Part shown: positions 1 through 64,000 of the stretch, in pieces | Position numbering within the stretch: position 1 is the first letter of the stretch | Layout: every line of letters begins with the position of its first letter | Assembly: GCA_030704615.1 (NCBI GenBank) | Contig: CM060734.1 | Span: forward strand, 29,574,001 to 29,638,000 | Direction of reading: 5' to 3' | Source of the DNA: Takakia lepidozioides | Lineage: Eukaryota; Plantae; Bryophyta | Length of the DNA: 64,000 bases | Made by a program: the position numbers and the translations under genes | Notes under the pieces: generated by a model | Told to the model about the DNA's origin: nothing | What the model saw: the letters and a program-made list of their open reading frames with translations, nothing else | The model's database searches: none

Positions 1-394
1 TGTTTAATGAAGCACAATCCACCTCTATTTGATAGAACTAAGCAGGAACAAAAGGTGGCTCGTAGATGGGCTGAATTCTTCTACAATGATATATCTCTAT
101 GTCAAGAGGGCCAAAATGAAGAAAAAATAAATTAGGCAAAGACTACAAAGTAACCAAGATGATTCAAAATTCAATTCAAATCTGTAACATCATTGCTTAC
201 AATGAAGACAAGAGCAATCACGTGAAGTACTTTGTCAATGCTGCGAACATTATGAGCATTTCATATTGTATGTGAGCCATCTCTCTACATTTAAAGTCTA
301 TGGACATCATTGTAACCTAGAGCACTTCCAATTCATATAATGAGTAAGAGTAATGACTCTACCAATAATTATTGAGTTGTGCAGTCAAAGTCAT

Positions 395-505
395 TAAAAT
401 GACTCTTTCTGAGTGATTAAAATGATTCTTCCTGAGTGATTAAAATGACCCTGAGTAATTAGAATGACTCTGACTGAGTGATTAAAATGACTCAAGTGAT
501 TCATT
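395..505. repeat. Short imperfect tandem repeats (GAGTGATTAAAATGAC-like units)
   Basis: Several near-identical GAGTGATTAAAATGA units are visible; ORF 394..594 just translates this repeat. Confidence 0.6.
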
Positions 506-814
506 CTGATAGTAGTGAAGTTACTTAGTACTACTGATAAAGTCGATGGAGCACTACATAGAGTAATACTAATCACTATAATACTCACAATCATTTACAG
601 TACAATTAGACATAGACAAGGCAACTCAATTCTTTACTAAGAAATTTTTTGCAACATGTATAATCTCAAAAGAATGTTGTCAAAATATATACATCATCCC
701 ATCTTGTACTTATCCACAGAGTCTGAGTCCCAAAATTGTAACAAATACCGTATGAATGATAAACTAAATAAAAAGTCTAAATAGTCCAAGTCATTCGGTG
801 GCTGTGGCACAGGT

Positions 815-1010
815 GTACACCTCTTCAAGCACTTCTTAGGCCATACTGTAAAAGTATCCTTGACATGTTTCAGTAAGGTTTGAGGAGGATCATCGTTGTC
901 ATTAGGAACAGGCAAGGGTACACTATTCTCGTCATATTAACCTTCAAGAACCCCTCATCTATGTCTTTGCCATGGAACTTATCATTGCCAGAAAATTCCA
1001 AATCTAGGTC
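815..1010 (-). pseudogene. Degenerate CACTA/En-Spm ORF2-type (Tnp1/DUF8039-like) domain, copy 1
   Basis: Across a frameshift it reads FHGKDIDEGFLKVN...LPVPNDNDDPPQTLLKHVKDTFTVWPKK, matching the HG..I..G..KV....LP.P...L......WP pattern of CACTA accessory proteins. Recognised by eye, no HMM run. Confidence 0.4.
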
Positions 1011-1331
1011 ACTGCTGTTTGTCTCCTTTATCTGCAGGGTTCATGAGATGCACCATTTTGAACTTTTTGCACACCCAAACCTCAAACCCAGTCATTATTG
1101 GAAGCTAAAGTAAAGTGTAGAAAGAAATAAAGAACTTAGGTGTAGATGTGTACCTTATATCTTAGGCTCTAACGGGAGGACGGTGGGGGCTGCCTGCACA
1201 TGAGTGATAGGCCTTGATGCAGCCATCCTCTTGGAAAAAGAGACCTCTTTAGACTTAGTATGTGGACTGCATAGCATGTGGACTGTAGGTGACCTCCAAG
1301 TCAGCCTTAGTCTTTACTTAAGTAAACCAGT

Positions 1332-1416
1332 TGTCGTGCACCTAAGCATCCTGCCACAACATACATCGCTGTCCACCATACATTCTAAGCACACAATCCT
1401 AGAAAGCTATGCCACA
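1332..1416 (-). repeat. LTR segment Y, outer copy (85 bp)
   Basis: Direct repeat of 1786-1870, 4 mismatches in 85 bp by eye. Confidence 0.9.
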
Positions 1417-1418
1417 AT

Positions 1419-1783
1419 AGATAATGAAAGTGAACACAATAGAAACACTTCACTCTTGAATCCACTCAATCACATAAACTAAGTCAAGCCAAGGGCACCC
1501 TTGCTAAGGGAATCCACCCTACAAAGCCCTCAACACACCCCTTCTCAATACCTAGAGCTATGGAGGTGAGAGATGCTCATGGAGGCTCAACTACAAGAAG
1601 ATGAGCCCTCCTCAACACTCACAAGGGGAAAACCCATCCCCATGTGCCAAGTGAGGTTTGACACCTAACTTGGCATGTGAGACCAAATGAAGTCCCAACA
1701 CACAAAATACAAATATAAATATCCAAAATGTCCTAGTTACTAGAAGTAGGTAATTCTAGTTAACCATGACTAAAACCATGACA
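1419..1783 (-). repeat. LTR segment X, inner copy (~365 bp)
   Basis: Direct repeat of 9502-9865 with about a dozen differences; ends ...AAAACCATGACA on the + strand. Confidence 0.9.
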
Positions 1784-1792
1784 GCTGTCATG
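1777..1792. other. Palindromic Y/X junction CATGACA-GC-TGTCATG (putative intact attachment site)
   Basis: Perfect 16-bp palindrome joining the sequences that form the element's right end (..CATGACA) and left end (TGTCRTG..), separated by GC. Confidence 0.8.
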
Positions 1793-1870
1793 CACCTAAG
1801 CATCGTGCCACAACATACATCGCTATCCACCATACATTCTAAGCACACAATCCTAGAGAGCTATGCCACA
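1786..1870 (-). repeat. LTR segment Y, inner copy (85 bp)
   Basis: On the minus strand it starts TGTGGCATAG, immediately after the PPT. Confidence 0.9.
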
Positions 1871-1881
1871 ATCGCCCCCCT
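1871..1881 (-). promoter_or_regulatory. Polypurine tract AGGGGGGCG-AT
   Basis: Purine run followed by AT and then TGTG; the same sequence occurs in copy 2 at 28933-28943. Confidence 0.75.
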
Positions 1882-2189
1882 AGCTGATGTTTAGGTCCTT
1901 CTAACACCGGATAGCTGACAAGTATCCATCTCAATAAGATTATCGCTTGGTCTTCAATCGCACATCTCCCAATTTTCTAAAGTATATGGATCAAGAGGCC
2001 GGGTGCAACGAGAGCCCCATCGTTAGTCGCCTGTTTGCAATCCATGATCTTCAATTGAGTATCCATGGCGTTGAGCTCCCACCGGCTAGACCTTGGATCA
2101 CTTGTCAAATACACCATTGGCGTCCACTACCTATGGCCAAGGCATCGTGGTCACAACCAGTCCCCTCCCACTTGAACCTCTTGGCTCGT

Positions 2190-2720
2190 GTAGGAACCGC
2201 CATTGGTACAAGCAATCCTTCCCATGTTGGTCAATCCCCCAGAATGTCGTCTTTTGCTTGTCAGCCTCTTTGATTGGCAACCGGTGGTAACCGAGTCGCA
2301 AGTCCAATGTACTAAACACCTTTGCATGCCCAATAGCATCAAAGATTTCTTCTGGAGTTGGCATGGCATATCTATCGGACTTAGTCGGACGGTTCACAGG
2401 ACGATAGTCCCCACACATCCTTCTTTCTATCCAATTGCCATAGATATCCTTCTTAGCTGGCATCACCGTTGCCGAGGCATACTCCCCGCCTGACAATTCT
2501 ACCAATCCAGCTTCGAACAACTTCATAGTCTGTGACTGGATCAAAGACCTCTCCATGTCACTATACCTATAGGGCCTTCGAAAAATTGGCGTATCACTTG
2601 CCAAATCAATACGAATCTCTTGGCCCTTCAAACTCCCCAAATCCTTCAAACTGAAGGCAAAACAATTTCTATAAGCCCTTAGAAATTGCTGGATCTTTCG
2701 ACTCTCTCCTCCGGTGACTC
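2190..2720 (-). pseudogene. Ty3/gypsy reverse transcriptase, N-terminal half (truncated before YxDD)
   Basis: PIFRRPYRYS...RMCGDYRPVN...DRYAMPTPEEIFDAIGHAKVFSTLDLRLGYHRL...KTTFW...LYQWRFL, then an abrupt join to pre-integrase sequence. Confidence 0.93.
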
Positions 2721-3174
2721 TAGGTCCAACATCTGGTTCCCAGTTGTCCTCAGTGATTGCAACCTTGGGTACACCAGGCTTGGCGGTAGGAGACGCATCC
2801 TTTGGTTGCTAGATAGCAATCTCTTGGGCCTTATCCGTCCACCCTGACCGTGGCGTAGCCTCCATTTGCTCCGCCATAGCTACATTGAGAACATCATCTG
2901 GGGAAGAAACATTCTCAACCTCTTCAAAAACATTGGCCACCTTGGCCTCCAACTGATCCTCAGTGTATGGCTCTCCCCACTCCTCATATTGCTGCTTGAG
3001 AGATCCAATGACTCTCTCTTTCCACATCTCATCCCACATCTGCCATGGGTGTTTGCACCCCATGATCTTGTGCCCCCACTCACTGCCTCAACCATCCCGG
3101 TTGGCAGAGGGGATACAATATCAAATGGGAGTGCAGAAGTAGCCACCACTGTTTGCAACCTCCGTTGCTCAGCC

Positions 3175-4129
3175 ATGCACAAGCTAATGATCCATGTCAA
3201 GCAATTTAGATCCATTGCTTGATCCAACACATGTCGGCGTGATGCCTCTGACAGAGCTGGCACAACTGTAGTGCCCGTGGCAAATTCCTTTGCCCGCTCT
3301 CGCTCATCTGCATTGGGCTCCACCAATTGCTGTAGCACACTGTCTCAAATCAACCCAGGACCATTGTCTCGAAAAGCATGAGACAAGGGAAAGCTCATGA
3401 GCGTAGGCAAGGTCGCACGTGGCTGCCCCACTCAATTGACCACTGCTAGAGGTGGACGGTCATCATGTCGCACCCTCTGTGGTTGCCTCCCTTGGTCCAA
3501 AATGCCTCAACCGTGAGATTGGGTGGTCGTTGAATAGAATCGTATACTCTCTTGAGCAGCTTTGGTGGTGCAAGATTGGTCCACCACAATCGAGGTCAAT
3601 GCGCGCGTGATCCCACCGCTGCTGCATCCAATAGCACCGCCGATCCAATCCAAGACCGTACCTGATGCACACTGGCCATAACCCTGGCCCGAGAGTTCCC
3701 TATAAGAGGAACATTCTCCAAGATATAGGCTAGAGGTTGCACTTGCCTTGTCTGCAAGTCACGCAACACTCTCAACATCTCCCAAAACAAATGCGATCGT
3801 GCATCATGCAAGCCATTCCCATGACCTGCGGAAGAATGTCCTTGGCAAGGCCATCCGACTATCACCAAGTCAATGGCACCATGCCGGCCCAAATCATCCG
3901 CCCCCAGCATGGTAATGTCTGCTGGCAAGGCCTTTTGGTACCCTTGAATTGCTGAGAGATGCAACAACTCAGGATACTGGTGTGTGAGCAAGACAACGTG
4001 GCGAATAGAAATACGCCAAGCTATCTCATCCTTCTCCACATACAAGTACTTTCGTACTTTAATCCCAGCTTGCAACACTCCTGCAAGCCCAGTGCTCATG
4101 CCTCTAAACAGGTCTAGCAAACAAATCCC
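3175..4129 (-). pseudogene. C5 cytosine DNA methyltransferase domain (DNMT3-like layout) inside the retroelement polyprotein
   Basis: Motif I LDLFRGMSTG, II YVEKD, III DIT, IV GWPCQGHS, V DARSHLF, VI ILENV, VIII AH*PRLWWTNL (TGA at the expected Arg), IX/X ERERAKEF...SRRHVLDQAMDLNCLTWII. Confidence 0.92.
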
Positions 4130-4519
4130 TGAGTCAGGTGGTTGCCAGGTAATGGGCACTGTGTCCAAATGAGCTAACTGAGGAGGTCCAGGTGATGTCA
4201 CTGAACTCCCCTCACTTACCAATGGATAGGCCTCCTGCCATGCTTGGTGCACACACTCGCCTGCTACTCGATGCAAATTCCCAACTGTACCCCACAGTGG
4301 AATATGAACAGGCACATGAGGAAGCAAATCAGCCTTGTATGCCAATTGTTTGTCCTCATCAGGTGGTGGCCTATCATCTGCATGACTATTGCCCTCCAAG
4401 AGCTCACCACCCCAAGCCACCACCCCTGAGAATGCAGCCAATGTGGGCATCATGTTCCTATGATCCACCGCTACATTCCCAATAAACCGCACTGGGAGCA
4501 GTGCACGTCGACCATCCCC

Positions 4520-4900
4520 TGACTGTCATTCCGGCCTGTAGGATGTCGTTTCCTCCCAAAAGTCCAAAGTAAAGCCTATCGGGTATAACACAACCCCACC
4601 AATAACTTATAAGCACATCATAAGACATCGCGTCTGTAACAATGGCTTTAGCTCTCATGACAGAGCCATCTGTAGGATAATCTGGCTGCAATCGAATAAA
4701 GAGCTCATGGCGTGTAATCCCTCGTGCCTTCTCTGAACCGCCCAAAGATGTTTGAATTTGGAAAGGGCAAGGCTCCAAATCCGCCTCTGTAAGGCCCAAG
4801 CCTGCAATTGCTGCTCTCCCCAACATCAATGGATGTGCTCCCGTGTCCAACAAGACCCGTAGTGGCCTATACCTCCTCCCGGCTGGGCTACCCAACTGAA
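4520..4900 (-). pseudogene. Retroviral-type aspartic protease
   Basis: RVLLDTGAHPLMLG (DTG at ~4840-4848) ... YDVL; after a small indel the frame runs on into the DNMT ORF. Confidence 0.85.
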
Positions 4901-5399
4901 ACACACCATCCTGATTGTCCACCAAGACTACCCCAAGAGTCACCATACTATGCTCAATGGCTGGTCTAGCTGGCAACTCCTGCAACCTTGCAGCTGCCGC
5001 TTGCCATGGCGCAGTTGTGGCTGTCTTCATCCTTGAATCCAGGGCATCCATGCACTGCACCTGATCCGCTATCCCCGCAGATAGTGCCGATGCACCACCA
5101 CTCTCACAGTGTGTAGCTGCCAATCTAAACACTGCAGCTAGCCGCATCCTCGGCATTGCAATTGTTATGGCAGAAAACAATGGAGCTTGGCAAATTGCCG
5201 TAGCCGCCCCCAACAATGTACTGGCTACACCTTGCTTTGCAGTACCACCCATTGGCATTTCCCGAGCCATACCAACTCTCCCCAATGACATTCGTGGCTC
5301 TACCTCTAATACACTTGGGCGAGCGGGTGCCATCGATGGCATAGTTGGTACTGTCTCAGCCAATGTGAAAGACTATAGAAGCCTTGTCTGCCGACTTGC

Positions 5400-7037
5400 T
5401 TCCCCTCTTTGTGGATCAAAATCCACATTCGCTCCTCTTGGCTTAGGAGCACGTGTTGCTGCTCAAGTGATTGCAGCTGCAGAGTCCACATGCAATGGTC
5501 CTACAAGTGCGGCTCCACACATGAAGCCCATACCAATCTGGTCTTCCCTAGGCATAGGAGGTTGTGCAGGTGGGGCTTGAACCTCAGGCCTTGGAGCTAG
5601 CGCAACATGAGTAGTGGCCATGGTAGCAAGACGTTGCTCTAGCTGGGCAAGCCTATCCACCATGCCGTGGTCATGACCTTGTCCCTGACCCTGTGCTCTT
5701 TGGTTTTGGTTACGACCTCCACCACGACCTCCACCATGACCTCTGCCTCCTCTACCTCTCTGGAATACATTGCCTCGTCATCGGCCACCATTGTTTCCTT
5801 GGAACTGGCCTGGCCGTAGCTCAGGATGCAAGTCATAACAATGGGTCTCTTCATGCCCATACTTGCCACAATGCCTACACTGTGGTTGTGTAGGCTGTGC
5901 CTGTGCCGGCCCTTTACCTCTCTCCGAGCAATCTCTCTTAACATGGGGTCCTCCATAATCCCAACATGTCACTCCCGACTGTTGTTGGCCTGAGAATGAA
6001 GGAAGTGACCTCTACAATTGAGATCCTCTCTGTCCTTCCCTGGGCTTCACCTGAGCCCCTTTGTTGCCTTGAGCACGTTGGGGTAGTGGTTGTTGTTGGC
6101 TAGGAGCCCCACTTCGTTGTGTCTCCTTACCAAACCCCACCATGACCACTCGTTCCTCCACCATATTGAGCTCTATCCGCTCTGCCAGCAATAACACGTT
6201 TGCTAAGGTGGGTTGGGCCACCTGTAGGAGAGTTGCATCCCGCACCCTTCTCCTCAGCTCCTTGTCCAATATCCCATACCAAAATTGGACTGCTTGAGCT
6301 TCCGTAACCCCTTGGGTTACATTTATCAATCGCCTCATGCGTGTGTTCCCTCAAACTCTCGGTAGGCTTTCGTTGGAACTCTTGCAAGCTCCGCAATTTC
6401 TCCGTCCTTATCCCCTAGTAGTTTCTCCTTAACTCCTCGAAGAACTCCACAACTGGGTTAAAGGCAGGCACATGTGTTGGTGCTGCAGCATGAGCTTGGG
6501 TGGACTTCCCAGCTCCTGTTCCACTTGACATCCCACTGCTGCTTGCAGAAGCTGCCGGTGTCACCACTGCCCTTGTGCCTCTAGTGATGGAGACATAGTC
6601 AGGTGACCAATACACTCGTCATTCCTCAATCTCCACCTCATGTCCCCACCTAAACTCATGGTAGTCATCCATGGGCGGCCCCTCAAGGTGCTGAAACAGT
6701 CCCTTCCACGCCATAAAAGGCGTAAACAGTTGTGGATTGTGCATCTGCTGCAAATCACACCAACTATCAAACTCATGTTTGAAATCATCAAGCTCGATGG
6801 TGCCCACAGCTCCAGAGTACCGACATGGCCCCTTGGTAGCTCCATACATTTCCTCCATCGTATCCCACAACAATGGCACGGAAATGGCACCCTCGGCGAG
6901 AATCCTCCTAACTCTGAGTCTGAACCTTCCTCAGAAGACACTGAAGGTGAAGGTGGCATAAACCGTACACCTCGTCTTGTATACCCACTAGTATCGCTGG
7001 TGCTCGTACCGGCACTCTCCTCTGCAACTGGTGGCAC
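5400..7037 (-). pseudogene. Gag with two zinc knuckles (frameshifted)
   Basis: YSGAVGTIELDDF..., LQEFQRKPTESLRE, knuckles CWDYGGPHVKRDC and CRHCGKYGHEETHC; collinear with the gag of copy 2. Confidence 0.85.
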
Positions 7038-7779
7038 CTCCGTGATGAAAACTCACAACCACACATGTTGTAAACCTGTCTCTAATCCCCATTTCCACAA
7101 GGTAACCGGGTAGAGAACATGTTGCGGCTTATGGCTTAGATTACTAGGTTCGTAAATAAACCTGCACTTGTATCCACCGCAAGCACTCCTATGGTCTACT
7201 GGTCATCAACCCAGCCTCACCATAAGAGAAACAATGATGGTCTGACTGGTCATCACCCCAGCCTCACCACCGACAGCACGCTCTAGGATTGACCGGTGAT
7301 CAAATCCGGACCAACCTCCTATGAAAACAAGCGCCCACACAAAGCTAACATGACGCACAGTCAAGCATGCAGGTGTGGAGGAGATCCAAACACAAGAAAA
7401 TCAAGACAACAACTCCCCCACACCAAAAACACTCCACAGTGTCGCTCCTGCAATGATAACCCAGCCCCAACCCGGACTGACTCTTGCCTCCACCTACGGA
7501 AAGGTTTTGGCCTACAGAGAGGGTGAAAGACTACAAGGAAGAGAGACTAAAGCAATTCCTAATCCCAGCATGCTCTCATCCCACTACCCTATCTCCACAC
7601 TCTCTTGCTAGAACAATAGACAAAACTACCTTTCAAGGGTCTCTCAAATAACTCTCCAGGAGCCCTCAAGAATATGTTTTTCAAACAATCTCACTAAGGC
7701 TCCCAATCCTTGCACAATGGGACTCCAAAACAGTACACCAAGGCCCCAAGAGCCTGCCAAAACTTAGCCCTCGAGGACC

Positions 7780-8090
7780 CCAAATAGTCCCTCACACAAG
7801 TCGCCAAGACTCCTCAAGCTCGCCAAATATTGGCCTCTAAGGATCCCAAATAATCCTCCAAAGAACTTTAAATGGTCCTCCAAATGATCCTCCAAGGACC
7901 CCAAACAGTCTTCCAAGGACTCCCAATGGTCCTCCAAATAGTCCTCCAAGGACCCCATATAGTCCTCCAAGGACTCCCAATGGTCCTCCAAACAGTCCTC
8001 CAATCTAAGGACTCTTCCTATGTCACCACGTTCCCAATGTGTTCCCAATGCGTTCCCAAATTCCCAATGGGTTCCCAAAGTTCCCTACGA
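7780..8090. repeat. Tandem repeat array in the 5' leader of copy 1 (CCTCCAAGGACTCCCAATGGT-like units)
   Basis: Repeated units are visible; ORFs 7764..8078 and 7872..8201 are periodic translations of them. Confidence 0.8.
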
Positions 8091-9487
8091 ATATTCCTGA
8101 AAATATGCCATAGTATTCCCCCAATATTCCCCTGGGCCTATACGTATTTCCCTTGTATTCCCCTTGTATTCTCCGTAGGAATAGCCATTTCCCCCTCATA
8201 GAGTAGTTCAGTTCCTCCTAAGGTTTAGCCATTTCCCCCTAAGCTTTAGCCACTTCCCCCTCTATTTCCTTGAGGTTTAGCCTTACCAAGCTAGGGTTTG
8301 TGCTCCTTGGGGCTCTATGCTTAATCCCCTCAAACATCCATGAATTCTATGGGGTACCAAGACAAATTCCCTTGATCTTCTTCACCTTAAGCTACTCAAG
8401 TTTGTCTCTAACTCAACTAGCAATGCATTGGCCACACAACAAGCTCAATTTCTCATTAGAACTCAAAATCAAGCTTGTATCTCCTTTGGCAAGCCACCAA
8501 GCCTTGTCTCCTCTCAAGCCTTGGTCATTCAAGCTCCCTTCACTTGCTAGCTCAAGAGCCACTCCTCTCAAGCTTGAAATTGAAAAGCTCAAGCCAAAAG
8601 CATGCTTCACACATGCATCACCTCATACACAAGGGAATCAACTTGCTCCCTTCACCTTCTAGCTCTCCTCAAGCTTGAAGTTGGAAGCCACACTTGGGAA
8701 GCATGCTCCACATAAGCATCACTTGTTTGATCAACCATCCACCACAAAACTTAAGCCAAAAGGGAATGAATACATGAGCTTCACCTTCCCCTTCCTTGTC
8801 TTGTCACATGATAATGTATGGTTGAAGTTGTTATGCATGCCTTGAGCCACAATTTTTTTTCTTCATGAAAACCACTTCCAATGATCTCCCATATGTGCTC
8901 CAAGCTCTTCAATGCTCTAGGCTTGGTTTCACATCATCATGGATAGAATTTTCACCCATATGCTTTCCTTCAAACCTCTTGAGCTTCCTAATGCTCTCCA
9001 AGTGCTTGCCCTTGTTGTTTTCAAGCCCAAGCCTACAACATCCATAATTGAGCTTGCTTAACCCTAGATTGATAGTGAAATGAGCACTAACAATCCTTTA
9101 GTTGCTCTCCACATGCCATGGCATACACCATTGACTCCATAATGCATTGAAAAGATTCTCAAACCCTAGAATCCATGCTTCCACACACACAAGACTTCCC
9201 TCTTGCAATCCTTGCAAATCTTGTGGCAACAAGCTCCTTCTTGAGCTCTCCAACACCTTGATGTAACACCACAAATACCTTTCCTTGCAACCCTTGTGAT
9301 CTATAAGAGCTCCATCTTTGAGCTCTCCACCTCCTTAGGGCAAAGCAATATCTCTCAAAGCCCTAACACCACAAAGATATTCTTTTGCAATATATGCAAC
9401 ACCTTGCAACACAAGAGCTATCTTCCCAAGCTTTTCAACACACAATTGCTAAACTAATCCTTACACTCCGCACTCACAAGCATAAGG

Positions 9488-9501
9488 TCATCTTCTTGTA
9501 G
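9488..9501 (-). promoter_or_regulatory. Non-tRNA primer-binding site of copy 1 (CTACAAGAAGATGA)
   Basis: Abuts the ...TATCA end of segment X and is the exact reverse complement of 9673-9686 inside X. Confidence 0.75.
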
Positions 9502-9865
9502 TGATATGAAAGTGAACACAATAGAAACACTTCACTCTTGAATCCACTCAATCACATAAACTAAGTCAAGTCAAGGGCACCCTTGCTAAGGGAATCCACA
9601 CTACAAAGCCCTCAACACACTTCCTCTCAATACCTAGAGCTATGGAGGTGAGAGATGCTCATGGAGGCTCAACTACAAGAAGATGAGCCCTCCTCAACAC
9701 TCACAAGGGGAAAACCCATCCCCATGTCCCAAGTGAGGTTTGACACCTCACTTGACATGTAAGACCAAATGAAGTCCCAACACACAAAATACAAATATAA
9801 ATATCCAAAATGTTCTAGTTACTAGAAGTAGGTAATTTTAGTTAACCATGACTAAAACCATGACA
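9502..9865 (-). repeat. LTR segment X, outer (5') copy
   Basis: Repeat of 1419-1783; the minus strand starts TGTCATGG and ends TTTCATATCA. Confidence 0.9.
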
Positions 9866-10636
9866 CAGTGCTTGCTTAAAATCATCTGAGATCTCTGCCC
9901 ATTGCAAATATCTAAGCATAACACTTCTCTATGAGGATAATTTGGTTTCATCAAGGCAATGTCAACACAAATACTTCCCTAAAAATCATATGTTTCAAAA
10001 CTGAGACAAATCCAAGTATTCTACCATAGCCCAAATGGGGTGTACTGTCATGTTTTAAAACAAAACAAACATACTATTCAAAAATGAAACCATTCAACTG
10101 GGCTGTAAACTAAGATTGATCCAAGTCAAGATGGGTCTTCGAACTCCTCTGTATTAGATCCAAGGATAGATGGCTGAGTCATGCAATGTGTCCCACTGAC
10201 TAGGAACTATGTATTTGAATGACTACTACCAGAGTGGTATGTAAGTGATTAGGAATGCAACTGGGGAGTACATACCACTCTTCCTGTGATATGTAAGTGA
10301 TTAATCTACCACTAGTGGATTGAGAGAGGAAGCAATTGTGTCTGTTTTCCTACTGTCACAGTCTTACATATTATACCACTAGAAGAGTGGTGTGTAAGTG
10401 ATTCATACATTCCTAATACATTCCCATATAATTCTCATACAACTTGAAGATTCAAGCTTAAAAAAACAGAATAGAATCTCGGAGAATAAGTGCTGGAACA
10501 GAGTCAACAAAATCCAACCATAAAAGTTCTCCTTCTACATCTACACTACGTCCCCGCAGGCATGCTAAGAACACTGAACTATTTTCCTGCCTTTTCCTCA
10601 CTGCTAGCAATGTCTATGCCTGTACAAACCACACTT

Positions 10637-10800
10637 CTAAGCCCTCTTCATTAGCATCTCTGGCCAAAGACAATTCATACCGAGAACATGATCCAACTTT
10701 GTTTGCGGTGGGTCCTCTTCCTCGTCCACTATAATGAAGCACTGAAAGTGTAGAGTACTTTTGGTAGCATAAGAATACATGTGACATTGGCAGGGGGTTG
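10637..10800 (-). pseudogene. Degenerate CACTA ORF2-type domain, copy 2
   Basis: EEEDPPQTKLDHVLGMNCLWPEMLMKR aligns with DNDDPPQTLLKHVKDTFTVWPKKCLKR at 815-915. Confidence 0.4.
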
Positions 10801-12774
10801 ATATTTGGGAGTTGTCTTTGAAGGCGGCGCAATTGGTGCACTGCATGTGGCAGTATCAAGAGCAGCTTTCTCAGCCTACAAACGTCACGCCCAACACCCC
10901 TTAGCAGGACTTCACATTTAGCAATGCAAATGTCACAGCCTTATAGTACCCAACGTGGGTAAATGACCACAAACACCGTATTCGCTAAAAGTGTACTTTG
11001 AAAATGTCATTTTTTTTTCCAATTCCCCTAGAGGTTTTCATCAACTACAACATATAATTAACATTGGTGAAATTGTGCACCACCTTATGTACATGTACAT
11101 ATAACTTTCATATAATCATAGATATTACAAAAATCAATTTATTTTGATGAAGCAAATATAGAAGCTTATGATAATATTTGATCCCCAAAATTTAAAGTCT
11201 TCTAATGAAAACCTAGTATGTTTATGATTCCAATATATGCTATGAACCTGCAACCATTTGTGAGAGGATATGCACTGTTGGATTGAATATATTGATTATT
11301 TAATAGATAATATATATTCAATAATTGAAAAGTTGATTTTGTTTATGATTATTCATCCTTCATTAATTAGGATTAGCATCCATGAAATACAATCATCCAT
11401 CAAGTTATCCATCAAATCATCCATGTTTTATTGAATCTCCAATTGCAACAAACATGGGCATATATACAAGCACTGTGTACATATGGCTTGTGTAATTTCC
11501 TAGTAAACTCAAGTAATCATAGGCATTCCTAGCTTCCAACCCCACTGTGGAACCATATTTGGTAACTCCTTCATCCAATTCACATAATCCTCATCTAAAG
11601 TTTGTATCTATCGCATCCCTGCTTGTGTGCCATAACGATCCACCTCCGATTCAGTAACTCCAAGATTTAGGTCTTGTCGAAACCGTCGTCCATCCATGGT
11701 ATAATGAAATCCATCCACAAGGTTCATCTCTGTTCTTTCACCAAATGGATTGGCCCCTTCAACGCCAGCTGGAATGTAGTCTGGATCCGACTCTATCAGA
11801 GTTTGTTGTTTCAATCCCAATTAAAATGACGGATGTGTCTTTGTGGTTTGCCCCGAATGAGAGATTTCGTGGTGTGGTATATTTACCTGTAATGGGGTTA
11901 CGGGTGCCGCACTTGAGCCCTCTAAGAAATGAGATCCTTCTATGTCAAGGCGGATTCTCTTTCCTCCAGTACTTGGTCGACCATTGGAACCTTGTTTCCT
12001 GACTTGTTGAAATTGCAGCTGAGTTATATTTGCATCATCATTCTCCCCATCTTCATTGTCCCTTTGTGAATTGCTCATGTCATCGCTTACCTCATCATCT
12101 CCTCCATCTCCATTGGCCAATTGCATCAGTCAATTTCAAAGTCTTGTGGCATGACTGGCTCTGGTCACACGTTCGGTTTTTCAGCTGTACTTTTTTTCAG
12201 CTCCCTTTACGACGGCTGAGGCAGACTCCTCAGCTTTAGTCCCCTTTTTACATGCCAGAAACAACATGGTATAGTACATGAGTACTTACCATACATGTTC
12301 ACAAATGCATTCATGCAAGTATGTCACGCACACCAATAAATAGATCATACATGAATCTAACAAAGTCACAAACAAAAAGCCGAAGAAAATGAAACAAGAT
12401 AAAGTACTCTAAATGATGAGTTACCTCTTTCTATGGGGAAGTTGCCTTCACAGGAATATGTACACTCTGATCAGCCAACCCCCTACTGTCACCCTTACTG
12501 GCACTCTCAGTGGTGGGGGTTGGCAGTAACGCGATCTCGCGGTGAGACAAGTTCTTGATCGTGTCCGCTAAGAGTAAGGTGTGATAGACAGGCATGGTAC
12601 ACCGAATGTACTTCTACTTCAAATGAAGCTTTATACCCTCATGCTAATTACTGGGGGAGTTCTTGCCTTCCGCCAAACGCATGTACAACACCGGCACTAC
12701 GGGATCCTCTCCACCCACAATGCTGCTGCGAAGAGTTACCTCTACATCTTGCTCCTACAACATCTCCCGATTAT

Positions 12775-15700
12775 ATGTCACTGAGCACTACACAGCTTGT
12801 TTGTATATTACATATGAAGTTGCTAGGTTGGGATTCCCAAGTCATATTCTTTGATTATAACATTTTTATTTACCCAGCTGGGGTACTTTCACTTCTGGCT
12901 AACACCCAGAGCAATATCCTCACACTACCTCATACCTCAACACTACTCACACTTTCCGTTACTCATACTCCAATACTATTCTCAATCAAATCTTACATTC
13001 ATTGTACTTTAGTACTACTCTCCTACAAATGGTACACTGCTCATAATTTGATATTGCCCTCAAACAAAATTTCCATTGTTCAGATTCATGTACTGTTTTC
13101 AAACAAATCTTATATTGCTCATAACTTATTCCCTTTTTTATTATTCCTCACGCACACTACTCATGTACAGTATACGAATATATCACCCAAGTATAACTAT
13201 CATATACACAACTCAGATACACTACTCGGACTCGCACAACACCCGAATATACCACCCAAATATACCTCTCATGCACACCACTTAAATACACTACTTGGAC
13301 ATACTATTCATTTGTACTCTTCAGCCTTGATGCTATTCCCAAACACTTTTTCCGCTTCCCATACCACATTAATACTGACAAACAATTCTTTTGCTACTTA
13401 CACCTCGATGTTATGTCTTACAAACAATTCTGATGTAGTCTATACCTCCAAACTACTTACAAATAATTATTACCTTGTTCAATTATCCCCACAACTATCT
13501 CCTCACCCACACAAACCCGCGCAAAAAGTATTCACAAATCTCCCCCGCTCTCACAACCTGATAGCACTTAACCAATATTTCATCCATCCACAGACGCTCT
13601 CATCCATCCCATCATCCACAATCATTCACGCACCCCACCCTTATACCCAAATACTCAATATTCTCATTAAATATCCCGCCAAAAACTTCAAAGTTTTGGT
13701 ATTTCTACCACCCCAACCCAATTTATCCCCAATATATACCCCCCATTCACTCATCAACCACCAGCTCCACAACTCCTCATATTCACCAACCAACCTCCAA
13801 ATCTATGTCCCACTCACGCATTCCCTATCTCCCTATTCACATAATCCAACCATATCCCAATTACCTCCACCTTTCCAAAATACCATACCAAATACATATT
13901 GACCCCCTTACATTTGCCGTTCACCCACATGGAACCCGCCCTCAAAACCTTCTAAAATCCAAGCACTACTACCATCATCCCCCCTCACCCGACACGGCAT
14001 ATAGAATGACATGTATTGACCTCATACTTCTCAGATGTGGAGACATCCACCCTAACCTAGGGCCCTCTTCTATAGATGATTTTGTCAATTACCCACCGGC
14101 CCAAAAGATAGATATGCTTTATATTTCCAAAAAAACACCATCTCCCTCACCTACCCATACTAGCACTTATCTGACCATTTCCCCCCTTCCTCCCCAAAAC
14201 TTTTCCCTCTAACCCCACACATCAGACTCCCCCTCCACATCAAATCTCCACCTTTGGCCTTCCCGCTTGCCATCTCCCAGCTCTTACTCGTGCCACACAC
14301 AGACTCAGGGTTTTCCACACCCAACACATCCTCTTTGCCCTCATCATTACTATCTCCCCGCTACCCGAGACATGTAACATCTACTTTGAATGTCACGCCC
14401 TTTCCCAACTCCGTTCCCTACTCTACACAACCTACATAAACTGCCCTCGCTCCCCAACAATTACCTAGCCCCTCCACACCACCTCTCCGAATTACACTCC
14501 TCGCTTCAACTCCTACAATCCAAACCCGGAGTGCTCCACACAATCCTAACGACCATCTTGCCTCACTTACCTCCCCGACTCAAGACCTGCCAGCCCTCTC
14601 TAATAAATTCCCATATTTATCCAACGACATCATCTCTGCCACCCTAAAGGCAATAACCCCCCTCCCTGGATTCACAACTCCCCCCATCCCCCCCATCCCC
14701 CCAACCCTCCCACCCTCGCCTACTCACTCAAATGCACCTACACCCCCTCCTCCTCCGCCTACAATCTAAATACCAACTCCCTTAGCATCATCACCTGGAA
14801 TGCCGGTTCTATGGCCACTAGTATACAGAGCCTCATAACATTCTCACAGACTCCGTCTCCCCGCACATTATTCTACTACAAGAAACTAAACTACACACCA
14901 ACCGCCCTAATAGCTCATACATAAACAAGCTACTCCCGACATACTACTTCCTGTATGGCAACCCTTTGTCGGCTCCGCAATGTCTTAGGCGGCGCTCGGC
15001 CCCATACAGCCCCACCCGGGGAGGCGTTGCCATTGGCATCCTACGTACCCATCACTCTCCCAGCACCACCACCAAGGTGAACGTCCCCATCCCTCTTCGC
15101 TCTCATCTCCAAATTATCCAACTTTATATGTCTGCTCTTAACCCAATTACCATCATTCACCTATACATGCCCTCCCACACTGATGACCTCCAACTAATCC
15201 CAGATATTATGCTTGCGATTTCCAATACGATTACCCATCCTGATCAACAGCATCACCACTACATTCTCGCTGGTGACTTCAACAGAGATATTGCCCTCCT
15301 TTGACACTCCTATAAAGGCTCCCACCAACCCCCATCCCCTTCCGATCATGATTGGGCCAAGTTCACTCAACAACATCACTTTAGCTACATACCCGCAGAT
15401 CACCACTACTCTAGGCAAGGTGGTCTCCACTACTCCTCCCTCAGCCTCCTTGATGGTTTCTATCTCAAAACCAGCACCGAGATCCCGTCCTATCTCCGCA
15501 GCCACATTCACATTGACAACATTTGTAACTCTCACCACTACCCAATATCGATCTCTCTTCCCTTGTTCCCTTCCACCCCCTCCCTTCTATCCTTAAACCC
15601 CCCCTCCCCAACCCAGGTTCCTATCTCCATTACCCAAACATAACATCACAGCCTTCCAAAACCACTTCCAACCTATTGCCTCTATCCTAACACAAAACCT

Positions 15701-17870
15701 CTCCCATATCCTCTCCAATACGAACCTCTCACAGGAACCCGACAATACCTGGCTCGAAGCAGAGCTCACCCTCTCTTCCATCTTACTACAAATGACCAAA
15801 AGCGTTCTCACCACGTGTGCCGCTCCCCCGGACCTGCCCCAAATCTCCCGCTCTAAACAAAACGGGGGATATCTTACCCGTTCACAAAAGTGGGCCTGGA
15901 CCTCCCACCTAAACACCTATCACACTATCCACAGAGCTCTCACCGTTATTCCTAATTCTTCCACCCTCCCACTACACATAGACTGGCGCTCCGATCCCCG
16001 TATCTCATGCCTAAACTCCCTGTTTGTCTGCAGCCCGATCATGCCCCCTCCCAACGACCCCTCCAATCTTCCTAGCTGGATTGCTGCTCTCTCCAAGCTG
16101 GGGAGAGACGCAAAAAAAGTCGCCTACATTATTACTAAACAAAAAGCTACAGCTAATCACAAAAGATTTATTTCATCCTTTGGCCAATTACTACATGACC
16201 ACCCCAAAAAAGCCCATAAAGCTATTTTCAACCCTGCTCTAAACCCACCCATTGACTACCTCAAACATAGATCCGGCCAACTGCTCACCACCCCTAATGA
16301 CATCCCGATTTGATTCCAAATGCTATACTACAAGCTCTCGACCCTGTACTTCACCTCTTTCTCTTCAAATTTTTTAAACTTTGCTACCAACTCCGCCGGA
16401 TCCCGCACATATGGAAGCATAGCCGCACCATTCTCCTCTTCAAGAAAGGCGACCCTACGGATCTTAGCAATTACAGACCCATTGCTCTTGCTAACACTAT
16501 CTATAAACTATTTACCAACACCCTTACCAAGATGTTGTCCAACTATGGTGAACACCACCGCATTCTTAGCAACCCGCAAGAAGGCTTCCATGCCACACGT
16601 AGCACTACCAGACAAATACAATATGTGTTATCCGCCCTAGAAGACGCCAAACTCACAAACAAGATATATATCTCATATATATCGACTTCAAAAATGCTTT
16701 CGGCTCTTTAGACCACCCGCGTCTACTCGCCATTATGACAGACCTAGGCTACCCATCAGATGCTATACAACTCATCGGTAATATTTACACTAACAGCTCC
16801 ACGGAATATACAGGCTCATATTATGGTTCCACCCCTCCCATCCCAATTCTACGAGGCACTATCCAAGGCGACACCCTTAGTCCTTACCTCATTATCATCT
16901 TCCTTGAACCCTTGCTCAGATGGATTGCACGCGACAAACTTGGATACCAATACAAAACTTCTTCAAACGAAATTTCTGCTACCGCTTACGCGGATGACCT
17001 TGCCATCCTTGCGCACAAACCCCAACACCTCAACCGGCAAGTTGAAAAATTATCACGCTTTAACCAATGGTCTGGAATGGAACTAAGTCTTCATAAATGC
17101 GCCGTCACCGCGGCTACCCACCGCAGTAAGCTTACCAAATCTTCTATTGCGTCACACTGCAAACTATACATCCAATACCAGAACAAACCATTTCCCTTCC
17201 TAGGCCCTGATGAACCCTACACATACTTAGGTATTCAACTTGTCCCCTCGCTCACATGGAACGTACAGAAAATCGCTACACTCACCAAACTAACTAATTG
17301 AAGCTTAGCTCTCCTCAAAGCCCCCATAGCCATCAGGCCCAAACTCTCCCTCATAGAATCCGTCCTAAAACCACAGGTCCAATACTCATTCCATGCGGCT
17401 CCCTTCTCCCTCCCGGACATCATTCAAATCGACAGACAAATCATCCAACTCACTAAGCGCATTTGTGGTCTCCCCACTAGCACTCACAATGCTCTCACTC
17501 AACTCCCCACGGACAGATATGGCATCGGTACTAGTCCCTTAATAATGTCATACTCGCGCACTCTTGGCTCCCAACTACTCGAAGCCCTCAACGACCCGGG
17601 TCGTCTAGGTCTCATCTACCGTGGGCTACTCAAACACCTGGCCTCCAAGTATAATGGACTTCACTCACTACCTTTCCTCCACTCACAGTCTTGTCTCCAT
17701 TCCCCTACCGCCCGCTCCCTATCATACTCCGCCAGTTGAAAACCAGTGTGCAAACCGATCTCCCTGATTACCCCAAATCCATATCTCCCCTAGAACAGGC
17801 TTGGCATACTAGCTCTTTCCTCTCCCAATTCGAACGCAAATTCCCCCGCCAAAAGATACTTATCCTTCAG
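12775..17870 (+). mobile_element. Degenerate non-LTR retrotransposon (APE + RT; RTE-X-like), with internal deletion and 3' truncation
   Basis: APE motifs: IITWNAG (~14785), LQET, YILAGDFN (~15260). RT motifs: WKHSRTILLFKKGDPTDLSNYRPIAL, QEGF, IDFKNAF, RGTIQGDTLSP, AYADD, YTYLG. Many frameshifts. The 5' boundary and clade are uncertain. Confidence 0.85.
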
Positions 17871-19175
17871 GTGCGGCCCGAGGCTCTGTACCGAAATTTC
17901 CGTAATACCCGACCTGAAGGGCCCTACCCTATACTTCAGTTATTTTATCTAGAGCGTGAAACTAGTGAGAAAATATCCAACTAAATTATGGATTTTTAGT
18001 ACTTAAACTTAGCAAGTTGTTAAGTGAGGTGTCAAGGTAATTTGATGAATCCAGATAATCCCTTTGCGAGATCAGGGAGATCCTTCATCGCTTCCGAAAC
18101 AAATGGACTGGATCCCGGAAGTAAAGGATGCTGCCCTCTCATGTCCGACTTCCACATTTTGATCCCTCCCTCAGCTTTCCGTATTTGTTTGTGCTGCATA
18201 ACAGGCCACTTGTCATCCCGATCATACCTAGAACGGCATGAGTGTGACCAACAAGTAGATAAGAGACAAAAACCTCTTTGAAAATCTCTTAAATTGCTAC
18301 TAGTAGTGACCAAAATAAATTTGCAAACCTGCATTTGTTGTCGTTCCCACAGTTGTCAAGTTGGACATAAAGAACAGGAGGCAAGGTTTTCGGGTGAACT
18401 GGTTCAAAATGACAAACAAATTTCCTTTCCGACTATATCATCATCATCATCATGGGACAGACAGGACGACGGGTTGAAGGAAAGTTGTATTGTATTGCAG
18501 CGGTGGCCGTGGACGCGCAGTGTGGACATGGCAGTATTAGTCAGGGGCCCATATGCGTGATAGAATATGGAGTATTTTGTTTGTTCTAACATAGGAAGGA
18601 AAGAGCTGCTCTAGCTTGAACCTATTGTTCTTCGCAGCTGCAGTGGCGGGAATCTGTCTGCGAAAATCCTTTCTTTCTGTCTCTCGCTGTCTCCTTTTCA
18701 AGTGCGCATACAACGGAATTCGGGGCGGGGTTTGTTGTTTGATGGTTATGTAGCACATTTGCTGCTCATTTGCGCGTTGGGCAAGTTTCGGTGTGGTTTT
18801 GGAGGTCACCGTGTGAGAGAGGGGAGTAGTTGAGGGTGATCGTAGTTGAGTGTTGTGTGAATTTCTTCACTTGGATGTCCGACTGTGCAGCAAATCTTTT
18901 CTTCGTTCAGTTGAGGAAGTGCAGGAAGACCTTTGGTCAGTAACTGTCGAAGCATGGACTGTCTGACCTACTTGGTACTTCTGGAGAACTGGATTCGACG
19001 CCACGTAGGTTTCTCATACATGTTTTCCTCCTGTCTTTCCGACTCACCTCAGACCGTTTTTCTTTTGTCTCTTTGTCCTGCTTGTCTTTAATGCACCAAT
19101 CCTCTGTATTTTTCTTTTACGATCCCCGTTGTACAACGTGTGGGATCAACAGATTGCTGCCTGCGCGTCATTTAA

Positions 19176-19847
19176 CCCTTAAGCGCCCACCAGGCCCGCA
19201 CAGGGCCTTGTGGGTTACTCAAGAGTTAATAACTTTTTTAGATTTTGGTCAAATTGCATGATTTTTGTGCGGTGGATTCGGCAGCCAAGTGGGTTGCCCA
19301 GAACTGTTGACAGATGAGAATCCACTAGGTTAGGGCAAAGATATGCCGTTACGCGTGCGGGGGATCTGGCGGCCAGCTCCCATTTCTCTCGCATTCTTAC
19401 CTCCCGCGTTTTCCTGACCACCTTGGATTCCTTCGCGTCAGCACCAAATAAGAAATGACCCCCTATGTTTGACCAAGTGTCAACACCACAATTCTTGGCC
19501 AAATCCAATAAAAATAGCTTTGTTGGATGACGGATGTAAGAGGGAGGATGTGGTCGCAGAATCAGCAGATTCTGACTTCATCCCGTCACCCAAAACTCCA
19601 AAAAGCTCCCTGGAAACTATTTTTTATTGCACAAGGGCCTAAAAATGGGCCCCACTTCCAACGGTGGGGTTTTGTTGGTTCTTATCTGGTTGGCCTGAAA
19701 ATTGGCAGGTGCATGCAGGAGGTAGGTGCCCAGGTAATGTGAGGTCAGTTTTTGAAAATTGTTTTTTCCCTGAGAATTATTGTCATTTTTCAGAGGGCCG
19801 GTAATGTTTTTGGAAAAAGTCAACGGGGACCACTGGGCGCTTAAGGG
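19176..19847. mobile_element. Non-autonomous TIR element with piggyBac-like ends
   Basis: Perfect 14-bp TIR CCCTTAAGCGCCCA / TGGGCGCTTAAGGG. TTAA on the left (19172-19175), but the right flank is CTGG. Confidence 0.6.
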
Positions 19848-21407
19848 CTGGATACAACTGGACAGCTGTATATCTTAGAAATGGGTATTGGTTTTTGGAG
19901 GCTCGAGTCCTATCCACGTTCCGACTGTTTCTTTGTGGAGGGGTTTAAGTTCTTGTTCTGCTTTGTCGAGTCTGAGCGCATTCTGGTTTTCTGCAGTCGA
20001 GGCCCGAGACTTGGCCCCTAAACCTTGGAAATGGGACGGTCCTTGGTACACTGCTTACACCTATGCGTGCCAAGTCTTTTTGGTCGTTTTGGAGGTCCCC
20101 TTGCTTATGGGCACGTGCCCCAGTCACCACCTCAATTCCATTAGTTGTCGAGTAACTTAGTTGTCGAGAAGAATGTGCGATGGAGGGATTTGCAGGCCTG
20201 GATCGTAGTCTTTGCTAATCTACTTCATCCGCCTACGGCCCTCCTCCAATCCAAGGCCCATCGAACTCCTGGCATTCTGGATTACTTTGGGGTCTGCAAA
20301 AGAGAACAACGTGTGCCATTATATGTCTCCAGAAACACAATAATCATGTAAAGAAGGGGTAATCGAGGTCTCTTGGGACCGTGATGCAAAATGAGTCCTT
20401 ACATCAGCTCCAGTGCATGGGGACATAAACCTCATAGACACCGAGATAACTCCATACTTCAAAATAAAGGCAAAACAAATTTGTTATATATCACTTTGGT
20501 AAACTCCCAAACCCTCACAACAACAAGAGTGCATGGGGACATGTGCAGACGTTGTGGGGAGGGTGCGATGTACGATCGTCTCTAACTTCTGATTCATGCT
20601 TCCTTAACTGATTCTCTTCCCTTATCATATCACTCAGTCTCATTATCTTTCCATGCTTCGTGGGGGAATCAAATTGAGTAGCTTCTTCTTCTTCTTCCCA
20701 GAACGTGAGCTAATAGTGGAGCCTGGCTTTAGAAGGTACACATACAGACAGAATCCCTAAGATCTCAAAGAAAAGAGAGTCGAATTTTACAATAAGAAGA
20801 CGTGTTGCACAAGCTGGATGACAAGATTCGGACGACCACTGTTGAAGGCTTTGCCCTAGTTGAGGAGGAAGAGGCTTGAGAAGAGTGTCAAGACTGAACG
20901 CCCTTTTCACAAACTGCAAAACCACTTCACAGTTATTATCTCAATGTCAAGCAACAAGATTCTGAAATGCCCACTCCCATACTCAACCATCTGCTCCCTG
21001 TCTTTGGTTTGCCCACGCATTGCTGTTTGAGGACCTACACCAAAACACGTAAGCAAGTGAGTCAACCAAGAAGCAGAAATTCAAAAACATGGAGCACCCA
21101 CAAGAGCAACATGGATAGAAAAAGAAATCCTCTTTTGCCCACTCCTAGCTCGACAAGTTGTCGCCATACGGCAGGGCGACAGCGGCTTGGTGACAACGAG
21201 CCCCTCGCCTCTTCCCTCGTTTTGTCTCTCTCTCTCACGAGCACAGCGTGATATGCTACGCCATATACTGAACTACAATCCCCCATGGCTTGTCTGCAAA
21301 CCCATCTCTGTCTTTCTTTCTATGGAACACACGCACAAACTTTCAGGCAGGAACTTGGATCCGAACACTGCTGTTCACAGTGATATCTGGACAGGAGGTG
21401 CGTAGCG

Positions 21408-22826
21408 ATGGATGTGGCAACCTCAGTGGGGCAGACAGAGTTTACACTGGACCTGTACAAAGCGGTGGTGAAGCATCAAGGTGCCAGATCTCGTCCTATT
21501 TGAAGCTTCCGGGAGATGTTATGCACGATTTCTCGTCGCATTTGAGGAACGTTGTGTTGGCTGATGGCAGCGCACAAGGGGGGCCCTTGCTAGCGTCCGC
21601 TAATAAAGTGTGGGTGGAGCAAACGGTACCTCCCAAGCCCCCGTTTATGGAGCTGCTGAAGAGCCGCTATGGATCTGAAGCTGGACAGGCTGATTTCCAA
21701 TCAAAAGTAGGGTGGTTTTCCGGCTCTCTCAATGTTATTCTCCTCTCCCTAATTCCGAATAATGTTATCCCGTAGTCGAATTCAGAGCCTACTGTGAATG
21801 TTCGACGTGGCCTACTACTTTGAGGCTACGGGTTTTCTGCTCATGCTGCCTCGTTTATTAGAGAGATGAAGCAGAAACTGAATTCCACATCGTCTATGAC
21901 ACAATTTGAACTAAATTTGGGGCTTACCCCATGTCAACCCTTGGTGTCCGAATTCGTGGTGGGATGCCAGGGTATCTAGCAGTGTCAATTTTCTATCCAA
22001 CCTACACTAGGAAATATGCAGTCAGTCATCAATTCTCAACATGGGTTTTCATTTACTTTTGTTTTGGTGGTGAGACAGGCTGAGGAAGCCAGAACAAGTA
22101 TAAATACATGGGTCAAGGATGAAACCAGGGGAAAGATTGAGGACCTCCTTCCCCAAGATTCTGTGGACCATACTACGAGGGTTGTATTGGTCAATGATCT
22201 TTACTTCAAGGGAGCTTGGAAGAAACCATTCGAGGAATCAGAGACCAAAGATGGCACATTTTATCTGCTGGATGGAAAGAGCCTAACAGTGCCCATGATG
22301 CGGGCTCAAAAAAAGCAGTTCATTGAAAACTTTGGGTCATTCAAAGCGCTTCGGCTCCGCTAGGATGTCCCAGGTGATGACAAGCGCTTAGATGGACTGA
22401 CCCAACTTGAGCAGAATCTGGATACAAAAGTGCTTGGGTAGGATCTGTCCAATATGAAATCGAAGGTCACAGTAACAAACTTTCAGCTGCCGCGCTTTCA
22501 GATTTCGAGTGGATTTGAAGTGCCTGAGGCCTTGAAAAACCCTGGTCTTGTATTACCCTTTTCGAATGATGCTGATTTTTCAGAGCTGGTGGACTGTCCG
22601 AGTGGACAGCCCCTCTATATTTCCAACATCTTTCATAAGGCATTTGTGGAAGTGAATGAAAAGGGTACTGAGGCTGCCGCTGCAACTGGAGTCTCCATTA
22701 GTCTGCTTTGTTATCAGGAACCTGAAGAATTTGCGGCAGATCATCCATTTCTGTTTGTGATTAAGGAAGAGTTGCCAAAGTCATTCTTTCATTGGCCGTA
22801 TTACTAACCCCATTGGTGCAAGCTAA
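21408..22826 (+). pseudogene. Plant serpin pseudogene (2 exons; intron ~21707-22078)
   Basis: MDVATSVGQTEFTLDLYKAVVK, then deletion/frameshift. GGPLLASANKVW, INTWVKDETRGKI, LYFKGAW, in-frame TAG stops, hinge/RCL EKGTEAAAATGVSISLLC, ADHPFLFVIKE. Confidence 0.9.
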
Positions 22827-23734
22827 TGGATTTTAGTATGTACACACTTTGAGGACATTTGATATTCTAGAGAGCCCATAGCAAGTGATATGTATGCCAG
22901 CGGAATGAGTTGCTACCAAAGGCTGAAGAGGAGTCCTGTGTGAAGAAAACTTTGGTCTTTGCATGTTCACTTTCTTTACCATTTCCGCTTCTCGTGATCC
23001 CTAGACATAGCAGATTAGAAGGTGCCTTTTTGCTTTTTATTCCAAGACCTAACCATTGTTTTCCACCTTGATTTCAAATCCAATTCTATGGGTGCCTCCT
23101 TGTATCAACTCTCATGGCAGCTGTTTTGCACAAAGCAAATTGCTAACCCTGTCACTTAAGCACCAAGTGGAATGGCTTTGTTTGTAGTGGAGATCTGACA
23201 GCATTGATGCTTGCTAAGAATTGAAGACTATGGTAAGAATTAGTATTACTAGTGTGGCTTTGGGACATGGCCATCGACTGCGAAATTGCGAGTATCAGCA
23301 GGTAAGGATAGGCTAGCTCAGGCTTCGCAATCACCTGGCACCCGAGCCGAGAAACCTTTGTCAAGCAAAAGGCAAGATCCAGCATATCGTTCTATCATCT
23401 GATGGCTCTGGCAGTTTATTGTAATAGGCGTCCTCCATGACAATTGCATAAGAGGTTGAACAAGCCACCGACCCTTCACAGGCACCTTCTAGATCAATGT
23501 CATCCTGCATCATGCGAGCATCCTATGAACAACAACCCTATCACAAGTCAATGAGGGAGACCTGAGGGGCCACATTAGTTAGCGTTGGAAGTACAGTAAA
23601 AACTAAGTCAAACAGAGGGTTCACGGAGGGAGGGTGACCTCAAGGAAAATAAACATATTCGTTCACAATGTAACATCTAGAATTTCCCTCCCTTTTCTCA
23701 AAAAAAAAACAAACACTAGAAATGGAATAATAAC

Positions 23735-23870
23735 ATTTTTTTTCTTTTTTAAGAAAGGGAAACACCTGGGAGCGACAGCTCACAAATCAGGCCCCTTGAT
23801 AGAGAGGAGAAAATAACCTCTTTCACACTAACCCGCCATGAGGCGTAGCAATGGGGCACCACCCAGGAAA
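23735..23870 (-). mobile_element. 3' fragment of the SINE family at 41783-41976, with poly(A) tail
   Basis: AGGGAAACACCTGGGAGCGACAG.TCACAAATCAGGCCCCTT is the reverse complement of ~41931-41972, and is preceded by a T-tract. Confidence 0.65.
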
Positions 23871-24149
23871 TAACATTCCTATTAACACTAGTGAAGATTT
23901 ACATAGAGAAATATAGAAAAACAAAATATTTTATTTACGCATTAAGCTTAAAATACAGGTCTGTCGACTCCCTCTGATCTGCATGCTCTCTCAATTGCAG
24001 CCAATTTGTTGATCAAAACTTGAGATATCCAAGGATTTTTTTATTTTTTTCTGAAGAGATGAAGGGAATGTGAATGTCTGCAATAAAATCAGAGTTTTGA
24101 CTATGATGTTCTTACTTCTTACTATTCCAGGACAGAATATAATTACTTA

Positions 24150-24500
24150 TGTATTCTTATTATATTTATTATTGTATTTTGTTTTTGGAGGAAAGGGGAC
24201 AGCTGCCCTTTTAATCAAATTAAACGAAAGTGTCACAGTTGATGGAAAAAATAACCACGAGAGGGCCCGTACAGGCTTACAGTGGGGGACACCCCCGTGA
24301 CCGTAGGAAACTAGCTGTGAAGGAGGAAAGCAGTGAGCAGGTGAAGTGTTCTAAGGCTTCCAATTAGTGGAATGGAACTATGCAGAAGGTAAAACAAAAG
24401 AGTAGGGGTAGAGTTGATAGGAGTTGGGCACCAACAACTTGTAACACTCGAGCAATAAAGGCAATAACAACTGCTACCCAAAAAATAGGGCATCCTAGCA
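24150..24500 (-). mobile_element. 3'-UTR fragment of the LINE family at 62702-64000
   Basis: AAAGGGG...CCCTTTTAATCAAATTAAA...GGAAAAAATAACCAC...GGCTTAC is shared with ~62730-62830, next to a T-rich tail. Confidence 0.65.
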
Positions 24501-27500
24501 ACCTACATAACCTATGACTAGTCGCATGATCTTGAACCTATGGTCCAACATCAAAGCTAATTGATAAGTGTGGCCAAAGAGGTCATTGTATTTTTCATAG
24601 TACCTATTGTGTGTCATTGTGTGTAGCTGGGGTTGATAATGCTGAAGATGCCTCTAAAGAATTACAAGCACCTCTCCAGAAGATGCATAATACCTATAGA
24701 CGAAATGACACATTTCCAGACCCTCAAGGCTTTGGATGAAGCAGTAACTGATTGTCTCGAGGCGTCAGTAGTTAAATTCCCTGAAATACGTGGTGTACTT
24801 CCAGAGCAAAGCAAGGTCATTGATGTCAAACTTCAAATTTTTATATACCAGGTTCATTCCCATCAGAGTAAAGTGAGTAAGTGGCTGGATGGCTTTCATA
24901 GCTGAATCAAAAGACAAACACAAGCTCACTAGGGTCCTATTCTCCATGGCCACAAACTTGTAATCTCTCTTTTTCCATATTCTTAGCTTGTTGACGAAGA
25001 CGAGCAATATGTGAAGCCTCTGAAGATGGATAGGAGAAGAGAAGACAACGTCCTAGATAGTAGCTGATTCTACGGAGATTGTTTAGTACACCGAAGTTAC
25101 ATAGATCATAGAGTATGAGGCTTCACCTGCATTGCTTTATCAAACGCTTTCCAACTGCACCAAATGGGGTGCGGATTAGCTCCGATTGAGGATGCTTCCC
25201 GTGCGCAGCGACCAAAAACGACCTCGCGACCTTGATTGATCACAAATCGGCAAATCCAACACCAAATAAGAAGAGGCTTGTGTTGAGATTGAGGTAATTA
25301 AAATTTGAGAGAGGATTGTGCAGGAGAGATTCCTGAGAAACGGGTGCTATTTGGGCGGAGATGGCAAACAAAGGTGAAGAGATGCAACTCAACCCCCTTC
25401 AAATCTCAATAGCTGAGCTATAGAAACTGCAAATGCGAGAACATGGGGACATTGCGAGAATGAGAGAGACAAAGTTCCCTGAACGTTCCAATATGTTCCA
25501 TATGTTAGACACTATGGTGCCTAATAACATGCGTTATGTGTCATCACACATTTATGACAACATTGCCATATGATGGTCATTCAAAGATATTACTATCCTA
25601 TTTGATATGCATATACTTTTAGTCATCAAAAATGCATATAGGCCCATCACTGAGGTTCTTGTTAAGTGCCATGAGCGCATTACACAATGAAAGCTTCAAA
25701 TTACTAGTAATCTTCTTCATGGATGAGTGAGTGAGTTGGTTACAACGTTTAATTCAAAAAAAATAAAAATCTGTTAACATCTTTATACAATGTTAAATAT
25801 AATAATCTGATTTTTCTTTGAAAAAAGTTCTAATGATTTTGACACTAGTACTATATGAATTTGGAACTTTGAGGAATCATAACTTGAACATACAAGAACA
25901 TTCTTTTACAAAGTTTTTGACGTGTTTATAAAGGGGAGTATGTTAAGTCCAAGCGTGCAATTTTTGAGGGCCTATGATACTTACGTGGCCAAGGCATAGA
26001 AGGTGTGCAATGATACGAAGTGGGTGATATTAGGCATGTTTACCATAAATGACTTGTGAAAGAAACTTGGTTTAAAATTGTCGTCCTACAGTATATATGG
26101 ACTACCACAACTTTTGTGCAGACTTATATGAACATTATGTATTGTGGCTATATCCTCAAACAAAACAGATTTTATTTGGTAGCCCAAGACATCCATTATT
26201 AACTTCATGTTCAAATATTACAGCATTGAGGTGTCCAATTTAAGTAGTTTGAATGATACGCTTTACAATTATTCTTTGGTTGAAACATCATTGCATCTGT
26301 CAATAGAACGTCAACATTTTCTCTTGAAGAATGTTCAATAAAAAACTGTGCATACTATTGGATACTTAAGATGTTCATTTTCTAACTTTGCAGTTCCAGC
26401 TCATATATTAGATATTTATTTGTTTGCTTGTCCATTTTTTGGACATTTAAGCTTTGACGAGATATTATATTTATGAACTTGTTTTTAATCTTTTTTTGTT
26501 TTTTATCATATGAGTTAACTAAAAGAGTACTTTTAGTGATGTATGTGTCTGATGAAGTATATATGATGAGGAGACAAATTAAGAGCGTGAAGAAGCAGAT
26601 TCAGAACCCTATGCCAACAAATTGAAATATAAAGCAAGTTTAATGGAAGGCATTTGGGCCCAAGTGTGGAAGCTCCTAGAAGTTGGGTAGGAGGAAAATG
26701 TGATTTTCCATGACATTGGGGTCTCTTCAGCTGATGTGATTCAAAAATCCGATTCTCACTCCTACAAAGTGAATCATTTGTACTTAAGAGATGTTGTGAA
26801 GGCTTTCTTGGAGTACCTGTCAGACTTTGGCAAGGGGAACAAAGCTTGAGGTAAATTTTCTGTGACCATTAGAAATTTTAAAGTATTATTGTCTTTGATT
26901 ATGATTGACAACAAATAATGAATTGTTCTCGCCTAAAATGGTCACAAGTTGCTTGTTGAACTATGCTTCAATTTGTATTTGATATATGTCTGTCATTGCA
27001 GTGCATATTATGTGCTTCGATGGGAGAGAAAGTGATAGTGAGCTTATGGACATAATGTAATAGATGTCTTTTAAGGAAATCAAGGGATCTTACTGTTTCG
27101 AACACTAGTTGTATGCGATTTTCATGAATTTGGATGGAGGAGAGAGAGATCAAGCTTAAATAAGGTTAAGCTTCTCACATGGATACGTATGACATTACTT
27201 CCATAGGTGATTAAGCAGCTTCAGGGGCATGGACCAGGCTCCGATGGATGTACAAGCTAGAGTAAAACACATATAGATACATCCTAAAAGTAGGATGATG
27301 ATCTGACTATAGTTTTAGTAGACATCCCAATTGATGTTCAGTCATTTTTTGACGATTGGTGACAATCATCTGTGTTCTTGGAAACCACTTAGACTGTCGT
27401 CCACAACATTTAAGATCCTCGAAAATTGCATGCTGATTGTCTGGTTTTTAAATGATGCCTACAAAATACGTACAATTGTAACATGATACTTACTATTTTT

Positions 27501-28744
27501 TTATACCATTGAAACAATAGAACCTATGTAACAGTGTATAGTGGAGAGTGTCTCAAGTGGGTCATCGGTTTGCCACAGTATGTTGCTCTATTTGATTTCA
27601 CATGGTGGAATTGAGTGAAAGGCAATGTAGGTGACTCTGCATATTTTTCCCGTAAAGAATTTGAAGATGCTAGATTGCATAACTCCTATTCTTCAGGCTT
27701 ATCTCTTTTTAGTCCTTTTTGGTGTGTCTTCTCTGCAGCTATCCTCTCTGTGGCTTCCTTTTTCATAGACATATCAAAAAGGTCATTCCGGAAGAGAAAC
27801 TTGGAGCCTATTGACCTTTAAGGAGCCAAATGTATATCTTCAACCTCAATTTTGTACAAGAACCTCCTTTCTATTTCAAGATTATCTTGATATCCTTCAA
27901 GATAGGAAGAAATGCATAGCAAAGACTTTTTTATACCTATAGTCAATTGATGAATATTGTTTGTAAGGTAGAAATGATCATCGCCGACAATCTAAATTCA
28001 GATCTTCAACTTCCATGTTTTAGATTTGTTCTAAACTTGGGACAATCTCAATGATTCTTGACTTTCATACAAGTTTGCTAAAAATAACTTGCGACAAGTA
28101 AAAGTACATGTCGCACAATTTCCAGTAACATGTTAGATTTTTCCTACATTATCAACATGGAGATACTAAAAACACAATTAGTGCGTACATTTGTTACTAA
28201 AAGCATGTTGTATATATGTAGACCTGTTTTAGGGTTTTGGAACATAATTAACGCGATGTAATTTGATATTCTTAGCTGTTGTATAAGAAAATGGCTAATA
28301 TTATGGTAAGTAATTAAACGGTCAATATAGGGCTTCGTTGTACTATCTGAGATTGGTAGGTGAAGCTTCGGCAGTATGACTAAACTAAGATACTCAGATT
28401 CTCAAAAATCACTGAGTGAACATTACATCTCTTCTTCCCAGTTGTCCACAATCCTTGCCAACCCTGTTAGTTTCATATTCCACGTTGAAGGACATGATTA
28501 CATATTACTTAAGATAGTGAAGTATTTGTTTCTATGGTACACTAGATTAGGAGAGGTTTTCATTTCAAATTTGAAAGATGTCTAACTTGCTTACATCTCT
28601 TAATAATTACAAGTAATGTTTCTCCATAGAGTTCTATGAAAGTAATTGACAAAAACAAAAAGATCTTTAAAGACGTGGATGATGCAATTTGAACTCAATA
28701 ATTTACAAAGTACTTTTCCATGGTTGTAATCATGTTAACTAGAT

Positions 28745-28932
28745 TGTCGTGCGCATACATATCGCTACACAACTACATCGCTGTCCAAAACCACACAACA
28801 CATGTGCACACCACACACTAGTATACCACTAGTCCACCACTAGTCCAGCCACTAGTCCAACCACTAGGCTACAACTAGTCAGTCACTAGGCTGCCACTAT
28901 GCTGCCCACTATGGCAGTCACTAGTTCACACA
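28745..28932 (-). repeat. LTR segment Y of copy 2 (188 bp, expanded by CCACTAGT-like repeats)
   Basis: Lies between the PPT (28933-28943) and the TSD; shares TGTCGTGC and ACATCGCTGTCCA with Y of copy 1. Confidence 0.75.
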
Positions 28933-29192
28933 ATCGCCCCCCTAGCTGGTGCTTAGGTCCCTCTAAGTCCAGGTAGCCACAAGATGTGATAGTGACCATA
29001 GCCTCACTAAGTCCTCCACCACTATTCCTACTACACTCAAACTCGATAGATCAAGAGGCCGGGTGCAAGAGTTGCCCCATCGTTAGTCGCCGTCTTGCAA
29101 CCTGTGAACTTGAGCTTGGGATCTCATGTATTGACTCCTATGAGCTTGGCCTCCCATGTCTTGTTAGCTGCCTCCAGTCATGTCCACTACCA

Positions 29193-29345
29193 CTATCCCA
29201 AGCAGTGTGGACACAACCAATCTCCGTCAGGAACCTTCTCAAGAGGTGGTGTCAAGCATCCCATATGCCAACCCCTTGAGCATCGATCACACACCAGCAT
29301 GGTGGCTGCCCCTTTGGCAGACCCACAGAGCATGCTCCTCAAACC
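29193..29345 (-). other. PHD finger (C4HC3) at the integrase C-terminus
   Basis: (S)MLC-GSAKGAATMLV-CDRC-SRGW-HMGC-LTPPLEKVPDGDW-LCPHC, with the conserved Trp; the first Cys is replaced by Ser. Confidence 0.9.
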
Positions 29346-30480
29346 TGCAGGTACCACTGTCAAGTTTGGGTCAACTCTGCCATCGACATTGGGAAGGTGA
29401 CATGGCGCACAATTACGCACATGGTCCTTCCAAGTCTTGCCATCCCGACCCTCTAAGATCAGGACCCCTGAGGGCAACACCTCTCGAACTCTCAGAATAA
29501 CACGCCCTGTAATAACATCCAGAGTCGTAGGAGCAGTCTGCTGCAAATAAACATAGTCACCAGGGCTAAACCTCCGAACCCCAGGACGATATCCTCCACC
29601 ACGTATAGTGGCATACCTCAACGTATCACGGTGCTGTGCAATGCAAGGTTCTCAAAAGCCATGGGCATGACTTTCTTGAACAACTCTGCACGCTGATCAC
29701 ATGCACGTACCCACACGTCCGGATTGTCAAGGTTAAGGACTTGAGTAGTGTCCCTACGAATGGCTGCAGGCAAATCTGGCTCTCGGCCAAAGAGAAGGAA
29801 ATATGGTGAGAAGAGGCAAGTGATGCTTGTTTGCTGAACCTGTAGCCCATGGCTAACCAAGGAACCTGAAGATCCCAATCTCCTAGGTGTCCCTTCTGCA
29901 AGCCATACTTGCGCAAACCCCTCTTCACCGTCTGAACAACTCTCTCTGCTAAGCCATCGGCCTCAGGATGATCCCGAGAAGTGGTGCGGTGGTCTATCAA
30001 GGCTTTATCACACAAAGCCTGAAACTCCCCCAAAAATCTTCTCCCTTGGTCCGTGAGTACCTCAGCTGGAGCACCAAATCGGCTAAGCACACGATCCAAA
30101 GAATGCATACGCAGCCCCTCACTAGCCTTGTCAGGCAATGGAACAACTCAATCCACTTAGAGAAGTGCTCCACCATCACAACACATATCTGTGGTGGCGC
30201 ATAGTCAGTGGCAACGGTCCTGCGAAGTCAAAAGACTCACCTGTAGCCCAATCCCATGATTGGTAAAGGATGCAACGTGGTGTAGGGGCGTTGAATGAAG
30301 CACGCACCCTGTCACACACCATGCACCTAGCCACGAACTGTTGCACCTCTGTATGCATACCACGCCACCAATACTGCCCCTGCAGTAAACTGTGAGTGAG
30401 TCGCACTCCAAAATGCCCCAACTCCTCATGGTGCATGCCGCACTAACCGTGCACGCTGTGTGGGGTGAGGCACAATCCTC
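29346..30480 (-). pseudogene. DDE (rve) integrase with HHCC zinc domain, frameshifted
   Basis: HEELGHFG...YWWRGM...CMVC; DFAGPLP; VEHFSKWIE; FGAPAEVLTDQG; HPEADGLAERVVQTVK; SPYFLLFGREP; FSPGDYVYL. Confidence 0.93.
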
Positions 30481-30824
30481 ACACGACCATCCTCCCACAC
30501 TCGAAGTAGGTGTATCCCCTCCCACTTGAACCTCTTGGCTCGTTGCAGGATCCGATCCTCTCCCTGGCAGTCACAGTGGCTGTCGTGTCTCCCGTGCGGA
30601 GGTAGTCCAACACAGCCGAATCCTCATGTATATCTCTGGCACCACCTGGCTCATCACTAGCCTCAGGGTCCTCAGACACTCCGTCTACAGTCATCCTGTT
30701 GTAGGTCCAACCTGACCTCCCGATGCAAAGATACACAAAAAATGACAGATGCGTGCCATCCCGACACCATTCCTCGTCGTATCTCACCATGCCACCGGCC
30801 TCATGTCGTCATCCTGTTGGCTCA

Positions 30825-30890
30825 GTGCATGGATTGCGCCTCAAATCCATCCGCATCCCTATTGACCAAACTCGGTCGATGACACACCTG
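30825..30890 (-). pseudogene. RNase H C-terminal remnant
   Basis: HRPSLVNRDADG(fs)LRRNP fits the Ty3 RNase H end motif HrxGxxNxxADxLSR. Confidence 0.6.
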
Positions 30891-31354
30891 AACATGTCTC
30901 GTCATGCTCATCCACCGTTTAGCACGAGAGGCAAAGCCATTCCTGCAAGCCTCAGGAACCGCCGTATACGTCGTCTCTCTCTAGTAGTAGACATAGGTCA
31001 AGCAATGTCAAGCTCCCAATTGCCCTTCGTAACTGCAACCTAAGTCCAGCAGACTTAGAGGTAGAGGACGCGTCCCGTGGTTGCTATGCCGCACCTCTTG
31101 AGCAGTACTCCCTGCCTGCTCAGTCAATGACAAGGCCTCATCCTGCCCCATCATCTCATCCTTGAGGACCTCCATCACAGCCGCCTTGGCTTGCCAACTC
31201 CCTCTGAACCTCGACACCTCCCATGTGTGCCATGGATGCCTGCACCCCGTGGTCCTCACATGCTCGCCCCCACTCACTGCCTGTACCGTCTCGGTAGGCA
31301 GGAGAGGACCATTGAGGGAAGTGTACTCCGCACTCTACATTGCTCAGCCAGAGC

Positions 31355-32310
31355 CAAGCTGATAATCCAGGTCAAGCAATTGAGATCCATTGCTTGCCCC
31401 AACACTTGACGACGTGATGCCTCAGAAAGAGACGACACCGCTGTGGTACCAGTGGTAAACCCATTGCCCGCTCACTCGTCAGCATTAGGCTCCACTAACT
31501 GCTGCAACTGAGCATCCCACAGGAGGCCAGTCCACTATCCGGAAAGCATGCGATCTGGGAAGCTGAGCAGTGTAGGTAATGCTGCTCGTGGTTGACCCAC
31601 CTTGTTGACCACTGCCAAAGGCGATGTGGTCATCGTGTCTCACACGCTGAGACTGCTCCCCTCCCATGTGCCAGAATGTTATCCACTGTGAGATTGTGCT
31701 GGCCGCTGCAACCCCATCAAATGCACTCTTGAGCAGCGCGGGTGGCATCAAGTAGTCCACCATAGCCATGGACGATGAGCCCGTGGACCCCACTGTAGCT
31801 GCATCTAGCAACACTGCTGACCCAAGCCACGACCGACTTGATGCACACTGGCCATCCCACCCTGGCTCGAGAATCGCCCATCCACACATTCTCCAAGATG
31901 TATGCGGTGGAGATACAGCTTGATTGAAGCTGCAAGTGGCGCAAAAACCCGCACCATCTCCCAAACAGACCCGACCTCGAGTCTCGCAATCCATTGTCAT
32001 GCCCGGCTGAATGAATGCCCTTGGCAGGGCCAACCTGCCACTATACCAGATCAATGGAGCACAACCGCTCCAAATCCTGCGCCCCCAGCACGACGAAATG
32101 TCTGCTGGCAAGGCCTGCTGATATCCACGATTGCCAGACACCGACAACAACTCAGGGTACCGCTGCACAACTGAGCAACATGGCGAAGTTGAAACGCGTC
32201 GTGCAGTCTCATCCTCTCCACATACAAGTAACGCCAAACTCGTACACCTGCTTGTAACACAGTAGCCAATCCGGTGTGATCCCGCCAAACAAGTCCAGAA
32301 GACAATGCCT
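31355..32310 (-). pseudogene. C5 cytosine DNA methyltransferase domain of copy 2 (many indels)
   Basis: TGLATVLQAGVRVWRYLYV, ALPADI, AGWPCQGHS (~32015-32040), YILENV, GSAVLLDAATVGS, SRRQVLGQAMDLNCLTWIIS. Confidence 0.88.
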
Positions 32311-32689
32311 TCATCATGGATACTGCCACACAATAGGTGTGGTGTCCAATGGAGACAATTGAGGTGGGCCCTGGTGCAATCCCCACACTCTCCTCCTCTC
32401 CTGACGGTACAAAAAGCCTCCACCCGGCTTGTTGACACCCGTCGATCAGCATCTCGCTGCAAATCCTTGCTCGGCCCACAATGGAGTCTGAGCAACCATG
32501 GTAGCAACTCCGCCATACCATACATGTCATCCTACTCTCCCGGAGGGGTACCATCCTCTGAATGAGCATTGCCCTCAAGCAACTTTCTAGGCCAACTCAC
32601 TGCCGCTGTGAATGCTGTGCTAGTGTCGGCATCTTGCTTCGCTGGGCAACCGCAACTCCTCCTATGAACGTCACAGGGAGCTACACACG

Positions 32690-33110
32690 CCGGCCCTCCC
32701 CTGACTGCCATGCAAGCCTATAGGAAGCTGACTCCTCCCAAAAATCAAGGGGAAGCCCATGGGGTACAACACTGCCCCACCAACCAGGACATCGTATGAG
32801 ACTGCGTCTGTCACAATGGCCTTGGCTCGCATCACTGAGCCATCTGTAGGGTGATCCGGCCGTAGTCTTATAGCCAACTCACACCGTGTCATGCCCCGAG
32901 CCTGCTCCGATCCTCCCAGAGACGTCTGTATCTGGAAAGGACAAGGCTCCATATCCGCCTCCGTGAGGCCCAAGCCTGCAATAGCAGCTCTGCCAGCATC
33001 AATGGCTGAGCTCCCGAGTCCAACAAGACCCGTAGTGGCCGGTACCTATTGCCCTTGCCGCGGGTCCACTCAAACAGAAAATGTCATCCTGGTTGTCTAA
33101 CATGACAACT
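32690..33110 (-). pseudogene. Aspartic protease of copy 2
   Basis: VLLDSGAQPL (~33001-33030) ... YDVLVGGAVLYPMGF. Confidence 0.85.
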
Positions 33111-33554
33111 CCAGGTGTCACCATGGGCGCCTCAATGGCTGGCCTAGCTGGCAGCTCCATCAACCTGGCAGCTGCAGCTTGCCATGGCGCCGCCGTGGCA
33201 GTCTTGACCCTCAAATCCGAGGATCCCTCCGCACTACACCTCCCAATATCTCCGCAGAAGATGAAGTAACCTCCCCACTCTCAATAGTGTAGCTGCCAGC
33301 CTGAATACCTCAGCTGGTTTTACCCCCGGCGTCGCAATCATGGTAGCCGAGAACAATGGAGTCTGGCACACAGATATATGGCCGCTCCTAGCAGCACACT
33401 AGCTGACGCAGCCTTGGCAACACTAGGTAGTGGTGCTACCCGTGTAGCTCTCCCAAATGGCATAGTAACCTCCGCCTCGGTAACGTCGGGCGAGAACTAG
33501 GTGCCAGGCGATGGCGTCGACACTGTCTCCGCCAATGTGAATGACTGAGGAAGC

Positions 33555-35245
33555 CTAGCCTGACGGCTTGCCTCCCCATGCTGTGGATCCAACTCCACCT
33601 CTGCGCACTCGTGGCTCAGGAACTCGTGCTGCTCCTCGAGTCACGGCTGCAGCAGACTCCACCTGCACTAGTGGTAGTGCTGCTCCACACATGAATCCAA
33701 TGCCTCCCATATCTCCTCCCTCAGGAGCAGGAGGTGGACCATCCGGCCTTAGAGCCGGTACCACCTGAGTTGTAGCCATGGCAGCGAGCCTCTGCTCTAG
33801 CTGCTGAAGCCGGTTGGCCATGCCTTGGTCAACACCCTGACCTCCGCGTCCTTGGCCACGTTGAGCTTGCCCTTGGCCTACACCTCGTGGCTGGCCACCT
33901 CGTCCTCTCTGGGCTGCTCCACCTCGCCCCCGGCCACCATTGTTCCCTTGGAACTGGCCTGGGCGCAACTCAGGATGCAAACCATAACACTGGGCCTCTC
34001 CATGCCCGTGCTTGCCACAATGCCCACACTGCAACTGTGCAGGCTGTGCATGTGCCGACCCTTTGCCTCCCTCTGGGCAATCCTTCTTGACATGGGGTCC
34101 TCCACATGTCCAGCACACCACCTCTGCCCGTTGTTGGCCAGCAAATGAAGGGAGAGACCCCTGCATCTGAGGTCCTCTCTGCCTTCCCTGAGCTTCACCT
34201 GAGCCCCCTTGTTGCCTTGAGCACGTTGAGGTAGTGGTTGGCTAGGAGCACCACTACCCCATGGTGTCTCCTTAGCAAATCCCACCATGACCACTCGTTC
34301 CTCCACCATGTTGAGCTCTATCCGTTCTGCCAGCAAAAACACATTTGCTAAGGTGGGTTGGGCCGCTTGCAGGAGAGTTGCATCCTGCACCCTTCTCCTC
34401 AGCTCCTTATCCAATATCCCATACCAGAATTGGACTGCCTGAGCTTCCATAACCCCTTGGGTTACATTTATCAAGCGCCTCATGCGAGTGAAAGCCTCCC
34501 TCAAGCTCTCGGTCGGCTTCCGTTGGAACTCTTGCAAGCTCCGCAACTTCTCTGTCCTCACCCCTTGGTAGTTCCCTCTCAACTCTTCGAAGAACTCCAC
34601 AACAGGGTTGAAGGCAGGCACGGGTGCTAGTGCTGGTGCGGTAGTGGCTTGGGTGGATGTCGTAGCTACTGTACCACCAGTCCCACTAGTTCCACTGCTA
34701 CTTGCTGAAGCTGCCGGTGCAGCGGCAGGTGTAGCCACTGCCCTCGTGGCTCTAGTGCCCCTAGTGATGGAGACATAGTCGGGTGACCAGTACATCCTCC
34801 ACTCCTCGATCTCAACCTCATGCCCCCGCCTGAACTCATGGTAATCATCCATAGGCGGCCCCTCAAGGTGCTGAAACAGCCCTTTCCATGCCATGAACGG
34901 CGTAAATAATTGTGGATTGCGCATTTGCTGCAAATCACACCAACTATCAAACTCTTGGATAAAATCATCCAACTCGATGGCGCCCACCGCCCCAGAGTAC
35001 CTTCGTGGCCCCTTGGTAGCTCCATACATCTCCTCCATTGTGTCCCACAACAATGGCAAAGAAACAACTTGCACCGCCGGTATGAGTCCTCCTGATTCAC
35101 AATCCGAATCAGAACCTTCCGTGGAAGACACAGGAGGTGAAGGTGGCCTAAACCGCACACCTCGTCTCGTGTACCCACTAGTATCGCTAGTGCTCGAACC
35201 GGCACTGTTCCCAGCAACTAGTGGCACCTCCGTGTTGACACTCAA
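33555..35245 (-). pseudogene. Gag of copy 2 with two zinc knuckles and an RG-rich tract (one frameshift near 34170)
   Basis: ORF 33878..35245 plus ORF 33555..34166; knuckles CWTCGGPHVKKDC and CGHCGKHGHGEAQC. Confidence 0.88.
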
Positions 35246-35979
35246 CCGGTCATGAACATGTCCCTAACTCCCTCTCCACAAGGTAACCGGGTAGAGAACC
35301 TGTTGCGGCTTATGGTTTGGAATACTAAGTTCCTAACATAGCCTACACATGTACCTGCATCCACCGCAAGCACTCCTATGGTTGGCTGGTCATCACCTCC
35401 AACCTCACCATAGGAGAAACAATGATGGTCTGGCTGGTCATCACCCCAGCCTCACCATCGACAGCATGCTCTAGGACTGGCCGGTGATCAAATCCGGACC
35501 AATCACCTATAAAAACAAGCGCCCACACAAAACTAGCATGGCGCACAGTCAAGCATGCAGGTATGAAGGGGATCCAAACACAAGAAATCAGAACGACAAC
35601 TCCCCCACACCAAAAACAACTCCACGGTGTTGCTCCTGCAAGGACACCCCAGCCCAAACCCGGACTGACTCTTGCCTCCACCTACGGAAAGGTCTTGGCC
35701 TAATGAGAGGGTGGAAACTACGAGGAAGAGAAGCTAAAACAATGCCTAACCCCAGCATGCCCTCATCCCAACACTCTTCCTCTCCTCTCTTCCCTCACTT
35801 GCATGACCATGGGAATATCATGAAGATACTCCTCAAACCGCCCTCCACGAGCTTCAAAATTCGGCCTTCCAGCCCACATGCCAGTCCTTAGGCAGTCCAC
35901 CAGTGCCTCCACGAGTCAGCACAGGCCGTCCACAGGTCAACACGGGCCACCACAGACCAGCACAGACCCACACACCTCA

Positions 35980-37085
35980 CTGGTCACAGCCGTCACAGTC
36001 CCGCAGGCCACTGGGCACAGCCTGTCACAGCCCCGCATAGCCCGTCACAGCCCCACAGGCCACTGGGCACAGCCTGTCACAGCCCCTCACAGCCCGTCAC
36101 AGCTCGCCACAGCCCTCACAGCCCCAAAGGCCTCAGGCACGGCCTGACACAGCCCCTCACAGCCCGTCACAGCCCCAAAGGCCTCAGGCACGGCTTGTCA
36201 CAGCCCCTCACAGCCCCAAAGGCCACGAGCACAGCCTGTCACAGCTCCGCACAGCCCGTCACAGCCCCACAGGCCTCAGGCACGGCCTGACACAGCACCT
36301 CACAGCCCGTCACAGCCCCAAAGGCCTCAGGTACGGCCTGTCACAGCCCCTCACAGCCCATCACAGCCCCCAAGGCCACCGGCGTAGCCCGTCACAGGCC
36401 CTCACATCCCCCGAAGGCCACCGGCGCAGCCCGGCACAGCCCGTCACAGCCCTGAAGGCCACCGGCGCAGCCCGACACAGCCCCTCACAGCCCCAAAGGC
36501 CTTAGGCACGGCCTGACACAGCCCCTCACAGCCCGTCACAGCCCCAAAGGCCTCAGGCACGGCCTGTCACAGCCCCTCACAGCCCGTCACAGCCTCAAAG
36601 GCCTCAGGCACGGCCTGTCACAGCCCCTCACAGCCCATCACAGCCCAAAGGCCATGGGCACAGCCTGTCAGAGCCCCTCACAGCCCCACAGCCACTGGGC
36701 ACAGCCCGTCACAGCCCCACAGGCCTGGGCACAGCCTGTCACAGCCCCTCACAGCCCGTCACAGCCCCACAGGCCTCAGGCACGGCATGACACAGCCCCT
36801 CACAGCCCGTCACAGCCCCAAAGGCCTCAGGCACGGCCTGTCACAGCCCTCACAGCCCCTCACAGCCCCAAAGGCCATGGGCACAGCCTGTCACAGCCCT
36901 CACAGCCCGTCACAGCCCCACAGGCCACTGGGCACAGCCTGTCACAGCCCCTCACAGCCCCAAAGGCCACGGGCACAGCCTATCACAGCCCCTCACAGCC
37001 CCACAGGCCTCAGGCACGGCCTGACACAGCCCGTCACAGCCCGTCACAGCCCCAAAGGCCTCAGGCACAGCCCGTCACAACCCCA
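35980..37085. repeat. ~1.1 kb GC-rich minisatellite (TCACAGCCC(C/G) core) in the 5' leader of copy 2
   Basis: Dozens of CACAGCCC units within higher-order units containing AAAGGCCTCAGGCACGGCCTG. Confidence 0.95.
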
Positions 37086-38606
37086 TCCATGGCCACTCTG
37101 GCAGTTTAGCCATTTCTCCAAGGGGTTTAGCCACGCCAAGCTAGGGTTTGTGTCTCTTGGACTCTAGGCTTCTTTCCACCGAGCTATGGCGGCTGTGAGG
37201 AAATCAGCAAGGTATTCTTGCTCTTTCGGCTCCCACACACCACCATAGTAGCCCTAAGCCATGAGGTGGTTGTCACAAACCAAGCCTTCTTTATCACTTA
37301 GCCTCCCCAAACACGCCACTAAACTCAATGGCAAACAACCAAGCCCTGCTGGTTCCCAGCCCTTATGAGCACTCATTCAAGCACTCTCCTTGGCCATAGC
37401 ATCTGTCTTAGAGCCTATTCCAACCCCCTACACTTGCTGCTTCAAGAGTTGCGCTCTCTTCAAGCTTGAAGTTGAAACCCCAACTCACATAGGCCCTACA
37501 AGTGCTTTTCTTTCACTCCAAGTGGAAACCAGCCCTAGACCTTCCGTTCTAGCTCTCTAAAGCTTGAAAACAAGAGCCTCAATGGGCTGAAGGCATGCTC
37601 CACACATGCCCCACTCTCACCATCAGAGAATCAGCTCCTTTGCTTCATTTCTTGCACCCACAAACCTGAAAATACAAGCTTCAGCAGGTTGAAAGTATGC
37701 TCCACATGCCCTACAGGGAAACCAGCCCCTTCCTTCCTTTCTTGCACTCCCACACTTGAAAGTGCAAGCCTTCACCAGGCTGATAGCATGCTCCACACAT
37801 GCATTGCCCTCACATAAGGGAAGTCAGCCCTTCCCTCTTCCTTGCTTGCCCTCCAAGCTTGAAGATGGAAGCTTCAATGAGCTGAATACATGCTCCACAC
37901 ATGCAACCTCTTCACACAAGAGATATCAGCCCCATATCTTGGCTCCTTGGCTCCTTGATGCTCTCTAAGACAAGACTAAGCACTACACAGCCTTTGCCAA
38001 GCTCCTGAAACCCTAAGGCTTACATTTCCAGCCACAAGACACTTCTCTTGTGGTGCAATAGCTCTTCTTCCAAGCTCTGAAACCCTAGGTGTACATTCCA
38101 TGGCCTTGCCGCACCTCTTAGCTCCTGTTCCAGCCCTGCTCTTGCCATGACAAGAGCCCTCTCAATACTGAAGGTCGAGATTGAAACCCAATCTCACCAT
38201 ACTCCACAAAGTGCACGATTTGCCCCAAGCCAAATCAGCCCTTTTGCTTGGTCTTGCAATCCTTCACACAATGAAAGCTCGCATTCCCAAGTCCAGTTCT
38301 CAGCTTTGCCACCAAAGCCACTATAACCTGCTCTTGACTGGTCCTCTTCCCAATCGTGCTTGCTCATGCATGTATACAATCTGAAACCATCAAGGTGCTC
38401 TGGAATTACCTGCAGCATGGTGCTTTCATCTCTGAAGCTGAAGATCGAATGCCAAGGTCTACCACCTCGTAACCCACATCGCCTCCGCTTCTAACAACCA
38501 AGAGCTCCACGGTGCTCCTTGCATAACAACTTGGTTTCTCTCATTCTCAAGCAAAAACCACAAGTGCTACAACTAACTCGTATCTGGCACTCACAGATAC
38601 GAGCTG

Positions 38607-38618
38607 ATCTTTCTCGAG
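38607..38618 (-). promoter_or_regulatory. Non-tRNA primer-binding site of copy 2 (CTCGAGAAAGAT)
   Basis: Abuts the ...TTTATCA end of X and is the exact reverse complement of 38774-38785. Confidence 0.75.
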
Positions 38619-38935
38619 TGATAAAGAAGAAGAATACAAGCACGAGCTCACAAATCTGAAGCATAAACTCATGCATATATAACCTCATCACTCAAATACA
38701 AGTCAAGCCAAGTGCACCCCACGCCATGGGGAATCCACACTACGGCGCCATAGCTAGGCGCAGTGAGGCTCAACTCGAGAAAGATGAGCCTCCCGCGCTT
38801 GCCGTGAAGATAACCACTCCAGGGCCTAAATCTGCCTTGACCCCTGGATTGACACTTGGGCCAATCCCAAATATCAATATGTAAAAACTAGCTATTTCTT
38901 AGCTAGTTTCACACTAGTGGTAAAATAACTTGACA
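38619..38935 (-). repeat. LTR segment X of copy 2 (317 bp)
   Basis: Shares AAGTCAAGCCAAG.GCACCC...GGGAATCCAC.CTAC and GAGGCTCAACT...AAGATGAGCC blocks with X of copy 1. Confidence 0.75.
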
Positions 38936-40419
38936 AGATCATTTGATCTAGTACAATATGCAAACATGGGGCGTCCCACATGGATGATCTGGAATCTTTG
39001 ATACAAAAAAAAAGATTTCAAGTACGGATTGCAAAAATAGAGTTGAGTTGAGATCTGACTCTACTAGTTGACTAATATGATTCATTCGAATAAAGATCAG
39101 CAAACTCAGACGAATCTCTCGCCTTGCATTTACAAATAAAATAATAGGACCTTGTGAGTCGAGAAGAAAACCGAAAAAATGTACCTAGGCTCAGCCATAT
39201 GAGCTCTGCTCCTTAGGTCCCAACTAAAGTCACTTATCATTCAAAATCTATATTCTTATTTTCTTCCTTGCTTCCGCCTCCAAGGTTCTGACCTCAACCT
39301 ATTCCATCATTTTGATGGTGGTTTACGGGCTCTCTTTGCTCACTAGAGCATTGGCTCCTATTTTTACCAATTTGCTTTCCCTACCTTCCGGCTTGGTGGA
39401 ATCGGCACAAAATGATATGACATTTTAGTCAGATTAATTAACTGTAAGTCAAAATAAAAATGGTTAGTCGAAATTTGTATTATCATAAGTTTGTGTGACA
39501 AAACCTTGGACTACAAATCGTACTTTAGTGAATTGATATTTTTTGTGCATGACAACATTGGACAAAAACTTATTTTGGAAATGTTCAATGACAACAGTTT
39601 GCGTGACAAAACTTGGGACAACACCTGGTCCAAAAAATATTATCTAGTGGTATCCACGAACTTTAAGATATAGGCTATATCATGCATTAAAATATGTCCA
39701 TTGTCTTTTATAACATTTCACTGTGTATCTATACATTATACATCTTCGCAATTCTTTATCACGTCTTGTTTAAATTCATGCAACTCATTTATGATGACTA
39801 TGTTGTTTGCTGCCAAAAAAACACGTATCTTTAAATAATCTCAGAGTTCTCTCATGACCCCATCGTGTGAGATCAAAATAGACATCATGTTTGTGTATAT
39901 GATAGAAGACATATTGTTTGAGTTTTGTGCACGAAGTTATAACAGTGTTTGATGATGACAACTATTGCCTTACAAATATCTAGTACGGAAAAGTGCGAAT
40001 GAATAAGGTATGTGCCAATCTAAATAAGATATTAAGTAATAAGGTATCAAAAATTTCAAATTAAACATATGCAACTCATATATTGAATTCTAAGATTTAC
40101 CATTATAAACTCATTCGATTGAAAGTTCAATTTTTTTTTGCACGTCCAAACAAAATTTTGTCAAATTGTGAGGAGTGGACCATTAATCCAAAATTGAATG
40201 TTAATTAATCATTGTCGTATTCAAAACATCCATCCAATGATTACAATAAGTGTTAACTTTTTCTATTAGTTATTTTTCTTTTTTGTTTGACTCCTCAAAT
40301 TTGACGAAGGCAATGTTTAAACTATTAGAAAATTGCTATTCCTACCTTAAGAATTTGATCTTGGATAAATTTTAATCAATTCTAAAAAAACTTATAAATA
40401 TGTTGTGGTTGAACTTTAA

Positions 40420-41476
40420 CCCCCAAGTGCTGGAGTTCTTTTGGTGGGGCCCCCAAAATATGCATGGATGAGGTTGTGTCTCACAATGGAGATCATCCAC
40501 AGAAATGAACCGTACCAACATATAGCTACTTACTATGTCCACCTACTCACAATGTTTTTGGAAGATAAGTCCCCTAAAGGCCGAAGCAACCCTATTGGGA
40601 TCGATGCTGTTTTCATCCACGGAATAACTTCATAGGATGAACATGGATGAAATATCGGGTGACTGAAAAGTGAGGGCGAAATTCATCCTAACACGAGCGA
40701 ATTTATCGCACCCTAAAACAAAAACACCCCAGCCAGCTAGGATTTTGTAAACACCCCCACGTACCCAAGAAAAAACCTAATGCTGGGGGCCCACCAGCAC
40801 AGATATCATTTTGCGGGTGACGGGCTTGACGGCGGGACGTAGTTTTAGTGACGTGGTCCCCTAAAGAGCTGCCGAAAATGTTCAGCCCGTCGGCAACATT
40901 AACTTGGCTTCAAATGACTACAAAACTTAGAAAACACGCCATCCAAAAATGTGGTTTTGGAATTTTCAAAAACTTCTTTGGCATTCATCTCTACCTTCTT
41001 GCAATGGAAAGACTGCACCAGAGGAATTTGCATTCTAAAACTTCCATGCAGCTTTCTATCTTTTAGTGTGGTGTAATTTCCACTATACCCTCCCTCAATT
41101 GGACATACAAAGGAGCCAGTTGAAATTTTCAGATTTTGGTCCTCAAATTTGGAGAGAACACCTGTAACCCTCCTTGGTTTCTGAATGTGGCTGTCGGTGC
41201 CTCAAGAAAAAATATCAAGTCAGCAAATCACGTTGGTCAAAAAGCACTTTTTCAACAATTTTTGTCTGTGGAGTTGAAAAATCCACCATGGACTTTTGCT
41301 ATAACCTGCCAATTCTGACTGTCAATTCTTCCAAAATTTTGTGAGTAGGTGGACACAATAGGTAGCTAAATGTTGGTGAGGTTGGTGAGGTTCATGTCTG
41401 TGGATGGATCTCCATTGCCAGATACAGCCTCATCCAGGATACTCGGTCATGTTTTGGGGCTCCCGCCGCTTAGGGG
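40420..41476. mobile_element. Non-autonomous element with long imperfect TIRs and piggyBac-like ends
   Basis: TTAA|CCCCCAAG...CTTAGGGG|TTAG. About 130 bp of sub-terminal inverted similarity (e.g. TGGATGAGG.TGT.TCT..CAATGGAGATC, TGTCCACCTACTCACAA). Confidence 0.7.
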
Positions 41477-41782
41477 TTAGTAGGAGTGCATTATTCCATT
41501 TCTAGATGTTACAGTATTTGTGAATGAATATGTTCATTTTCTTTGAGGTCACCCTCCTACTTCTACGCTAACCTAGGCACACAGGTGCTGCACCCTGTGG
41601 AGCCATTTCCCTCCTCTCCAAGCCTCCCGCGGCCCACGCGCTATTCGCTCTTCCCACGGTGTCGGGCGGGCTGCCTGACCTTCCCAAACTGGGCAAATGA
41701 GTTGGGGTACATAGTGACATATTTAGTTTTTCTGTACTTCCAACGCTAACTAATATCCAGGGTTAATAGTATGCTATCAACA

Positions 41783-41976
41783 GTTGGTAGCTCAGTCGGA
41801 TAGTGCACTCCGTGCCACCCGGATAATTCTGGGTCAAATCCTGCTACCTTGATGGCTGTGGTATGTCACATGCGAAGGCTTCCCGGCGAGGTGACTCTGA
41901 AAGAGGTTTTTTTTTCCTCTCAGTATAATTAAGGGGCCTGATTTGTGATCTGTCGCTCCCAGGTGTTTCCCTTAAA
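41783..41976 (+). mobile_element. tRNA-derived SINE
   Basis: A box TAGCTCAGTCGG (41788-41799) and B box GGGTCAAATCC (41831-41841); the 3' body has a second copy at ~23750. Confidence 0.7.
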
Positions 41977-43227
41977 CCGACACCATACTGTAAAATGAAA
42001 GAATTCAAGAAAGAATTGAAGATCAACGTTATTAAGGTTATCCTGTGTAACTAGGCTTTCGCTTGTTTGCCAAAGCTTGACTTCTTGTGACAGATAAACC
42101 CAGTCACACAAGTTTGTTCAGGAGATGACCTAACATCACCAATCCACCAAACAGAATGGGCTACCAACTGACGACAGACAGACGATCTAAAAAGCTCCGA
42201 TGGCATGAACATACTATGAAAGAACAATGGAAGAAAATTGGGGTTCGAGTTGGCATGCATTTGCGTACCTGAGAGTGGGGTAAGTTAGCTCTTGATGGTA
42301 CGATCCACGTTCACATCTCTTCATGGCTGCAACGACAGTTATAGACCTAAACTGAATTTTCAACTGTATGGGTGACAGAGAACCACACCCTCACGAGCTC
42401 CTTGACAACAGTTTGAAGTCACTGTTCAAATGTTTTCTCCTCTTTATTGTCTGTCTCTGTAGCGACCGTCTGTCATCCTCCAGTAACATTTGTGTCCAAG
42501 GCGGCCCCAAAACTTTTGATAGCAGAGAAGCCTCTTTTAAGTGGTAGGAGGAAGTGAATCCCCCTGTCACCTCAGGCCTGAAGCTCTTGTTCTGCATGCG
42601 AGGGCATCTACAAATCCCCCGAGAGTAGACAGGCAACCTTCCCCTGGAAACATCGACCATTTAGAAATACTTCTTCAAAGAAATTTGTAGTGGAAAACAA
42701 ACCAGGACATGGAATCGTAAGAGAACGAAGACGGCCCCCGGAGCACCAGGGAGAAGGAAGGTTAGGGTTCAGGGTTTACGCTGCCCCTTCCTGGATGTTC
42801 ATCCACAGGGTTCGAAAAGCAACAGGATCGTGGACTTGAACGGCTATCACGCGTTGGGCCTCGAAATGAACGCTGCCAAGTGGCGTTCCCACGTTCAGCG
42901 GCAGGCGGGCATTCCCTTTCAAAACTTTCTTGCGCTTTCCGCCCGTCATCTGCCCGCTGTTTCCCTTCTGTTGCTGCCCGTTTCAGGTTGTCATTCATCT
43001 ACTCAGCCAGCCCCAGTTTGAAAAGTTGTTCGTCATGTTTCTGCCCCGGGCAGCACGAAGGGCAGGAGGCATAGACGGAGGAGCCAGGCGCGGTGATGGC
43101 GGTGATGAAAGCAGCGTGCGGGCCTGGCTCTGCTTCATTGCGGGCCAGAGCGCTTGGGAATGCGTACGTAGATCTCTGCTGCTGTTTCTCTCCAGGGTCA
43201 GGCGCTCGGAGCTCTTGTGCGAGGGAG

Positions 43228-46200
43228 ATGGCGGCCGCTAGCTGTGCAGTGGCAATGTCGTATGCCAAGATGGCAGCGTCTGTTCAGTCGCAGAGTCAGC
43301 TGACAAGACAGTCAATGGTGCATTACGAAGGGCTCAGGGCGGGAGATGCAATGATTTCGGATGTTTCTTTGCTGCGACCTTCTTCAATCCGGTATGCTGC
43401 TGGTACGTCCCTCGATCCGTTCTGTTAATCTTCTGTATGGACTGCATATTGGAAGGTTTAGCTCTTTCTGTTTACCTTATCGCGATGGATGGACATAGTT
43501 GGGAAATCTGATTGCAGCTTGCTCTGTAGGCCCAGCTCCATCCAGTTTGTTGTGCTTGTGCCTGGTACTGCCTCTGCAATTTTAGTGACACTACGTCTCA
43601 AGAGTCTGGTGATTATATGTAGTAGGAAAAACTGTAAATGCATCCGAATGGCAGACAAAAGTATCAATGCAGTGGTGATTTTTCAGTCAGTATCTGTAGC
43701 TTATTCCTTCTTCATTTGTGAAATATGCATACTGCGTCCTGCTTTGAAACAGGTGCTCAGATCTCCGGAGTGAGGGCAGTGTCCCAAGCAGTGAGTGCTC
43801 CAAAGAGGGAAAAGGACCCCAAGAAGAGAGTGGTCATCACAGGCATGGGCCTTGTCTCTGTCTTTGGGAATGACATCAATACTTTCTATGATAATTTATT
43901 AGAAGGGAAGAGTGGTATCGAAATTATCGATCGTTTTGATGTCTCCAAATTTCCCACAAGATTTGCTGGACAAATTCGGGACTTCTCTGCGGAGGGCTAC
44001 ATTGACGGGAAGAACGATCGCCGCCTTGACGACAGCCTCAGATATTGTATAGTCAGTGGCAAAAGGGCTCTAGAAGATGCTGGCCTGGGTGGAGAGAAAC
44101 TCGACACCGTACGCTACTCAACTTCATTTGCCATGGTGGATTGTGGCTTAATGATTTCTTTTTCTTTTTTTCTTCAAAACACCCCCAATAATACATTCGG
44201 GAAGCTGCCATTTTGGTTACATGTATATGAGCTAGCAAACCAGCCAGGAGCCTAGATCCACTTACTGGCCATATCGATGCGTCAACTCAAAGAGAAAAAC
44301 AAAGAGAACCAGAGAGAGATCCAACGAAGACTGAAATTATCTAGGGGGTCCTATTGTCGTAAGGATTAGAAGTTGGCTACATTGAGATCAAATGAGCTGT
44401 GACGTTGGCCCCAACAAGCATCTTCTCCCACTTTCACAAATAGGGAGCGGGCATTTCTGGTCAATTTTTGTCCCATATCTTCTTTTGTACCCACATTTAG
44501 TTTGGAAGTAGGATGACAATGTGGCATAAGTAACACAGTTCGTATAATCTGCAGGTTGACAAGCAACGAGTCGGTGTGCTGATCGGTACTGGTATGGGTG
44601 GGCTCTCAATCCTCTCAGACGGAGTCGAAGCTCTTGTGGAGAAAGGTTACAAGCGGATCACACCTTTTTTCATCCCATATGCTATCACCAACATGGGTTC
44701 AGCCCTGCTGGCAATTGATTTGGGCTTGATGGGACCCAATTACTCAATCTCAACAGCATGTGCAACAGCCAACTACTGTTTCTATGCTGCAGCCAGCCAT
44801 ATCCGTAGGGGGGAGTCCGACATTATGGTTGCTGGAGGCACAGAGGCTGCTATTCTGCCCATCGGCCTTGGTGGATTTGTTGCCTGCAGAGCGTTATCCC
44901 AAAGAAACGATGACCCAAAGACTGCTTCCAGGCCTTGGGATAAGGATCGGGAGGGCTTTGTCATGGGTGAGGGAGCTGGCGTATTGGTAAGTGGTAGAGA
45001 AATTTGGCACTTGCAAAGCTGTCTTGTGCTTAGGTTTTGTTAAATGTGATATTTTGAAGGTGTGATGTATGGGCATTTCTGACCCTATGTAAAACTCATG
45101 TTCTTGAAGGTAATGGAGAGTTTGGAGCATGCCTTGAATCGAGGAGCAAATATCCTTGCAGAGTATCTGGGAGGAGCGGTAACCTGTGATGCTTACCACA
45201 TGACCGATCCCCGATCTGATGGTCTGGGTGTGTCCACTTGCATTGAGAGAAGTTTGGAGGATGCAGGAGTGTCACCTGAGGAGGTAATTACCGTTCCCAT
45301 TTACTAGTAGCCAAAGACTACACAGGTGCTATCTTTCACCATGGTAAGTGGAGATTGTAAACAAGCTTGAAGGAACGACCTGAATTTTTTGAAATCAAGG
45401 CTGGAAAGATGACATTCGCTGGAAATGCCTGCAACTGCAAGAACTGCCGGACGTGCAGCACCTCTCAAATGGTTGAAAGCAGCAACTCTCTCTTATTTGT
45501 GGTACCTGTTCGTATGGAAAGCTACAACCCTGCATTGTCTGATGACACATGATTATTGATTGAGCCAATGTATTACCTGGCAGGTCAATTACATCAATGC
45601 CCATGCAACTTCAACAATACTTGGTGATTTGGCAGAGGTGAATGCCATTAAGAAAGTCTTCAAGGACACATCGGAGATCAAGATGAATGGAACCAAGGTC
45701 ATAATCTTTCCTTCTTTGGGCTGCGGTATCTCTTAACTCTGGTTTGTTTACCCCTTGAGCACAAGTTAGATGGGACACCCTTAAGCATTTTTGCAAGTTC
45801 ACGCATGAAACATGAATAGAGGGTCTGGCTGTAACAGTCAGTTGTTGACAGAGCATTGCATGAAACAGACATGATGTCGAGTCATCTTGGACTCTTGTAG
45901 CTGTTTGTATTGCATGTACTTTGTAGCATCCATGGAGGAGACTTCAGTAAGGTGACAGATACTGTGACTAAATTCAAATTTGATCTAGGGTGCTGCTTGG
46001 GACTTACATTTGAGGTTGTTTCCCCAGTCTATGATTGGGCATTGTCTTGGTGCTGCTGGAGGACTTGAGGCAATCGCAACTATTAAAGCCATTGAAACTG
46101 GCTGGTTGCACCCAACAATCAATCAGTTTGTAAGTTACTCAGTCCTTTACTCCCTTTTCTTACTCGGCAGAGTGGATAGACTTATATCACATCTGTTCCT

Positions 46201-46716
46201 CCTAGACGTTGCTGTAGGTTCTCTTTAACTTTCAAAGGTCAACAGGGTGGCAGGAGCTCTGTTTATTGAATCCAGATGATGAAGCCGACTATGTCAAGGG
46301 TGGTTTAGGGTTTAGGGTTTACATGACTAATCCTAGGATGGTTGACACAGAACCAAGAGGAACGAGTGACATTCGATACAGTACCAAATGTAAAGAAGCA
46401 GCATCAAGTGAACATTGGTAAGTTTCTATGCCTTCAGAGGTTTTCCCAACTCTCTGCTACAGTTTTTGCGTTCCTTGGCTTTCACGGGTCCCCAGTAACC
46501 ACTATGTTGAAGGAGAGGGATTCACTCGATTGATGATACTGTTGGCTTACTGTTGAGGATGATCAAGATGGTTTGCGCGAGATAGGTCTCCTCACTTTTT
46601 TATGCTATTTAGGCAAAGTTCACTGACATTGTAGCTCTTGTGATGCAGGCATTTCCAATTCATTTGGGTTTGGAGGTCACAATTCCTGTGTTGTATTTGC
46701 CCCGTACGCCGCTTGA
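43228..46716 (+). CDS. KASI: Plastid beta-ketoacyl-ACP synthase I, 8 exons (approx. 43228-43402, 43753-44109, 44555-44986, 45110-45283, 45584-45697, 46028-46128, 46351-46417, 46649-46716)
   Basis: Transit-peptide-like exon 1; [24 protein letters not shown]; catalytic [28 protein letters not shown]; [11 protein letters not shown]; GT-AG introns. Confidence 0.95.
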
Positions 46717-48290
46717 GAAGATGGTTTACTATGTCAAATTAGTCGCCATGACAATCCTGAAAATGCTGTAGGTTCAGTGTAGCAATTTCCAAACTTGATG
46801 GAGCATGCCTTGATCTTCTGCATCCAATTCATGCGATCAACCCATAAAGTGTGTCGAATAGGTTGGAAAACCCCCCTCCCAACGAAATTCTTCAATGTGG
46901 GACATCTTCATGCCCAGCATTTTTCCTCTAGAATTATTGTATTGTCCCAAGGTGAACAGAGCAATAGAACAGCATGTCTCTAGAATGACTATGCAGCTGG
47001 CATCACTGCACCACTCAAAATGATGAGTCTTACGCCCTTAACTTCCTTTTGAAAGTGGGCACCCTGTTTTCCTTATACTGGAGGCATGGGATCTGAAAAT
47101 AAACTTCACCTGGAATTTTTGACTGAAATCAGGACTCCTGCCATGCAGGCAGCTGATTGGTACTCTTACAAACTGTTGTTCTAGCATGCTGTAGAAATAC
47201 TCTGGCAGTGCCATGGGAGAGTCTATACAAGGTTTCATCATACAGATGCTGCATGGAAGGTAAAAGATGCCATTGTCTAAAACAGGTGCTCAATGCTAAG
47301 GTGAACCCTAGAGAGTAGGTTTTACATCATGTTTCACTTGTGCATTCTTGCATGTAACTTCTTTTGCTGCTGGAAGTCTTCTGGTGGAAGGGTCACCTGC
47401 AGATGGTTAGCAGCTGGGCACAACTTGGAATAGAATTTCACATTATGCAAAGGCTCCACTATCTTTAAAAGTCACAAGCATGGCAGCTGCCACTCTGAAA
47501 ATTACTCCACTCCACACCAAGGCCAACTCTGGATCCCACCTTTCACAAATTACTCCTGAGCTAGAGATTTCTTCAAGAAGTCTTTATGACATCATCATTA
47601 AACGTTTTGGAAATGTGGAGTTCAAGAGGCCTTTGGCCAGGAGTATTGCTGAACAGACTTTGCATAACACTTTTTGGATTTTACAAGCAAAGTTCAAATG
47701 TGACTCTTTTAAAAGGCTCAGGGTTTGAAGCGACTGAAGCCCATAAGGATGTCTCAGCTACTCAGCATTCTGACAAGGGTTTTGTACTGACATAAACAAA
47801 AGCTTCATCTTATGACCTGACGCCTGGGCGCCTCGTAAAACACAGCCAAGGATAGTGTCTGAGTATCTGATGTCCCTTGCAAAAGCAAGCTCAGGGATGG
47901 ACTTCGTAACCACCACCATTTCAGAAGTTGATGTGGAGGACAACTGCACGCTTACATTTGAAAGGTAATTGACTGAAGGAAAACTACCTCAGGTTCGCAT
48001 GAACAAGGGATCTCACCTTTTCACCAATCCCTGGTTCCTAGACTCTTTTATCCAAGTATCTCTGGTCTTTGATCAAGACAACAAACTTGTGCAGATGGCC
48101 AAAACCACTGTGACAAATACTGGTATAAACAGGTGAAGTGACACATAACAACATGATGGGGACCACTTTGGCAGAGGTTTGCCCTGTAGGTTGGCTCCCA
48201 GTAATAAGGAAGCCAAGAGCTCTATAGAGTGTCAGACCAGATTCAAAGTGAGAGTACAATTAAGTAGAAGAGGCAGATTGTGCTGCCACA

Positions 48291-49919
48291 TTAAACGTGA
48301 TCTTTATTAGTTTGCATACGAGGGTGAGAAGCGTACTTCCCAAATCTTCGAGCAACTTCAGAGCTTGTCATGGTGTCCCAGACATGTAGGTTTCCTTTCG
48401 AGCCTCCAAGAGCTAAAAGAAAGGGGGCATCCCTGCAGAAACTCGAGGAGAAAACAGCTCCCACTTTAGGGTTTGCGGATGCAATGCATGATGGCTGATT
48501 TCCAGTTATGTCCCATAACTTTACCATCTTGTCTGTTGAAGACGTTGCAAGCAGGTTAGGGGCTGCTGGGTTGTAAGAGAGGCTGCAAACAGCCTTTTCA
48601 TGAGCGTGGATTGTGAATACAGCCTTTCCATCTCCCTTGGCGCCAGTGCTGCTGGAAACAGTACTAGAGCCCCCCTTGCGCACATCGTGGCCTCTAACAG
48701 TGCCGTCTTCTAAGCTCACCGTAAAGGAGTGGGATGTATGGGGATCCCAGGCCAGGCATTCAACATCAGCTGTAAGAGGCCACCGAATCGCTTCATGGCT
48801 CGGTGCCCTCATGTCTGTCAAAGCCACAGTTCCATCAAAGGACCCGCTGAGAAGAACAGTTGGTTCACTTGGATTCCAGGCAACAGCTTGCACCTTGTTA
48901 GTATGAATCTGCAAAGTATGCTCACAAGTCTGCTTGACAATGTCCCATATTTTCACTGAAAGATCAGCACTAGCACTGGCAATGACATTGCGATACTCAG
49001 CATTCCATGCAAGACCTAAAACAGCATCTGTATGGCTGCCCTCCTTGTATCTCACTTCCTGTTTCTTCTTCTTTTTCTTTGAACTATTTGACTTTTTACC
49101 ACTTGTCTCGTCTCCCAGAACAGGCGCCTGGAGAACCCCACCCAGCACCGCCGCAGGCTCCACCTCATCGACCATATCCAGGTCCCATATCTCGATTTCC
49201 GGCTGCATTGTCCCTACCGCCACATAATTCCCCTTTCCATCTCCTTTCGGATTGCAGTCAAGCCATGCCAGGCACAGAGGAAATGCCGGCAGCATAATGT
49301 CATGATGAACATACATGTTACTTTCTGCTGGTTCTGTTTCATTCTCTCTTGCTTCGGTCTCGTAAACCCATACCTCAAGATGGCTGACATCATCTTCGTT
49401 GCGGACAGTCAGAATCAGCAAATCCGATGCTTTGATGGTCATGTCCTCTATCTCGTCGTCATCATCGTCATCCTTGTTTGTCAGGTAAGGATCATCCTCG
49501 TTGGAGGCATAGTAGGCGGCGCCCAGCCTTCCGTTGCCAAAAATCTCAACCCCGCCATCTTCATCGTCGTCGTCATCATAGTGATCCATGTCAAGCTCTG
49601 CAAGCCCGTCAACGATATTATCCACACGCGCCTTCTCTTGGCGTTTCTTTTGCAAGACAGAAGCTCCTAGAGCGTTGGCAGCTGCCAACGCCATAGCCAC
49701 GGTATCAGCACCCTCGCCCTGCTTGCTGCTTTCAGCTTCCATCTCCTCAACCTCCGCATCTTCATCCTCCTCGCCATCAGAGCTCCCCCCGTGAGAGGGG
49801 GAAGCTTCAGAGTCGTGTGCGAGAAACGCCGATAGAAGGTCAGCCTCAGAGGGGGGCTCGGCCAAAACAGGCACAGGATTGGCCGCGCCTTTTGGCACCC
49901 AACACACTGCAGCAATCAT
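48291..49919 (-). CDS. PWP1: Periodic tryptophan protein 1 (WD40, ribosome biogenesis), intronless, 542 aa
   Basis: MIAAVCWVPKG start, acidic region, NMYVHHDIMLPAFPLCLAWLD, GNYVAVGTMQPEIEIWDLD, SHTDAVLGLAWN and WD repeats. Confidence 0.93.
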   Translation of the reverse strand: MIAAVCWVPKGAANPVPVLAEPPSEADLLSAFLAHDSEASPSHGGSSDGEEDEDAEVEEMEAESSKQGEGADTVAMALAAANALGASVLQKKRQEKARVDNIVDGLAELDMDHYDDDDDEDGGVEIFGNGRLGAAYYASNEDDPYLTNKDDDDDDEIEDMTIKASDLLILTVRNEDDVSHLEVWVYETEARENETEPAESNMYVHHDIMLPAFPLCLAWLDCNPKGDGKGNYVAVGTMQPEIEIWDLDMVDEVEPAAVLGGVLQAPVLGDETSGKKSNSSKKKKKKQEVRYKEGSHTDAVLGLAWNAEYRNVIASASADLSVKIWDIVKQTCEHTLQIHTNKVQAVAWNPSEPTVLLSGSFDGTVALTDMRAPSHEAIRWPLTADVECLAWDPHTSHSFTVSLEDGTVRGHDVRKGGSSTVSSSTGAKGDGKAVFTIHAHEKAVCSLSYNPAAPNLLATSSTDKMVKLWDITGNQPSCIASANPKVGAVFSSSFCRDAPFLLALGGSKGNLHVWDTMTSSEVARRFGKYASHPRMQTNKDHV

Positions 49920-50035
49920 CGTTCACGTGTGTGTAAGTATGTATGTGCGTGAGAGACCGGCAAAGGTCCGGATGCGAGCTCTAAGCTACAGAAGAGAGAA
50001 GAGAGACAAGCAGAGGCAACTCCTGCTTTCCACTC

Positions 50036-50044
50036 TAGGGTTTT
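50036..50044 (-). promoter_or_regulatory. Telo-box (AAAACCCTA) upstream of PWP1 in a 360-bp divergent intergenic region
   Basis: TAGGGTTTT on the + strand ~120 bp upstream of the PWP1 ATG; telo-boxes are typical of plant ribosome-biogenesis genes. CACGTG at ~50107. Confidence 0.5.
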
Positions 50045-50278
50045 GCATACGCAGGGTTTATTGGGGTGAATGTCATACTTTCTTGTCGTTTGCTGCACAA
50101 ATATGTCACGTGCCCCCAATTACAGTCTGTAAGTACTATGTACCCCGAAATACACACGAGGCACCCTACATGACAAGATGGGTAGCTGCGGGAATCCACA
50201 ATCCACCCATCCACATCTGAACGTGAAAGAGAATTGGATGCTGCGAGAAAGGGAGTATGGTGAAGAGGGGAGCTGAGA

Positions 50279-52264
50279 ATGGCGGGTATGGACAGGGAAG
50301 TGGAAGTTCGTTGGTGGGTGGTGATGGTGACGGCTTGCCTATTGTGGAATGCAATGCAGGCACAATGCTTCCGCTTTACGCTGGACAGGAAAGAGTGTTG
50401 GTCGCATGAAGTGCCTGAAGATGGTGACATCGTGCACGTTTCCTTTGTGGTTATGAAAGTGGACAGTCCGTGGGGCTACAAGCACCGAGGCGTTGATCTG
50501 CTTGTGAGTTTTGTATCGCCTCCTCTTCACTCGACGCGTTATAAGTAATCGACCAGACTACGTCTCGCATTTTGAGAGAAGATTGCAAAGAGTGACATCT
50601 CATTCTTGGCAGTCGGGGCTGCTTCAGTCCCTTTAGAATCCAAGGACAGGAACCTTGAGCGATAGATTTCACAAGTGGACAGGTGAAAGCTAAGAATTGT
50701 TGTGTGCAACCAGGTGCTCCTTTTTGAGCCTCGAAATCTCTCACATTAAAACTTTGCTGCTCCTATTGACAATGGATCCCAGAGGACGTCTCTCAAACTT
50801 TTTACTGGAAACATTTTCTCCAAAGCAACAACCTGTCTGCTAGGAGTTTTACAGCTCTATGGTTTTGAAGACCCTTAGCTGACCTAATTACTATATTTTG
50901 GCAAGGACAGACCAAAAAGAAGCACGCACCACAGTGATTGTTTATGTGTGTAGAGAGGTGGGTTGCACTAAATAAGATCCTGATTTGCTGATGGAAGTAT
51001 GACTGGTATCCAAGGGTGGGCCCTCTGTAGGCACTGACAAGAGGTGGGAGATGGTCTGGGGTGGTAGATTGGCGCCACCAGGTCAGCATGTGTACAGTGT
51101 GAAACACGGAATTGAACAAAAGTTTATAATCACAGCGGTACAAAGAGGGCTCTACAAGTTTTGCTTCTACAACACAGGTGCCCTGCTTGAGAATATTGAC
51201 TTCGATGTGCACATGGACCACCTCAGCCAAGACTCCCACGTAAAGAATGGTGCGTAAGTATGTCTGATGTTCATGCTCTTGGGGAGTGCATTGCATGATT
51301 TCCTCAGTCATGTCCAATATTGTCAACACTCTACATGGGAATTTATCGGCTAGTGACTCAAGGGAGGTACACCTTAAATGTGAATTGTCAGGGTTCCATC
51401 CCCCTCACTCAAGCTGGAGAGAGAATGTACTCCTAAGCCCTTTGCTGTAGCGTTGTGGCCATAGACCCTGCGGCCAGTTTGGGTGGAACTCAAGCTGGAG
51501 ACAGAGAATGTACTCGTGAGATGTTTTCCATAGCCTTGTGGCTAGACCTGCGCCCAGTTTGGATGGAACAAGCTGGAGACAGATAGAGATAGATGCACTT
51601 TAGCAGACTGGAAGTGGAGGCATAGTTAAATGATGGAGGCAAAAACTGTAGGCAATATGGCACTGGGGAGAGAGAAGTTGTTAGAGCATCTCCACCGGGG
51701 GTACATCAAACAAACCTGCAACGATAACCTCCTGCGGCCTCTCCCCTCACCCAGCGGCAACCCCATCAAACTACCCTGCACGTCTTTTCGGCTGACGTGC
51801 CTTGCTCCGGAGGGACCACCTGGACTGACGCCGCCTTACCCTCACGCCATAAATGCACGCAGTGGGGTTTTTAGTCGATCGCAGCAGGTACCAGCCGGGT
51901 CCGGCGGGCCTCTATCCTGCACGAAAGTACGGGCCCAGTGATACCAGGGCCGGGGGCTCCTTTGCCGGGGCATTTAGGGACCGGTGGAGATGCTCTTACA
52001 CCTTCAAATGTCTACATCGGCTGCGATGCCATAACCATAATAATCTAAAACGAAATAGCCAACAATACTTATGTCCAAGAGTAGGTATGGCAGAAATTTT
52101 ACAGCAATATACTAAAGAATTTTGATCACCATACCAACTCACTTTGGGAGAGATGAATGTGTGGAGTGGGTACAGAAGATATCGATCCATTGTTTGCTCA
52201 GATTGAAAGGCTTACGGAGGCACTGCAGGTTTTAAGTGCGCTCTGTAACTGTTTCCTCTATTAA
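50279..52264 (+). CDS. p24/emp24 GOLD-domain protein (p24beta-like), apparently C-terminally truncated
   Basis: Exon 1 (50279-50503): signal peptide, FRFTLDRKECWSHEV...GDIVHVSFVV. Exon 2 (~51051-51249): GLYKFCFYN..ENIDFDVH. Exon 3 from 52176: EDIDPLFAQIERLTEAL, then an early stop. No TM exon found. Confidence 0.7.
51405..51590. repeat. Three ~80-bp tandem units in the p24 intron
   Basis: CAAGCTGGAGA occurs 3 times and CCAGTTTGG.TGGAAC twice. Confidence 0.65.
51684..51995. mobile_element. Tourist-like (PIF/Harbinger) MITE
   Basis: 15-bp perfect TIR GAGCATCTCCACCGG, with TTA TSD at 51681-51683 and 51996-51998. Confidence 0.9.
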
Positions 52265-52974
52265 CTGTACACTGGAGACTTCCTAGTCTCATCTGTTATT
52301 TTATTTGCATGTCCCATGGTGCCAGTTCAGTTGACTTGGGGGACGTCAGCCAACTCTGTACTTCCAAGTGGTTTGGTCAGAGCTCTCTGACTAAATCGCT
52401 GTCTCTCTTTGCCTACCTTATTGAGCAAGGTAAGCTTGGTCAGCATCTGTGGCATTGTTAAATGGCACTGATGGAAGTGTTTCGTGCATATGGGGCAGTA
52501 AATCAAGGATCGAGCCGGCGTGTGCTTTACAACCTTTCCTTGGAGTTGATGGCACTGGTGGGATCGAGTAGACTCGTAGTTGTCCTGTTACAAAGCCTGT
52601 TTGAAAGGAAGCTAACCCATGATTAAAACTGCTTGTAATGATTCCAAACCTGGCAATAGCCTCCAACATTCTACATGGAGATCCTCAATTCTGAAGGCTC
52701 TCAAATTGATACATGGTGATTGTCTTTGTCAACATCAGTACAATAACAAGACACATCAAACAAAGAAGAATGTGGGCCACACTGCTGCTCACTGCTCAAC
52801 AGTAACAAGACCATCAGCGTTGGACCAGACCAACAGCTTCTAGGGGAGAAGAAATTTTACTCCGAAAAAAACATAAATAGGGGCAACAATGTCCAACCTG
52901 TGCTGCAGTACTGTTGTAGTGGCAAAGCTTCTCCTGTTTTTCCAGCACAGGTGTTGCCGTATTGTTGCACACTG

Positions 52975-53160
52975 ACCCGCATCCTTCATGTTCCCACATT
53001 TGGCATACATATGTACAAGGTCATTCTGCAGAATGATATCCGGCAGAATATGCCAGCATGGACCTCTCTGCCCCTTTCCATGGCTGCCATTAAGAACACA
53101 AATGAAGGTGACCTTGTTGGGCTTCAACCCTTCCTGTATCATTTGTCTTATACATATACC
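52975..53160 (-). pseudogene. PLS-class PPR protein fragment
   Basis: MIQEGLKPNKVTFICVLN and LVHMYAKCGNMKDA motifs, with no further intact repeats. Confidence 0.7.
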
Positions 53161-54670
53161 TGGCCTCCCTCCCAGGATAATATCTCGTGAAATTCCAGCT
53201 TTGAAAAGAGTCCTGTGGCTTATACATGCGTTAAGAGCTTATTATGTAGGTTTTGCGGGTGGATCATCTCGCAAAATTAGGGTTACACGTGCCAGTGCCG
53301 ATTTGGTATGCAGAATCCGCATCCCTGGCCACTTTTGCATACCGAATTGGCACTCTCCAAGAGGGAGAACATGGAGAATGCAAAGCAATGGGATCCTCAG
53401 ATCTTAACGCCAGGGAACGGACCGCTTAGCGTTAACTCTGCCAGGCGCACCCTACCCTGGGCGCGCCCACTGTTACCCGGCAAATTCTTTTTAGTGTATA
53501 TGGATGGCACCTTACAAATGGGATTTTTCAGATGGCACTCCTCTCGAGGCACCTTACGCATAAGGTTTTTCTTTTCGAGGCACCTTACAGTTTGTAAGGT
53601 TCCTCCTCAAATCCTAACCAATCTGAACCGTCCATTTAGATTATCTAAGCCGTCCAGGCATAATTTTTTTTTCGCTGTTTCTTTATGCCGGGTACGGCAC
53701 TCAGAGCAGGGAGTTCCCGGAATGAGCGCCTTGCACGAGACGGTAGCTGAAAAAAAAGAGAATATTTGCGGAGAAGAACAGCAGTAATGTTAGAACTTAA
53801 TGCAAGTGTGCAATCTCTTACGGCATCATAAACTGGTCTCTGGCCTATCAAATCTGCCCCACTCCCTCTCAAGAGTGACACAGATTGGAGTGACATGAAA
53901 CACCAGAGTGACCGAGTGTGACATCACCGAAGTGACACTAGTAGCTGGCGTGACACAGGAGCGACATGGAAGAGAAAGAGAGTGTCATGCCAATCGGCGT
54001 AACTCCCACTTGGTGTTACAAAATTTGACTAAATATAAAAAATACAAATAAGAAGTGACACGCAGGAGAGAAACTCGGAATAGTGAGAGTCCCAAACCTG
54101 TCGGTGCAACAGATTCTGCATCTGAAAATGTATTGCTGACACCATCATCTGAGGAGGCTGTCACGGCATGCTCAGCACTGCTTAACCTTACTATATCTGC
54201 AAAAGACAAGCTTCTATCACTATTCAGTGCCCAAGACAAATTACTGCTGAAGAGACTTGAGTACATTCAAAACACAGAACTACAACCTCCTCGTCTATTT
54301 AACCTTTTAGTGACAAAAACTACTTACTCATCAGAACCCATGACAACATCACTTCATGCACCTACCTTGGTGAGAAGAAACAGAGGGGGCTACAAAGCCC
54401 GAATTTAATGATGCTCCATTTGTACTCCGTCCCTTTACTTTTCGAACATATGTGTCCAAGGCAAGGCAATGAGCCTGACAGTATATACTCTTCCCATTCT
54501 TGAAAGTCCAGCCATCTGTACATGGTGACCTGTAAAATTGAAACACACTCAGTGATTCCAATGTCTCAAAGGGTGGGAAGACTATGTGTCCAAGGGGACC
54601 ATGTCCTCACCTCTGTTTCAGACTGAGAAGGACAACTGCAAAGACTCTTTGACTATCTGTTCAGAGGTCA

Positions 54671-55903
54671 TCAGTCGAACATCCACGTTGGAGCCAGTAC
54701 AGGCATAGCTGGATGTCCAGCAAACTCTAGTATGTTAACTCCTGACAAATCAGGGCTGTCGAAAATGTCATCATAACGCTCAGGTCTACTCCACAGTTGT
54801 GCATCCTCTGAAACATCAGGGCTTTGCAAAGGAATACTGGGCAGTGAGCCCCCCTGCCTGTTTACTTGCCTCAAGGGATGTATGGATTCAGGGCCCTGCT
54901 GCTTGGACAAATGACTCATCATGATTGCTTGGATATCAAGCTCATGTTCCTCATCTATGGGGGATAACATGTCATTCAACTCGAGGAAATCGCCTTCCAG
55001 CATTTCCTCAACTGTGAGTTGCTGTGTCCCTGTGCACTGGCCAAAACCTTTATCAATGAAGGAGTCCTGCCAGTCGTCATCCTCCTGTTGGCCATCCTGT
55101 TGGTCTGCATGGGCAGCCTGTAGGATTTCCTCCAAAATTTCTGCCTCTTCCTTCGAAAAATGTTCCATCTCTTTCTCAAAATCCACAATTTCTGGACTGC
55201 CTGTCAGTGTTGAGCTTGCAGAAGGCAAATTCAAAAAAGATGGGTCGATCTCATCCCCAATCGCAAGGGTGCAAAAGCTCTGAGGAGTGCTACCAACAAT
55301 AACCTCCTCTACGGCTACAGCAGGCTCCAAAGCAGGGACATCCTCTACAGGATGACCACCCCCATTTTCCTGAGGAAGAGGTGACTGGTTAGCGGCCTCT
55401 GAAAATGCAGCGCCATACTGCTCCCCGTTCTTTGGACCTGGTCCACTCTTCTTGAAAACTCGGCACAACACAAACGCCTCCTGCAGATTTTCACACTCCT
55501 CGCCCATGCGGTATTCGTGCATGACCCAATTTGTCCGTTCCCCTCCGGAGACCCTTCCTTTGTAAAACACAAGAGTTTTCTTCATTCCGATGGGGCAGGA
55601 TCCAAACCGAACCACCCTGTCCTTCCCTGAGGCCTTCCAGTAGCCAGCTTCAGTTGCCCGATTGGTCCGGGTTCCACTGGGATATTTCTTATCGAGAGGG
55701 CAGAAAAAATACCACTCCAGATCCTTGCTATCCAAACACGACAGGTCAGGTAAATCCCAAGGCTCGCACTTGTACAAATCAACCTCCGAAATCACGTTAA
55801 ACTCAATTGTGCGGCCAGTCACTTTCCGCTTCAGATAGTATGCAACAAGTTCCTCGTCGGTCGGGTGAAATCTGAAGCCCGGGGGCAAAGACGACCGCGC
55901 CAT
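54671..55903 (-). CDS. NAC transcription factor (NAC53/78/82-related group), single exon, acidic C-terminus
   Basis: [72 protein letters not shown]; first ATG at 55903. Confidence 0.92.
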
Positions 55904-56094
55904 CGACTGCGCCTCCAACCAATCTAACTTACCTCCCGCAATTCACCACCGGTAGATATTCTTTCAATCTCCTTCCACCCAATTCTGCTTGATAACCTAG
56001 TGAAGCTCTCTGCCTGTCATGGATGAGAGCAGGAGAGCGAAAAAAGCACAATCAGCAAACACTCCAGCACTGAAAGCTCTCCCTCTCCTTGCTC

Positions 56095-56285
56095 TCCAAA
56101 CACGACCTGCCAGATAAATCCCAAGGCTCGCACTTGTACAAATCAACCTCCGCAATCACGTTAGATCAACTCTGCAGACAGTCACTTACCGCTTCAGATA
56201 GTATGCAACAAGCTCCTCGTCGACCGGGTGTGTTCTGAAGCCGGGGGCCAAAGACAAGCGCGCCATCGATTACGCCTCCAACCGA
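56095..56285 (-). pseudogene. Degenerate tandem duplicate of the NAC 5' coding end
   Basis: Aligns with ~55735-55920 (shared TAAATCCCAAGGCTCGCACTTGTACAAATCAACCTCCG) but has indels and stops. Confidence 0.85.
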
Positions 56286-58723
56286 TCTCACTCTTGCTGC
56301 CCTTCTCACACACCTTCCGCAAACACACCACCACAAGAAATCCCTCCTCTCTCCTTCCACCCGCTTCACAAAGACCAGCTCTTGCACGACAGCCGAGCAC
56401 CAAGCGAGAAACCCAACTCCTGTTGCACCCCACACCCCCGATTAGTTTCTGACCCCGCTTTGACTGGATCCATGCATCCGACGCTCGGAACGCCCCTCTG
56501 ACAAAGATCTAACGGTCGCATTTTCAACGAGTAACCGCACAAGGTAGCCATAACCCTAGGTTTTGAGGGGTTTGAATTGGCTTTGCAGTGTGGGGGGCAC
56601 CTCTCACTCTCTTTATCACAGCTACAACTGCAAAATGAACTCCACATCAAGTCCATCTCTCCTATCTGAATTGCACTGTGGGGACTTGGACATTGGACCC
56701 CGCACCTTCCTTTTCAATGAATGGTAGCTGTGGCCCTTTGAATGCACACATGCAATGTAATCTACTACAATGCCTGAGTGGGATGCAAATAACCATCTGG
56801 GTGCGTGAATGCCAGTACTGATTACCAGAAAGGCTGCCTCCAGTTAATGCACAGGGCCGCTGCAATATCATGGTCTACATGTCACCTCTCCATGTGCACC
56901 TGCTGCAAATGAAATGCACCAGACAAGCCTGCCCTGAATCACCAATCAGTGCCTTCTATCTACAGCTTTGTAATTGCTACCACTACACAAATAAATCCTC
57001 TTCAAACAGACTAGCAAGATAGCACCACACACAAGAACACAAGTTGATTAATTCATAGACTACAAAGTGCCACTGGAGATGAAATGTTGACAGCCCCCCT
57101 CCCCTCGCTACCCTTCCACACATTGCAAGACACAATGGCCACAAGCAGAGTGAGGACCACACAGGTGCCAAGAGAGAAAGAACATGGAAAATGCGGGAGG
57201 TTCTAACCCTCCCCAGCTCCTGGGAATCCTGCTAGCTTCGTGAGAATCGCCTAGCCAATACGGCCCTTGCATGTCCTGCGCAGGTTCAGGGGAAATGAAA
57301 CACACCATCCTGTGTACAATGGACTTCGAAGCCCGCAGCCCGTTTTGGTTCGTGCGTTGAAGGTTTAAGGACAGGTAAAGAGTAGCAATAAAGCACCTAC
57401 TGAGGCAGCACCCTTATACCCTCAAAGACGCCAATGCATTCTGTGGATACCAGAAGAATGCCCCCAAAAATTGTAGAAAATAAGCCATAAAAATTACCAT
57501 TCAGTCACTTAAAATAGCTTCAAGTGATTAACAGAGATCCATCTGACTGTTAGATATATATGTTTGATTACAGGTCCCTTAGGAGTCACAAGAGTAGCAC
57601 CCACATCAACATCCTAAATAATGAAGTAAGAGCAACTTTTTCAAATACGATTAAAATGCAGCTGTCTTCCATGCCAGCTCTGCTACCATTCTGTGAACAC
57701 TGCTCCAGTCAAATCTTGGCTGACCACAGTGATGCTGAACTTTGCAGGAACCAGGAAACACCTCCAGGTATCAAACTGTCACAAAAAGAAAGGCTAATTG
57801 AAACTCACAAGGAGCATTATACAGGACTTTCCAGACCACTCCCTTCCCCTCTCTTCTCCATATCATATTGACAGGCTCTGGAAGGCTACCTCCACTTCAT
57901 ACTCTGTATGTACTGCCCACTACTGCAGTGACACTTCTGCAATGGTACCATTCTGCGGTCCTGTCCCCAAGTCTGCAGCAAACAAAACATCATATTGTAG
58001 TCTCTCGTAAAGACTGATTCACGATTGAAAGATTAAATGATGGACAAGAGAGTGAGAACAAGAAAAAATCTGCAATCAATCACTCAACTTTATAGGCTTC
58101 CCAGCTACATCCAACAACGGGTCCTTTGTAAGGAGTTCCACCGCTAAATCTAACAGTGCATCATCCATTGTCGATGGGTGCACCACTACTTGGTAGACAG
58201 CTAAGCCTAAATGTTGCGTACGCTTTTGCGATAACGTCCAACATTGCATTTACAATGCAATGTAATGGGATCCATCTGTTAGTGCAATGGGATCCATCTT
58301 CCTGCACAATACACAGTCCATATTTATCACAGCATTCCTAAGAGAAAACTAAAAAACAACTATATCTTCTTTTCAATTCAGCCCTTCAATCTCTTTATGC
58401 TGTATTTGATATGCCACCCCTGTTGCTTCAGAAGTAAACTACTGCATCCCATAGATAAAGGCTTCTGGGTGGAGCTCTTTGCCGAAAACCCACCTGGACT
58501 GTCTTTCCAACTACCTTCTTATGAACATTCTCCTCAGCAGCCCCTACAGTCAAACAGACACTCTTTGGCTGATGCCTCAGGTTCATGTTAGGCACTCTCT
58601 TCTTAACCATGCCACACTTGTTATCCTCAGATCTACTCTCATGTTAGGTGGCACAACTCTGGTACAGATTGAAGCCCCGTGTCTTGTCCTCAACACGTAA
58701 GGACGCAAGCCATACAGTTGGCC

Positions 58724-58963
58724 TTCTTCTGTGCCGATAACTGAAGCAAGACAGGTGGAACAATCAATTCTCCGTAGAGCTTTGCCACTACAAATCGATA
58801 AATATCTGACATAGTTGTAGGAAAGTAGGAAAGTAGGAAAGTATGCATTCTTCTGTGCCGATAGCTGAAGCAAGACAGGTGGAACAATCAATTCTCCGTA
58901 GAGCTTTGCCACTACAAATCGATAAATATCTGACATAGTTGTAGGAAAGTAGGAAAGTATGCA
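58724..58963. repeat. Near-perfect ~120-bp tandem duplication
   Basis: TTCTTCTGTGCCGATA...GTAGGAAAGTAGGAAAGTA occurs twice. Confidence 0.9.
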
Positions 58964-61316
58964 CCTGTAGCTTGCGTATCAAGGATGCTAAACCATGGCG
59001 TGCTTATCTTAATAAGCCACCAGTGAGAGCTGGATATTTTATTTCGAGTAGGTACATAGAAACATCTGTCGAGGTGGGAGTGCCAATGACGTCAAAAAAA
59101 GAATCCAGCTTCCTACACAGCCAAGCCTGTTGCGAACGCTTTTGCGATAACAGCCCACATTGCATTGACAACCACATCTGCTAGTATAGTGGGATACATC
59201 TTCTTCCATAATAAACAGTCCATATCACAGCATGCGCAAAAGAAGGTCAATGACATCATCGTCCACACGGCCAGTCAGTTGTTTTCTAAGGACGGTTGTT
59301 CGGGGCAGTATAGACAGCTGTATTCCATTTTTGATATGATAGGCCTCCCACCTCGAAAGATGTTTCCATGCTACCTTACAAACCATGTCGTGCTTATCTT
59401 ACTCTCCCTCGGACATGAGCATACTCGCCCTTGTGTCAGAAGTACATCCTCGGCCTTGATGTGTTTGTGCCACAAGTTGCAAGAGTGGAGATAGTGAACA
59501 GCCCGCAACATCTGTGTCATCGATCTGTAATACTATGCCTGTCTCCTATTTCACCTCCCTTTCTGCACTCCATCGTCTCTCTCCCTCTGCACTGGAGGGA
59601 TGTCCTAATAAACAGACTCTGCTCCCCACTCAAAACATATCTATCCACATTCCACATCGATGGATCTGATGAGGGACTCCGACAGGTCCTCTCGCTGATT
59701 GAAGCCCAAAAAGGCATGGCAAAGCCCGGGCTAAAGACTCCCTAGCCCGGGACAAATATTCCGTAGCCCGGGCTTGAAGTGAAGAACATGACCAACGTCT
59801 CCTTTCTACCCTGGTTAAATGTTAACTACGTAGGTATATGTATCTTTTGAACCGCGGGTTCGATACGTATACATATACACTAGTCATACATACATGTCTG
59901 TGGACTTACTGGCAGGGTAGTTGTTTTCTTCCTTTTGGCAGAGGGAGAAGAGAAGCATCCCACCTATCTTCACGAGGCAAGGATCGATTTGTCTCTCTGG
60001 TGCTGAAGATGCTGTTGACATACTGCTCGGAAGTATGTGAGGAAGGGTGTTGCGTGTTGGATTTGGAGAAGCGAGTAAAAGCATGTACTATATCCTCATG
60101 TTACTGGTTTTGTGGACTCACCTTAAGTTTCATGCTTGTCACTTTCCTCACTCACAAAAGATGAAATTGTGCACCGTCTGACCGCTGTGAAGCTCAAAGT
60201 TGCGTTAAGTCTATGTATAGGAACACATTTCTTCTTTTCTTGAGATAGTTTAAGAAGTGTTGAATCAAGCAACGTGGTTGATGTGATGTCTATGGTGTTG
60301 TCAACATCCTGCTTCTGAAAACTGCATGCTCGTTGTCCTATTTGTCTCAGTTGAGAGTGAGAGTAGGCATCTCTAGAGTTGATATGAACTGAATGGCTTC
60401 GAGTTGCAAACATCCTTTTTGGCACGTGCCAGTTGGGGCCATGGATTGGAGTAGGGCAGAGGAAGCCAAAGTAGTTCGATCTCGGTCACTTTAGGGCTGC
60501 AGGGGTGCCATTAAAACATCAAGTTGATGAGTTCCCGGTGTTAGGTGTTAGGGGATGCAATGTTGTCTGTGGCCACAGAACTCACTTCCAGCCACTTTCA
60601 GCCCGGTCAGTCAGTTGATACGACTGGAACCACCACTGGCTTTCAAGTTGGGACTCTTCCTCTTTCTTTCCCCTATTTTGAAGATGCCTATGTGAATCTG
60701 TTTCCTTGATTGGCTACGTTTCACACCATGACAGACCTCACTATCGCATGAGCATGGCGTGCCCATTAGGATTTTACTGACAAGGCCCAAATGATGCGAC
60801 TCTCAGCAAGAGTTGTAAAGGGGCTGCAATTGAGGAGATGACTCAGGTTGGATCGCGGTCATGTCGGTTTTCTTACATTCTAATCCAACTTGGTTCAGTA
60901 TAGGAGGAGGTGGAAAATTAGCATTTGACCTAACTTGGATAGGCAAGGAATCAAAAATTCCTAAGAAGAGAAAAAAATTAAGCCTCTCACAGCCCGGTGC
61001 AAGACAATTGGCATGGATTGAACAAGTGCCAGAACAAGTGCCAGATTGTAAAAAATGTCAAACACTAAGCAATATGTTGCTCACGGTGCTGGTCTGAGTG
61101 ATGTAGATTATAGGATGTGAATAGTGCTAGGAATGTGATAATTACATGTGACTTTACTTGTCTCATATGAACTGATGAAAGAACTGTGGCTAACAGGGTT
61201 GCAGATTGTCAGCCAGTGGGAGGTGTGTGCCACAGGTGCAGGGCTACGGCATCTATTGTAATAGCAATTGCTTATGATTTTTGTGGGGTGCAAATCACTG
61301 GATATGTCTGTGGAAT

Positions 61317-61681
61317 GCAGCTTAGTGCATTCCCTCACAGGCCATGATATTTTATGGAAATCTGCGTTGCCACCTCTGGCATCCACGCACAAGGTGTCAA
61401 TATCAACTTAGTGTTGGGAGGTTCTTTGATTCAGCCACAAACCCCAAGAGGTTATCAAGAAGGTTATGTGGATATATAACCGGGTTCTCAAACAAACAAA
61501 GAACCGGCAAAAGCTCATAACCGCAAGTTACATAGTTTTGAGATAACCAGCCTGAAAACCGTCAAAGATCCGCCAATTATTTGATGGAAACTGTCGGTTC
61601 TTTGAGGTTCTTACAATTAACCGGAACCATTGGTTTTTTCCATAAAAAAATCATGGCCAGTGAGGGATTGCACTAAGCTGC
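61317..61681. repeat. ~44-bp inverted repeats enclosing ~280 bp (MITE-like)
   Basis: GCAGCTTAGTGCATTCCCTCACAGGCCATGAT...ATGGAAA and its near reverse complement; no clear TSD. Confidence 0.55.
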
Positions 61682-61699
61682 CATCGATCACTGCGTTGA

Positions 61700-62085
61700 T
61701 CCGCTCTGGCAGCTCTGTAAGCCCCGCACAATCCCATAGGTCGAGCTCTTCTAATGCAACAAATCGACTTGGCCAGCTTGCCTCAATTACCACACTTATT
61801 CAAGTTGAGAACTTGCAGTTTCTGAAGTTCCCCAATCTCCTCTAGCAACCACAAGCCCCTCGCGACCTCAAGTTCCTCAGACAGCTCCGTAAGCCACTCA
61901 CAATATCTTAGGTAGAGCTCCTCTAATTGTGAGGTGGCAGATCAACTCGGACAACTTCCCTAGCTTACCGCACGCTCTCAAGTCGAGCACTCGGAGTCTC
62001 TCAAGTTTCCCAATCCGCTCTGGCAGCTCCGTAAGCCCCTTACACAAAAGTAGATCGAGCTCTTCTAATTGTGTGAGGCATCAGA
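61700..62085. repeat. Three imperfect ~150-170 bp tandem units
   Basis: CAGCTC(T/C)GTAAGCC...GAGCTC..CTAAT recurs three times. Confidence 0.65.
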
Positions 62086-62701
62086 TCAAATGAGGCGGCA
62101 AATTGATTGTGGCAGTTTTTTCAAAGATGCGAGAACCCCCACGCACTCTGGTAGTTTGCGCATGTTCCGACTAGAACTTATGTCAAGAACACTAGCTCCT
62201 TGAGATACACAAAGGATTTTGGCAAATTTGCTAATCGAGTAAAAGCGTAGAAAGAGTGGTCTCAATCGACTGGAATGTTTCCAGTCAACAAATTCATTGT
62301 GGAGCCTGCCAATGACACGCCTTGCACAATGCTATCCACCTGCATGAAATTGGAACCAAGGTGAGAAATGATGCGCTTACGTATACTTGATTCATATTCT
62401 ATCCATCACTCATTCAAGCACCAAACTGATATACATAAATTTTAGCAAAACTGGCTATGGAGAATGATTCTTTCAATGCCTCGATGGCAAGAAATTAGAC
62501 AACAAACATATGATATCCACACAAAACAGCAGCGTTACTAGTATGGGAAAAAAAACGATTTCTACACTGTCTGATCCATCATCTGCTTAGCTCGAAGGGC
62601 CATTTCCCCCTTGTCCACCTCCCATAATCGGTCACCAAAAGGTAGGGAGTTCTCTCTTGAAATTTTCCGACCTATGTCCCGCAACTAATCATGCATCAGC
62701 A

Positions 62702-64000
62702 TTTTTTTACTTTTTATTTTATTTACGATAAAGGGGAGCGGAGGCCCTTTTAATCAAATTAAAAAAGAAGGTTCAACAATTGTGGAAAAAATAACCACTG
62801 GGGAGGCCGTGAGGCTTACTGCAGGGAGACATCCCCGAAACCTTAGCAGACAAGCTACTGAGCATTGTGAGGGAGCAATGTAGATTTCAGGATATATGGT
62901 GTAGAAAGAGAGGAGGTAGAGATGAATGAGGGGCTGCATGCTAACTGGTCTGCAAGGACCGAAGCCCTGACTTTAAGCAGGAGTGAATCAGCTGAGGAGA
63001 CTCTTGTCATGTCCAAAGTAGTGAAATGGAGTGACAATAAAGTAAGAAGAGCTAGAACTGCTGACTGAAGACAGCGAGGAGGAGCGCCTAGCGTGCATTG
63101 GAGGTGCAGCCTGCGTGGTCCGAGTTGTGGCTTCTGGTGCTGCTAGCTCCCATATTGAGCCCACGGTTCAGAACTTGAGCTGCGTTCTGGATTTGGTGTC
63201 TCGGGGCTTCTTGTGCCTCCAATTGAATTCTGCATCTTCACCCTCACCAGGGGACTTCCCATTGAGAGGGGATTGTGACTTTCCAGGTAAACCTTGTGTT
63301 GGGATAGCTGGTTCCGAGCATGTTGTTTTTACCCCAGGAGTGTTCGAAAGCTTGAAGCAGCTGCCTCCCGCGCTGTTCTGAAGTTCTGGGAAGAGCTGCA
63401 CATACATGTTCAAAGGCCTTCCTCCCCTCAGTTAGCAGGTCTTGATATATGCGAAACAAAACAGCTCTGCCACTGGGGTGCTTCCCCTCAAAAACCCAGG
63501 CACAACGCATCTTCCACAAATTCCACAAAGTGAGCGCTCTCAGAGAAGCCCAAACCGGGCAGCTACACTGAGACCTACCAGGGATGGAATTTAGAAGAAG
63601 AAGAAGAGGAGGTGGGGGGGATGGGAAAGATGTCCAATTGCAGTAGAAGGCAAGGGCCCTCTGCCAGACCCTGCTTGACAGACTACAATGGAGGAGCGAG
63701 TGTTCAATAGTCTCTGGTAGAGAGTTGCAGATAGGGCACAAAGGTAGATCTTCATGCGTTTTTAGTCTGACTGGCAGGATCCTGTGAGCCACTTTCCACA
63801 GAAAACCGGAGACCTTCGCTGGCCTGTCTTTCCTCCAGATGTCCTTCCAAATTTTCCCCCAGTCAGCTTGAGTGAATTGCATCTGACTCCATTTTGAGTT
63901 CCATTTGGTAAGGAAGGATCTGGGAGGACTAAGGAGGAGGTACCCTAGCTTCACCGAATAAGCAAAGAAGGGTGAATGTTTTTTATCCATCCATTTCCAT
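62702..64000 (-). mobile_element. 3' end of an L1/Tx1-type LINE (zf-RVT domain, 3' UTR, A-rich tail); continues beyond the window
   Basis: ORF 63244..63990: WGKIW...FLWKVAHRILPV...CPICNSLPETIEHSLLHC...VW...LWNLWKMRC. A-rich tail at 62702-62725. Confidence 0.9.

Follow-up and report, generated by a model that had tools for sequence, protein, structure and literature searches.

In a lineage of gypsy retrotransposons that carry a DNA methyltransferase, the repeat produced by reverse transcription is demonstrably different from the unit that the integrase inserts, judging from the sequences of integrated copies. As read from these copies, integration uses the two halves of a short ...CA-NN-TG... 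palindrome inside the LTR as its ends. On either side of them there is always a short duplication from a staggered cut, which is 4 bp long in all verified cases. The layout points to insertion, by an ordinary integrase, of a DNA copy with joined ends (circle-like).

Two sets of ends in one element

The element E1 is a decayed gypsy-type retrotransposon of Takakia lepidozioides, located at positions 1328-9869 of the window (the whole stretch of 64,000 nucleotides that was analysed). Its coding strand is the minus strand, on which all features of E1 and E2 lie except the target-site duplications (TSDs) and the palindrome. The order on the coding strand is TSD-A1-primer site-internal region-polypurine tract-B1-GC-A2-AT-B2-TSD. 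Modules A and B correspond to X and Y of a first-pass annotation, which had proposed this split-LTR layout and whose every coordinate was reproduced base for base.

The TSD, CAGT, is identical at 1328-1331 and 9866-9869. The outer A1 (9502-9865) starts with TGTCATG on the coding strand and forms the left integration end. The right integration end is formed by B2 (1332-1416), the 3' terminal module, which finishes with ...CACGACA. The outer ends, TGTC...GACA, have 7-bp inverted tips and lie directly against the duplication. The inner A2 (1419-1783) is 97% identical to 9506-9865 over 360 nt, and the inner B1 (1786-1870) is 95% identical to 1332-1416 over 85 nt. At the B1/A2 boundary a perfect palindrome, with 7 nt on each side of a GC spacer (1784-1785), is observed at 1777-1792; it corresponds to the uncut internal attachment site. 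At the A2/B2 joint, the U5 end is fused to the U3 start with an AT (1417-1418) between them, which resembles a 2-LTR circle junction. An identical AT is present between the polypurine tract and B1 (1871-1872). We also considered the stretch 1332-1783 as an independent MITE or other insertion, an objection that the first-pass annotation had itself raised. Its two flanking 4-mers, CAGT and GCTG, do not match; it thus has no duplication of its own, and the idea was discarded.

The polypurine tract (1871-1886; coding strand ...AGGGGGGCGAT) is directly 5' of B1, where U3 of the reverse-transcription LTR begins. Directly 3' of A1 is the primer binding site (9488-9501), a 14 nt perfect complement of a putative self-primer within A1 (9673-9686). 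The same 14-mer is found in A2 at 1591-1604, and the predicted RNA fold pairs the primer site with the self-primer inside A1. A tRNA-type primer site was rejected, as the site is without TGG and shows a strong self-complement instead. The arrangement is common to five families (E1, E2, L004, L006 and a large metagenome family, family M). In each of them 11-16 nt directly 3' of A are a perfect complement of a site inside A, and this stretch begins without exception at the first base after A (offset 0). A G-rich polypurine tract directly 5' of B is conserved in these bryophyte and Scenedesmus families. In shuffle controls the self-complement was matched in 0/500 cases for E1, in 0/500, 9/500 and 3/500 for others, and in 0/300 for the best family-M copies. 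E1 and E2 show compensatory differences between primer site and self-primer.

Since the polypurine tract adjoins B and the self-primer site adjoins A, the reverse-transcription LTR (U3-R-U5), as read from the sequence, is B + 2 nt + A, and the A|B joint represents fused cDNA ends. This agrees with the Y+X assignment of the first-pass annotation, as well as with its view of the X|Y join as an LTR-LTR-type junction. In L004, L006 and five family-M copies the cDNA ends are fused exactly at this joint. A single exception, the L070/L059 joint, still contains 9 nt from the primer site, together with about 5 nt of filler. Aberrant retroviral circle junctions likewise keep primer site plus filler.

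Coding content and the nature of the integrase

The broken genes of E1 were searched piece by piece, as they stand. Pfam scans of its stop-to-stop ORF pieces gave weak protease and reverse transcriptase matches and no integrase match. The protease-like region (4608-5003) has a weak Asp_protease_2 match and aligns to residues 772-885 of P0038, where Asp_protease_2 is found. An N-terminal reverse transcriptase fragment (2191-2799) has a weak RVT_1 match and is matched by tblastn to the reverse transcriptase of P0038, P0101 and P0147. Between these two lies a frame-shifted C5 cytosine DNA methyltransferase region of pol (3102-4654; PF00145 at 3599-4525, E=1e-12). The rest of the reverse transcriptase, RNase H and integrase are absent, and about 1.3 kb present in E2 is missing from E1.

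Because its own Pfam matches are limited to weak protease and reverse transcriptase hits, the identity of E1 was taken from its relatives. The protease-like, methyltransferase and reverse transcriptase pieces match gypsy polyproteins bearing HHCC+rve integrases, and the named homologues are from Marchantia, Calypogeia, Sphagnum, Scenedesmus, Haematococcus and Pleodorina. The intact relatives P0038, P0101, P0062 and P0147 contain RVT_1, RT_RNaseH(_2), Integrase_H2C2 and rve, with HHCC present and the D, D and E residues in rve. By sequence, the integrase of E1's relatives carries a PHD finger. The PF00145 domain is also found in P0038, P0101 and P0062. The methyltransferase is in the protease/reverse transcriptase interval in the E1 sublineage, and in the RNase H/integrase interval in other relatives. 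As E1 itself has no integrase, its insertion must have been catalysed in trans.

A second element in the window, E2 (28741-38939), is a related short form, A-internal-B, and is 74% identical to E1 internally. Its TSD is AGAT at both ends, 4 bp long and different from the CAGT of E1. The A module (38619-38935) adjoins one AGAT, with the primer site (38607-38618) on its 3' side. The gag (33881-35263) and methyltransferase (31340-32338) regions are followed by an integrase with core and PHD finger kept (29196-30667). The same polypurine 16-mer is in the same place as in E1 (28933-28948) and adjoins B (28745-28932). The gypsy type given to E1 by the first-pass annotation is thus borne out by its homologues and by E2. 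Other content of the window is also of plant type, including a NAC-domain gene.

The order A1-internal-B1-A2-B2 is the textbook order of PAT-like and Ngaro elements (PMC7192593, PMC5890265). We therefore considered an element of the DIRS, PAT, Ngaro or TOC type, in which a tyrosine recombinase integrates a circle site-specifically and the 4-mers at both ends would be a shared crossover core. Like the E1 lineage, PAT-like, Ngaro and TOC elements have joined element termini at the internal B1|A2 joint, and a circular or joined-end intermediate is implied. However, they encode a tyrosine recombinase and integrate without a staggered-cut duplication, whereas in the E1 lineage a DDE (rve) integrase is combined with TG...CA ends and a 4-bp duplication. 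No tyrosine recombinase (Phage_integrase-type) match was found in the ORF pieces of E1 and E2 or in the intact relatives, which bear HHCC+rve instead. The 4-mers vary from site to site and are absent from the element's own junction; they are therefore duplications and not a crossover core. In addition, a paralogous uninterrupted target site of L004, from Scenedesmus, holds one copy of the 4-mer. We consider the recombinase explanation highly improbable.

Recurrence of the split layout in relatives

The A-internal-B-NN-A-B order, with TG...CA ends and a 4-bp TSD, was also found in Scenedesmus, in the liverwort Calypogeia and in family M, which is moss-like. Overall, the layout recurs in mosses, liverworts and green algae. 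The 4-bp duplication is exact in 11 insertions (E1 and 10 others), with ends TGTC...(G/T)ACA. These include E1 (CAGT), E2 (AGAT), L004 (CGGC) and L006 (AATG), as well as L013, L033, L035, L068, L078 and L070. L030 has the same ends and a duplication matching at 3/4 positions (GGTA/AGTA). Chance is excluded, as the same geometry with a matching duplication recurs in 10 insertions besides E1. In every insertion looked at, the duplication flanks the B/A boundary, where the first-pass annotation had placed it for E1. Uncut ...CA-NN-TG... joints equivalent to that of E1 are present in L004, L006, L091 and family M. TG...CA is always found at the palindrome halves and only inconsistently at the cDNA tips.

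The L004 repeats are 99.8-100% identical, from which the split layout, as far as sequence tells, arises at insertion and not by later rearrangement. This bears on a more conventional explanation, in which the true LTR is A+B and the copy was rearranged after insertion or misassembled, losing B at the 5' side and duplicating it before the 3' LTR. Such an LTR would start with TG, end with CA and place its 7-bp inverted tips directly against the duplication, as observed. It would, however, need the same rearrangement in independent insertions from at least four taxa, one of them with these nearly or fully identical repeats. The polypurine tract adjoining B and the self-primer site adjoining A locate the ends of reverse transcription at the A|B joint, and A+B followed by the primer site is seen in no copy. 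We find this explanation scarcely credible. Nor were full B+A LTRs at both ends, the ordinary arrangement that would have spoken against the first-pass annotation, found in any of the relatives looked at.

Family M shows how the copies vary. All of its distinct 5' ends (18/18) have the order flank-A, 3' ends of the B-A-B type occur in 6/18, and 11/18 copies are of the short form A-internal-B. The reciprocal form, A-B-A-internal-B, was found in none of the 18 distinct 5' ends. Haematococcus L090 resembles this reciprocal form at first sight. It is better explained as an A-internal-B copy that lies within the LTR of another gypsy element, of the chromo+PHD kind and on the opposite strand, and was left out of the counts. 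Marchantia L005 starts with TGTCATG... and ends with ...CGACA, as expected for the lineage. It was not counted, as a duplicated host stretch of about 88 bp flanks it beside an assembly gap. For Pleodorina L091 we found the 3' half B-GC-A-B; the upstream A1 was looked for and not found. The termini could not be seen in contigs L001-L003, which are too short and were left out.

Origin of the inserted molecule and precedents

In the textbook view, retroviruses and LTR retrotransposons integrate as linear cDNA by the LTR tips, and circles are regarded as dead ends. In the 1980s, integration of circular cDNA had been put forward for retroviruses, an idea that was later given up. In the mechanism that we favour, the substrate would be a cDNA with both termini joined; it could be a 2-LTR circle or an equivalent molecule with tandem LTRs. 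On it, the DDE integrase would make its usual two 3'-processing nicks, one after each CA of the palindrome. As these nicks would lie only 2 nt apart, the molecule would open there, giving two ends with a recessed CA-3'OH. The spacer of 2 nt would remain as 5' overhangs and be lost in repair, and the product would be A-internal-B-NN-A-B. This product could still yield a terminally redundant RNA, whereas the short form A-internal-B could not. The short form may come from a one-LTR circle, from a linear cDNA that was cut at each of its palindromes, or from a later B1/B2 deletion.

We judge it probable, with appreciable doubt, that joined-end cDNA is opened at the LTR-internal palindrome by the DDE integrase of a self-priming gypsy-DNMT lineage. 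This estimate is a joint one for the whole explanation, including E1 as a non-autonomous, internally deleted Ty3/gypsy element of that lineage with a C5 DNA methyltransferase. A broader proposal, that a whole green-plant Ty3/gypsy lineage obligately integrates joined-end (circular) cDNA in this way by an ordinary DDE integrase, is more tentative, and we would put it at somewhat less than an even chance.

The circle is something we infer from integrated copies alone. The first-pass annotation had proposed both circularisation and cleavage of an internal att site by a DDE integrase; the internal ends are well supported, and the circle is the less secure part. A 2-LTR circle contains two identical palindromes, and their random use predicts equal numbers of A-internal-B-A-B and A-B-A-internal-B. 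The latter is never seen, contrary to this prediction. Most family-M copies being short forms also counts against a circle, and the need for catalysis in trans in E1 is a further point against the favoured mechanism. Finally, the normal A|B joints of family M have the same length in 5/5 cases, which is more uniform than end-joining usually gives.

A rival explanation is a directional linear intermediate: the reverse transcriptase would directly produce linear cDNA in permuted form, without a closed circle. For example, the finished plus strand at the right end could switch once more to the left end and recopy B, with the integrase acting at or near true DNA ends. The absence of A-B-A-internal-B from the 18 5' ends, the frequent B-A-B at 3' ends and the uniform joint length would all be accounted for. 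The L070 joint, with its primer site and filler, is also compatible with copying of the RNA primer followed by a template jump from end to end. Against it, microhomology at the A|B joint never extends beyond 1 nt, and we know of no gypsy reverse-transcription scheme with a third transfer. Cleavage of the palindrome inside the left LTR is still required, since the B of that LTR has to be removed; the integrase must therefore recognise an internal site in this case too. We regard the linear route as unlikely, although it is a far more serious competitor than either the recombinase or the A+B explanation.

The joined-end mechanism has a biochemical precedent in the integrases of foamy virus and HIV-1, by which palindromic LTR-LTR junctions are cleaved (PMC1180852, PMC1905944). 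In retroviral 2-LTR circles, nicks made by the DDE integrase behind each CA of a ...CA-N-TG... palindrome turn uncut DNA into integration-competent ends (PMC1180852, PMC1905944, PMC4372172). This was found in cells for foamy virus and in vitro for HIV-1 integrase. In retroviruses the palindrome is the circle junction and cutting restores normal LTR tips. In the E1 lineage, by contrast, it is inside the LTR and a circle-type junction is carried into the genome. The lineage shares gag, protease, reverse transcriptase, RNase H, integrase, polypurine tract, TG...CA ends and a short duplication with canonical Ty3/gypsy elements. The latter have identical LTRs whose tips are the integration ends, whereas here only A is present at the 5' side, B-A-B at the 3' side, and the cDNA tips are not the integration ends.

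The E1 lineage resembles Tf1/sushi-type elements in lacking a tRNA-type TGG primer site; its 11-16 nt after the 5' repeat are complementary to a stretch within the repeat. In Tf1/sushi-type elements the first 11 nt of the transcript serve as primer. For Tf1, complementarity of the primer site to its own 5' repeat was reportedly described by Levin in 1995. Tf1 nevertheless has ordinary LTRs and integrates at their tips, and not at an LTR-internal palindrome as in the E1 lineage. Self-priming has been summarised (PMC5006619); similar modular LTRs in Dictyostelium DGLT-A were not borne out by this source.

The first-pass annotation knew of no earlier description. The layout itself had in fact been noted, in passing and without a mechanism. 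The legend of Figure 4c in de Mendoza et al. 2018 (PMC5890265) describes DIRS-like A-coding-B-A-B repeats with gypsy domains for KnitGypsy-Dnmt3 of Klebsormidium nitens. Compared by its published description, this element resembles E1 in its gypsy pol with an inserted Dnmt-type C5 methyltransferase, its repeats and its streptophyte host. That paper gives no duplications, primer site or polypurine tract analysis or integration model. In the literature on split repeats in integrase-bearing elements, we found only this legend and a 2026 preprint citing it.

In liverworts, chlorophyte algae and a moss-like metagenome family alike, the ends made by reverse transcription differ from those used by the integrase. 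Whether a DDE integrase uses the internal palindrome of a joined-end molecule as its normal substrate can be tested in Marchantia relatives, Scenedesmus and Pleodorina. Split-repeat architecture is separable from tyrosine recombinases, which bears on the origin of DIRS, PAT and Ngaro from gypsy-like ancestors. If circular integration is obligate, a split-repeat, circle-using architecture could precede the recombinase switch and be independent of it. LTR finders that expect two identical terminal repeats will mis-annotate such elements, and in the common A-internal-B form the terminal repeat is wholly absent.

Layout of the element and its integration ends

We redrew the map of the split-LTR gypsy element (E1, minus strand) by direct reading of 1200–2100 and 9400–10000, by a repeat scan and by self-BLAST. 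Together these exactly reproduced the first-pass map, in which our repeats A and B were called X and Y. Read along the plus strand, the left target-site duplication CAGT (1328–1331) is followed by B2 (1332–1416), the dinucleotide AT (between 1416 and 1419), A2 (1419–1783), a GC spacer (between 1783 and 1786) and B1 (1786–1870). A G-rich polypurine tract, reverse-complemented on this strand, starts at 1871. The internal region lies between it and A1 (9502–9865), and the right CAGT occupies 9866–9869. The coding strand of all four repeats is minus, and the order on it is duplication, A1, primer site, internal region, polypurine tract, B1, GC, A2, AT, B2, duplication. The A copies are 97% identical and the B copies 95%. 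The uncut B1|A2 joint (1777–1792) is a perfect 7+GC+7 palindrome. A tandem array of three 54-nt units (7834–8003) is present between the 5′ repeat and the gag position.

The host duplication directly borders TGTC..., where A starts, and ...GACA or ...GTCA, where B ends, in all complete insertions. These two ends are the halves of the palindrome inside the LTR. The duplication is CAGT in E1, AGAT in the related copy E2, CGGC in Scenedesmus sp. PABB004 (L004) and AATG in Calypogeia fissa (L006). In the large metagenome family M it is CATA (L013), AATG (L033), TGTT (L035), TTCA (L068), ATTA (L078), CACA (L070) and GGTA/AGTA, a 3/4 match (L030). An uninterrupted paralogue of the Scenedesmus target, 2 kb away, has one copy of the 4-mer. 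The flanking 4-mers vary by site and do not occur in the element's own joint; they are therefore staggered-cut duplications and not a recombinase core. This contradicts integration by a tyrosine recombinase, and no such enzyme was found in the ORF pieces of E1 and E2 or in intact relatives. The element is like PAT and Ngaro in geometry but differs in what defines them, being without a tyrosine recombinase and having duplications.

The 2-nt spacer (GC, or in some copies AC or AT) is confined to the uncut B1|A2 joint and is never seen at the outer ends. In Pleodorina starrii (L091, 16487–18510), a B-A-B 3′ end carries B copies that are 99.8% identical, and its uncut B|A joint forms a perfect palindrome (9+GC+9); A1 was not detectable upstream of the gene at this locus. 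The repeats of the Scenedesmus copy are 99.8–100% identical, so the layout arises from the insertion process and not from later rearrangement of a conventional element. Misassembly as its origin is contradicted by the comparative data on insertions.

Two further loci, left out of the insertion counts, have unusual surroundings. In Haematococcus lacustris (L090:2959–19443), a PHD-gypsy copy, TGTCACAG...GTGTCA, is flanked by TTAG and nested in an LTR of another gypsy, a chromo+PHD element on the opposite strand with a duplication of 5 bp (CTTGA). At the matching position, the second LTR of this host element reads TTAG-TGTGTC-TTAG. The Marchantia polymorpha member (L005) starts with TGTCATG and ends with ...CGACA, as expected, and is flanked by a duplicated host stretch of ~88 bp (7091–7178 and 17827–17914) in place of 4 bp. 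This duplication may be assembly redundancy, because an assembly gap (a run of N) lies just inside the flank.

Reverse-transcription ends and the A2|B2 joint

The polypurine tract is an identical 16-mer in E1 and E2 and directly adjoins B. Similar G-rich tracts adjoin B in the Scenedesmus and Calypogeia copies and in family M. No tRNA-type TGG primer site was found on the A side of E1 and the relatives examined. The 14 nt right after A1 in E1 are the perfect complement of a 14-mer inside A (9673–9686, also 1591–1604). The corresponding self-complement is 12 nt in E2, with compensatory differences, and 11 nt each in L004 and L006. In these four copies it directly follows A, with no base between; shuffle controls for E1, E2, L004 and L006 gave 0/500, 0/500, 9/500 and 3/500. 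Family M has self-complements of 9–16 nt. The predicted RNA fold of E1 pairs the primer site with the complementary stretch in A (z = −2.2). A self-complement in this position is the signature of Tf1-type self-priming, here from a putative primer. With the polypurine tract before B, it makes the end of A the U5 end and the start of B the beginning of U3, so that the reverse-transcription repeat is B + 2 nt + A. The earlier proposal that Y+X is the true LTR agrees with this.

The palindrome halves are always TG...CA, while the cDNA tips (B start and A end) are not consistently so. We show that the ends of reverse transcription differ from those of integration, and that the integration ends carry the DDE-type signature.

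At the A2|B2 joint, the end of A and the start of B abut exactly in L004, L006 and five family-M copies, and the B side begins with the same first base after the polypurine tract as B1. The E1 joint holds AT, the same AT that separates the polypurine tract from B1. A variant was observed at one locus sampled twice (L070:13680–13760; L059:5660–5740), where the end of A is followed by 9 nt of primer site, ~5 filler nt and the start of B. It resembles aberrant retroviral 2-LTR junctions, and its form shows that the joint is newly made from cDNA termini and not copied from a parent. Rearrangement of the element is seen upstream of it, where an inverted A fragment comes before a partial A2.

Coding content of E1, E2 and their relatives

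Stops and frameshifts occur throughout the internal region of E1. Among its stop-to-stop ORF pieces, a C5 DNA methyltransferase (DNMT) gave a clear match (3599–4525, minus, E=1e-12), protease and RT matches were weak, and neither an integrase nor a tyrosine recombinase was found. The methyltransferase piece, used as query in a full HMMER search, recovered long polyproteins. One relative (P0038) has the order zinc knuckle, protease, DNMT, RT, RNase H, HHCC, rve; two algal relatives (P0101 and P0062) have RT, RNase H, DNMT, HHCC, rve and a C-terminal PHD finger. The DNMT of the window's sublineage lies between protease and RT, as in P0038, and that of the algal relatives between RNase H and integrase. 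This means that the same accessory domain has two placements among relatives.

By tblastn of these polyproteins against the window, E1 keeps a protease-like region (~4608–5003), the DNMT region (3102–4654) and only the N-terminal part of RT (2191–2799); the remaining RT, RNase H and integrase are deleted. E2 (28741–38939, same strand) is 74% identical to E1 over 4.5 kb by self-BLAST. It keeps a gag ORF, the DNMT region, a PHD finger and an integrase core in which the DDE triad survives as its second D and its E; RT and RNase H are gone. Its form is A-int-B (int, internal region), without any terminal repeat, and repeat-based LTR finders would overlook it. A ~1.1 kb tandem array of 10-nt and 51-nt C-rich units (35983–37083) lies between its 5′ repeat and gag. 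Given the domains of the relatives and the losses in the window copies, the earlier label "gypsy-type" is right for the family, on the basis of gypsy polyprotein relatives and the E1 and E2 remnants, and the two copies in the window are both relics that are not autonomous. Among named homologues, those of Marchantia, Calypogeia and Sphagnum are closest.

Integration route and comparison with known elements

The family-M census covers 80 loci from one scan, on metagenome contigs of a plant. All 18 distinct 5′ ends are host flank|A. The 3′ ends comprise 11 B|flank (flanks all different), six B-A-B and one primer-site variant. A search for ordinary LTRs in most relatives, which would have spoken against the first-pass reading, was negative, since no family-M copy has B+A at both ends. 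The commonest state is the short form A-int-B, from which a terminally redundant RNA is impossible; such copies are either dead on arrival or derived by B1/B2 deletion.

From the integrated copies, we infer that the integrase substrate is a molecule with joined cDNA termini. The integrase would nick 3′ of each CA in the palindrome, these being its two normal nicks. With a 2-nt spacer, the nicks alone would open the duplex and leave two recessed CA-3′OH ends with 2-nt 5′ overhangs. Processed ends normally have this geometry, and it would explain the loss of the spacer. The proposed chemistry has precedent, as palindromic LTR–LTR junctions are cut by foamy-virus integrase in cells and by HIV-1 integrase in vitro (PMC1180852, PMC1905944, PMC4372172).

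This joined-end model is weakest on directionality. The palindrome is present twice, in identical form, in a 2-LTR circle, so that both A-int-B-A-B and the reciprocal A-B-A-int-B are expected; no copy of the second is present in the family-M census. One possible reason is faster collapse of the reciprocal form, because of its longer repeats (339 bp vs 115 bp). The main rival is a directional intermediate, for example a linear cDNA with its right end extended by one more template switch, which would account for the missing form.

By its genes the element belongs to Ty3/gypsy, but it breaks the rule of integration by LTR tips. The closest existing description is one sentence in the legend of Fig. 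4c of de Mendoza et al. 2018 (PMC5890265), which gives KnitGypsy-Dnmt3 of Klebsormidium a DIRS repeat structure and gypsy domain composition. A 2026 preprint mentions a "streptophyte Gypsy-DNMT3" without structural detail. Our literature search found no analysis of how such elements are primed and integrated or of their target duplications. The first-pass annotation knew of no description; this stands for integration, but the repeat layout had been recorded in 2018. E1 is thus a new bryophyte member of an already recorded kind, its likeness to the K. nitens elements being one of described structure. The present evidence extends this kind to liverworts and chlorophytes, and adds three points to the literature: duplication of 4 bp at a palindrome inside the LTR, self-priming and the circle-type joint.

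Elsewhere in the window, host genes encode a WD40-repeat protein (48291–49919, minus) and a NAC (NAM) domain protein (54671–55918, minus), which mark it as land-plant DNA. Other retroelement remnants are an RVT_1 ORF and a zf-RVT ORF (16735–17301, plus, and 63244–63990, minus). Over a 6-kb stretch (12000–18000) the GC skew is very strongly negative and reaches −0.57. At 58724–58959 a 124-nt unit occurs in two tandem copies that match almost perfectly (99%).

Follow-up and report, generated by a model that had tools for sequence, protein, structure and literature searches.

Why would a retrotransposon carry a cytosine methyltransferase? The question is raised by a window of 64,000 nucleotides (the whole stretch of DNA analyzed here), which holds two broken copies of one element family, both on the minus strand and both with such a domain. 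An earlier note on this DNA had described a full set of C5-methyltransferase motifs in linear order, and these were indeed found, on the minus strand; the search with the PF00145 profile that the note had proposed gave a match well above the cut-off for the minus-strand open reading frame 4525-3596 (E 1.3e-12; 48.2 bits, the cut-off being 22). The domain of copy 1 occupies 3150-4126, with motifs I to X in linear order, broken by stops and a frameshift. In a read-through translation with X at the breaks, motifs I to VIII share one frame, with the Phe of motif I at 4108, the catalytic Cys at 3847 and the Glu of motif VI at 3718. A TGA stop (3598-3596) replaces the first motif VIII Arg, a frameshift lies near 3510, and motifs IX and X follow in the next frame, accompanied by two further stops; motif I also has a Gly to Arg and motif X a Gly to Asp substitution. 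Judged from these stops, the frameshift and the motif I and X changes, the copy 1 enzyme cannot be active. As the note had stated, the domain continues the reading frame in which the protease region ends, with one stop intervening, and lies upstream of reverse transcriptase (RT). Copy 2 has the same domain in the same place (31319-32304, frameshifted), with 72% DNA identity to copy 1 over 916 columns, and the PCQ and ENV signatures of motifs IV and VI are retained as claimed, though in different frames. A direct dN/dS comparison of the two domains (dN 0.62) is unreliable because the frameshifts of copy 2 corrupt the codon map.

The note's view that the enzyme resembles DNMT3 rather than the permuted DRM type gained support from both sequence profiles and fold. 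DNMT3A is the top PDB match of the copy 1 domain, and a profile built from 29 relatives ranks DNMT3A (85 bits) and DNMT3B (77) above two DRM entries (62 and 48), M.HhaI (44) and DNMT2 (28). Three colinear segments align with DNMT3A, as expected for a linear, non-permuted order unlike that of DRM. An AlphaFold model of an unbroken relative, P0003 (pLDDT 93.7), superimposes on DNMT3A with a Z score of 29.2 and an rmsd of 2.5 over 273 residues, against a Z score of 25.7 for the first non-DNMT3 chain. DNMT3A, DNMT3B and DNMT3C are the closest solved relatives by sequence and by predicted fold. The catalytic Cys, the motif VI Glu and both motif VIII Arg residues are invariant across the 29 diverse relatives. 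Among Pfam families, PF00145 is the sole domain matched in the Marchantia gag-protease-DNMT protein P0007, which has no targeting domain attached.

The copy 1 insertion extends over 1328-9869 and is framed by a 4-bp target-site duplication, ACTG (9869-9866 and 1331-1328); it is internally deleted and dead. Its 5' end is formed by a repeat designated A1 (9503-9865), which begins TGTCA and is 96.7% identical to a second repeat, A2 (1420-1783). Behind A1 come a broken gag gene (5850-6849, with the capsid part at 6849-6150 and the zinc-knuckle region below it), a frameshifted aspartic protease (4475-4958; PF13650 at E 0.004, below the cut-off), the DNMT domain, a conserved in-frame TAG (2809-2811) followed by CAA CCA, and the 5' half of RT (2191-2808). 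Of the remainder of pol (second RT half, RNase H, integrase and PHD finger) a deletion has left no more than a short integrase remnant. Next are a polypurine tract (1873-1881), repeat B1 (1786-1872), repeat A2 and, at the 3' end, repeat B2 (1332-1418), which is 94.5% identical to B1 and ends CGACA; one extra base (1419) separates A2 from B2. Copy 2 (28741-38939; target duplication ATCT at 38939-38936 and 28744-28741) is also dead, with many frameshifts, and has a simpler 3' end. It consists of repeat A1 (38620-38935), gag (34295-35029; a weak PF03732 match, E 0.0056), protease (32663-33136), the DNMT domain, the conserved TAG with CAA CCA behind it (31084-31086), a DDE (rve) integrase core (29890-30293; PF00665 at E 2e-4, below the cut-off), an integrase C-terminus with a PHD finger (29196-29471; PF00628, E 6e-11) and, at 28745-28943, a polypurine tract (28943-28935) with a single repeat B (28934-28745). 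In copy 2, RT and the greater part of RNase H are missing, and neither window copy has a whole RT. Tandem-repeat arrays were also seen in the long 5' untranslated part of both copies, at 35951-37085 in copy 2 (about 1.1 kb) and 7834-8003 in copy 1.

The complete order in the family is gag, protease, DNMT, stop, RT, RNase H, integrase and PHD finger. Four features relevant to mechanism had escaped the note, namely the split repeats at the ends, the self-priming site, the conserved stop ahead of RT and the integrase-PHD end. This domain order, an RT of Ty3 type (Ty3 is the best match of the RT-RNase H region of the Marchantia relative P0023, at 206 bits), TG...CA ends, a polypurine tract and the 4-bp duplication are those of Ty3/gypsy elements (Metaviridae), but the identical LTR at both ends that belongs to that class is lacking, and every two-ended copy has A on the left and B on the right. 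We have very little doubt that the element is of Ty3/gypsy type and that its extra domain is a DNMT3-like methyltransferase. The split repeats recall the DIRS class, which was rejected: an rve integrase is present in 18 of 20 long relatives as well as in copy 2, and no tyrosine recombinase family was matched in any of the 20. Troyka elements, as described in the accessible text of PMC12440569, have CG...CG ends, a 3-bp duplication and animal hosts, and are excluded by the TG...CA ends and 4-bp duplications found here. No chromodomain was matched in the open reading frames of the window or in the 20 long relatives, 16 of which have a PHD finger in its stead.

The place of the DNMT domain ahead of a stop codon bears on how much enzyme an intact element would make. 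Of 80 metagenome loci of the family, in which DNMT again follows the protease, 56 were compared in this region. An in-frame stop separates DNMT from RT in 54 of them, 51 having CAA-YY directly behind the stop (34 TAG, 17 TAA), as in both window copies, and three having a second stop behind the first; one of the remaining two has Tyr at the stop position and the other could not be framed. A UAG followed by CARYYA is known to permit readthrough (PMC4132726), and the sixth position here is C rather than A in most loci. Marchantia gene models that span the whole frame end 68-76 residues past the DNMT domain, and four relatives carry DNMT and RT in one open frame. Since the frame that starts with gag and protease closes with the DNMT domain, and the stop conserved behind it has surroundings of readthrough type, the enzyme is likely to be made at the level of Gag, and RT and integrase at a fraction of that level. 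In the loci of peat-moss type, re-initiation is possible at an ATG two codons behind the stop, which is missing from the window copies and from locus L038.

Is the domain maintained, or merely carried along? Selection was assessed in 64 non-redundant loci of the 80, excluding C>T and G>A changes and counting a variant as shared when present in at least five loci, a comparison of shared with private variants that is meant to remove decay after insertion. In the DNMT domain the ratio of synonymous to non-synonymous variants was 18:13 for shared variants and 68:228 for singletons (Fisher p 1.3e-4). The shared ratios were 9:0 in RT, 11:1 in RNase H, 7:2 in gag and 10:9 in protease, the last not significant. 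By this measure the DNMT domain is under purifying selection across the family; none of the results that the note had named as contrary was found. Pairwise medians for copy 1 against the 80 loci were dN 0.30 and dS about 2.4 (finite in 60 of 80) for DNMT, dN 0.19 and dS 1.9 for RT, and dN 0.41 and dS 2.0 for protease. Close copies gave dN/dS values of 0.62-0.75 for DNMT versus 0.39-0.57 for RT, a near-neutral decay that is faster in DNMT. Of the 64 loci, 63 retain the catalytic Cys and 61 the Glu of motif VI; only 25 have the full set of six catalytic residues intact, and a full-length, stop-free domain is found in three. Losses of catalytic residues are concentrated in Arg codons and resemble CpG deamination. 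The observed/expected CpG ratio of the copies (0.45-0.55) shows no deeper depletion than that of three host genes (0.50-0.63), and so gives no sign of self-methylation.

An ordinary LTR pair is absent from the window: copy 1 has the form A...PPT-B-GC-A-B and copy 2 the form A...PPT-B. Both are framed by exact 4-bp target duplications at their TGTCA...CGACA ends. Among the ten metagenome loci with both ends, six have an exact 4-bp duplication and two a duplication with one transition; L048 has no matching duplication, and L079 is damaged at its 5' end. The arrangement of B, spacer and A is not peculiar to copy 1. A B-A(-B) terminus was seen in six independent metagenome loci, one of which has lost the B|A joint, and the spacer is GC or its deamination product in all five that retain it; 14 loci have the single-B end (A...B) against the six with A...B-A-B. 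The mirror form, A-B-A...B, was not found: no B lies ahead of any of the 23 5' ends. The two kinds of joint behave differently. The A|B joint varies, being exact in L036, L049 and L079, with one extra base in copy 1 (missing from three contigs in each of runs X1 and X5), 19 nt of filler in L052 and, in L066, 10 nt from the primer-binding site together with another 5 nt; such variation is expected if cDNA ends were joined there. The B|A joint consists of the right end of the element, two bases and the left end, which in copy 1 makes a palindrome at 1777-1792 around the GC spacer (1785-1784) and is the putative integrase cut site. A cut with a 2-nt stagger at this joint would yield CA-3' ends, and CA-3' ends are what retroviral integrases use. 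Two further arrangements were observed in the metagenome. Locus L043 (16600-17400) holds a second, diverged integrase-PHD element with the same layout of tract, B, spacer, A and B in unrelated repeat sequence, and L066 (12670-13570) holds a rearranged copy with an inverted piece of A, primer-site letters at its A|B joint and an exact target duplication, likely an aberrant product of reverse transcription that nonetheless integrated.

The manner of priming gives these repeats a meaning. No primer-binding site of tRNA type lies behind A1; the site of copy 1 (9488-9502, directly behind A1) does not start with the TGG of a tRNA-primed site. Instead it is perfectly complementary over 15 nt to a stretch within A1 (9672-9686), the likely self-primer and predicted RNA 5' end, and that of copy 2 (38607-38619) is complementary over 13 nt to 38785-38773. 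Pairings of at least 10 nt were found in nine of 20 metagenome loci tested (23 have A1), the other 11 falling short of that count; in control comparisons with 200 words per locus the maxima were 7-9 pairs. The primer stretch lies 27-33 nt behind a TATA sequence in five of the nine pairing loci, and primer and site covary across three subfamilies, namely the two window copies and a metagenome subfamily. The primer-binding site is thus likely to be complementary to the element's own 5' RNA, a self-priming layout of Tf1 type. The position of the self-primer defines the LTR made by RT as B+A, so that the integrated form would correspond to end-joined cDNA that was opened again at the B|A site within the 5' LTR. 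Immediately after the primer-binding site, at minus-strand 9440-9487 and 38560-38606, there is by eye an apparent hairpin of 9-10 bp whose stems differ between the copies and whose loop is the same, possibly a priming or packaging signal.

The note had proposed that the domain is a family trait rather than a one-off capture, and this is borne out by both copies, by relatives, by the metagenome loci and by selection. A first protein search returned 39 proteins, the named ones among them being from Marchantia polymorpha, Calypogeia fissa and two Sphagnum species, with up to 71% identity, and a profile search of 1.84 billion representatives returned 407 proteins at E values up to 1e-30. In 258 proteins scanned for domain order, 56 had protease followed by DNMT (named members include Closterium and Mesostigma) and 104 had DNMT behind RNase H (named members include Hariotina, Chromochloris, Haematococcus and Cymbomonas). 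The chlorophyte domains (P0332, P0233, P0325, P0362 and relatives) sit between RNase H and integrase and form one clade with support of 99; this different site implies that the domain either shifted within pol or was acquired twice. A G-patch domain was additionally seen in P0217 and P0284. In a quick tree, copy 1 falls within a 13-member clade with bryophyte sequences (support 100), in which Sphagnum and liverwort rows are nearer each other than to copy 1, a pattern that fits old paralogous lineages or horizontal transfer among bryophytes. The DNMT trees comprise retrotransposon rows, viral rows and one Symbiodinium row. Several Marchantia gene models, P0007, P0008, P0013 and P0022 (Mp4g09160, Mp8g15430, Mp8g17980 and Mp6g11220), are frames of this element family, as are P0012, P0016 and P0040; these Marchantia, Calypogeia and Sphagnum models are named hypothetical protein or DNA methyltransferase. 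On the nucleotide side, copy 1 is matched by 30,004 contigs from run X1, a figure that indicates many related copies and is not a copy number; contigs from two presumed-RNA runs that cover 4005-4715 with about 90% identity do not amount to evidence of expression.

A land-plant context, which the note had suggested would extend the known range, is supported by the rest of the window, where a neighboring WD40 gene groups with a moss. This gene (48291-49922, minus strand) is one long uninterrupted open reading frame whose relatives are named periodic tryptophan protein 1. Its best named relative is from Ceratodon (68%). In a tree of 36 rows, among which hornworts, Sphagnum and Takakia are not represented by name, it branches deepest in the clade holding Ceratodon (support 100/96), a placement that makes an early-branching moss the likely host. 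Another long uninterrupted frame encodes a NAC transcription factor (PF02365; 54671-55942, minus strand). Two degraded LINE-type elements with RVT_1 and zf-RVT matches lie at 14800-17740 (plus), which has a very strong skew of C over G, and 63244-63999 (minus). Three other reading frames we take to resemble a serpin (21980-22807, plus), a ketoacyl-ACP synthase II (43722-45043, plus) and a PPR fragment (52840-53238, minus).

The reading that we favor, with somewhat more confidence than doubt, is that the element-encoded DNMT3-like enzyme methylates the element's own free cDNA, before or during its integration through the internal palindrome. In the proposed cycle, transcription starts within A1. 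The main product of the RNA would be gag-protease-DNMT, so that the enzyme is packaged at Gag level, with RT, RNase H, integrase and PHD finger supplied by readthrough. The first 11-15 nt of the RNA would then prime reverse transcription as in Tf1, and RT would yield a linear cDNA with B+A as its true LTR and with no integrase site at its ends. Once these ends are joined, a cut by the DDE integrase, staggered by 2 nt, in the internal CA-GC-TG palindrome that lies in the 5' LTR would produce the form A...B-A-B. The DNMT would methylate the free DNA, most likely at CG, which would enter the genome already marked, and the PHD finger, which would read histone marks, probably directs where insertion occurs. 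Integrase cleavage of a palindromic two-LTR junction has precedent (PMC1180852). A symmetric opening of a two-LTR circle predicts the mirror form A-B-A...B, absent from all 23 5' ends, and the model therefore needs a bias that it does not explain. In its boldest version, which is conjecture, methylation of the CG in the palindrome selects which of the two sites is cut.

The same enzyme could instead act after integration or in trans, methylating the new insertion, its flanks or host chromatin and so damping transposition or competitors. A domain that ends the gag frame would be abundant and could be freed by the protease, the moss host DNMT3 carries out de novo CG and CHH methylation (PMC6453930), and self-limitation is among the options raised in PMC5890265; the absence of any attached targeting domain in P0007, and a place in a particle-forming polyprotein that seems better suited to a cDNA substrate, make this alternative unlikely. 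Still less probable is a role of the domain in binding nucleic acids or methylating RNA rather than DNA. The Klebsormidium domain showed no DNA activity in yeast, a result that its authors called inconclusive (PMC5890265), and the constraint on DNMT is weaker than that on RT and RNase H, but the invariance of the Cys, the motif VI Glu and both motif VIII Arg residues in 29 relatives, together with the far lower score of DNMT2-type RNA methylases (28 versus 85 bits), argues for a DNA methyltransferase. About equally improbable is a phage or bacterial origin, in which the enzyme would merely resemble DNMT3: PHROG phrog_116 scores 72-87 bits, and the Atlas ties two viral clusters with one streptophyte cluster at 0.96 without separating them, but the best phage records have only 24-31% identity, the 24 retrotransposon domains split from the 14 best IMG/VR methylases with support of 100, the modeled fold is nearer DNMT3A than any prokaryotic chain, and the published tree groups the Klebsormidium domain with Dnmt3 (PMC5890265). 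Searches of IMG/VR and of phages returned distant methylases only, with no RT or integrase nearby. There is virtually no chance of a one-off capture of a host gene fragment in neutral decay. Both window copies are broken and close copies decay near-neutrally, as that reading would have it, but it is refuted by the recurrence of the domain in the same place in both copies and after the protease in the metagenome loci, by the protease-DNMT order in 56 of 258 proteins, by the selection on shared variants, and by the absence of introns and host accessory domains.

The split repeats could also have arisen with no circle at all, either because the integrase cuts the internal sites of both LTRs on linear cDNA, which would yield A...B, or because A-B-A-B is rebuilt on an RNA template, as proposed for DIRS-like elements, with odd A|B joints simply inherited. 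This origin is somewhat unlikely, and the observations that favor it are that A...B is the commonest 3' end (14 versus 6) and that the mirror form is lacking. An element of the form A...B, lacking a 3' copy of its RNA 5' end, would seem unable to make the first strand jump; A...B ends may also stem from recombination of B1 with B2 or from collapse in short-read assembly, and the filler and primer-site remnants at the A|B joint resemble joined ends. The integration of end-joined cDNA through the internal palindrome remains our preferred account of the repeats.

The published paper cited in the note does exist, and describes a Gypsy element with a Dnmt3 in Klebsormidium (de Mendoza et al. 2018, PMC5890265). 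This element, KnitGypsy-Dnmt3 of K. nitens, has DIRS-like repeats, A1 and A2 around the open reading frames and two B repeats around A2, so that its layout of A1...B1-A2-B2 is that of copy 1 and the six loci (PMC5890265). It shares with the moss element Gypsy domains and a non-permuted, intronless Dnmt3-like domain under purifying selection (PMC5890265), and the moss element, which shows all of these in its sequence, is likely to belong to the same kind. The two differ in host, an alga rather than a land plant, and in the place of DNMT, which the paper puts in the Pol ORF and which in the moss element ends the gag-protease frame with a stop before RT (PMC5890265). Self-priming, 4-bp duplications, a palindromic internal site and a PHD finger, all features of the moss element, are unmentioned for KnitGypsy-Dnmt3 in the accessible text of PMC5890265, which calls the domain an acquisition of the K. 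nitens lineage; the relatives found here span liverworts, mosses, Closterium, Mesostigma and chlorophytes. That survey covered seven embryophytes, with no liverwort and no Sphagnum, as far as its accessible parts indicate (PMC5890265), and no named Klebsormidium member was among the relatives returned by our protein and profile searches. SymbioDIRS-Dnmt3 of Symbiodinium, whose enzyme methylates CG de novo in yeast, likewise has a Dnmt3 domain in a split-repeat retrotransposon, but with a DIRS recombinase ORF instead of a DDE integrase, a dinoflagellate host and an independent origin (PMC5890265). The host proteins PpDNMT3a/b have a non-permuted DNMT3 catalytic domain in bryophytes with a C-terminal DUF3444 (PMC6453930), whereas the domain of the moss element lacks DUF3444 and lies within a gag polyprotein.

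Other systems resemble single parts of the cycle. Circle transposition of the IS3/IS30 type uses a DDE enzyme that cuts the palindrome of two joined ends. The foamy-virus integrase likewise cuts a palindrome of joined ends to give processed ends (PMC1180852), but its palindrome arises where the linear ends meet, while in the moss element it is a fixed site within the LTR and the end joint lies elsewhere. Tf1/Sushi elements and the moss Tcn1 clade are Ty3/gypsy elements with no tRNA primer site and with predicted self-priming, but they are chromovirus LTR elements for which the accessible text mentions no methyltransferase or PHD finger, in contrast to the PHD finger and split repeats of the moss element (PMC6317226). 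EpiLTRs of Cymbomonas and Euglena are LTR retrotransposons with a cytosine methyltransferase, one of them green-algal; their DNMT is sister to DNMT4, lies at the 3' end of pol in Cymbomonas and is accompanied by DAM and a chromodomain, and the preprint calls them distinct from streptophyte Gypsy-DNMT3 elements (bioRxiv 10.64898/2026.05.21.726589). A Chlamydomonas v6 paper describes a PHD-bearing Gypsy-7a with two LTRs, and no methyltransferase is in its domain list in the portion available. PMC12344493, which cites the 2018 paper, and the EpiLTR preprint speak of 'streptophytes' in their accessible text, and their supplements may hold bryophyte sequences. The accessible parts of a Marchantia met1 study (10.1101/363937) and a fern genome paper (PMC9477723) do not mention such elements. 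Our literature search, to which subscription journals and Repbase reports contributed little, turned up neither a description of members from land plants or chlorophytes nor one of split repeats combined with a DDE integrase. How new these features are may also depend on REM1 of Chlamydomonas, which we take to be a gypsy element that has a PHD finger and unusual repeats.

That the family occurs in chlorophytes, in streptophyte algae and in bryophytes speaks against a capture confined to Klebsormidium. We tentatively suggest, at less than even confidence, a lineage of the age of green plants, surviving in mosses and liverworts, that joins three features not known to have been described together: tRNA-free self-priming, insertion of end-joined cDNA by a DDE integrase through an LTR palindrome, and a Gag-level DNMT3 that methylates that DNA. 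The end structure suggests that an integrase of retroviral type routinely inserts joined or circular cDNA, a path usually held to be a dead end. Elements with such ends will be missed by tools that search for LTR pairs, and element frames that are misnamed as host genes can inflate counts of host methyltransferases. Cytosine methylation is the weapon of the host against transposons, and here it is carried by a transposon of land plants. The presence of the family in Marchantia polymorpha, for which mutants and methylomes are at hand, makes it possible to test the question asked in the 2018 paper, namely of what use the enzyme is to the element.

Follow-up and report, generated by a model that had tools for sequence, protein, structure and literature searches.

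A decayed Ty3/Gypsy retrotransposon of the moss Takakia lepidozioides ends its pol region in a canonical PHD finger, in what appears to be the slot of the chromovirus chromodomain, and also encodes a DNMT3-like cytosine methyltransferase (DNMT). The finger is real, family-wide and conserved, and it is built from known parts. We regard it as fairly probable that the PHD finger serves as a tether and the DNMT as a marker of the element's cDNA, in parallel, in what is now a dead element of the KnitGypsy-Dnmt3 type. The analyzed window, 64,000 nucleotides of contig CM060734.1, holds two copies of the element, both on the minus strand.

Architecture and decay of the two copies

Copy 2 (28745-38935) has TG...CA termini, a layout of repeat A, body and repeat B, and the 4-bp target-site duplication ATCT on both sides. 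Repeat A forms the 5' end (38620-38935, which includes 38773-38785) and repeat B the 3' end (28745-28932), next to a polypurine tract (28933-28945); A and one B are its only repeats. From 5' to 3', the body contains a tandem array of ~51-bp units with a strong strand bias in the leader (35900-37170), the Gag core (34286-35008; a weak Pfam match together with profiles from relatives), a frameshifted aspartic protease region (32663-33045), the frameshifted DNMT3-like C5 cytosine methyltransferase domain with its PCQ and ENV motifs retained (31349-32275), a TAG CAA CCA stop in a CAR-YYA readthrough-type context at the ORF1/ORF2 boundary (31078-31086), a frameshifted integrase zinc-binding domain and catalytic core (29809-30479), an integrase C-terminal beta-barrel (29361-29612), and the PHD finger (29199-29339). 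At approximately 30860-31080, about 1.2 kb comprising RT and most of RNase H is gone relative to the related locus L017. Profiles built from relatives detected gag, protease, DNMT, integrase, integrase C-terminal domain and PHD in copy 2, and no RT or RNase H core. Its reading frame is broken, with DNMT, protease and integrase spread over several frames; copy 2 is a dead element. The gag-PR-RT-RH-IN order, DDE-type integrase, TG...CA ends and short target-site duplication mark the element as Ty3/Gypsy.

Copy 1 (1332-9865), a non-autonomous derivative that arose by deletion, retains full split direct repeats and has the target-site duplication ACTG. The same profiles found gag, protease, DNMT and half an RT in this copy; its DNMT3-like domain (3171-4129) has one stop and one frameshift. 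Two deletions have left it without RNase H and integrase and with only a remnant of the PHD finger. The last PHD codons (GDWL*PRCLG), which the first-pass annotation had recognized, were located at 2136-2165, where they adjoin a fragment that originally lay upstream of the integrase and that itself abuts the cut RT. A TAG CAA CCA at 2803-2811 is in frame with the RT. Copy 1 also has its own 54-bp tandem array near 7845-8006, unlike the ~51-bp array of copy 2. Neither copy is able to move on its own.

The split direct repeats of copy 1 consist of A1 (9506-9865), B1 (1786-1870), A2 (1424-1783) and B2 (1332-1418), with a palindromic B1/A2 junction; the two repeat pairs are 96.9% and 94.5% identical. 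The same A1...B1 A2 B2 layout was found in related loci L003 and L017, and 4-bp target-site duplications are present in these two relatives as well as in both window copies. Split repeats with a palindromic B1/A2 junction thus coexist with a DDE integrase and 4-bp duplications. A tyrosine-recombinase element of the DIRS type was ruled out by the presence of DDE-type integrase domains and 4-bp duplications. The palindrome was also observed behind the PHD finger in the distant relatives L042 and L061-L063. In copy 1, copy 2 and L017, the bases directly behind repeat A are a perfect complement of a stretch within A, resembling a self-priming signal (9672-9686 with 9488-9502 in copy 1; 38773-38785 with 38607-38619 in copy 2). 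The letters of this complement differ from family to family.

A PHD finger in the chromodomain position

A minus-strand frame of copy 2 (29193-29651) encodes 152 residues with the PHD finger at their end. PF00628 matched residues 108-150 with an E value of 6e-11 and 42.6 bits, compared with the curated Pfam cut-off of 24, and PDB sequence matches, a structure model and alignment with relatives agreed with the assignment. The model had a pLDDT of about 90 and an rmsd of 0.5-1.4 Å to solved PHD fingers over 45-49 residues. Seven of the eight zinc ligands are in place; the first zinc-binding Cys, found in all 31 aligned relatives, is replaced by Ser. In related public contigs from run X1, this codon read Cys in 769,086 of 769,147 of the summed word depth, and it did so throughout in runs X5 and X12. 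The Ser is private to copy 2. The claim that a C4HC3 PHD finger closes the polyprotein of copy 2 therefore holds as far as the end of the frame is concerned, but the finger has lost one ligand, and the polyprotein is split over frames and has lost RT and most of RNase H.

The finger directly adjoins the integrase C-terminal domain, and a stop codon follows 2 residues beyond it. In a chromovirus, the SH3_Tf2-1 region to which the C-terminal domain aligns is followed by the chromodomain, which there stands where the PHD finger stands here. A search of PDB sequences with the C-terminal domain returned no match. We label this domain SH3-like because of its structure model, weak MLVIN_C matches in relatives and the alignment with the chromovirus SH3 region. 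Pfam searches found no chromodomain in 36 frames of the two copies, and none was found in 26 relatives at an E value of 0.05. PF00385 was present in one of 120 matches of the PHD-free P0010 search described below, a flowering-plant chromovirus that was used as outgroup. These comparisons support the first-pass view that a PHD finger, rather than a chromodomain, ends the integrase, and support its placement in the slot of the chromovirus chromodomain, as judged by alignment. Foldseek matches to the Tudor-PHD pairs of PHF1 and UHRF1 were rejected as indicating a Tudor reader; their rmsd of 12-14 Å reflects the order of a beta-barrel followed by a PHD finger. Pfam gave no match to an ADD domain, and the finger is of the plain C4HC3 type.

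Retention of the finger among relatives

A search with the PHD-bearing frame recovered 166 longer proteins, and the full C4HC3 spacing was present in 104 of the 120 matches listed. Such a query selects for the PHD finger, and three other tests therefore used PHD-free queries. The first consisted of residues 20-860 of relative P0010, from RT to the integrase core. Matches that extended at least 50 residues past the integrase C-terminal domain were considered callable (86 of 120, the query itself being among the matches), and a PHD finger was found in 79 of them. Among the remaining seven were a divergent finger rich in Cys, three Tetraselmis proteins whose finger has decayed or disappeared, and ends with frameshifts. 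When the L001 integrase served as query, 134 of 135 callable sequences among 150 representatives had the finger. Patterns of RNase H and the integrase core retrieved 80 metagenome loci, many of them copies of one family and hence not independent; the finger was present in 52 of the 54 callable loci and frameshifted in one of the other two. The first-pass annotation had named absence of the PHD finger from most intact copies as the outcome that would count against it; the counts run the other way.

The dN/dS ratio of the PHD finger could be computed for six pairs of relatives and was 0.035-0.064; these are rough estimates, as dS was about 1.3-3 and near saturation. The ratios indicate that the finger is under purifying selection. 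The copy 2 finger itself gave 0.26 relative to L048, a value made unreliable by frameshifts and saturation. The closest named relatives of the element were from Marchantia, Calypogeia, Riccia and Sphagnum.

Predicted ligand of the PHD finger

By sequence and fold, the best PHD relatives in the PDB were KDM5B PHD1, PHF21A, CHD4, ATXR5, DPF2/3, BAZ2A/B and UHRF1. The H3K4me3 readers have a cage Trp two residues before the zinc-binding His; among 151 distinct complete fingers of the family, this position is Gly in 136 and Trp in none. In KDM5B PHD1, L325, P347, G349 and W351 hold A1 of H3, D328 holds R2, and D308 holds unmethylated K4 (PMC4225485). Counterparts of L325, D328, P347, G349 and W351 are present in the copy 2 finger, and they are conserved across the 151 fingers (Leu in 109, Asp in 137, Pro in 144, Gly in 133 and Trp in 142). 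The A1 pocket and the R2 acid have thus been kept in algae and land plants alike. Copy 2 and its subclade lack a counterpart of D308, and E321 is not kept in that subclade either; an acidic residue within four positions before the first Cys occurs in 81 of the 151 fingers overall.

The fingers of KDM5B PHD1, PHF21A, ATXR5, BAZ2A and UHRF1 share with the present one the C4HC3 fold, the Pro-x-Gly-x-Trp pocket for A1, the Asp after the third Cys and the absence of an aromatic cage; the difference lies in the missing counterparts of D308 and E321 in the subclade of copy 2. Because the residues contacting A1 and R2 are kept and the cage Trp is never present, the likely ligand, as predicted from these residues, is the free, unmodified H3 N-terminus. 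Sensitivity to K4 is uncertain: with the counterparts of D308 and E321 missing, discrimination at K4 may be weak.

The DNMT3-like domain and its pairing with the PHD finger

The best PDB matches of the DNMT domain were DNMT3A/B/C (E = 6e-8). Its catalytic Cys was retained in 98 of 102 full domains, and one pair of relatives gave a dN/dS of 0.11. At 27 loci that were callable for both domains, 21 had DNMT and PHD, one had DNMT and a frameshifted PHD, and five had the PHD finger alone. Among the last, L049, L061 and L062 are single long intact ORFs, two of them near-identical. In 47 complete pol ORFs, defined by RT, RNase H, integrase and PHD in one frame, the DNMT was located between RNase H and integrase in 34 and before RT in 4; nine had no DNMT, seven of which were too short upstream to tell. 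The first-pass annotation was thus right that the two domains usually occur together (21/27 loci and 38/47 ORFs). DNMT without an intact PHD finger was seen in three Tetraselmis proteins.

A tree of the RT-RH-IN region was built from 98 sequences, without REXdb references, and rooted on a single chromovirus. Elements with the DNMT in the middle formed a clade with a support of 0.96, the named members of which were chlorophytes, and those with the DNMT upstream formed a clade with a support of 0.91 that included bryophytes, Klebsormidium and Tetraselmis. By these counts and the tree, the pairing is old and steady, yet neither fixed in position nor obligatory. A DNMT tree, which had no host DNMT3 outgroup, is consistent with a single capture of the DNMT followed by relocation; P0135 is tagged "mid" in that tree wrongly, as its gene model lacks RT.

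Many algal-type relatives (P0046, P0050, P0053, L060 and others) had additional domains behind the PHD finger. One is a barrel resembling a Tudor domain (weak PF21743); the other has a Rossmann fold, motifs resembling those of adenine methyltransferases (weak PF02086) and a fold that weakly matches a type I restriction methyltransferase. The arrangement RT-RH-DNMT-IN-PHD plus Tudor-like and adenine-methyltransferase-like domains was present in 14 of 150 representatives, and the atlas matches of these tail domains scored below 0.9, which makes them a lead at most. In L055, L061 and L062, algal-type elements lie in near-identical head-to-tail tandems, with 99.9% identity over 3.5-5.5 kb in L055 and L062.

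The stop between ORF1 and ORF2

In the intact relative L001, a single in-frame TAG (L001:5083-5091) separates an ORF1 of 1369 codons, ending in the DNMT, from an ORF2 of 1047 codons, ending in the PHD finger. The domain order is gag-PR-DNMT-(TAG CAR)-RT-RH-IN-PHD, and ~2 kb of RT-RH-IN coding sequence as well as the stop lie between DNMT and PHD. CAR directly followed an in-frame TAG before RT at 19 of 28 loci, and TAA-CAA was found at the same site in five more. The strict CAR-YYA context was present at 5 of 27 loci, compared with 0.27 expected from shuffles. The commonest context among the loci was TAG CAA CCC, one base away from the consensus; both window copies have TAG CAA CCA. UAG followed by CAR YYA is described as the tobamovirus readthrough signal (PMC2754532). 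Our literature search found no paper on a readthrough signal of this kind in retrotransposons. From its conservation and context, we predict that the TAG is a site of stop-codon readthrough, with protease and DNMT encoded in ORF1. The arrangement is not universal: in many relatives, DNMT and PHD share an uninterrupted frame (34 with the DNMT in the middle and 4 with it upstream, out of 47 complete pol ORFs). In algal relatives, where the DNMT is located just before the integrase, a fused DNMT-integrase product is possible.

The likening of the element to animal DNMT3A, where a reader is coupled to the methyltransferase through ADD, is not supported in view of the conserved stop between the domains, the shifting position of the DNMT and the PHD-bearing relatives that have no DNMT. 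Copy 1 itself has been left with a DNMT and no PHD finger.

Surroundings and abundance of the element

The window contains NAC, serpin and ketoacyl-synthase genes, a PPR fragment and LINEs. The end of the serpin-like gene is 5.9 kb away from copy 2 on one side, and the ketoacyl-synthase gene is 4.8 kb away on the other. The serpin gene (21272-22807, plus strand) lies in pieces over several frames and may be a pseudogene or split by introns. A WD40 frame of 543 codons (48291-49922) and the NAC frame of 423 codons (54671-55942), both on the minus strand, have no visible introns. At a distance of 2.7 kb from copy 1 is a decayed LINE with endonuclease and RT (12559-17739, plus strand), and the minus strand carries the end of a zf-RVT LINE at 63244-63999. 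In the flanks, 52 frames of at least 70 aa had no credible Pfam match, two weak matches being below cut-off. The suggestion that both copies sit in TE-like or gene-free DNA agrees with the flank frames, but not with host genes at 4.8 and 5.9 kb from copy 2.

Copies of the family abound in the source species, one run alone yielding 26,403 matching contigs. An expression look-up returned 0 reads in one raw RNA run (of another organism label, sampled 1 in 100) and seven contigs in a run guessed to be RNA. The ratio of observed to expected CpG was 0.37 and 0.46 in the two copies and 0.48-0.70 in their neighbors, a difference too weak for an inference of self-methylation. Annotated bryophyte genes for "cytosine methyltransferase" or hypothetical proteins were often found to be ORF1 of this retrotransposon (the Marchantia gene models among P0124-P0139, as well as P0122 and P0133). 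With a family this abundant, annotations of bryophyte genomes may take the DNMT of the element for a host DNMT3.

Discussion

KnitGypsy-Dnmt3 of Klebsormidium nitens shares with the present element a Dnmt3-like domain in a Gypsy polyprotein and DIRS-like repeats (de Mendoza et al. 2018, PMC5890265, as far as its text is available), and it is because of the split terminal repeats that we place the two together. The same portion of that text mentions neither a PHD finger nor a readthrough stop. Its Fig. 4c may draw a PHD finger, since K. nitens relatives carry one. It also treats the DNMT capture as an event of the K. nitens lineage, whereas the type described here reaches liverworts and mosses and, with the DNMT moved, chlorophytes. 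K. nitens proteins among the relatives were P0177, with DNMT-RT-RH-IN, and P0040, P0045, P0086 and P0212, with IN-PHD. Kinship was judged through these proteins, and P0177, in which the DNMT precedes RT, belongs to the same clade (support 0.91).

The PHD finger also has precedents. REM1, reportedly described by Perez-Alegre in 2005, is said to be a PHD-bearing Chlamydomonas element. Gypsy-7a_cRei and other Chlamydomonas elements share a PHD finger in the Gypsy Gag-Pol, and for them an intergenic bias has been reported and the idea of targeting voiced (Craig et al. 2023, PMC9940879); the legend lists no methyltransferase and the LTRs are ordinary, the comparison with our clade being by description only. 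Chromoviruses differ in that they carry a chromodomain, which points to methyl-lysine, whereas the PHD class found here, with no chromodomain, points to unmodified H3 N-termini. They are reportedly also the subject of Gao et al. in 2008. What they share is a histone-reader-type domain behind an SH3-like integrase C-terminal domain (REXdb, PMC6317226); the accessible REXdb text has no mention of a PHD finger and does not support the Selgy clade as PHD-bearing. EpiLTRs likewise join a chromatin reader and DNA methyltransferases in an LTR element, but these are a chromodomain, DAM and a DNMT4-related enzyme; the part of the preprint at hand mentions no PHD finger and declares EpiLTRs distinct from streptophyte Gypsy-DNMT3 (bioRxiv 10.64898/2026.05.21.726589). 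Animal DNMT3A, with its ADD, also unites a DNMT3-type catalytic domain and an H3-reader-type zinc finger in one locus. There, ADD is adjacent to the catalytic domain and regulates the enzyme within one chain; the present finger, in contrast, is a canonical PHD separated from the DNMT by ~2 kb of RT-RH-IN and a stop. In the passages available, PHD fingers are called widespread in retrotransposons (PMC6673714; bioRxiv 10.1101/2021.11.30.470311; PMC8557442), and the streptophyte retrotransposon DNMT3 is mentioned again without a PHD finger (PMC12344493). We found no open-access text in which PHD and DNMT3 are brought together in a single lineage or the pair is traced over green plants; descriptions may exist in Repbase, in theses or subscription papers, in figures or in bioRxiv supplements. 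The parts are known singly; that they are steadily paired in algae, liverworts and mosses seems not to have been described.

In the reading that we favor, the PHD finger at the tip of the integrase would likely tether the integration complex to H3 tails without K4 trimethylation, binding the free H3 N-terminus through A1 and R2. Insertions would be steered away from H3K4me3 promoters, as the chromodomain steers chromoviruses by another mark. Gag-PR-DNMT would be the major product, and readthrough of the TAG would yield RT-RH-IN-PHD as a minority product. The protease of Ty3 separates the parts of its polyprotein; a DNMT made at the level of Gag would likely be released in this way, act inside the particle or the pre-integration complex, and probably methylate the new cDNA of the element itself. 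Both modules would serve one aim, a quiet and tolerated insertion, in parallel and not as one coupled enzyme. Self-methylation of cDNA has been proposed for retrotransposon DNMTs (PMC5890265), and the placement of the DNMT in ORF1 suits packing of many copies with the cDNA better than it suits an ADD-like reader. The KnitGypsy DNMT had no activity in yeast, a result that its authors call inconclusive in the same text. The PHD-bearing Chlamydomonas Gypsy inserted between genes 2.6 times more often than expected by chance (PMC9940879), although this bias of Gypsy-7a_cRei may reflect selection.

ADD is specific for unmodified H3, and the present finger belongs to the unmodified-H3 class, which is one reason to consider that the PHD finger brings the DNMT to chosen chromatin and that the insertion site and its flanks become methylated, as ADD does for DNMT3A. 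The frequent co-occurrence of the domains, the DNMT3A/B/C matches and the algal subclade with the DNMT right before the integrase in one frame all fit such a coupled kit, and both domains could share one pre-integration complex without being fused. We nevertheless hold it to be unlikely, as an in-frame stop, RT and RNase H lie between DNMT and PHD, the position of the DNMT differs between the two subclades, each domain occurs without the other (PHD alone in L049, L061 and L062, and DNMT with no intact PHD in the three Tetraselmis proteins), and the finger, an ordinary C4HC3 PHD, has no match to ADD. Reader and writer likely act separately because the DNMT is encoded in ORF1 before the stop and has a different position in algal relatives, and because some PHD-bearing relatives lack it.

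The partner of the finger might instead be DNA, a host protein other than a histone or a protein of the element itself, with a role in folding, multimerization or nuclear import, or the finger might titrate or recruit chromatin factors after integration. The K4-reading acid is missing in this subclade, and PHD fingers occur in many classes of transposons at positions unrelated to integrase ends (PMC8557442 and PMC6673714). Conservation of the A1 pocket and the R2 acid over algae and land plants, together with the coincidence of the PHD and chromodomain positions, makes such a role doubtful. That copy 2 captured a host PHD exon by chance, or that the finger is a nonfunctional passenger, is suggested only by the lost ligand and the dead state of this copy, and is highly improbable: the finger is collinear with the integrase in hundreds of relatives, its dN/dS is well under 0.1, and at the altered codon nearly all related contigs with the same species label have Cys. 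At the level of the family, the retention counts, the dN/dS ratios and the Cys in related contigs refute a relic.

A farther-reaching reading is speculative, and we regard it as unlikely. It would see in these elements an ancient green-plant Ty3 lineage parallel to the chromoviruses, with a PHD finger that reads unmethylated H3, a DNMT dosed by readthrough at the level of Gag and, in algae, Tudor-like and adenine-methyltransferase-like domains. PHD and DNMT would meet in the pre-integration complex, and copies would land in H3K4-unmethylated chromatin, arrive with their flanks methylated and seed host heterochromatin.

Chromodomains are the textbook means by which plant LTR elements choose chromatin. 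Here, a second lineage, found in chlorophytes, Klebsormidium, liverworts and mosses, has a PHD finger in the chromodomain slot in almost every member. As the parts were known, the gain is one of scope and mechanism and not a new category. With this lineage, it can be tested directly whether a lack of H3K4 methylation can guide retrotransposons to their targets, and the predicted readthrough stop, which would tell the amount and place of the DNMT, makes the question of what retrotransposon DNMT3 enzymes methylate a testable one.
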